A stretch of DNA of 26,100 nt from the NCBI GenBank assembly GCA_013153375.1, contig JAADEN010000198.1, positions 1 to 26,100 on the forward strand, written 5' to 3'. This stretch comes from Chloroflexota bacterium (GTDB taxonomy: Bacteria; Chloroflexota; Anaerolineae; Anaerolineales; DRMV01). Positions 1 to 26,100 of this stretch are shown here, piece after piece. The notes beneath the pieces are model-generated. The model made no database searches and was not told the DNA's origin. It saw only the letters and a list, made by a program, of their open reading frames with translations. A program made the position numbers and the translations under genes. Position 1 is the stretch's first letter. Every line of letters starts with the position of its first letter.

Positions 1-3000
1 CCATCACCGTGCGCAAGGTCGGATCGGCCTGTTTCAGTTGGTCGTAGGGCACGACCAGCACCCGCGGCTCGGCGCGCAGACGGGCGAAGGGCGTGCCCTC
101 GGTGGCGGGCAGGCCGAAGGGCTGCCATTCCGCGCCCGGCGCGTCCGCGGAGCGGGACGCCGCGGCCACCAGACGCACGACTTCGCGCACGGGGTCGTAG
201 ATCAAGATGCCGCCGTGCATGGCGTCGAACACGGTGCGCAAACGCACGATGGCCTCGCGCACCAGGGTCTGGAAGTCGGTGTAGCGGGAGATGGCCACGG
301 TGAAGTCGTACAGAAGTTGCAGTTGGGCCGAGCGACGCTGCACCTGTTCCAGCAGGCGCAGGTTGGAGAGCAAACTGCCCACGGCCGCGGCCGCGGTGTG
401 CACCAGGCCCCAGAAGTCTTCGCTATACGCATTGGCCCGAGCGTGCCGAAAAGCCACGACGCCCAAAGGCTCATCGCCGTACACGATGGGCACCACCAGC
501 ACGGCCGAACGGGCCTGCATGTGTTGGTCGCGCCAATGCAGGGTGTTGAACCACAGCGCGCCTTGATTGAGGAAGGCCCACACGACGGGATGCTCGGTAT
601 CGTCCAAGCGCACGGCCTCGGGCCAAGTCTCCCGCATCTCGGGATCGTGCCGTTCGGCTACGCGCACCAAGCGGTAAGGATCCTCTTCGTCCGACAAGTA
701 GAACGCGACGGCCTGGGGATGCTCCAATTCGTACAGGGCCTGGACGACCACATCCAGCGCCTCTTGCACCGACGCGGCCGCGGTGGCCTGCGCCAGGGCG
801 GCCTGCAAACGCTGCTGCTCGCCCAGCAGCACCCGCAGCCGGGCCACCAGGCGCGCGTTGAGCAAGGCCACGCCCAAGGAGTCCACCAGGAGGCGCAAGA
901 CGGTAATGTCGGCCTCCAAAAAGGCCCGCGGCCGTTCGGCGTGCAGGTCCAACACGCCGAACAGTTGCTCGCCCAACAAGATGGGCAGGACCAGGCGCGA
1001 GCCGCCCGGCGGCACGGGCGCGCTGTCGGCGTACGCTTGCATGGCCTCGGGCGTGTTGAGGAGCACGGGCTCCCGACGGCGCGCGGCGACGGCCAAAGGA
1101 TCCTCGGACCGCAAACTCACCTGATGGGCCTTGGGAGTGAGCAGCGCCTCCGCCTGATCGCCGGCCGCGGCGTGGGCTTCCAGTTGCAGTTGGTTGGCCT
1201 GATAGACATACAAGACCGCCCGCCCCAGGGGGAAACGCTCCAGCAGGGCCCGCACGAACTCGCGCAACAAGGTCTCTTCGTCCCAGGTGCGCAAGGTGCG
1301 GCCCAGTTCCACCGCGGCTTGCAGCCACGCGGTGCGCCGCTGGGCCACATAGAACAAGCGGGCGCTTTCCAGGGCCAGGCCCAGGCGGTCGGCCAGGTCG
1401 CGCAACATCTGGCGCTCGGCTTCGTTCCAGGGTTCGGCGCGGCGCAAGTGCAGCACCGCGATGGGTTGTTCGCGCACCGCGATGGGCAATCGCAGTTCGT
1501 GCAAATCGGGCTCGCTGGCCGGCACCGTGGCCTGGGCCGTGGGCGGCAGGGCTTCGAACTCGCCCCGCGCGGTGCGATGGAAGACCTGGGCCGGAGCGAC
1601 GCGCAGGAATTCCTCCCACCCGCGGCGGGACAGTTGCCGCTGCACCCAATGCAGTTCGTCCAGGGCGCGTTCCATGCGCTGGAGCAAGAACGCGTTGTCC
1701 AACGCGACGGCCAGTTGGTCCGCGACGACGCGCAGGGTGGTCACATCCTCAGGCGTGAAGGCGTTGGGCTGGGTGCTTTGAATGTCCAGGACGCCCAGGA
1801 TGCGGCCGCCCACCCGCAACGGCAGGGCCATTTCGGAGCGGGTCAACGCGAGTTCGGGAGGCCGCACATAGTGCGGGTCCTCCTCGACATCCAGCACGAT
1901 GCGCGGGTTGCCCGTGCGGGCGACGAAGCCGACGACGCCCTCCTGGCCGACGCGCAGCCGGTGATGGCGCTCCAAGAGGCGTTGGCCGCCCTCGCTGCTG
2001 GCGGCGCGCAACTCCATCCACTCGCCCGTCTCGTCGAGCAGGAAGATGCCCACATGGTAGAAGCCGAAACGCTCGGCGATCAGGCGGGCGGTGCGCTCCA
2101 AAAGGAGGTCCGGCGAGCGCAACGAGGTGAGCAGGCGGGCCACATCGGCCGCGGCCTGAATCTGGGCCACCCGGCGCTGCAACGCGTAGGTGCGCTCGGC
2201 CACCCGCTGCTCCAGGGTGAGTTGTGAGGCCTGCACCCGCTCGGCCATGACATTGAAGACCCGCCGCAGATAGGTCACCTCGTCCTCGGCCCGCTCGTCC
2301 ACTTCCAACCGGTAGTTGTAATCGCCCTCCGCGAAACGCAGCACGCCCTCGGCCGTGTCTTCCAGAGGGCGGATGATGCGGCGGACCACGAAGCGGGCGA
2401 AGAGCCAAACCAGGATGAGGGACACCAGCGCGGTCATCGCGGGCTGAAACAGAATGCGGCTCAGGGCCCGCAACATGCGCTGCAGGGTGACATCACGCCG
2501 CGCCTCGAAGCGCTGCAGCAGAAAACGCTGGGTGAGGTGATATTCGTTGTACACATCGAAGAAGCGCCGAATCAAGGCGTTCGCGTCGTTCCAGCGGCCA
2601 TGATTGACCGCCTGGGTGATCTCCTGAATCAAGCGATTGATCTCGCGCAACAGGGCCCACGAACGGGCCAGGGGCTGCAACAGGGGATCGTCGGGAGGCA
2701 GGGCGTCGAGGAAGGCCTCCAACTCGCGGCGGTTCGATTCCAGCGCGCTGTGCAGCGCCACCAACTGCTCGCTCCACAAGATCTGCTGGGAGCGCGTCAC
2801 CTCGGGATCGTCCAGAGAGGCTTGCACATCGCGCAGCACATGGCCCGCGCGTTCGATCAAGGCGATGGTCTCGTTGGTCAGGAGCAAGGGCTCGATGTTC
2901 TTGGAAGTGCGGAGCACGAGGGTGCGCAGGCGGAACACCTGATAGCCCACCACCACGCCCAACAGCACCACGACCAGGGTGATGGCCAAGGCGAAATGCC

Positions 3001-3064
3001 GCACCGTGCGGCGCAGCACCTGGCGCGGCTGAGGTACGGTCAAGGGACGCTCGTCCAGGGTCAT
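1..3064 (-). CDS. Membrane sensor C, partial (C-terminus beyond left edge, >=1021 aa): TM - helical extracytoplasmic domain - TM - HAMP - GAF - half-GAF - further GAF repeats
   Basis: Not in ORF track. Manual translation from ATG at 3064 (RBS GGAGGTGA, ATGA overlap with upstream stop) stays open to position 1. Begins MTLDERPLTVPQPRQVLRRTVRHFALAITLVVVLLGVVVGYQ. TM2 ILFQPAMTALVSLILVWLFARFVV. HAMP IIRPLEDTAEGVLRFAEGDYNYRLEVDERAEDEVTYLRRVFNVMAERV. GAF FGFYHVGIFLLDE...TRSEMALPLRVGGRILGVLDIQSTQPNAFTPED. Later GAF-type strands LVLPILLGEQLFGVLDL and LVVPIVYGDEPLGVVAF. Confidence 0.9.
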   Translation of the reverse strand, partial: MTLDERPLTVPQPRQVLRRTVRHFALAITLVVVLLGVVVGYQVFRLRTLVLRTSKNIEPLLLTNETIALIERAGHVLRDVQASLDDPEVTRSQQILWSEQLVALHSALESNRRELEAFLDALPPDDPLLQPLARSWALLREINRLIQEITQAVNHGRWNDANALIRRFFDVYNEYHLTQRFLLQRFEARRDVTLQRMLRALSRILFQPAMTALVSLILVWLFARFVVRRIIRPLEDTAEGVLRFAEGDYNYRLEVDERAEDEVTYLRRVFNVMAERVQASQLTLEQRVAERTYALQRRVAQIQAAADVARLLTSLRSPDLLLERTARLIAERFGFYHVGIFLLDETGEWMELRAASSEGGQRLLERHHRLRVGQEGVVGFVARTGNPRIVLDVEEDPHYVRPPELALTRSEMALPLRVGGRILGVLDIQSTQPNAFTPEDVTTLRVVADQLAVALDNAFLLQRMERALDELHWVQRQLSRRGWEEFLRVAPAQVFHRTARGEFEALPPTAQATVPASEPDLHELRLPIAVREQPIAVLHLRRAEPWNEAERQMLRDLADRLGLALESARLFYVAQRRTAWLQAAVELGRTLRTWDEETLLREFVRALLERFPLGRAVLYVYQANQLQLEAHAAAGDQAEALLTPKAHQVSLRSEDPLAVAARRREPVLLNTPEAMQAYADSAPVPPGGSRLVLPILLGEQLFGVLDLHAERPRAFLEADITVLRLLVDSLGVALLNARLVARLRVLLGEQQRLQAALAQATAAASVQEALDVVVQALYELEHPQAVAFYLSDEEDPYRLVRVAERHDPEMRETWPEAVRLDDTEHPVVWAFLNQGALWFNTLHWRDQHMQARSAVLVVPIVYGDEPLGVVAFRHARANAYSEDFWGLVHTAAAAVGSLLSNLRLLEQVQRRSAQLQLLYDFTVAISRYTDFQTLVREAIVRLRTVFDAMHGGILIYDPVREVVRLVAAASRSADAPGAEWQPFGLPATEGTPFARLRAEPRVLVVPYDQLKQADPTLRTVM

Positions 3065-4773
3065 GCCGCATCACCTCCCGCCGAGGGCGGGGCGCTCTCG
3101 GAATCTTCCCCGGCGACCTCGTCGTGACCACCGCCGAAGACATCCAAAACCAGCCAGGCTTCTTGAACCTGGAAGGCCTCGCTCAGGCCTTCCAACGCGG
3201 TGCGGGCCAACAGTTCGAAGTCGAGGGCCGAAGCGAAACGGGACGCGAGTTCGTTTTGGATCTCCTCGCGATGCGCGTATTGCTGCACTTCGTCGAGCAG
3301 GCGGGCCACCATGAGGTGGTTGGTCAGCAGGGCGATCATGCCCTCCAGCAACTCGGCCTCGCCCTCCTGCCAGGGCCGCGCGCTGACCACCCGCACCTCG
3401 CCGATCTTCTGGCTGTACAGCCGAATCGGGAAGACCAGGGGCGTGGTCGGCTCCTCGCCGCCGCGCAAGAGATCGGTGCCGCCCGTCGCGGACGCGTCGC
3501 GGCGCACGACCAGGCCCTGGGTCAACTCGCCCCAGGTGCGGCCCAGCAGACGCTGCTGCAACGCCTCGATCTCGCGCAGTTGATTTTGCAGCCGCTGCAC
3601 CATGAGCACATTCGACAGGGCCAGGGCCACGCTGTTGGCCAGGGTCTGAAAAGTGCGCAGGTCTTCCTCGTCGAACGCGTCGGCCCGATCGGATTGGATG
3701 GTCATCGCGCCCAAGACCTCGCCGCGCGCGACCAGGGGCAAAGCCAGTTCCGAGCGCGTGTAGGGCAGATACGGGTTCTCGTAGTGGGTGGGGTCTTGCT
3801 GCACATTCAGCGCCACCCGAGGTTCCCGGTGGGTGATGGCCCAGGCGATCATGGAGGTGCCGCCCAACGGCAGCCGATACCCCTCGGCCACCATGCGCTG
3901 GCCGGCCTGCCCGCTGCCGGCCCGCAGGACCGCGAACTCGAAGTTCTCGTCCACCAGGAAGATGCCCACATAATACAGGCCAAACTGGCGCTGAATCTGC
4001 TCGACGACCTCTTCCATCAACTGCTTGGGGTCGGAGATGGTGCCCAAGGTGTTGACGATCTCGCTCGCGGCCCGAATCTGGCGCACCCGACGCCGCAGCA
4101 GCCGCTCCCGGTCGCTCAACCGTTGGCGCTCCTGCTCCAGAATGCGCGTCAACTGCACCGTGTCTTCCAGGGTGATCTCGAACCGCTTCTGGATGAAATG
4201 CAACAAGCCCACGATGGCGATGCTGACGATCACGAACGCGAGACCGGCGTAGATCCACTGGGTGGGGCCCAACAGGATGTGTTCGGGCACACCGGCCAGG
4301 CGTGACAGGGTCCAGCCGCGCTCCAACACCAGGTAACTGGTGGCGAAGTACAGTCCAATGGCGAAGAGCACATTGAAGACCAGCGCCCAGCCTGTGAGAA
4401 AGACCGCGCCGGCCAAAATGGCGAACACGAAGGACAGGTTGGCCTCGCTCAAATCGCCGTAGAACAGGGCCGCGTACACGGCCATGAGATATACCATGCC
4501 CAGCAAGAAGGCCACCCGCCACGAATACGGCACGGGCAGCAACGCCCGTCCCCAACTCAAAAGAAAGGTCGCGGTCAGCAGCCCCAGATAGATCCACCGC
4601 AAAATCGGGAAGTTCCAAAAGCGCCACAAGTAAGCGGCGAACAGCACGGGCAGCGCCAGGCCAGCCAGCGTCAAAAAAGTAGCGAGCAGACGCTCACGAT
4701 ACAGTTGCATCTGCTGGCTAAAAGTCGCGGTCGAATAAGGCGCGCCGTCCCGGCTCAAGCGCGGATAGGTCAT
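3061..4773 (-). CDS. Membrane sensor B (570 aa): about 6 TM input region, coiled coil, GAF, half-GAF, C-terminal GAF-like stub; no output domain seen
   Basis: ORF track. Hydrophobic segments aa ~28-195. GAF FGLYYVGIFLVDE...TRSELALPLVARGEVLGAMTIQSDRADAFDEED. No H-box, GGDEF, EAL or HD motif seen. ATGA overlaps at both ends. Confidence 0.9.
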   Translation of the reverse strand: MTYPRLSRDGAPYSTATFSQQMQLYRERLLATFLTLAGLALPVLFAAYLWRFWNFPILRWIYLGLLTATFLLSWGRALLPVPYSWRVAFLLGMVYLMAVYAALFYGDLSEANLSFVFAILAGAVFLTGWALVFNVLFAIGLYFATSYLVLERGWTLSRLAGVPEHILLGPTQWIYAGLAFVIVSIAIVGLLHFIQKRFEITLEDTVQLTRILEQERQRLSDRERLLRRRVRQIRAASEIVNTLGTISDPKQLMEEVVEQIQRQFGLYYVGIFLVDENFEFAVLRAGSGQAGQRMVAEGYRLPLGGTSMIAWAITHREPRVALNVQQDPTHYENPYLPYTRSELALPLVARGEVLGAMTIQSDRADAFDEEDLRTFQTLANSVALALSNVLMVQRLQNQLREIEALQQRLLGRTWGELTQGLVVRRDASATGGTDLLRGGEEPTTPLVFPIRLYSQKIGEVRVVSARPWQEGEAELLEGMIALLTNHLMVARLLDEVQQYAHREEIQNELASRFASALDFELLARTALEGLSEAFQVQEAWLVLDVFGGGHDEVAGEDSESAPPSAGGDAA

Positions 4774-7700
4774 TCCTCCTGCTCCTGAGAAGCGTCCCCG
4801 TCGGAGGGCGCGGGCTCCGTCGCGGAGAAGAGTTCAATTTCCACCTGATACGCCTCGAACAGGCGCTGAATCTCGGCCGCGCTGAACTCCAGCATGTTGC
4901 GCACATCGGTCAGACCGGCCAGACGCTGGGCAAAAGTGCGCAACGACTGCTCGCGCTCGATGCGCCGCCGCAAGCGCCCTTCCTGCTGGATGGCGTACAT
5001 CACACCGGCCAGGCCCTGGCTCAAAGTGAAGAGGTAAGAGCGATGCTCTTCCGAAAAGGCGCGCGGGCGCTCCCACTGCACCAAACCGATGACGCCCAGC
5101 CGCTGACGCCCCAAAACCACAGGCACGCCCAGCCATGATTCGGGGATGCGGGTCGCGACCCGGACGGCCTTGCCGATTTGGGCGATGACCTTGTGCTTGT
5201 CGCTCAGCAAGAGCGGCTGTCCGCGCTCGGCCACCTGTTGGATGAGCGCCTGTTCGGCCGGGGTCACGGTCGTGTGATAATACCGCTGCCCATAAGGGTA
5301 CACGAAGGTGTAGGCCGGGTTGCCGCCGCGGTACGAAGCCACGAAGAAGTCGGCCTCGGGCAAATGTTTTTGCAGCAGATCCCAGGCCCGCAGGTAAAGG
5401 TGCCCTTCGGAGGGCGCTTCGGGCGCGTACTCCAGAATCTTCTGCACCACTTCCCACACCGAGAGGCGCTGCTGCATGTCCACATAGAGGAAAGCCCAGC
5501 CCACCAACTCGGTGAACAACTGCTCTCGGGCCCGATCCAGCGGCATTTCGCTCTCGCCGCTGCGGGTGCCGCGGGCCCAGACCGCGAAGAGACGCCCTTG
5601 CGGGTCGCGCACGGGGTACAGGCCCAGGGTCTGCCAATTGTAGCGCCGCGCCAGCGCCGCGATCCCCAGCCCCTCGCCCTCTTCCACTACCAAATGGGTC
5701 GGCCCTTCGCTGACCAGGGAGAGCAGATTCCGCACCGACGGCGTGGTCTGCTCTTGCTCCTGCTGCGGATAGGCCACCGACCACACATCGGTCAACTCGG
5801 GCACGGGCACCAGCAAAATCCCTTCGGCCTGGGCCTTGGTCAGGCATTCCACCAGCGCGGGGATCAAATAGGAACTGTGGCTCAGGGTGGGCAGACGCTG
5901 CAACAGGCAGGACATGACCCGTTGCTTTTCTGCCTCCAAAGCCTGACCGCGCTGCAGGTGCACATATTCGAGGACCAGAGACAACTGGCGGGCCAGCAAG
6001 CGCAGCGCGAAGCGATCGTACTCGCCCGGCAAAGTGGGGTCCACGCCGCCGACGAAGAGCACCCCCAGCAGGCGGCGCGGCGTGGTCAGCGGCACGCCCA
6101 CCATCCAGGTCAACGGCGGCGGCAGGCGCAAGGACTGGCCCTCTTGGTTGGACCACATCCGCATGTCCAAGGCGCGGCCCACCTCCGAGGCCAAATGCGG
6201 CTCGAAGGAGCGCAGGGCCAGGTTGACGGCCTGAGGCAGCCGCGAGACCCGTCCCGCCGGCTGCCAGCCCTGGTCGGGCGCGTGCCACAAGCGCAGCGAC
6301 AGGTACGCAAAGCGCGGGAAGCGTTCGCTCATCCGCTGCAGGATGGTCTGCAGCACCTGGGACGCGTCCGGCCCGCGCTCCAGCGCGACGGTGGCCATGG
6401 TCACGACCAACTGCACCTGCTGGGTGCGCAGGTTCAACTCGCGCTCCATGGTAGCGTAAGTCTCCTGGAGTTGGTCGGCCAGGTCGTTGAAAGTGTAGGC
6501 CAGGAGGGCCATCTCGTCGTTGCCCACCACCTCCGCGCGGCGATCCCAGCGGCCCTGGGCGAAGGCCTCGGCCACGCTCACCAGATCCTGCACCTGGCGC
6601 AGCAGCCGCCGCCCGAAGAGCACGGCCACGCCCAAAGTCAGCGCGAGCAACGCAGCCCAAACCAAAAGCCGCAAGCGGAGCAGTTCCAACACCCCCGCGA
6701 CCGCGGCCTGCTCGGGCATGGTCACCACCAAAGCCGCTTCCAAAGGATCCACCCAGCCGGCCAGGCCCACAATTCCGGGCAGGTCCACCCACCACAGGGG
6801 GAAGGAGGTTTGCACATCGGTGTGGGTGTAAGGGACCAGACGCTGCACCGGCCCCAGCCCCCAGCGGGCCAGCAGGGCGTAGAGCCCGCGATAACGGCCC
6901 AACAAGACCGTGTGCTGCGGCTTCGAGCGCAGCGAGGCCACCACATGGCTCAGTTGCGGCCACGGCGTGGGCCGCAGGGTCTGCATGGAAGCGTCCCAGG
7001 TATAGACTGTGCCGTCGGAGGTGGCGAACGCGGCCCGGCCCTGGGGCAGCCAACGGGTCATGCGCACCAGGGTCTTCTGGATCATCAGGTCCGACGAAAT
7101 GCCCACCAGCACGCCCCGAAAACGGCCCTGCGCGTCGTAAAGGGGATACGCGCTGGCGACGGCCAACGCGTCGTCCGTGGGGCGGGTCTGCGGCACGGGA
7201 TAGACCCAATGCTGGGCCTTGCGCGCCTGCAGCGTCTCCCAATGGGCCGCCAGGGAGGGGCCGAAAGGCACCTGATCCAGCGAGCGGCCCTCCCAGTCGG
7301 TCTGAGTCGCGACCAACACCCGCCGGTCAGGGGTGACCAACGCGAAGTCAATGTAGAGCGGCGCGCCCACCTCGATGCGGGAGCGCTCGAAAAGGCGGTC
7401 GAAGAGGGTCAGGCGGGCGTTGGCGAAGCGGCGGCTCTGGGTGGACGCGGTCCACAGGGTGTGCAGCGCCTCTTGCACATCCTGGGTGTTGAGGGCCACA
7501 TCCATGCGCGCGCTGCGCTGGACCATCCACTCGTTGAATTCCATGAAGGCCGAGTCCAGCACCAACTCTTCGCGGCGCAGGTTCAATTGCACGGCCTCTT
7601 CGTAGGAACGGTAGTAGAACCAGATGCCCTCGATGGTCAACGGCAGCAGGATGCTGACCAGCAGCAACGCCACCAGGCGCAGCACCAAACGCCGCCGGAA

Positions 7701-7871
7701 GCGTCGCCGGGGGCGTCCAGACGCGCGCGCCTCGGCCGCGTCGCTCGGGCCCGACGCGGGTTCCTCGTCAAACGCCAGATCCGCGAAAGCCTCGGTGTCG
7801 GCCGGAGGCACCGGCGGCACCGCCTCGGGATCACGGCTTTCGGGATCAGGAGGAACAGCGGGCATACTCAT
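4770..7871 (-). CDS. Membrane sensor A (~1033 aa): TM - Cache-like extracytoplasmic domain - TM - HAMP - three GAF-like domains - C-terminal GAF-like stub; no output domain seen
   Basis: ORF track gives 4770..7880 (GTG). ATG at 7871 preferred because the GTG lies inside the GAGGTG RBS. Cache-like strands DFALVTPDRRVLVAT and AYPLYDAQGRFRGVLVG. HAMP QVQDLVSVAEAFAQGRWDRRAEVVGNDEMALLAYTFNDLADQL. GAF motifs MVGVPLTTPRRLLGVLFV and SWLGVPVVLGRQRLGVIGL...RAFSEEH. Confidence 0.88.
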   Translation of the reverse strand: MSMPAVPPDPESRDPEAVPPVPPADTEAFADLAFDEEPASGPSDAAEARASGRPRRRFRRRLVLRLVALLLVSILLPLTIEGIWFYYRSYEEAVQLNLRREELVLDSAFMEFNEWMVQRSARMDVALNTQDVQEALHTLWTASTQSRRFANARLTLFDRLFERSRIEVGAPLYIDFALVTPDRRVLVATQTDWEGRSLDQVPFGPSLAAHWETLQARKAQHWVYPVPQTRPTDDALAVASAYPLYDAQGRFRGVLVGISSDLMIQKTLVRMTRWLPQGRAAFATSDGTVYTWDASMQTLRPTPWPQLSHVVASLRSKPQHTVLLGRYRGLYALLARWGLGPVQRLVPYTHTDVQTSFPLWWVDLPGIVGLAGWVDPLEAALVVTMPEQAAVAGVLELLRLRLLVWAALLALTLGVAVLFGRRLLRQVQDLVSVAEAFAQGRWDRRAEVVGNDEMALLAYTFNDLADQLQETYATMERELNLRTQQVQLVVTMATVALERGPDASQVLQTILQRMSERFPRFAYLSLRLWHAPDQGWQPAGRVSRLPQAVNLALRSFEPHLASEVGRALDMRMWSNQEGQSLRLPPPLTWMVGVPLTTPRRLLGVLFVGGVDPTLPGEYDRFALRLLARQLSLVLEYVHLQRGQALEAEKQRVMSCLLQRLPTLSHSSYLIPALVECLTKAQAEGILLVPVPELTDVWSVAYPQQEQEQTTPSVRNLLSLVSEGPTHLVVEEGEGLGIAALARRYNWQTLGLYPVRDPQGRLFAVWARGTRSGESEMPLDRAREQLFTELVGWAFLYVDMQQRLSVWEVVQKILEYAPEAPSEGHLYLRAWDLLQKHLPEADFFVASYRGGNPAYTFVYPYGQRYYHTTVTPAEQALIQQVAERGQPLLLSDKHKVIAQIGKAVRVATRIPESWLGVPVVLGRQRLGVIGLVQWERPRAFSEEHRSYLFTLSQGLAGVMYAIQQEGRLRRRIEREQSLRTFAQRLAGLTDVRNMLEFSAAEIQRLFEAYQVEIELFSATEPAPSDGDASQEQEE

Positions 7872-7890
7872 GCCGTACACCTCACCCGCA

Positions 7891-7909
7891 CAAACGGGGA
7901 CGAACCCCG
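7891..7909 (-). terminator. Weak intrinsic terminator or attenuator-like hairpin between RR2 and sensor A
   Basis: Minus strand reads CGGGG-TTCGT-CCCCG followed by TTTGT. 5-bp GC stem with a short U tract. Confidence 0.4.
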
Positions 7910-7932
7910 ACCGTCAGCACGCCGGAAGCCCG

Positions 7933-8367
7933 TCACAATTCCCACACCGCTTCGCCGGCCAAGATGCGCCGAATCTGCTCCGGGAAGCGGTCAGGGTCCA
8001 GGGGTTTGCCGATGAAACCGTCAAACCCGGCCGCGCGCGCCTTGCGCATCTGCTCCTGGCTGGCCTCCGCGGTCACCGCGACCACGGGCACATCCTTGAG
8101 GTGCTCCGAAGCGCGGATCTTCTCCAGCGCCTCGTAGCCGCTCTCGTAGGGCAAGCGCAAATCCATGAGAATCAGATCCAGACGCGGCATGCGCCGGGCG
8201 AACTCGACCACCTCGTAGCCCGAGGTCTTCCACTTGGTCTCGATGCCGATAAAGCCCAGCATCCGGGCGATGAGGACGAAGTTGGCGACATTGTCTTCCA
8301 CCACCAAGACCAACGGTTTGGCCTCGGCATCGCTTTGGGTCGTGGCGGCCTGCGCGTCGAACCTCAT
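7933..8367 (-). CDS. Single-domain response regulator RR2 (CheY/DivK-like receiver, 144 aa)
   Basis: Acidic pocket VVEDN, phosphoacceptor LDLILMDLRLP, Thr in AVTA, Lys in FIGKP. No output domain. Confidence 0.95.
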   Translation of the reverse strand: MRFDAQAATTQSDAEAKPLVLVVEDNVANFVLIARMLGFIGIETKWKTSGYEVVEFARRMPRLDLILMDLRLPYESGYEALEKIRASEHLKDVPVVAVTAEASQEQMRKARAAGFDGFIGKPLDPDRFPEQIRRILAGEAVWEL

Positions 8368-8384
8368 GATAGGCGCTCTCCCCG

Positions 8385-8753
8385 CTACAAATAACGCCGC
8401 AATTGGGCGACGAAAGTATCCACATCAATGGGCTTGGTGATGTAGCCCACACACCCTGCGGCCGCACAGCGCTGCGGCGTATCGCGCAGCACATCCGCGG
8501 TCAACGCCACCACCGGGATGTCGCCGTAACGCGGGTGGGTGGTCAACTGATGGGTGAGGGTGAAGCCGTCAATGCCGGGCAAATGCAAGTCCATCAGAAT
8601 GAGGTCTGGGCGCTGCGTTTGCAGGATCGCCCACATCTGCTCGGCGTTGGCCGCCTCGAGCAGTTCGAAACCCTCGGCCATGAGCAAGCGCCGAATGAGC
8701 ATGCGATTGTCCGCGTTGTCCTCTACATATAAAACGCGCTTCTTTCCGGCCAC
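8385..8753 (-). CDS. Single-domain response regulator RR1 (CheY/DivK-like receiver, 122 aa)
   Basis: YVEDN, PDLILMDLHLPGIDG, IPVVALTA, YITKP. GTG start preceded by GAGGA. Confidence 0.95.
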   Translation of the reverse strand: MAGKKRVLYVEDNADNRMLIRRLLMAEGFELLEAANAEQMWAILQTQRPDLILMDLHLPGIDGFTLTHQLTTHPRYGDIPVVALTADVLRDTPQRCAAAGCVGYITKPIDVDTFVAQLRRYL

Positions 8754-8808
8754 CGGTCCGTTCCTCGACGATGTTCACCCCGCGGCGCGGGCTGTTAAAG
8801 GCCTTTCT

Positions 8809-8838
8809 ATCATAGCACAAAAGGCCCTATTTCGCCAA
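8809..8838 (-). promoter_or_regulatory. Putative sigma70-type promoter of the RR/sensor operon (extended -10)
   Basis: Minus strand TTGGCG-N18-TATGAT with TGn immediately before the -10 (TGCTATGAT), about 55 nt upstream of the RR1 start. Confidence 0.55.
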
Positions 8839-9023
8839 ATGCGAACTTCGAAAGGCCGTCCCGTCCATATAGGTTGGCGGGGGTGGGGGATCCACCTCCG
8901 GTGGGGCCATGGCGCGGGCGCGTGGCGGCGCGGTTTCATCCCCAAAGCCGGCTGGGCCGCGAAAACCGGCGCCTGAGATGCGATTTTGGGGGCCGCCGAA
9001 GGCAAAAAAGGCCCGGCGGGTGC

Positions 9024-9051
9024 TTGACTTTTGCTTCAAAACGGGTATAGT
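9024..9051 (+). promoter_or_regulatory. Near-consensus sigma70 promoter of the Gld-like ABC operon
   Basis: TTGACT (9024-9029), 16-nt spacer, TATAGT (9046-9051). Confidence 0.75.
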
Positions 9052-9109
9052 GAATTACAGCGCAATCCCACCCGGCTCAACGACCGCCTCTGTCCATTTT
9101 TGAATTCAA

Positions 9110-9136
9110 GGCCACCGAGCGGGGTCTTTTATTTTT
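9110..9136 (+). terminator. Terminator-like element inside the 5' leader of the ABC operon
   Basis: GGCC-A-CC-GAGC-GG-GGTC bulged 6-bp stem followed by TTTTATTTTT, 20 nt upstream of ATG 9156. Confidence 0.45.
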
Positions 9137-9155
9137 GCCTCTGGAGAGCGGCAAG

Positions 9156-10175
9156 ATGATCAAAGCGCGCGGCCTCACCAAATACTACGGTCGGCGTCTC
9201 GCCATCGACCACCTGACTTTCGAAGCCCACAAGGGAGAAATCGTGGGCTTTTTGGGTCCCAACGGCGCGGGCAAGACCACCACCATGCGCATCCTCACCG
9301 GCTACATGCCGCCGTCCGACGGCGACGCCTGGGTGGCGGGCTACCATGTGGTGGACGAGTCCCTGGAAGTGCGGCGTCGGGTGGGCTACCTGCCCGAAAA
9401 TGTCGCCCTCTACGACGACATGACCGTGTGGGACTACCTGCGCTTCATGGGCCAGTTGCGTCAGGTGCCCGACCTGGACGAGCGCATCGCGGAGGTGCTG
9501 GAGCGGGTCAACCTGCTGGAGCGCAGCGAGAGTTTCATCGGCAGCCTCTCCCGGGGCATGCGCCAGCGGGTAGGACTGGCCCAGGCCATCCTGCATCGGC
9601 CCGAAGTGCTCATCCTCGACGAACCCACCATGGGCCTGGATCCCGCGCAGCGGGTCGAGGTGCGGGACCTCATCCGCGAGATCGGCCAGGAGCACACGGT
9701 CATGCTCTCGACGCACATCCTCTCCGAAGCGCAGGAGTTGTGCGACCGGGTGCTCATCATCAACGAAGGCCGCATTCTGGCCGAGGACACGCCCGAAGAG
9801 CTGGAGCTGCGGCTGCGCGGCGCGCAGCGGGTGCGGCTGCAGGTGAGCGGCCCGGCCTCCGCGGCCGAGTTGCAAACCCGCCTGGCCGCGCTGCCCGGCG
9901 TGTTGCAGGTGCACGCCGCGGACGCGCAGCACCTGGAGGTGGAGCTCGCGCCCGACGCGGGGCGCGACCTGCGCCCTGTGCTGGCCCGCGCGGTGCTGGA
10001 TGCGGGCTACGACCTGCACGAGATGTGCACCGTCTCCCTCTCGCTGGAGGACATCTTCTTGCAACTCATCCGCGAAGAGGGCGCGAGCGACCAAGAGGCC
10101 GCGGCTGCGGAGCCCTCGGCCACCACCGAGGCCGCATCGTCCCATCCCGCGTCCGAAGCCGACGAGGAGGCCTGA
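9156..10175 (+). CDS. ABC transporter ATP-binding protein (GldA/DrrA-like)
   Basis: Walker A GPNGAGKTT, signature LSRGMRQR, Walker B VLILDEPT, H-loop LSTH. ATG at 9156 follows GGAGAG and is preferred over the track start at 9135. Confidence 0.95.
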   Translation: MIKARGLTKYYGRRLAIDHLTFEAHKGEIVGFLGPNGAGKTTTMRILTGYMPPSDGDAWVAGYHVVDESLEVRRRVGYLPENVALYDDMTVWDYLRFMGQLRQVPDLDERIAEVLERVNLLERSESFIGSLSRGMRQRVGLAQAILHRPEVLILDEPTMGLDPAQRVEVRDLIREIGQEHTVMLSTHILSEAQELCDRVLIINEGRILAEDTPEELELRLRGAQRVRLQVSGPASAAELQTRLAALPGVLQVHAADAQHLEVELAPDAGRDLRPVLARAVLDAGYDLHEMCTVSLSLEDIFLQLIREEGASDQEAAAAEPSATTEAASSHPASEADEEA

Positions 10176-10178
10176 CCC

Positions 10179-10925
10179 ATGCGCACGGTATGGATCATCG
10201 CCCGCCGGGAGTTCCGGCGCTATTTCACCAGCCCGGTCGGTTACCTGGTGTTGTTCCTGTATCTCTTCATCCTGGGGCTCATCGTCAACAACAGCCTGCA
10301 GCAGGCCTACGCGTTCAGCGTGTTCCAGGGGGCCCCGCCGCCGGGGGCCGACATCGTCATCGGCCCGATGCTCACCCTGCTGGTGTTCTCCATCCCCGCG
10401 CTGACCATGCGCCTGCTGGCCGAGGAGCAGGCCAGCGGCACCCTGGAGTTGCTCCTCACCGCGCCCGTGCGCGATTGGGAACTGGTGGTCGGCAAGTGGC
10501 TGGGCGCGTTCTTGTTCGTGGTGGTGCTGTTGGCGCTCACTCTGATCTATCCCCTGGCGCTGCACCTGCTCACCGAGCCGGGGCTGGACTGGGGGCCGGT
10601 CATCAGCGGCTACCTGGGCCTGCTGCTGGTCAGCGCGGCGCTGTTGGCCCTGGGCGTGGCCGTGTCCGCGTTGTTCCGCAGTCAGGTGGCCGCGTTCGTC
10701 GTCACCCTGGCCCTGTTCCTCTTCCTGTGGATGATCAGCAGCCTGGCCTCGGCCGGGAGCCCCAGCGAGGGCGTGCTGCGCTATCTGGATTTCGGCCATC
10801 ACTTCTACACCTCGTTCTTCCGCGGGGTCATTGACCTGCAAGGCGTGGTGTACTACCTCAGTGTGACCGCGTTCGGCCTGTTCGTCGGCACGGTCATCAT
10901 CGAAAGCCGGAGGTGGCGCGGATGA
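10179..10925 (+). CDS. ABC-2 type permease (GldF-like)
   Basis: IARREFRRYFTSPVGY, LTMRLLAEEQASGTLELLLTAPVRDWELVVGKWLG, about 6 TM helices, FGHHFYTSFFRGVIDL. Confidence 0.92.
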   Translation: MRTVWIIARREFRRYFTSPVGYLVLFLYLFILGLIVNNSLQQAYAFSVFQGAPPPGADIVIGPMLTLLVFSIPALTMRLLAEEQASGTLELLLTAPVRDWELVVGKWLGAFLFVVVLLALTLIYPLALHLLTEPGLDWGPVISGYLGLLLVSAALLALGVAVSALFRSQVAAFVVTLALFLFLWMISSLASAGSPSEGVLRYLDFGHHFYTSFFRGVIDLQGVVYYLSVTAFGLFVGTVIIESRRWRG

Positions 10926-12493
10926 ACCCGACGAAAACCTGGCGCACTTGGCTTCCGTGGGTGGCGTTGGGCCTGGCCGTGGTCGGCGCGCTGGTCGCGG
11001 CCGGCGCGTTCTTCATCCTACGGGCCTTCGACACCCCCGTGCGCGTCGGCCTGGCCGTGGCGCTGGTGGGCCTGGCCGCGTTCGTGTACCTGGAACCCGA
11101 GCGGGTGCGCCGCTGGCTCACCGGCCGAGAGGCCCGCTACGGCAGCAACGCGCTGGTGCTGTCCCTGGCCTTCATCGGCATCTTGGCCGCGCTCAACTAC
11201 CTGGCCAGCCTCTACCCCCAGCGCTGGGACCTCACCGAGGACCGCCGCAACACCCTGGCCCCTGAGATCCAGGAAGTGCTGCGGGCCCTGGACGAACCCG
11301 TGACCGCGTACGCGTTCTACTCGGCCAACATCAATCGGGACTACGCGCGCGAGGTCCTGGACAAATTCGCGCTGGCCAGCGAGGGCAAGTTCACCTACAA
11401 GTTCGTGGATCCCATCGCCAACCCCGCGCTGGCCCAGCAATACGGCGTCACCCGCGACGGCACGGTGGTGCTGGTCATGGGCGACCGCCACGAGCAGGTC
11501 CTCTTCCTCTCGGACGAGGAGATCGCCAACGCGCTGGCCCGTCTGATGCGGCCCGAGGAGCGGGTGGTGGTCTTCGTCACCGGCCACGGCGAAGGGGACA
11601 TCGAAACCCTGGGCGAAACGGGCTACTCCCTGCTCAAGGACGAACTCACCAACCGCAACTTCACCGTGCGCACCTGGAGCCTGCCCGCGGAAGGTTCGCT
11701 GCCCGAAGACGCGGATGTGGTCATCTTCGCGGGGCCGACCCAGCCCTTCACCGACAAGGAGCGCCAGGTCATCCAGGACTACCTGGCCAACGGCGGCAGC
11801 GTCATCTTCCTGTTCAACACTTCGGTGGAAGGCGCGGCCGAGCCCGACGCGGACCTGCAGGCCTACCTGGCCGACCAGTGGTTCGTCCAGGTGGACGACA
11901 CGGTGGTGGTGGACACCTCGTCGCCCCAACAGCCCCTCATTGCGGTCGGCATTCCCACCGCGCGGCACCCTGTGACCCAGAAGTTGGCCGGGCTGGTGGT
12001 GCTCTTCCCCGTGGCCCGCAGCGTGCGCGCGCTGGACGGCGCGCCCGCGACCCTCAGCGTCGAGGAACTGCTGCACACCACCGACCGCGCCTGGGCCGAG
12101 ACCGACCTGGCCGCGTTCACCACCTCCACGCCCGAGGGCGCGCAGGTGGCCTACGACGAAGGGGAAGATCTGCCCGGGCCCGTGCCGTTGGTGGTGGTGG
12201 CCCACGACACCCTCACCGACGCCCGCATCGTGGTCGTCGGCGACGCGGACTTCGCCCGCAACGGCTTCTACCAGGCTTACGGCAACGGCCTGTTGCTGCT
12301 CGACGCGGTGGACTGGGCCGCGGGTCAGGAGAACCTGATCACCATCACGCCCAAGCCGCAAACCCAGCGCTACCTCAAGCCCCTGGCCGGTTACGGCTTG
12401 AGCGCGCTGGCGCTGACATCCATCTGCTTGCTGCCCGGTGTGGTGCTGGTCATCGGCGGCGTGGTGTGGTTCCGTCGCCGCATGCGGAGGTGA
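10922..12493 (+). CDS. GldG-family ABC auxiliary component (ABC_transp_aux-like)
   Basis: N-terminal TMs, RWDLTEDRRNTLAPE, FVDP motif, VVFVTGHGEGD, IFAGP, RIVVVGDADF...GNGLLLLDAVDW, C-terminal TM. ATG 10922 overlaps the permease stop (ATGA). Confidence 0.88.
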   Translation: MNPTKTWRTWLPWVALGLAVVGALVAAGAFFILRAFDTPVRVGLAVALVGLAAFVYLEPERVRRWLTGREARYGSNALVLSLAFIGILAALNYLASLYPQRWDLTEDRRNTLAPEIQEVLRALDEPVTAYAFYSANINRDYAREVLDKFALASEGKFTYKFVDPIANPALAQQYGVTRDGTVVLVMGDRHEQVLFLSDEEIANALARLMRPEERVVVFVTGHGEGDIETLGETGYSLLKDELTNRNFTVRTWSLPAEGSLPEDADVVIFAGPTQPFTDKERQVIQDYLANGGSVIFLFNTSVEGAAEPDADLQAYLADQWFVQVDDTVVVDTSSPQQPLIAVGIPTARHPVTQKLAGLVVLFPVARSVRALDGAPATLSVEELLHTTDRAWAETDLAAFTTSTPEGAQVAYDEGEDLPGPVPLVVVAHDTLTDARIVVVGDADFARNGFYQAYGNGLLLLDAVDWAAGQENLITITPKPQTQRYLKPLAGYGLSALALTSICLLPGVVLVIGGVVWFRRRMRR

Positions 12494-12499
12494 GGCGCC

Positions 12500-13138
12500 A
12501 TGATTCGCCGCAGCACATGGATGGTCATTGCCTTGTTTGCGGTCCTGGCCGGGCTGGCCTGGTGGGCCCGGGAACAGAAACAGGCCGCGCCCGAAGATCA
12601 GGCCGAAAGCGAACCCACGGCCACGCCCATGCCGCGGCTGCTGCCCGACCTGGAGCCCGCGGATGTGGAGCGCATCGTGCTCGAAGAGCCGGCCACGGGA
12701 CGGCGGGTCGTGCTGGTGCGCGTGCAGGCCACGCCCACGGCCGAGGCCGAGGGCACACCCGCCCCGCCCGAGGCCGCGGAGCCCCAATGGCGCGTGGAAG
12801 AGCCCGCGGACGCCGAGCCGCCCGAGGCCTGGCGCGTGAACGGCGCGCTGGAAAGCCTGGTCTATGCCCGCATTCTGGCCACCCTGCCCGCGGATACCGA
12901 CCCGGCCACCGTGGGCCTGGCCGGCCCGGCTCAGCGCATCCTCCTGCAAACCCGGGATGGCCGCACCATAACCTTGTGGATCGGCGTATCCACGCCGCTG
13001 CAAAATGGTTACTACTTACGGGTGGACGAAAAGCCCGACATCGTGGCGGTAGGACAATATGGCATTGGTACGCTGTGGGAACTGCTGGACGAGATCGCGC
13101 CTCTAACTGCGACGCCCACGCCGTCACCAACGCCCTAA
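12500..13138 (+). CDS. DUF4340-like membrane-anchored extracytoplasmic protein
   Basis: N-terminal anchor (TWMVIALFAVLAGLAWW), DVERIVLE...WRV...GL..P...ITLWIG..TP..NGYYLRV pattern. Fourth gene of the Gld-type module. Confidence 0.7.
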   Translation: MIRRSTWMVIALFAVLAGLAWWAREQKQAAPEDQAESEPTATPMPRLLPDLEPADVERIVLEEPATGRRVVLVRVQATPTAEAEGTPAPPEAAEPQWRVEEPADAEPPEAWRVNGALESLVYARILATLPADTDPATVGLAGPAQRILLQTRDGRTITLWIGVSTPLQNGYYLRVDEKPDIVAVGQYGIGTLWELLDEIAPLTATPTPSPTP

Positions 13139-13187
13139 AAAATGCATCCAACATAAGGTTGCACCCCAAGGGGTGAGGATGGATAGG

Positions 13188-13216
13188 AAGACAACCGGCA
13201 ATTTTTGATCTACGAT
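13188..13216 (+). promoter_or_regulatory. Putative promoter of the sigma factor gene
   Basis: AAGACA-N17-TACGAT with an AT-rich spacer, about 80 nt upstream of ATG 13299. Confidence 0.45.
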
Positions 13217-13298
13217 AGAAGCGAGGGCCCGCCCCAGGGTCGTCCTTGCGCCCGGGCGCCCCGCGAGTTCGATTCTTTTGAGACGAGGGCAAGGCACG

Positions 13299-14501
13299 AT
13301 GATTGGCGAAGAATTCCTTTATGAAGAAGAATTCTCGGCCGTGGCTCAGTTGGTCGAACTGGGCCGCGAAAAAGGGTATGTGACTTACGACGACATCCTC
13401 CAATTCTTCCCCAAGATCGAAGACGGGGATCTGGATCAGCTGGAGGAGATTTTCGCCGCGCTGATCGGCGCGGGCATCGCATATCTGGAAGACGAACCCG
13501 GCGAAGAGCCCAGCGACGAAGAGTTGCTGGAAGAAGAGGAAGAAACCCCCAAGCCGGCCAAACCCGCGGACGACGAGGACTACCTGGCCAACATTGACAC
13601 CGATGACATGATCGGCCTCTACCTCAAAGAGGTGGGCCGCATCCCCTTGCTGACCGCGGAACAAGAAGTGGAACTGGCCAAGCGCATCGAGGCCGGGCGG
13701 ATGGCGCGCGCCGAGTTGGCTCGGGGCAAGGTCAGCCCCAAACGCCGCGAAGAACTGCGGCGCATCATCGAAGACGGCTGGCGGGCCCGCGAACAACTCA
13801 TCATCGCCAACTCCCGCCTGGTCATCAGCGTGGCCAAGAAGTACATCGGCCGGGGCGTGCCCTTCCTGGACCTCATCCAGGAGGGCAACATCGGCCTCAT
13901 TCGGGCCACCAAGAAGTTCGACTATCGCCGCGGGCACAAGTTCAGCACCTACGCCACCTGGTGGATCCGTCAGGCCGTCACCCGGGCCATCGCGGACCAG
14001 GGCCGCACCATCCGCGTGCCCGTGCACATGGGCGACCAGATCAACAAACTGCTGCGCACCCAGCACCAGTTGACCCAGCGCCTGGGCCGCGAACCCACCA
14101 TCGAGGAACTGGCCAAGGAGTTGGGCATTCCGCCCAAGAAGGTGGAGTACATGATCCAGGTGGCCCGGCATCCCCTCTCGCTGGAGATGCCCACCGACGA
14201 CGACGAGAAGTCGGTGCTGGGCGACTTCATCAAGGACGAAGACGCGCAGGCCCCTGACGAGAACGCCATCCAGGCCCTGCTGCGGGAGCACCTGGAAAAA
14301 CTGCTCAACACCCTGCCCCCGCGCGAGGTGCGCATTCTGCAGTTGCGCTACGGCTTGCTCGACGGCAAGCCCTACACCCTGGAAGAAGTGGGGCGCAAGA
14401 TGGGCATCACCCGCGAGCGGGTGCGGCAAATCGAAGCCCAGGCCCTGGCCCGGCTGCGTAAACCCGAGATTCAACAGCAACTGCGGGAATATCTGAAGTG
14501 A
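13299..14501 (+). CDS. rpoD: RNA polymerase sigma70 factor, RpoD/SigA family (possibly a paralog of the housekeeping sigma)
   Basis: Region 1.1 ([12 protein letters not shown]), 1.2 ([21 protein letters not shown]), 2 ([12 protein letters not shown]...[54 protein letters not shown]), 4.2 ([20 protein letters not shown]). ATG 13299 preferred over the track start at 13278. Confidence 0.9.
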
Positions 14502-14507
14502 GACGCC

Positions 14508-14533
14508 GGGGGCGATGCGGGCGCATCGCCCCC
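14508..14533. repeat. Perfect inverted repeat between the sigma gene and maf
   Basis: GGGGGCGATGCG-GG-CGCATCGCCCCC, 12-bp arms, no U tract on either strand. Confidence 0.8.
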
Positions 14534-14549
14534 AACGCTTGTTCCGACC

Positions 14550-15203
14550 ATGTCCACCGTAGCCTCCTGTCGTCTGCTCTTGGCCTCGGGCTCCCCGCGG
14601 CGCCGCGAACTGGTGCGCTGGCTGGGTTACCCAGTGCGCGTCCAGGTGCCTCAGGTGGATGAAAGCCTCCGCGCGGGCGAGGCGCCCGCCGCGTATGTGA
14701 CGCGCCTGGCCCGGGCCAAGGCCCTCGCCCTCGCGCCCCAGGCCGCGGCCGACGAAATCGTCCTGGCCGCGGACACGGTGGTGGTGGACCGCGGCCGCAT
14801 CCTGGGCAAACCTCGAGACGCCGCGCACGCGGCCGCGATGCTGCGCGCGTTGCGCGGCCGCGCCCATCAGGTGCTCACGGGCTTCGCGCTGCTCTGGCCG
14901 GCCCGCGACCGCGCCCACAGCGAGGTCGTCACGAGCACCGTGCACATGCGGGACCTCAGCGACGCGGAAATCCAGGCCTACATCGCCAGCCGCGATCCGC
15001 TGGACAAAGCCGGCGCTTACGCGGTCCAAAACACCACCTTTCGGCCCGTCGCGCGGGTGGAGGGCTGCTTCGCCAATGTGGTGGGTTTGCCCGTGTGCGC
15101 GGTCGCGCGGGCCCTCATGGCCTGGGGCTGCCCGCGCGTGCGCGGCATCGTCCCACGCTGCGCGCGGGCCTTCGGGTACAATTGTGCCAGCGGTATTCCT
15201 TAA
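14550..15203 (+). CDS. maf: Maf-family nucleoside triphosphate pyrophosphatase (YhdE type)
   Basis: LLLASGSPRRREL, IVLAADTVV, ILGKP, DKAGAYAVQ, NVVGLP. The R/V/Q positions match the YhdE subfamily. Confidence 0.93.
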   Translation: MSTVASCRLLLASGSPRRRELVRWLGYPVRVQVPQVDESLRAGEAPAAYVTRLARAKALALAPQAAADEIVLAADTVVVDRGRILGKPRDAAHAAAMLRALRGRAHQVLTGFALLWPARDRAHSEVVTSTVHMRDLSDAEIQAYIASRDPLDKAGAYAVQNTTFRPVARVEGCFANVVGLPVCAVARALMAWGCPRVRGIVPRCARAFGYNCASGIP

Positions 15204-15272
15204 GAAAAGGAACTTCGCCAGGCAGCCCGGACCTCTGCGCAGGTACGCGCTGCCCCTGGAACGGATGGAGCC

Positions 15273-17549
15273 ATGAACACTCGAAGCCACTGGCTGGCCT
15301 GGTGGGCCGCAATCGTAATGATGGCAACCCTGGTCGGGTGTCGGCGGGCGGTTCCCGAGACCGCGGCGCCGCCGACGGCCACGCGCGCGCCCACGCCCGC
15401 GGCCACGGCCACCGCCACCCCCGCGCCTCCTCCGCCGGAGGCCGTCACCGAAGCCTTCCTGCGAGCCTGGCCCAAAGAAGATTACTCCGCCATGTACGCC
15501 ATGCTCACGCAGGTCAGCCGCGACGCGCTCACCCCCGACGAATTCGCGGCCTACCTGCGGCATGTGCTGGTCGAGACCACCACCCAACAGGTGGACTTTG
15601 AACTCCTCTCGGCCCTGGTGCAAGACGCCCAGGCCCAGGTGCGCTACCGGCTGACCTACCACACCGTCATCTTCGGCGACCTGACCCGCGAAACGGCCAT
15701 GAGCCTGCGCCTGGAAGACGGCACCTGGCGGGTGCAGTGGGATCCGGCCATGCTGCTGCCCGAACTGACGGGCGGGCGGCGCCTGCGCCTGGAGGTCTTC
15801 CAGCCGCAACGCGGCGACATCCTGGACCGCGATGGTACGGTGCTGGCCACGGTCACCGAGGGCTACGCCATCGGCCTGGTGCCCGGCCAGATTCCCGAAG
15901 ATGCCGAGGACAAACTGCTGCGGCTCTTGGCCCGCATCACCGAGCGCCGCCCCGAGGACATCGCCCGCCTCTATGCCTATGCGCAGCCCGACTGGTATGT
16001 CGCGGTGGACGAACAGCCCGCGGAGCGGCTCCAGCCGTGGTACAACGCCCTGCTCAGTTTCAGCGGCGTCATCGTCCAGAGTTACACCGGCCGCCACTAC
16101 TACTGGGACGACAACACCGCCCACACCGTGGGCTATGTCAGCCCCATCCAGCCCGACGAGGTCGATGCCTATCGCCGCCGAGGGTACTCCATCGGCGCGC
16201 GGGTCGGGCGAGCCGGGCTGGAACGCTGGGGGGAAGACATCCTGCGCGGCCACAGCGGAGGCGTGCTGCAAGTGCTCGATCCGGCCACCCAAGAGGTGGT
16301 CGCCACCCTGGGCCAGGCCGACCCCGGCCTGCCCGGCACCATTTACAGCACCCTGGATCTGGACCTGCAACGCTGGACCTGCTTCGCCATCAAAGACTTC
16401 CGCGCCGGCGCGGCCATCGTGCTGGAGCGCGACACCGGCCGCGTCCTGGCCATGTGCTCCAGGCCGGGGTTCAACCCCAACGCGTTCGAACCCAACAACT
16501 ACAACAGCCGGGCCGAACTGCAGGCCATCTTCCAAGATCCCGCCAATCCGCTGCTCAACCGCGCGGCCCAAGGTCAATATCCCCCTGGTTCGGTGTTCAA
16601 ACTGGTGACCATGGCCGCAGCCCTGGAAACCGGCGTCATCGACCTGGACGACATCTACAACTGCGGCTACGAGTTCACCGAACTGGCCGGGGTCACCCTC
16701 ACCGACTGGACCCTGAAATACGACCTGCCGCCCAGCGGGCCGCTGGACATCATCGGCGGCCTGCGCCGGTCGTGCAACCCCTTCTTCTGGCATCTGGGTC
16801 TGGCCATGTACGACCAGGGCTACATCACCGCGGTGCACGACATGGCCCTGGCCTTCGGCCTGGGGCAACCCACGGGCATCGAGCAGATCGAAGAAGAGAG
16901 CGGCTACATCCCCGTGCCCGAGTCCGCGTTCGACGCGGTGAACCAGGCCATCGGCCAGGGCGATGTGCTGGTCACGCCGCTGCAAATCGCGCGCCTGGTC
17001 GCGGCCATCGGCAACGGCGGGCACCTGATGCGCCCCCAACTGGTCGAACAGGCCGTCGACGCCAATGGCCGCGTCATCGAGGCCTTCCAGCCCGAAGAGC
17101 AGGGCACCCTGCCCGTCTCGACCGAAACCCTGGCCGCGCTGCGGGAAGGCATGTACCAGGTGGTCCACCACCCCGACGGCACCGCGCATCATGTCTTCCC
17201 CAACTGGCCCATCCCCACCTACGGCAAGACGGGTACCGCGGAAACCATGGCCGGCGTCGAACCCCACGCCTGGTTCGTGGCCTTCACCGACGCCCAGGAC
17301 CCCGACCGGCCCGACATCGCGGTGGTGGTCGTGCTGGAATACGGCGGCTCGGGCGGCAACTTCGCCGCGCCCATCGCCCGCCGCATTCTGGAGGCCTACT
17401 TCTACGACAAACCCTACACCCTCTACCCGTGGGAAGAGAGTTTCGGCGTCAAACGCGAGGAGGAAGAAGAAGCCCCCCAGGACGGCGAAAACGCGCCGCC
17501 CGAAGACCAGGGCTTCACGCCCGGCGCGCCGACGCCGCCGAGAGGATGA
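15273..17549 (+). CDS. Class B penicillin-binding protein with lipobox, NTF2-like (MecA_N-type) domain, dimerisation domain and transpeptidase domain
   Basis: Lipobox LVGC at aa 20-23. AFLRAWPKEDYSAMYAML and WRVQWDP (MecA_N-like), RGDILDRDG, GRAGLE, catalytic motifs PGSVFK (SxxK), SCN (SxN), GKTGTAE (KTG). Confidence 0.92.
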   Translation: MNTRSHWLAWWAAIVMMATLVGCRRAVPETAAPPTATRAPTPAATATATPAPPPPEAVTEAFLRAWPKEDYSAMYAMLTQVSRDALTPDEFAAYLRHVLVETTTQQVDFELLSALVQDAQAQVRYRLTYHTVIFGDLTRETAMSLRLEDGTWRVQWDPAMLLPELTGGRRLRLEVFQPQRGDILDRDGTVLATVTEGYAIGLVPGQIPEDAEDKLLRLLARITERRPEDIARLYAYAQPDWYVAVDEQPAERLQPWYNALLSFSGVIVQSYTGRHYYWDDNTAHTVGYVSPIQPDEVDAYRRRGYSIGARVGRAGLERWGEDILRGHSGGVLQVLDPATQEVVATLGQADPGLPGTIYSTLDLDLQRWTCFAIKDFRAGAAIVLERDTGRVLAMCSRPGFNPNAFEPNNYNSRAELQAIFQDPANPLLNRAAQGQYPPGSVFKLVTMAAALETGVIDLDDIYNCGYEFTELAGVTLTDWTLKYDLPPSGPLDIIGGLRRSCNPFFWHLGLAMYDQGYITAVHDMALAFGLGQPTGIEQIEEESGYIPVPESAFDAVNQAIGQGDVLVTPLQIARLVAAIGNGGHLMRPQLVEQAVDANGRVIEAFQPEEQGTLPVSTETLAALREGMYQVVHHPDGTAHHVFPNWPIPTYGKTGTAETMAGVEPHAWFVAFTDAQDPDRPDIAVVVVLEYGGSGGNFAAPIARRILEAYFYDKPYTLYPWEESFGVKREEEEEAPQDGENAPPEDQGFTPGAPTPPRG

Positions 17550-17553
17550 ACAT

Positions 17554-17588
17554 CAGGGCACGACCGCGGTCGTGCCCTGTTCGTTTTC
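17554..17588 (+). terminator. Intrinsic terminator after the PBP gene (perfect 26-bp palindrome)
   Basis: CAGGGCACGACCG|CGGTCGTGCCCTG (17554-17579) followed by TTCGTTTTC. Confidence 0.75.
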
Positions 17589-17625
17589 GTTGAAGTGCGT
17601 TTTTCGAGCCCCCAAGGAGGACGCC

Positions 17626-18000
17626 ATGCAACGCCGAGCCTCGTTCTTTCGCTCCCTGCACTGGGCCGCGGGCTTGTGGGCCGCGACCGTGTCCCTGTTC
17701 CTGGTCCTCGGCCGCGTGCCCGGCATGACCGCGTACTGGCGCTGGTTGTTCGTGGGCCTGATGCTGTGGATGTGGATGCGCCTGGTCCCCCTGGCCACCG
17801 CGCGGCCCATGAACCCGCTCAAGGCCGCCTTCATCCTCGGCGGCCTGGCCTCCTTCGTGCTGGCCTTCTTCCACGCCACCGAAGGCTTCGTCCACGAAGC
17901 CCTGGCCGGCGTGTTGTTGTTCATGTTCATCGAGAACGCGGTCGCGGTCACTGCGGACCCCTACTACAAGGCCGCGCGCCGCGAGCGCGGCGAGTGCTGA
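17626..18000 (+). CDS. Hypothetical small membrane protein (124 aa, about 4 TM)
   Basis: Strong RBS AAGGAGG 6 nt before ATG 17626. MQRRASFFRSLHWAAGLWAATVSLFLVLG... with four hydrophobic segments. It is the 3' part of track ORF 17065..18000. Confidence 0.75.
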   Translation: MQRRASFFRSLHWAAGLWAATVSLFLVLGRVPGMTAYWRWLFVGLMLWMWMRLVPLATARPMNPLKAAFILGGLASFVLAFFHATEGFVHEALAGVLLFMFIENAVAVTADPYYKAARRERGEC

Positions 18001-18003
18001 GGT

Positions 18004-19371
18004 TCAGGGGGACGCCTCCGGGCGGGCCGGGTCGGACGGGGGCGGCTCGGCTTCGTCCGCCCACCAGGCCTGCAGCCGCTGGGCGATGATGCGCTCGTAG
18101 CCCTGGTCCGAGGGCGTGTAGAAGCGCGCCCTTTGCGCCTCGGGCGGCCGGTACGCCTGGCGCACGAAGTGCCCCGGCTCGGCGTGGGGGTAGCGATAGC
18201 CCTGACCGTGGCCCAAAGCCTCCCGATCCCGATGCCCATCCCGCAAGTGCAGGGGCACCGGGCCGACGCCATGCGCCCGGACGAAATCCTGCGCCGCGAA
18301 GAGGGCCTTGGTGCTGTTGGACTTGGGCGCGGTGGCCAGGTAGAGGGTGGCCTGGGCCAGATGATACCGCCCTTCGGGCAGGCCCACCCGGTCGAAAGCC
18401 TGGGCCGCGGCCACGGTGTGCACCAGGGCCTGAGGGTCGGCCAGGCCGATGTCCTCCGCGGCCAGGATGAGCAAACGGCGCAGGATGAAGCGCGGGTCTT
18501 CGCCAGCCTCCAACATCACGGCCAGCCAGTAGAGGGCCGCGTCGGGGTCCGAGCCGCGCACCGACTTGATGAACGCGGAGATGGTGTCGTAGTGCGCATC
18601 GCCCTTTTTGTCGTAGCGCACCGCGCGGCGTTGCAGCACGGCCTGCATCCAGTCCTTGTCCACCCGGCGGACGCCCTCCGCGTCGGCCGCCGCGCTCTCC
18701 ACGGCCAACTCCAGCGCGTTGAGCGCGCGCCGCGCGTCGCCGCCCGCGGCCTGGGCCAGGAAGTCCAGCGCCTCGTCGGTCACCACCACGGCCTGGCCGC
18801 CGTAGCCCCGCGGGTCGGTGAGGGCCCGCGTCAACACCTGACGCACCTGCTCCGGGGTGAGCGGGTGCAGTTGAAACACCTGCGAGCGCGACACCAGCGC
18901 GGGAATGACCTCGAAGTAGGGATTTTCGGTGGTCGCGCCGATGAAGATGAGGGTGCCGTCTTCCACATAGGGCAGCAGCGCGTCCTGCTGGGCCTTGTTC
19001 CAGCGATGCACCTCGTCCACGAAGAGCACCGTGCGCCGGCCGAAGTACTTGCGCTGCTCGCGCGCGGTCTCGATGGCCCGCACCAGGTCGGCCTTGCCGG
19101 CCAGCACCGCGGAGAGGGGGATGAAGTGGGCATCCCACGAGCGGGCCAGAATGTGGGCCAGGGTGGTCTTGCCCGTGCCCGGCGGCCCCCACAAGATGAG
19201 GGACGGAAACCCGCGGCCCTGCTCCACCGCCCGGCGCAAGGGCTTGCCCGGCCCGACCAGGTGCTCCTGCCCCACGAATTCGTCCAGGGTGCGGGGCCGC
19301 AGGCGCGCGGCCAGGGGCATGTGCTGCGCGGCTTCTTGCTGTTGGGCGTGGTCGAACAAATCGTGGGTCAT
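18004..19371 (-). CDS. rarA: Replication-associated recombination protein A (RarA/MgsA AAA+ ATPase)
   Basis: PLAARLRPRTLDEFVGQEHL, Walker A WGPPGTGKTT, LFVDEVHRWNKAQQD, GATTENP, HYDTISAFIKSVRGSDPDAA, SNS motif. ATG 19371 follows AGGAGG. Confidence 0.96.
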   Translation of the reverse strand: MTHDLFDHAQQQEAAQHMPLAARLRPRTLDEFVGQEHLVGPGKPLRRAVEQGRGFPSLILWGPPGTGKTTLAHILARSWDAHFIPLSAVLAGKADLVRAIETAREQRKYFGRRTVLFVDEVHRWNKAQQDALLPYVEDGTLIFIGATTENPYFEVIPALVSRSQVFQLHPLTPEQVRQVLTRALTDPRGYGGQAVVVTDEALDFLAQAAGGDARRALNALELAVESAAADAEGVRRVDKDWMQAVLQRRAVRYDKKGDAHYDTISAFIKSVRGSDPDAALYWLAVMLEAGEDPRFILRRLLILAAEDIGLADPQALVHTVAAAQAFDRVGLPEGRYHLAQATLYLATAPKSNSTKALFAAQDFVRAHGVGPVPLHLRDGHRDREALGHGQGYRYPHAEPGHFVRQAYRPPEAQRARFYTPSDQGYERIIAQRLQAWWADEAEPPPSDPARPEASP

Positions 19372-19495
19372 GGGACCTCCTACCAAAACGACATGGCCGC
19401 GCCAGTCCGAACGCGTCTTCCATTCTACCCCACATCCCAGGCAACCGGCCTCGACGCGCCATCATCCACGAGGCGGCCCCTCGCCGGGGTTCCTC

Positions 19496-19526
19496 CAAAA
19501 ACAAAGAGGGCCCCGCTGGGGCCCTC
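19496..19526 (-). terminator. Intrinsic terminator of the liv operon
   Basis: GAGGGCCCC-N3-GGGGCCCTC (19506-19526) followed on the minus strand by TTTGTTTTT. Confidence 0.85.
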
Positions 19527-19546
19527 CCGTCGCCACAAAGGCAGGG

Positions 19547-20260
<714 letters not shown>

Positions 20261-20275
20261 GACGCGCCTCCCTCG

Positions 20276-21085
20276 TCACGCGGCTTGAGCCGGGGCCTCG
20301 GCCGCCGACAGGCCCGATGCCGCACCCCGCCCCAGGTAGGCTTCGATGACCCGCGGATTGCGCTGAATTTCCTCGGGCTTGCCCTCGGCGATCTTGGTGC
20401 CGAAGTCCAGCACGGTGATCTTCTCGCTGATGGTCATCACCACCTTCATGTCGTGCTCGATGAGCAAGATGGTCAGGTTCCAGTCGTCCCGCAGTTTGCG
20501 GATGAACTCGATCATCTCCGCGGTCTCTTGGGGGTTCATGCCCGCGGTGGGCTCGTCGAGCAGCAACAGTTTGGGTTCGCTGGCCAGCGCGCGGGCGATC
20601 TCCAGGCGCCGTTGCGCGCCGTAAGGCAGGCTGTTGGCCTGATGGTTGGCCCAATCGGTCAGTCCGATGTAGTCCAGCAGTTCCCAGGCCCGCCGCAGCA
20701 CCTTCCGCTCCTGGCGCACGAACGCGGGCGTGTGGATGACCGCATCCCACCAGTGCAGCGAAAGCCGCGGGTGCATGCCCACCATGACATTTTCGATCGC
20801 GCTCATCTTGCCGAAGAGGCGGATGTTCTGATAGGTGCGGGCAATGCCCATGGTGGTGATCTTGTCGGGCCGCAGGCCCTGGATTTCCTTGCCCTCGAAT
20901 TCGATGACGCCTTCCTCGGGCACATAGAAGCCGGTGATGCAGTTGAAGAAAGTGGTCTTGCCCGCGCCGTTGGGTCCGATGACGCTGGCGATGGCGTGCT
21001 CTTCGATTTCGAAGTCCAATTCGTTGACGGCCACCAGACCGCCGAAGCGCTTGGTCACCTTTCGGGCTACGAGAATGGGAGCCAT
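20276..21085 (-). CDS. livG: Branched-chain amino acid-type ABC transporter ATP-binding protein
   Basis: FGGLVAVN, IGPNGAGKTTFFN, GIARTYQNIRLF, LPYGAQRRLEIARALA, LLDEPTAGMN, IEHDM, VIEAYLG. ATG 21085 follows GAGGAGG. Confidence 0.95.
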   Translation of the reverse strand: MAPILVARKVTKRFGGLVAVNELDFEIEEHAIASVIGPNGAGKTTFFNCITGFYVPEEGVIEFEGKEIQGLRPDKITTMGIARTYQNIRLFGKMSAIENVMVGMHPRLSLHWWDAVIHTPAFVRQERKVLRRAWELLDYIGLTDWANHQANSLPYGAQRRLEIARALASEPKLLLLDEPTAGMNPQETAEMIEFIRKLRDDWNLTILLIEHDMKVVMTISEKITVLDFGTKIAEGKPEEIQRNPRVIEAYLGRGAASGLSAAEAPAQAA

Positions 21086-21095
21086 GTTCGCCTCC

Positions 21096-22769
21096 TCAGA
21101 GGGCCGAGGCTTCCGCATCCTCTTCTTGAGGACGCGGGTACACTTTCAACCGCTTGGGCCAGAAGCCCTCGGGCTTGACCAACATCATGGCGATGAGCGC
21201 GATGCCGTAGAACAGCATCCGGTACTCGGAGAATTCCCGCAGCAGTTCGGGCAACCCCACCAGGGCCAACGCGCCCACCACCACGCCCGGCAGGCTGCCG
21301 ATGCCGCCCACGATGATGAGGGAGAGCACATTGATGGAGATGATGAGGTTGAAGGTGTGCGGATACACCGAGCCCACCTTGGCCGCGAAAATCGCGCCGC
21401 TCAAGCCCGAAAAGGCCGCGCCGAAACCAAAGGCCAGCAGTTTGGTGGTCACCAAGTGAATGCCCATGGCCTCGGCCACATCCTCGTCCTCCCGGAGGGC
21501 CTGCCACGCCCGCCCCACCCGCGAGTGGTACAGGCGGCTGGCCACGAACCAAGTGACCAGAATGCCCGCCAGGATGAGGTAGTACAACTGATATTCTTCC
21601 TTCAAGACCCAGTTGCCGATCTTGGGCTTGGGGATGTCCAGCACGCCCAGCGCGCCGCCCATGAAGGGTTTGAGCCAGTCGGAGTTGGCCAGGATACGGA
21701 TGATTTCGCCGAAGCCCAGGGTCACGATGGCCAGATAGTCGCCTCGCATCCGCAGCACCGGGATGCCCAGCACCACCCCGGCCGTCAAGGCCAGAAGGAT
21801 GGCCACGGGCAGAGCCTGCCAGAACGAGTAACCGTGGCCCAAGGGGCCCAAGGAGGTCATCAGCGCGACGGTGTACGCGCCAATGGCGAAGAAGGCCACA
21901 TAGCCCAGGTCCAGCAGGCCGGCGAAGCCGACCACGATGTTCAGCCCCAGGCCCATGATGATGTACAGGCCCACCAGGTTGACCACGCTGTTGAGGTAAG
22001 TGTCCTTGTTCAGAATCCAAACGGGCAGGATCAGCAAGAAGAGCAACAGCGCGCCCAGTTGGAGCGTGGTGCGCAGGGGCGAAGCGGCCTCGGCCTCCTG
22101 CGCCGCGACGGACTTGGTGACTTTGGGATGCTTTTGCCGCCACCAGGCCTGCAGCCCGAACAGGACGGTCAGCACGACGAAGAGGATGGCCGCGCCGGTG
22201 GGCTTCAGGCCCTTGTAGGCGAAGAAGGGCCCCAAGACCTTCTTCAGCACGGTGCGCTGCACCAGTTCGGCCAGCACGCCGAGCAGCAAAGTGGTGCTCG
22301 CGCCGCCCAGCAGCGCCTTGTGCAGCACCTCGGGCAAGATGGGCAGCACCGCGGCCACCCCGCCCAACACCGCGCCGGTCAAAATCAAGTAGAGCACGCC
22401 CCGGGCCACTTGTTCTTGATTGAAGAGCAGGAACTTGTACAGTTCGGGCTTGGCCGTGACGAACATCCAGCCCAAGTCAACCTTCCGGCCGATGAGGGGC
22501 AGCAGGGCCAGAATCGCCGCGCCCACGCCGCCCACGACCGCGCCCTGCAAGGGCACCAGCCAGGGGCGCTCCTGACGCCACGGGCTGCGCACCGCGGTGA
22601 TGTAGCCCATGCCCACGAAGACCAGCATGTACACCACATGGCCCAGGGAAAGTTTGCCGATGACGGGCCGCTGGCTCAAACTGAGCACCATGCCGGTCAG
22701 CGCCACATAAATCACGATGGCGCCGGTCAACAGGCCCGCTTTGAGGGTCGAACGCCAGATGGGGTTCAT
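21096..22769 (-). CDS. livM: Branched-chain amino acid-type ABC permease with a long N-terminal membrane extension
   Basis: GLNIVVGFAGLLDLGYVAFFAIGAY, LRMRGDYLAIVTLGFGEII, SRVGRAWQALREDEDVAEAMGI, IIVGGIGS. Confidence 0.92.
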   Translation of the reverse strand: MNPIWRSTLKAGLLTGAIVIYVALTGMVLSLSQRPVIGKLSLGHVVYMLVFVGMGYITAVRSPWRQERPWLVPLQGAVVGGVGAAILALLPLIGRKVDLGWMFVTAKPELYKFLLFNQEQVARGVLYLILTGAVLGGVAAVLPILPEVLHKALLGGASTTLLLGVLAELVQRTVLKKVLGPFFAYKGLKPTGAAILFVVLTVLFGLQAWWRQKHPKVTKSVAAQEAEAASPLRTTLQLGALLLFLLILPVWILNKDTYLNSVVNLVGLYIIMGLGLNIVVGFAGLLDLGYVAFFAIGAYTVALMTSLGPLGHGYSFWQALPVAILLALTAGVVLGIPVLRMRGDYLAIVTLGFGEIIRILANSDWLKPFMGGALGVLDIPKPKIGNWVLKEEYQLYYLILAGILVTWFVASRLYHSRVGRAWQALREDEDVAEAMGIHLVTTKLLAFGFGAAFSGLSGAIFAAKVGSVYPHTFNLIISINVLSLIIVGGIGSLPGVVVGALALVGLPELLREFSEYRMLFYGIALIAMMLVKPEGFWPKRLKVYPRPQEEDAEASAL

Positions 22770-22784
22770 GGTCGGCCTCCTCCT

Positions 22785-23864
22785 TCACGCCCGCTTCTCG
22801 GACACGGCTTCACCCAGGATGCCCGTGGGCCGGAAGATGAGCACCATGACCAACATGGTGAACGCGATGACATCCTTGAGTTGCGACGGCGCGGGGATGC
22901 CCAGGCCCTCCAGAATCAAGGCCGGGCCCAAAGATTCGAAAATCCCCAAGAAATAACCGCCCAACATCGCGCCCGGGATGTTGCCGATCCCGCCCAGCAC
23001 CGCGGCCGTGAACGCCTTGATGCCCGGCACGAAGCCCATGAAGAACTTGACCTGGAAGAAGATGAGGGAGTAGAGCACCCCGGCCACGCCGGCCATGGAC
23101 GCGCCCAGGATGAAGGTGCGGACGATGATTTGGTCCACATCAATGCCCATGAGCGCGGCCACATCCTTGTTCTCGGCCACCGCGCGCATGGCCTTGCCGG
23201 TCTTGGTCTTTTGGACATACCAGTACAGACCGGCCATCATCAGCAGCGAGACCACGATGGTGAGCGCGTGGGACTTGCCGATGTCCAGGCCGAACACCGA
23301 GACCGAGCCTTTGAGCATGTCCATTTCGGGGAAGGCTCGCAGGCCCGAGCCGAAGAACGAACGGGCCGTGTATTGCAGCGTGAACGAGGCCCCGATCGCG
23401 GTGATGAGGGGCACCAGCCGCGGGGCTTTGCGCAAGGGACGATACGCGACGCGTTCCACGAGCACCGCGATGACCGACGAGGTCGTCATGGCCACCAGAA
23501 GGACGATGATGAGGGAGAGCACGGGATGGCCGTTCCAGTAACCGGCCTTGTCCAGAGCCAACGCGGTGAACAGCGCGCCGAACGCGCCGAACATGAAGAT
23601 TTCGCCGTGCGCGAAGTTGATCATGAACAGGATGCCGTACACCAGGGTGTACCCCAGAGCGATGAGCGCGTACACGCCGCCCTGGGAAATGCCGTACACC
23701 ACGAATTGGGCCCAGCGTTTGCTGTCATAGGTGGTGGTTTGCAACGAGCGCACGGTACCGTACACGGCCACGGCCAAAATGGCCAGGCCGAACAACCACA
23801 CGACGACATCGGTGATGTCGTAGCGCCGGCGCCAGTATTCCAAACGACGCTGCCATTGGTTCAT
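22785..23864 (-). CDS. livH: Branched-chain amino acid-type ABC permease
   Basis: YALIALGYTLVYGILFMINFAHGEIFM, ERVAYRPLR, LITAIGAS, GKAMRAVAEN, GIKAFTAAVLGGIGNIPGA. Confidence 0.95.
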   Translation of the reverse strand: MNQWQRRLEYWRRRYDITDVVVWLFGLAILAVAVYGTVRSLQTTTYDSKRWAQFVVYGISQGGVYALIALGYTLVYGILFMINFAHGEIFMFGAFGALFTALALDKAGYWNGHPVLSLIIVLLVAMTTSSVIAVLVERVAYRPLRKAPRLVPLITAIGASFTLQYTARSFFGSGLRAFPEMDMLKGSVSVFGLDIGKSHALTIVVSLLMMAGLYWYVQKTKTGKAMRAVAENKDVAALMGIDVDQIIVRTFILGASMAGVAGVLYSLIFFQVKFFMGFVPGIKAFTAAVLGGIGNIPGAMLGGYFLGIFESLGPALILEGLGIPAPSQLKDVIAFTMLVMVLIFRPTGILGEAVSEKRA

Positions 23865-23959
23865 CGGCCGTCCTCCAGCGCGTGAGATGGTGGGTAAGGG
23901 TGTGGGCCCAGGGGGACACGCCTATTCGCTTGAACCTCCCGAGGCGATAAAACACACAG

Positions 23960-23993
23960 GGAGGATGCCGGGGGACGATCCCCGGCATCCTCC
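23960..23993 (-). terminator. Long intercistronic hairpin between livK and livH (partial terminator or mRNA stabiliser)
   Basis: GGAGGATGCCGGGG-N6-CCCCGGCATCCTCC, perfect 14-bp stem. Followed on the minus strand by CTGTGTGTTTTAT. Confidence 0.7.
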
Positions 23994-24029
23994 TGACTCA
24001 CGGACGAGTACCGGAGACGGTCAAGGCTT

Positions 24030-25370
24030 TCACTTGACCTCGGTGAACTCGCCGTTGAAGTACACATACTTGGGCACGAAGTCCAACTTGCCGTCCACCT
24101 TTTCGGCCTGATAGATGACGATCTTGGTGGTCTCGGGGCTGGTGAAGTCGCCGTATTCGTTGGCGCTCAGGGTGCCCGTCAGGCCCTGGTAGTCCTTGGT
24201 GGCGTACAGGGCGTCCAGCAGGGCCTTGCGCGGGATCAACAGCCCGCCGTCGGCCTTCTTGATGGCGACCTTCTCGATGGCGTCCAGGATGATGTTGTAC
24301 GCGTCATAGGCCTGCTCGCCGAAGGGCGCGGGCGGCTCCGAGCCGTTGACTTCCACATACTTCTTGGCGTACTCTTCGTTCTGCGGCACTTCGGGGCCCG
24401 TGAACCACATGCCGATCGCGGCATCGCCCGCGGCCTCGAGGAACTTCTCCACCTTCAGGCCGTCGGCGCCCACCAGCACCACATTCTCGAAGCCCTCGAC
24501 CTCCTTGGCCTGGCGGGCCACATGGCCACCGGCCTCAGGATACAGCGGGAAGAACAGCACCTCGGGCTGCTTCTCCGCGATGCGGGTCAGCACCGGGCGC
24601 ATGTCGGTGTCGTCGGGGTTGATGGCTTCTTGGGCCACGCACTCGCCACCCAGTTCGGTGAAGCGCTGGCAGGCCACCTCTTGCAACTGCTGCGGGTAGG
24701 GCGTGCCGTCGTGGATGGTGGCCATCTTCTTCAGGCCCAGGATGTTGTACACGAACTCGGCCACCACCGCACCCTGATACGCGTCGTTGTACACGGTGCG
24801 CAGGAAGCCCAACTTGTGGGTGTCGGGCGCGGTCAGCGCGGGCGCGGTGCACGAGTTGGAGATCATGAACATGTTGGCGTCGGTCACGATCTGCGCCGCA
24901 GGGGTGCAGGCGCTGGAGCAGTTCGCGCCGATGATGCCCACGATCTTGTCGTTGGAGGTCAGTTTCTGCGCGGCGATCTGACCACCCTCGGCGTTGCACT
25001 GGGAGTCTTCGACCACCAGGTCCACCTTGTGGCCCAGCACCTCGGGCCGCTCGGACTGCGCCACCTTGACGCCGCCCAAGCCGGCCTCACCGTAGTTGGC
25101 CGCGCCGCCGCTGAGCACCTGCATCACGCCGATCTGAATCGGCTCGTCCGGGGCGATCTCGATGCAGCCCCATTCGTCTTCGCAGGTGACCTCCGCGGCC
25201 GCCTCTTCCGTAGCCTCCTCGGTCGCCTCTTCCTTGGGCGCCTCGGTGGCCATCTCTTCTTTCGGCGCCTCTGTGGCAGGGGCCTCTTCGGCCTTGCCGC
25301 CACAGGCCGCCAGCGCCAGGGCCAGCATGGCCACCAACGCTAACACGATGAGCCAGTGTTTCTTGCTCAT
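24030..25370 (-). CDS. livK: Branched-chain amino acid-type ABC substrate-binding lipoprotein (LivJ/K family; ligand not determined)
   Basis: Signal peptide with lipobox LAAC, IQIGVMQVLSG, EDSQCN, IIGANCSS, RTVYND..QG, IHDGTPY, AYDAYNIILDAI. ATG 25370 follows GGAGGAG. Confidence 0.9.
   Translation of the reverse strand: MSKKHWLIVLALVAMLALALAACGGKAEEAPATEAPKEEMATEAPKEEATEEATEEAAAEVTCEDEWGCIEIAPDEPIQIGVMQVLSGGAANYGEAGLGGVKVAQSERPEVLGHKVDLVVEDSQCNAEGGQIAAQKLTSNDKIVGIIGANCSSACTPAAQIVTDANMFMISNSCTAPALTAPDTHKLGFLRTVYNDAYQGAVVAEFVYNILGLKKMATIHDGTPYPQQLQEVACQRFTELGGECVAQEAINPDDTDMRPVLTRIAEKQPEVLFFPLYPEAGGHVARQAKEVEGFENVVLVGADGLKVEKFLEAAGDAAIGMWFTGPEVPQNEEYAKKYVEVNGSEPPAPFGEQAYDAYNIILDAIEKVAIKKADGGLLIPRKALLDALYATKDYQGLTGTLSANEYGDFTSPETTKIVIYQAEKVDGKLDFVPKYVYFNGEFTEVK
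25192..25295 (-). repeat. Acidic low-complexity repeat linker after the lipid-anchored Cys of LivK
   Basis: Encodes AEEAPATEAPKEEMATEAPKEEATEEATEEAAAE: two ATEAPKEE units plus EEAT units. Confidence 0.7.
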
Positions 25371-25415
25371 CTCTTCTCCTCCGACTTGGAATTCCACCCA
25401 CTGGGTGGTGCCCCT

Positions 25416-25443
25416 ATTGTACGCAAAAACCTCAAGCCGTCAA
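25416..25443 (-). promoter_or_regulatory. Near-consensus sigma70 promoter of the liv operon
   Basis: Minus strand TTGACG-N16-TACAAT. The leader contains a hairpin CCACCC-N3-GGGTGG (about 25394-25408). Confidence 0.75.
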
Positions 25444-25873
25444 GTGTGCGCCGTTTTTCACAAATTTTGCTCCGCCAATTTTTACGGGCCGCGTTCCCCC
25501 GTCAAATAGTGTCGTCAAAACATGCTATTTTTGAGTCTGAAATCGCCGTTCTGACGCCCCTAAGAAGGACTACATTTGACGGCTCAGCCCGCGGCGCGGC
25601 GCCAGGGAAGGCTCCCGCTCCGGCCCAACGCCGCGCGCATACCGCAAAGGACGCCGCGCCCAACCCCCGCGGGTCCGCAAACGAGGAAGAGGCGCGGCAG
25701 GCGTGTTCCGCGCCCACCAGACCATGACCACACCGAAAGCCGTGGCCAGACCTCCAGGCCGCGCCGCGCCCCCTTCCCGCCCTTGGAAGGGGCGGGCCGC
25801 CGCGAGGGATGGGTGGGGGTTCCTCCCAGATGGGCCTTGCGACATCTCTGGCGTGCATCCTCGACTCGCGCCC

Positions 25874-25901
25874 TTGACAATTCCCAAGCCGCGTTTATAC
25901 T
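25874..25901 (+). promoter_or_regulatory. Near-consensus sigma70 promoter of the DtxR/MntR-family gene
   Basis: TTGACA (25874-25879), 16-nt spacer, TATACT (25896-25901). Confidence 0.8.
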
Positions 25902-25916
25902 TGCCCTACGCCGAAA

Positions 25917-25932
25917 TTTAGGCCACCCTAAA
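25917..25932. promoter_or_regulatory. DtxR/MntR(SirR)-type operator palindrome, probable autoregulatory site
   Basis: TTTAGG-CCAC-CCTAAA between the -10 element and the RBS. Resembles the staphylococcal Sir/MntR box core TTAGG-N4-CCTAA. Confidence 0.7.
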
Positions 25933-25943
25933 ACGAGGCCGAC

Positions 25944-26100
25944 ATGCCCACCCTCTCGATGGAAGACTACCTCAAGGCCCTGTACCACCTGCAGGCCCAG
26001 CAGCCGCGTGTGCACACCACCGCGCTGGCCCGCTGGCTGGGCGTCGCGCCCGCGTCGGCCACCGAGATGCTGCGCCGCCTGGCCGCGTGGCAGCCGCCTT
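25944..26100 (+). CDS. DtxR/MntR-family metal-dependent transcriptional regulator, partial (runs off right edge)
   Basis: Not in ORF track. ATG 25944 after GAGG. MPTLSMEDYLKALYHLQAQQPRVHTTALARWLGVAPASATEMLRRLA matches the family N-terminal EDYLK...HTH. Confidence 0.9.
   Translation, partial: MPTLSMEDYLKALYHLQAQQPRVHTTALARWLGVAPASATEMLRRLAAWQPP

Follow-up and report, generated by a model that had tools for sequence, protein, structure and literature searches.

Two-component signalling usually employs one sensor kinase per pathway, and the chemotaxis array is the known design in which many receptors act on one kinase. Chemosensory arrays, composed of MCP, CheW, CheA and CheY, are positioned by ParA-like ATPases, as in the ParC/ParP system of Vibrio and the PpfA/TlpT system of Rhodobacter sphaeroides. 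In the NreA-NreB-NreC system of Staphylococcus carnosus, a GAF-only co-sensor modulates a sensor kinase, while in the GacS, RetS and LadS multikinase network of Pseudomonas, membrane sensors converge by direct sensor-sensor contacts. The locus compared with these systems here lies in a window of 26,100 nucleotides (G000:C30:1-26100, contig C30 of genome G000) from a metagenome-derived Chloroflexota bacterium. Judged from sequence and gene order, positions 1 to 8753 of the window are the upstream half of a larger, conserved Anaerolineales signalling gene cluster, arranged in the order RR1, RR2, variable sensors (here A, B and C), a ParA-like ATPase gene, kinase D, enzyme E and an EamA transporter gene. 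No publication describing this gene cluster was found in the searchable literature. The placement of output-less membrane sensors beside one soluble kinase suggests a Che-independent route by which many signals could be fed into one kinase.

ORF calling indicated that RR1, RR2, A, B and C are genuine genes, all on the minus strand and co-oriented as an earlier note on this DNA had proposed, and the ATGA stop/start overlaps that it had described between A and B and between B and C were both located on that strand (Table 1). For sensor A, an ATG at 7871 represents another possible start. Given that the window begins at the start of contig C30, sensor C runs off the contig and is incomplete here. 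A promoter candidate upstream of RR1 matches the two hexamers at 9 of 12 positions and carries a TG extension, as a consensus match only. A scan for internal terminators gave fewer sites than shuffled sequence and thus provided no evidence for them.

Table 1. Features of the signalling gene cluster in the 26,100-nucleotide window, listed in the direction of transcription.
Feature	Position	Strand	Basis or remark
Sigma-70-like promoter match, possible operon start	8809..8838	-	~55 nt upstream of RR1
RR1, stand-alone receiver, 122 aa	8385..8753	-	Pfam Response_reg 2.2e-26
RR2, stand-alone receiver, 144 aa, short N-terminal extension	7933..8367	-	Pfam Response_reg 2.8e-20
Sensor A, 1036 aa	4770..7880	-	Pfam, AlphaFold2, Foldseek
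GAF stub of A, residues 972-1017	4830..4967	-	local stub HMM 43 bits
ATGA overlap, A stop codon / B start codon	4770..4773	-	sequence
Sensor B, 570 aa	3061..4773	-	Pfam, AlphaFold2, Foldseek
GAF stub of B, residues 498-543	3145..3282	-	local stub HMM 49 bits
ATGA overlap, B stop codon / C start codon	3061..3064	-	sequence
Sensor C, first 1021 residues, open at contig end	2..3064	-	Pfam, orthologue

The three sensors combine GAF chains with three unlike input modules, a dCache domain in A, a multi-pass membrane domain in B and a helical periplasmic domain in C. Sensor A consists of a transmembrane helix, a double-Cache-like periplasmic domain, a second transmembrane helix, HAMP, three GAF domains, a C-terminal stub and an acidic tail. 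Pfam detected HAMP (4.9e-10), GAF and a weak dCache match in it, and its AlphaFold2 model (pLDDT 79) showed the transmembrane helix, dCache-like domain, transmembrane helix and HAMP in succession, with GAF folds at about residues 479-620, 669-780 and 825-944. The first of these GAF domains is degenerate in the genus of the window and canonical in other genera. When the cytoplasmic part of A served as query in a word-based search, only genus-level relatives came back because this part diverges fast, and A-type orthologues were drawn from syntenic loci. Sensor B consists of 5-6 membrane helices, a long helix, a GAF domain, a small hairpin-plus-helix module, the stub and an acidic tail; Pfam found GAF only. 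A and C are HAMP-containing transmembrane receptors, and B has no HAMP. In sensor C, the first 1021 residues contain a transmembrane helix, the helical periplasmic domain, a second transmembrane helix, HAMP (7.2e-09) and four GAF domains. A complete orthologue of C in the same-genus genome G002, 1176 aa in length and 77% identical, possesses HAMP, five GAF domains and the stub. The reading frames of the sensors are intact, with lengths kept within a few residues across the genus, and membrane sensor module and start codon are separate for each protein.

Neither an enzymatic nor a DNA-binding output is present in A, B or C. HisKA, HATPase_c, GGDEF, EAL, HD, PP2C and MCPsignal were all absent from the three proteins in Pfam searches at E<=0.1, where the GAF, GAF_2 and GAF_3 families gave matches, and NCBIfam matched only their HAMP and GAF parts. 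The AlphaFold2 models of A and B (pLDDT 79 for B as well) contain nothing beyond membrane helices, dCache, HAMP, GAF and connecting helices. In Foldseek searches against the PDB, GAF supplied the top matches for both; A matched solely GAF, tandem-GAF, PDE, phytochrome and dCache-MCP structures, and B only GAF structures. These results uphold the reading of A and B as proteins without an output motif. The earlier note had counted only two of the three receptors as output-less and had placed a kinase possibly at the unseen end of C or in the next gene. Because the complete C orthologue also lacks an output domain, ending in GAF and stub, all three sensors are kinase-less, and the gene following C in relatives encodes a ParA-like ATPase, with kinase D one gene further. 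The note had also raised the possibility that homologues would usually be longer with kinases attached, marking these proteins as truncated remnants. A search with B identified 382 homologues at E<=0.001 among 8000 candidates scored, and those of the 120 listed that are full-length relatives measure ~535-575 aa and are GAF-only, without kinase fusions. Most B homologues have a precomputed match to PF20969 (MASE11), as do most of these relatives, and their Atlas clusters bear the name GAF/MASE11; B itself gave no PF20969 match at E<=0.1.

The sensors share a C-terminal stub of ~45 residues, which corresponds to a GAF domain from its linker helix through the first helix to the first strand and is followed by a short acidic tail. 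It ends 19 and 27 residues short of the C-terminus in A and B, respectively, and occupies residues 1086-1131 of the G002 orthologue of C (57 bits). A first survey revealed it as a common end point in four families, and it terminates 125 of 136 kinase-less GAF ORFs of related clusters, with a median of 12 residues beyond it. The stub HMM scored 26-71 bits at C-termini versus 4-21 bits where internal GAF domains begin, and conservation is higher in the stub than at those internal starts. Over the genome of the window, where the end of C is off the contig, it occurred in A and B only, and it was never present in kinase D at C-terminal-strength score. The stub profile matched GAF domains of the phytochrome/CBCR type over their N-terminal helix and strand (8w26 and 6oap, E ~1e-20), and this strong match led us to drop an alternative homology of the stub to a His-less DHp-like hairpin; four-helix packing of the stub in a dimer is possible. 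A bilin photoreceptor, considered given the resemblance of the stub to CBCR GAF domains, was also set aside, as no conserved chromophore-binding Cys was evident when the first GAF of C was inspected in the translation. In AlphaFold2 monomers, the stub appeared as two helices with a disordered end (pLDDT ~50-80).

The signalling partners of the sensors would be encoded on either side of them. By Pfam and by motifs, RR1 and RR2 are both receiver domains of two-component systems; the acidic pocket and the contexts of the phospho-acceptor Asp, Thr and Lys are all visible in the RR1 translation, and the LILMDL phospho-acceptor context is readable in both. RR1 is ~50% identical in other genera and families, being the first cluster gene there too, while RR2 is the best-conserved cluster protein (67-89% identical across genera and families). 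From their conserved linkage, we infer phosphotransfer from the kinase to RR1 and RR2. On the other side, looking in the genome of the window for the rest of C, the ParA gene and the beginning of D gave nothing; this segment is therefore taken to be unassembled, and its presence is deduced from same-genus genomes; D and E of this genome lie on contig C34, which begins inside D. Kinase D is a soluble multi-GAF HisKA-HATPase hybrid kinase with a degenerate receiver. It carries the HisKA/HATPase_c pair (1.8e-20 and 5.4e-32 on C34) that A, B and C lack, and this transmitter is also present in all orthologous clusters. The N-terminal region of D always includes an orphan element that matches the last strands and helix of GAF and scores like the element just before the stub in the sensors.

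The ParA-like gene shows a deviant Walker A motif in G002 (KGGVAKT, pattern KGGxxKT), and an orthologue in G003 (L035:10459-11304) matched NCBIfam ParA_partition at 1.9e-29, below the model cutoff. In G002, an ORF of 245 aa lying between C and D proved to be Arg/Gly-rich junk with no Pfam match and was rejected, the ParA-like frame being the gene. When a strict pattern is applied, D opens with a Lys/Arg-rich peptide and then RL(D/E)xLF in 49 of the 58 loci that contain ParA, and in the other nine D mostly begins with basic residues too. Where ParA is lacking (in L069, L075, L096 and L116, for example), D has no such basic run, and the ParA-less variants may stem from few independent events. 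Downstream of D lies E, a threonine-synthase-like PLP enzyme fused to a receiver, in which the PLP lysine motif and the receiver residues are invariant alignment columns. E reached neither the cutoff of its best NCBIfam threonine synthase model (265 bits versus 303) nor that of TIGR00260 (155.5 bits versus 167), and canonical thrC genes are present elsewhere in related genomes. By these comparisons, E is classed as a ThrC-family paralogue with an added receiver. Loci bearing E number more than 586, and E is followed by the EamA transporter gene in 77 of 80 loci.

Gene order, whose lack of conservation the earlier note had named as evidence against its reading, is kept both within the family and throughout the order. 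The order RR1-RR2-A-B-C-ParA-D-E was complete in loci from four genera of the family, while in two further genera the contig stops before D is complete, and three other families of the order showed related orders with 2 to ~9 sensors. Among 56 species-level loci, each extending at least 9 kb upstream of E, the kinase was present in 56, ParA in 52 and at least one stub-ended sensor in 54. Sensor number per cluster ranged from 0 to 12 across Anaerolineales, with 12 sensors in a row in a complete 4.4-Mb genome, while RR1, RR2, D and E stayed single, as would be expected if many inputs fed one transmitter. The sensor-less locus L081 contained RR1-RR2-D-E, also without ParA, and kept the orphan GAF-like element of D; this element is therefore not obviously the receptor for the stub. 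Sensors were present without ParA in L069, L075, L096, L116 and G042. In the 6.35-Mb genome G261, from a more distant genus of the phylum, a kinase lies directly upstream of E and no stub-ended sensors were found within 40 kb upstream of E.

We lean, with modest confidence, toward a model in which the sensors are inputs converging on D, which would phosphorylate RR1, RR2 and the receiver of E while the ParA-like ATPase positions D. We infer the convergence from linkage, synteny and the common stub. The sensors would then be interchangeable input modules, and the stub together with the last GAF helix could form a common contact surface, much as the chemoreceptor tip contacts CheA and CheW. The output would include control of the PLP enzyme E, whose product may be moved by the EamA transporter, and the ParA-like ATPase could position or partition D through its Lys/Arg-rich N-terminal tag. 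We do not favour the earlier suggestion that A and B act via C by GAF/coiled-coil contacts, since the stub is present on all three sensors, suggesting one common partner for each. A broader version is more tentative, and we regard it as possible but rather doubtful: a Che-independent, array-like system in which 3-12 receptors dock by the stub on one kinase positioned by ParA through a ParB-like basic tag, with the pathway ending in phospho-control of the PLP enzyme and exporter. Rather than transcription or motility, its end point in filamentous Anaerolineae would be the regulated synthesis or release of a compound derived from an amino acid.

The sensor genes lie immediately behind RR1 and RR2 and ahead of ParA, which raises the possibility that the sensors bypass D and use the stub to contact another cluster member, for example to sequester or release RR1/RR2 or to recruit ParA, or else that they are ligand-binding scaffolds organising a membrane patch. 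ParA was never seen without sensors (all 52 ParA loci have stub sensors, and L081 has neither), and the unusual conservation of RR2 is what would be expected of a protein with several fixed partners. However, the sensor-bearing clusters without ParA speak against this reading, and the persistence of RR1, RR2, D and E in L081 indicates a self-sufficient two-component core onto which the sensors have been added. Moreover, HAMP, GAF and signalling helices make up the architecture of transmitter-coupled receptors, and we consider such a bypass unlikely. A further possibility, less likely still, is a specific sub-mechanism of convergence on D, in which the stub completes in trans an incomplete GAF element such as the N-terminal orphan of D and couples sensor to kinase in this way. 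The stub clearly represents the opening portion of a GAF domain, and the strand-strand-helix orphan with which D always starts matches the closing portion. By contrast, joining the two would still leave the middle of the GAF fold missing, AlphaFold2 does not pack the stub strand, and the D of L081 keeps the orphan where no sensor exists to complete it. Given that a GAF C-terminal element precedes its own stub in every sensor, the stub may equally well pack in cis or simply cap the dimer.

Because the sensors end inside an apparent GAF domain, and A has a degenerate first GAF in its own genus, one could also take A, B and C for functionless products of decay, truncated by mutation and left over from histidine kinases or from a single giant multi-GAF protein. 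If so, the truncation point should not be identical in the great majority of the kinase-less GAF ORFs, nor should the stub be under stronger conservation than internal GAF starts. Intact frames, near-constant lengths in the genus, and separate membrane modules and start codons add to these conservation data, which already contradict the decay reading and make it highly improbable. Convergence of the sensors on kinase D remains the model we prefer.

If this model holds, a second, unrelated receptor class seems to follow the logic of the array, with variable output-less receptors, one kinase, receivers and a ParA-type ATPase. Should the stub prove to be a true docking module, it would represent a new mode by which GAF/HAMP receptors are coupled in trans to a kinase. 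This would also provide a handle on signalling in the Anaerolineae, and it would account for hundreds of database entries labelled merely "GAF domain-containing protein". The Anaerolineae are abundant filamentous bacteria, many of them known from metagenomes alone.

The likeness to Che arrays lies in many output-less receptors with a common kinase-proximal end, one kinase, CheY-like stand-alone receivers, a variable receptor number, and a ParA-like ATPase in the cluster with a probable client bearing a basic N-terminal peptide. By contrast, the cluster contains no MCPsignal, CheW or CheA domain, and PF00015 and PF01584 (MCPsignal and CheW) gave no match in G000, G002, G010 and G082, one of which is complete, while positive controls were detected. 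The receptors here are HAMP/GAF chains ending in a GAF stub instead of a helical hairpin tip, and the kinase is dimeric and of the HisKA type. None of the cluster genes was seen to encode a methylation enzyme, and the probable output is a PLP enzyme and transporter instead of a motor. As in the case of NreA, an output-less GAF protein would control a separate histidine kinase of the same operon. However, NreA is small, soluble, single-GAF and one per system, a type to which none of A, B and C belongs; the sensors here are large membrane proteins of 570-1176 aa with periplasmic/membrane inputs, HAMP, one to five GAF domains, 3-12 copies and a common stub. The cluster would resemble the GacS/RetS/LadS network in the convergence of several membrane sensors on one kinase and one output pathway through direct contacts between sensors, but RetS and LadS keep and use the DHp and CA transmitter domains, which A, B and C do not have. 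Finally, the cytoplasmic parts of A and B find their best fold matches in the tandem-GAF regions of PDE2, PDE5, PDE6, phytochromes and cyanobacteriochromes; whereas those GAF chains lead into a covalently attached catalytic or transmitter domain, the sensor chain stops after the first strand of the next GAF.

The five ORFs in 1-8753, encoding two stand-alone receivers (RR1 and RR2) and three membrane GAF sensors (A, B and C), share one orientation, and the ATGA stop/start overlaps that the earlier note had described at the A/B and B/C junctions are both present. A match to the sigma-70 promoter consensus lies about 55 nt upstream of RR1. A terminator scan gave terminator-like sites at a frequency not above that of shuffled sequence. 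Divergent from RR1 is an ABC-2 transporter operon (9135-13138, plus strand) encoding an ATPase, a permease, a GldG-like ABC_transp_aux protein and a DUF4340 protein, similar to the gliding-associated GldA/F/G sets. Three consecutive plus-strand genes at 13278-17549 are ordinary housekeeping context: one for a primary-type sigma-70 factor with regions 1.1 to 4, one Maf-like, and one for a class B PBP whose N-terminal domain is MecA_N-like. Given that high-GC DNA yields abundant spurious ORFs, the 512-aa ORF at 18133-19671 (plus strand), with no Pfam match at E<=0.001, may be no gene.

Positions of the signalling genes in the window, on the second contig of the same genome and in a same-genus genome
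Feature	Position	Strand	Remark
RR1	8385-8753	minus	ORF
RR2	7933-8367	minus	ORF
A	4770-7880	minus	ORF
B	3061-4773	minus	ORF
C	2-3064	minus	ORF, incomplete at contig start
D-E region, own genome	L021:104-3550, 3641-5332, 5362-6309		contig C34
E and EamA region, G002	L022:5220-8151		

RR1 and RR2 are canonical single-domain receivers by Pfam and by the motifs seen in their translations. Pfam found HAMP in A together with a single clear GAF and a weak match to dCache, one GAF in B, and HAMP plus four GAF in the part of C inside the window. At E<=0.1 none of the three matched a transmitter, cyclase, phosphodiesterase, phosphatase or MCP domain, and NCBIfam matches were limited to the HAMP and GAF portions. 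In the AlphaFold2 model of B (pLDDT 79, from an alignment of 36 sequences), five to six membrane helices precede a long helix and a single GAF; a disordered loop then leads to a beta hairpin and two terminal helices, and the tail is disordered. Foldseek against the PDB returned GAF domains only. The model of A (18 sequences, pLDDT 79) has a double-Cache-like domain between two TM helices, then HAMP and three GAF folds, and closes with two helices and a disordered tail. Foldseek matched it to tandem-GAF proteins (PDE5, PDE6, phytochromes) and to dCache chemoreceptor models but to no catalytic fold. The proposal that A and B have no output domain is thus upheld by Pfam, NCBIfam, AlphaFold2 and Foldseek alike. 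The first GAF of A (residues ~479-620) is strongly degenerate in the window's genus and a sister genus; at that position the GAF of A-type proteins from other genera is canonical (138-167 bits).

The earlier note had placed the kinase at the unseen end of C or in the next gene. Full-length C orthologues in same-genus genomes are open frames of 1174-1178 aa with 71-77% identity, and the 1176-aa orthologue in G002 holds only HAMP and five GAF, indicating that C is output-less too: the lack of an output in the 1021 aa first seen stands, the kinase at its end does not. The next gene does not fit either, since in G002 it encodes a ParA/MinD-like ATPase with a visible Walker A motif (KGGVAKT), whose G003 orthologue matched NCBIfam ParA_partition at 1.9e-29, below the cutoff. 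Directly after it comes D, a soluble histidine kinase of 1223 aa with degenerate GAFs, two good GAFs, HisKA, HATPase_c and a weak receiver-like domain. Because contig C34 of the window's own genome (1.72 Mb, 240 contigs, 79% complete) starts within D and runs on into E, a PLP enzyme fused to a receiver, it is almost certainly the continuation of contig C30, whose first 26.1 kb are the window; the joint of ~1.4 kb, with the end of C, the ParA gene and the start of D, is absent from this assembly.

Irrespective of input domain, every sensor examined has the same C-terminal end: a last GAF helix, a linker with the motif R-x-A-x-R-E, a helix-turn-helix-strand stub and a short, mostly acidic tail. 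A local HMM of the stub scored 26-71 bits at sensor C-termini versus 4-21 bits at internal GAF starts, and never reached sensor-C-terminus strength in D. A wider survey of 136 GAF ORFs lacking a kinase found the stub in 125, followed by a median of 12 residues; in the window's own genome, which has only five ORFs with a B-type GAF, it is strong in A and B only. Matches of the module profile fall on the junction and the N-terminal helix/strand of GAF domains of the phytochrome/CBCR type (8w26, 6oap; E ~1e-20), and therefore the sensors stop right past the first strand of a would-be further GAF.

The gene order proved to be conserved across the family and in other families of the order. A tblastn/blastp survey of 15 loci in 15 genomes (from six genera of the family and from three further families) gave, where contigs suffice, RR1, RR2, GAF proteins without a kinase, ParA, D and E, all in one orientation and either overlapping or separated by very small gaps. 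Every locus of the family has exactly three sensors, one each of types A, B and C; the other three families have two to about nine. Scanning species-representative genomes with an E alignment gave more than 586 loci, of which 80 were kept, 78 labelled Anaerolineales, Anaerolineae, Chloroflexi/Chloroflexota or the like, one Blastopirellula marina and one a metagenome chromosome. Of the kept loci, 56 extend 9 kb or more upstream of E; the kinase is there in all 56, ParA in 52 and one or more stub-ended sensors in 54. In a complete Anaerolineales genome of 4.4 Mb (L124, L125; G082:C1:1846600-1886400), RR2 and ParA are separated by a tandem row of 12 stub-ended sensors, and the cluster spans ~40 kb. 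L081 consists of RR1-RR2-D-E without sensor or ParA; ParA is also missing from L116, which has a single small stub protein, and from L069, L075 and L096, which do have sensors. In a sampled 6.35-Mb genome of a distant genus of the phylum (G261), a kinase lies directly upstream of E, with no stub-ended sensors in the 40 kb upstream. From these variants, RR1, RR2, D and E (plus EamA) are the core, with sensors and ParA as add-ons.

In D orthologues of ParA-containing clusters (L022:1509-1600 and those in L039-L118), a Lys/Arg-rich N-terminal peptide precedes RL(D/E)xLF, a strict pattern found in 49 of 58 ParA-containing loci, and in the remainder D is mostly also basic at its N-terminus. The basic run is missing in the ParA-less L069, L075, L096 and L116. 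This co-variation, although the ParA-less cases perhaps represent few independent events, supports a putative contact between ParA and kinase. In many loci the start of D overlaps the ParA stop by ~35-80 nt.

E joins a zinc ribbon and a threonine-synthase-like PLP domain to a canonical receiver, and is followed by an EamA transporter in G002 and in 77 of the 80 loci. Of 301 genomes sampled from the phylum, 33 have full-length E, which is a third ThrC-family paralogue, canonical thrC genes lying elsewhere in the genomes. Together E and EamA look like a phosphorylation-controlled metabolite module. Beyond EamA, the window's genus has a PolX-type polymerase; many Anaerolineaceae loci (L046-L118) have a divergent opposite-strand pair there, a ~530-aa GAF protein and a ~870-aa kinase, often followed by a same-strand ~410-aa kinase, and this arrangement is missing in the window's genus.

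In this cluster three complete sensors, which differ in their input modules and have no output, are linked to a single kinase and to RR1, RR2 and E, each of which bears a receiver; a conserved stub is specific to the sensors. We suggest that the sensors would feed into D through the stub as a common contact, that D would phosphorylate RR1, RR2 and E and be positioned by ParA, and that E and EamA may make and move a small amino-acid-derived compound. The stub might dock to the N-terminal orphan element of D, but this element is kept in the sensor-less L081, which argues against such docking.

A literature search found no description of the cluster. Its nearest functional analogy is a chemoreceptor array with a ParA-like positioning system; however, MCPsignal and CheW domains are absent from four genomes of the group, so the cluster is not a member of such arrays, in agreement with the distinction from CheA/CheW arrays proposed in the earlier note. 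It is classed as two-component signalling with accessory sensors, with a substantial chance of representing a distinct architecture.

Follow-up and report, generated by a model that had tools for sequence, protein, structure and literature searches.

A conserved GAF-derived end-piece of kinase-less membrane sensors in Anaerolineae, probably serving in their pairing or in docking to a shared kinase

The window analyzed here, a 26,100-nucleotide stretch of DNA from a Chloroflexota bacterium, encodes adjacent sensors, A and B, that both stop shortly after the beginning of a GAF domain, raising the question of whether such ends are products of random decay or, as a preliminary description proposed, a selected docking or dimerization element. 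The C-termini quoted in that description agree exactly with the translations of positions 4770–7880 and 3061–4773 of the minus strand. Gene A (window 4770–7880, minus strand; ORF and translation) encodes 1,036 aa from a GTG at 7880, and the database copy starts 3 codons downstream of it. The product is a membrane sensor whose periplasmic part is Cache-like; it also has a HAMP domain (Pfam, residues 421–473) and several GAF-like domains (Pfam GAF, 866–958), the final one being a true GAF in the AlphaFold2 (AF2) model (Z 16 versus the PDE5A GAF). Pfam detected no HisKA, HATPase, or GGDEF domain in A, which thus lacks an output domain. The stub (residues 973–1018; window 4827–4964, minus strand) consists of a helix continuing α5, a second helix, and a short strand-like segment; the genome profile search places the match at 4830–4964. 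It is followed by a variable, acidic tail predicted to be disordered (residues 1019–1036; window 4773–4826, minus strand).

Gene B (window 3061–4773, minus strand; ORF and translation; 570 aa) encodes a multi-pass membrane part, one full GAF, a half-GAF, and the stub, with no output domain; its homologues carry PF20969, and their membrane part is MASE11-like. The full GAF (residues 248–386; window 3616–4032, minus strand; Pfam GAF/GAF_2/GAF_3, E 1e-18) is modeled with pLDDT >94 and has Foldseek matches to solved GAF domains. The half-GAF (residues ~440–498; window 3280–3456, minus strand), a β-hairpin plus helix (AF2 strands at model residues 237–243 and 246–253, helix from 263), immediately precedes the stub and recurs in C 524–570. 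The stub of B, supported by profile, AF2, and conservation, spans residues 499–544 (window 3142–3279, minus strand; 62.5 bits at these positions in the genome profile search), and its variable, acidic tail spans residues 545–570 (window 3064–3141, minus strand; pLDDT about 38–50).

The contig end cuts the third sensor gene, C, of which the 5′ part lies at window 2–3064 (minus strand) and encodes a transmembrane segment, a helical sensor, HAMP, GAF, half-GAF, and further GAFs, with 4 GAF stretches recognized by Pfam. Comparison of B with C 286–570 gives 35% identity, B 227–396 aligns to C 575–744 (E 2e-10), and the tails of A and B align to the GAF4/GAF5 junction of C. The preliminary description was right that C runs on into a full GAF at the stub-equivalent point, but C is no exception: its full-length orthologues (G002, G003, G013, and G009) terminate in the stub as A and B do, that of G002 being 1,176 aa long with the stub at 1087–1132, so the contrast is an artefact of the contig end. 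The domains of a sensor histidine kinase (HisKA/DHp and HATPase_c) are absent by Pfam from A, B, and the full-length C of G002, and no MCPsignal match was found in A, B, or C, which have HAMP alone in common with methyl-accepting chemotaxis proteins (MCPs).

Compared directly, the stubs of A and B display no significant similarity (BLASTP, E 0.29), so their relation is visible by profiles only. A 46-position stub profile scored B at 56.7 bits and A at 31.1 bits, 26 and 19 residues from the frame end, respectively. With a left-out profile, built without A, B, or close relatives of either, B ranked first (32.8 bits) and A second (16.2 bits) when all 14,127 ORFs from the six frames of the genome were scored, A thus being a divergent member; the best internal GAF start in the genome reached 9.9 bits. 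This weak left-out score of A (16 bits) counts against the reading favored below. Both proteins carry a gap-free stub of ~46 aa, at most 70 aa from the stop codon and after a GAF-type α5, which is how the working family is delimited here.

The stub is homologous to the N-terminal α1-α2-β1 segment of GAF domains. Its profile scores 15–43 bits against the GAF starts inside multi-GAF proteins, which recur every ~175 aa, and its sequence pattern, helix lengths, and AF2 helix pattern equal those of GAF1 of B. Among known structures, tandem-GAF proteins (PDE5A, 3mf0 and 3lfv; PDE6, 8ufi and 9cxh; PDE2A, 3ibj; CyaB2, 1ykd) come closest, by their GAF α1-α2-β1 plus connecting helix, and PDE6 chains can be aligned, over the segment from GAF-A into the first part of GAF-B, with the GAF and stub of A up to and including the second stub helix (model residues to 216–243). 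The stub is not a complete GAF domain of ~130–150 aa (PF01590, PF13185, or PF13492): the chain stops 5–45 aa past β1 and thus has no sheet, pocket, or α5 of its own. Unlike GAF domains, the stub by itself escapes the Pfam GAF models; stub plus tail (A 965–1036, B 495–570) returned nothing from Pfam even at E 10, and no Pfam or NCBIfam model covered the stub when stubs and whole proteins were searched. Unlike in tandem GAFs, its β1 is strictly amphipathic (V-x-I-[RQH]-L-[GN]) rather than hydrophobic on both faces as in full GAFs (V-x-I-[FY]-x-[FY]-D), a comparison of 253 stubs with 545 internal GAF starts that mixes lineages, since other multi-GAF families supply most of the internal starts. 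We found no curated family of stub-ended kinase-less GAF receptors in the databases searched and no description of the module in literature searches on GAF domains in Anaerolineae and on MASE11.

Recurrence at the C-terminus is strict in the Anaerolineae loci sampled. Across 80 species-representative loci, all 165 matches of at least 35 bits lie at most 70 aa from the stop codon, with a median tail of 14 aa beyond the stub; internal GAF starts in the Anaerolineae genomes examined score at most 18 bits. Matches occur in every genome of the window's own family (22/22) and in each of 13 genomes sampled from one family; the stub genes form one locus per genome (5–14 matches) adjoining one kinase. 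On one 4.4-Mb Anaerolineales chromosome, 6 consecutive output-less proteins, 5 of them outside the training set, are stub-ended (32–63 bits, 6–27 aa before the stop). Searching the whole library with the profile placed 42–47 of the best 150 proteins in the C-terminal class after per-domain scores were recomputed, so stub-like sequence is not exclusively C-terminal outside the Anaerolineae lineage; this search ranks by summed score, and its top 150 are mostly very large multi-GAF proteins, each with numerous low-scoring internal matches.

The length of the stub is fixed: the ~120 homologues of B, with 5 architectures whose fronts are MASE11, PAS, dCache-HAMP, CHASE-HAMP, or multi-GAF, are all stub-ended and align without a single indel. 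Conservation among them collapses straight past the last Leu of the stub, and the conserved residues are mostly those of the hydrophobic seams of its 2 helices. The stub is under purifying selection, which we assessed by region-wise amino acid identity because dS is saturated (>1) and dN/dS is consequently rough. Among orthologues, the stub of A is 88% identical versus 69% for the whole protein, and that of B, within the genus, 72% versus 61%, with tail identities of 26% (A) and 20% (B). The proposal that these ends are selected rather than randomly decayed is thus borne out by the recurrent C-terminal position, the fixed length, conservation above the rest of the protein, the drifting tails, and an independent assembly free of indels (see below). 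The stub is a conserved, selected end-piece common to hundreds of kinase-less sensors in Anaerolineae.

AF2 predicts both stubs to be helical, as a helix-turn-helix (pLDDT 62–80 for B and 81–85 for A), and both tails to be disordered (pLDDT <50). The helices lie at model residues 165–210 and 214–228 in A; in B, a helix extends to residue ~515, with α5 and α1′ forming one continuous helix, and the second helix occupies 519–534. The "β1" segment of the preliminary description forms no strand in the AF2 monomer model of either A or B. Mean-field direct-coupling analysis of 357 distinct half-GAF-plus-stub tails (Neff 273) did not rise above column-shuffled controls, with just 1 pair above the maximum reached in 10 column shuffles; a contact map is therefore unsupported, plausible as the top pairs look (hairpin to α5, α1′ to α2′, and α2′ to strand).

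The genes neighboring the stub recur as well. The conserved Anaerolineae operon comprises 2 receivers, 3 to ~14 stub-ended receptors, a ParA-like ATPase, a single soluble hybrid histidine kinase, and a PALP-receiver enzyme. The window holds the receivers and A, B, and C; the remaining part would lie past the contig end, and the genus relative G002 as well as G082 carry the portion with the ATPase, hybrid kinase, and PALP-receiver enzyme. The 2 stand-alone receiver genes, at 8385–8753 and 7933–8367 (span 7933–8753, minus strand; Pfam Response_reg, E 2e-26 and 3e-20), head the operon, and the same pair heads the arrays in locus L018.

With moderate confidence, we favor the reading of the stub as an autonomous end-module of GAF origin that would form both the tip of the receptor dimer and a docking surface. 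The module is some 46–52 residues long and corresponds to the opening third of a GAF domain: a helix running on from the preceding α5, a second one that folds back, and a brief amphipathic strand-like segment. An acidic, disposable tail comes after it, and the module ends the kinase-less receptors of the conserved operon. Two helical hairpins most likely pack into a small bundle, like the corresponding helices in GAF dimers, as the membrane-distal tip; receptors with different inputs would meet the shared downstream machinery at this common surface. We infer tip formation, docking, and the partner: through the stub the sensors probably pair with one another or bind a shared kinase, the latter being the putative partner. 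Output-less sensors are usually dismissed as fragments or annotated simply as "GAF domain-containing protein"; the 46-position profile provides a precise, searchable signature for a large family of kinase-less receptors and marks the 46–52 residues where receptor output most probably exits the protein, and it makes the convergence of many inputs on one kinase without CheW/CheA-type adaptors directly testable. Truncations at domain boundaries can thus be selected modules rather than decay, which bears on annotation pipelines that discard partial domains.

Chemoreceptor arrays combine many MCPs sharing a conserved hairpin tip with CheW/CheA and with ParA-like ATPases that position them, for example ParC or PpfA. 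The stub-ended receptors resemble them in having diverse inputs and one conserved membrane-distal end, encoded in a locus with one kinase, a ParA-like ATPase, and stand-alone receivers, but the locus has no MCP signaling domain, CheW, or CheA, and the common end is GAF-derived; that these receptors form arrays is pure conjecture. In Staphylococcus, the kinase-less GAF accessory sensor NreA controls a separate histidine kinase, NreB. For CvnF8-CvnA8 of Streptomyces, one report describes a stable complex and stimulated autophosphorylation (PMC13343842). Like CvnF8 and NreA, sensors of the A/B type are GAF proteins that lack their own output and whose genes neighbor that of a histidine kinase; however, CvnF8 and NreA are small, soluble, stubless single-GAF proteins that stand one-to-one with their kinase, whereas the stub-ended sensors are large membrane receptors, 3–14 per kinase.

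A more specific coupling, which we consider doubtful, is that the stub completes in trans a half-GAF (β-hairpin plus α5) that lacks α1-α2-β1, the pieces forming a small three-stranded mini-GAF that would couple receptor physically to kinase. The most attractive candidate to receive the stub is the N-terminal half-GAF of the shared soluble kinase: 5 of the 6 kinases examined start with a basic peptide followed by a half-GAF (23–42 bits to the half-GAF profile at residues ~100–250) with no α1-α2-β1 ahead of it. The amphipathic β1 would suit a small sheet with one solvent-exposed face, and 2 "double-stub" proteins (P0136 and P0172; repeat period 112–117 aa) carry a stub-like segment, a 12–14 aa linker, and then a half-GAF in cis, so stub and half-GAF can exist as one unit. 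Nevertheless, the half-GAFs in C and in the kinases directly precede full GAFs whose β1 is engaged in their own sheet, and a half-GAF thus needs no free stub; the receptors outnumber the kinase by 3–14 to one; and the L019 operon pairs a stub-ended sensor with a kinase devoid of an N-terminal half-GAF. In its boldest form, unlikely to hold, up to ~14 membrane receptors would present the first third of a GAF as a universal plug and the single soluble kinase, or a neighboring receptor, the last third; if true, fragment complementation would connect the many receptors with a single kinase within an assembly positioned by ParA, a coupling principle unlike that of classical two-component sensors and MCP-CheW-CheA arrays.

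Alternatively, the stub might be a structural cap only, closing and stabilizing the helical spine of the dimer behind the last GAF while output leaves through GAF faces, HAMP, or the membrane part. The stub indeed always continues a GAF-type α5 as one helix, and its conserved residues lie chiefly in the hydrophobic seams of its 2 helices, but many GAF proteins stop after α5 and do without a cap, the stub is kept across the paralogues of one operon despite their different inputs, and its conservation, at least equal to that of the GAF domains, exceeds what a passive cap usually needs, making this reading improbable. We regard as very improbable a circularly permuted, reduced GAF in which, in B-type proteins, the stub strand would pair in cis with the preceding half-GAF hairpin: the 2 elements adjoin in B and most homologues, yet in A, in C, and in the 937-aa family the stub follows a full GAF instead, the AF2 model has α5-α1′ as a single helix with the strand unpaired, and the best hairpin-to-strand coupling ranks 69th of 5,151 in an underpowered analysis.

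Random truncation, assembly frameshift, or gene decay, which the fragmented source metagenome-assembled genome (240 contigs, 79% complete) might suggest, is refuted by the same end in more than 100 independent assemblies, by the selection on the stub, and by an independent assembly from a hydrothermal-vent run (checked as assembled contigs), which covers 2900–4916 with 9 substitutions and no indel, the gene ends included. The DNA itself reads as tight gene junctions: the ATG of B (4771–4773) overlaps the TGA of A (4770–4772), and the ATG of C (3062–3064) overlaps the TGA of B (3061–3063). A hidden continuation by frameshift was ruled out, as the next gene starts at the ATGA overlap and begins with membrane helices, leaving no GAF remainder in another frame. 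An AGGAGGA Shine-Dalgarno sequence for gene B (4774–4780) lies inside the last codons of the A tail, and GGAGG (3074–3078) inside the B tail serves gene C. The tails are predicted to be disordered, as the preliminary description had it; their acidity is partly forced by the Shine-Dalgarno sequence of the next gene and the ATGA start/stop overlap.

A and B are two of three adjacent membrane-sensor genes on the minus strand of the window, which corresponds to the 26.1 kb at the start of contig C30 (MAG of 1.72 Mb in 240 contigs, 79% complete) and includes sequence present in a hydrothermal-vent metagenome run. In Pfam, A (4770-7880) has a HAMP domain, a GAF domain and a weak Cache-like stretch below the cut-off, B (3061-4773) a single GAF, and C (2-3064, running past the contig end) a HAMP domain and four GAF stretches; no kinase, cyclase or DNA-binding domain was found by Pfam in any of the three. 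Two stand-alone receiver genes lie at 8385-8753 and 7933-8367 on the same strand. The C-termini of A and B quoted in the preliminary description are exact in our translations. Each consists of a stub of about 46 residues resembling the first third of a GAF domain (alpha1-alpha2-beta1), followed by an acidic tail. The stub, a terminal module derived from GAF and carried by kinase-less receptors, has no description in Pfam, NCBIfam or the searchable literature.

Orthologues of B (545-615 codons) were present in 22/22 same-family genomes searched, with matches stopping at about residue 541-550, where the stub ends, and the gene order A-B-C is conserved. Residues 217-492 of B are 35% identical to residues 286-570 of C, the alignment halting just short of the stub. 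At the equivalent point C does continue into a complete GAF, as originally noted, but the contrast with A and B disappears at the far end: a stub of this kind also closes the full-length C of a genus relative (genome G002; 1176 aa) and the C orthologues of three further genomes, so that all three receptors carry one. A search of 5.8 billion proteins found 368 relatives of B. In essentially all of the 120 listed and inspected the stub was C-terminal, behind fronts as different as MASE11-GAF, PAS-GAF, dCache-HAMP-GAF, CHASE-HAMP-GAF and 937-residue multi-GAF proteins. When their last 110 residues are aligned, no gap falls in the stub columns, and information content drops right after the last Leu.

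A 46-position profile built from these relatives scored B at 56.7 bits and A at 31.1 bits in the window's own genome, against at most 13 bits for any internal GAF start; after removal of A, B and all sequences at least 45% identical to them, B (32.8 bits) and A (16.2 bits) remained the top two. Across 80 loci of species-representative genomes, labeled Anaerolineae, Anaerolineales, Anaerolineaceae or Chloroflexota (Chloroflexi/Chloroflexia), all 165 matches of at least 35 bits lay within 70 residues of a stop codon, as did 27/29 weaker ones (25-35 bits), with a median tail of 14 residues; the stub is thus recurrently C-terminal. A 4.4-Mb Anaerolineales chromosome carries six consecutive output-less GAF genes, all stub-ended (32-63 bits, 6-27 residues from stub to stop), just one of which was in the training set. 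The distribution is patchy within the phylum (29/201 genomes at E 1e-5 or better); in one family of the same order, 13/13 genomes have 5-14 matches, all in one locus of ~20 kb.

The C-terminal rule has limits. Among 1.84 billion cluster representatives, 9,311 proteins matched the profile at E 1e-3 or better, and the best 150 by summed score were mainly giant multi-GAF proteins with many internal matches (15-43 bits, ~175 residues apart), in which the same sequence type opens full GAF domains; 42-47 of these 150 had a C-terminal stub (45-74 bits per domain). Some, such as P0136 (366 aa) and P0172 (last 330 aa), contain two strong stubs 112-117 residues apart. Their repeat unit is a stub plus a half-GAF, that is, a beta-hairpin and alpha5 helix without alpha1-alpha2-beta1, and the half-GAF may follow a stub-like segment in cis over a 12-14-residue linker. 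Because the same sequence both starts full GAFs and occurs in these repeats, the stub derives from a GAF subtype, as a specialised form that is usually terminal, and is not an unrelated fold. P0276 (381 aa) combines a LuxR/CsgD-type helix-turn-helix, apparently preceded by a partial receiver, with a GAF and a terminal stub; the stub therefore also occurs on proteins with another output. P0275, a protein or fragment of 77 residues, is barely more than a stub.

BLASTP detected no similarity between the A and B stubs, and each separately aligns with the GAF4/GAF5 junction of C. In AlphaFold2 models built with alignments, alpha5 of the preceding GAF or half-GAF runs unbroken into the first stub helix of A and B, followed by a 3-residue turn and a second helix of 15-16 residues (stub pLDDT 81-85 in A and 62-80 in B). 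The helix-helix-strand stub with disordered tail originally proposed is thus reproduced in its two helices and tail (pLDDT <50), but "beta1" is coil in the monomer. Helix lengths and spacing match the full GAF of B (model H2-34, H40-55, strand 59-65). The last domain of A is predicted to adopt a standard GAF fold, with Z 16 against the PDE5A GAF, and alignment to PDE6 tandem-GAF chains extends through the second stub helix. Set against 545 internal GAF starts, largely from other lineages, the strand of 253 distinct terminal stubs follows a strict alternation of hydrophobic (41, 43, 45) and polar positions (42, 44, 46; S/T, R/Q/H, G/N), whereas full GAFs have aromatics at 44 and 46, then Asp, and the GAF1 consensus of B, LYYVGxFLVDE, is hydrophobic on both faces. 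Given this alternation, one face of the stub strand would be solvent-exposed, which suits a single strand packed on the helical hairpin, or else a small sheet lacking a ligand pocket, but not the central strand of a full GAF, with the caveat that the internal set is mostly from other lineages.

That the stub is selected, and is not a product of random decay, is borne out by orthologue comparisons. Mean amino acid identity among six genus-level orthologues of B was 72% for the stub, 61% overall, 80% for the full GAF and 20% for the tail; among three orthologues of A, it was 88% for the stub, 69% overall, 79% for the last GAF and 26% for the tail (dS was saturated and dN/dS was not relied on). 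Tails span 3-61 residues (median 15), are rich in E, G, P, A, S and D, and are net negative in 153/199 distinct cases. The next gene dictates some of this composition: a Shine-Dalgarno-type motif lies within the last 18 nt of 111/199 stub-ended genes, and 93/199 have an NTGA overlap with the following gene. AGGAGGA in the last codons of A immediately precedes its ATGA overlap with B (4770-4780), and GGAGG in those of B lies seven bases ahead of the overlap with C (3061-3078), explaining the Gly, Glu and Asp at the extreme ends of both tails; the arrangement implies that A, B and C are tightly coupled in translation. As the next genes start at the overlap with membrane segments, no GAF remainder is left in another frame. 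Nor did frameshift errors appear in an independent vent-run assembly, where one contig spans 2900-4916 with nine substitutions and no indels; further contigs, likewise assembled and not raw reads, reach 5100. Over the A stub (4887-4977), this assembly fragments into several 60-base contigs whose summed depth climbs to about 100, with no indel; this hints at variants between strains or at paralogous stubs mapping onto each other.

In the genus relative, C is followed by genes for a ParA/MinD-type ATPase, a soluble hybrid kinase (GAFs, HisKA, HATPase, receiver) and a PALP enzyme fused to a receiver, and a complete genome (G082) has the same three-gene ending behind about 12 stub-ended receptors. 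The ATPase gene separates the hybrid kinase from the last stub-ended receptor (L014:12743-13588 in G002; L100:15785-16573 in G082); in G002 it occupies an apparent 770-bp non-coding gap, its start overlapping the C stop. Five of the six kinases examined begin with a Lys/Arg-rich peptide (MSKKKK or MTSKRRRK; P0006 residues 1-185 in G002, L017:2251-6909, L100:12670-15819), with a half-GAF (hairpin, Trp, alpha5) lacking its own alpha1-alpha2-beta1 about 100-220 residues past it. At L019:12811-13644, a Methyltransf_19 gene replaces the ParA-like gene between a stub-ended sensor and a kinase without an N-terminal half-GAF.

Docking or dimerisation, as originally suggested, is the best, if unproven, reading of the stub output. 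The stub would be an autonomous end-module, lengthening the helical spine of the dimer and then turning back on itself to give a hairpin covered by a strand. A pair of these hairpins would make up the distal tip of the receptor, a putative common contact surface toward shared downstream machinery, since all paralogues of one operon retain the tip despite having different inputs. The equivalent GAF helices of bacteriophytochromes build a six-helix dimer bundle, which makes a dimerising role of alpha1/alpha2 plausible. An attractive alternative is that the receptor stub plugs into the kinase and completes its N-terminal half-GAF; however, half-GAFs also stand directly ahead of full GAFs in C and in kinases, many receptors face one kinase, and the kinase of one operon with a stub-ended sensor has no N-terminal half-GAF. 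A cis-permuted fold is unlikely, given the full GAF preceding the stub in A and C and the lack of strand pairing in AF2 models. By analogy, the nearest architecture is that of chemoreceptor arrays, in which a ParA-like ATPase serves for positioning. Functionally, GAF-only accessory proteins are the nearest described cases: NreA binds and regulates a separate kinase, NreB. CvnF8 is reported to form a stable complex with its kinase CvnA8 and to stimulate autophosphorylation (PMC13343842).

Elsewhere in the window, two long minus-strand ORFs without a Pfam match (9129-10841, 570 aa; 12525-17267, 1580 aa) may represent shadow frames lying opposite genes of the plus strand in this 67% GC DNA; the plus-strand ABC-transport auxiliary protein at 10913-12493 exemplifies the genes that such ORFs may shadow.
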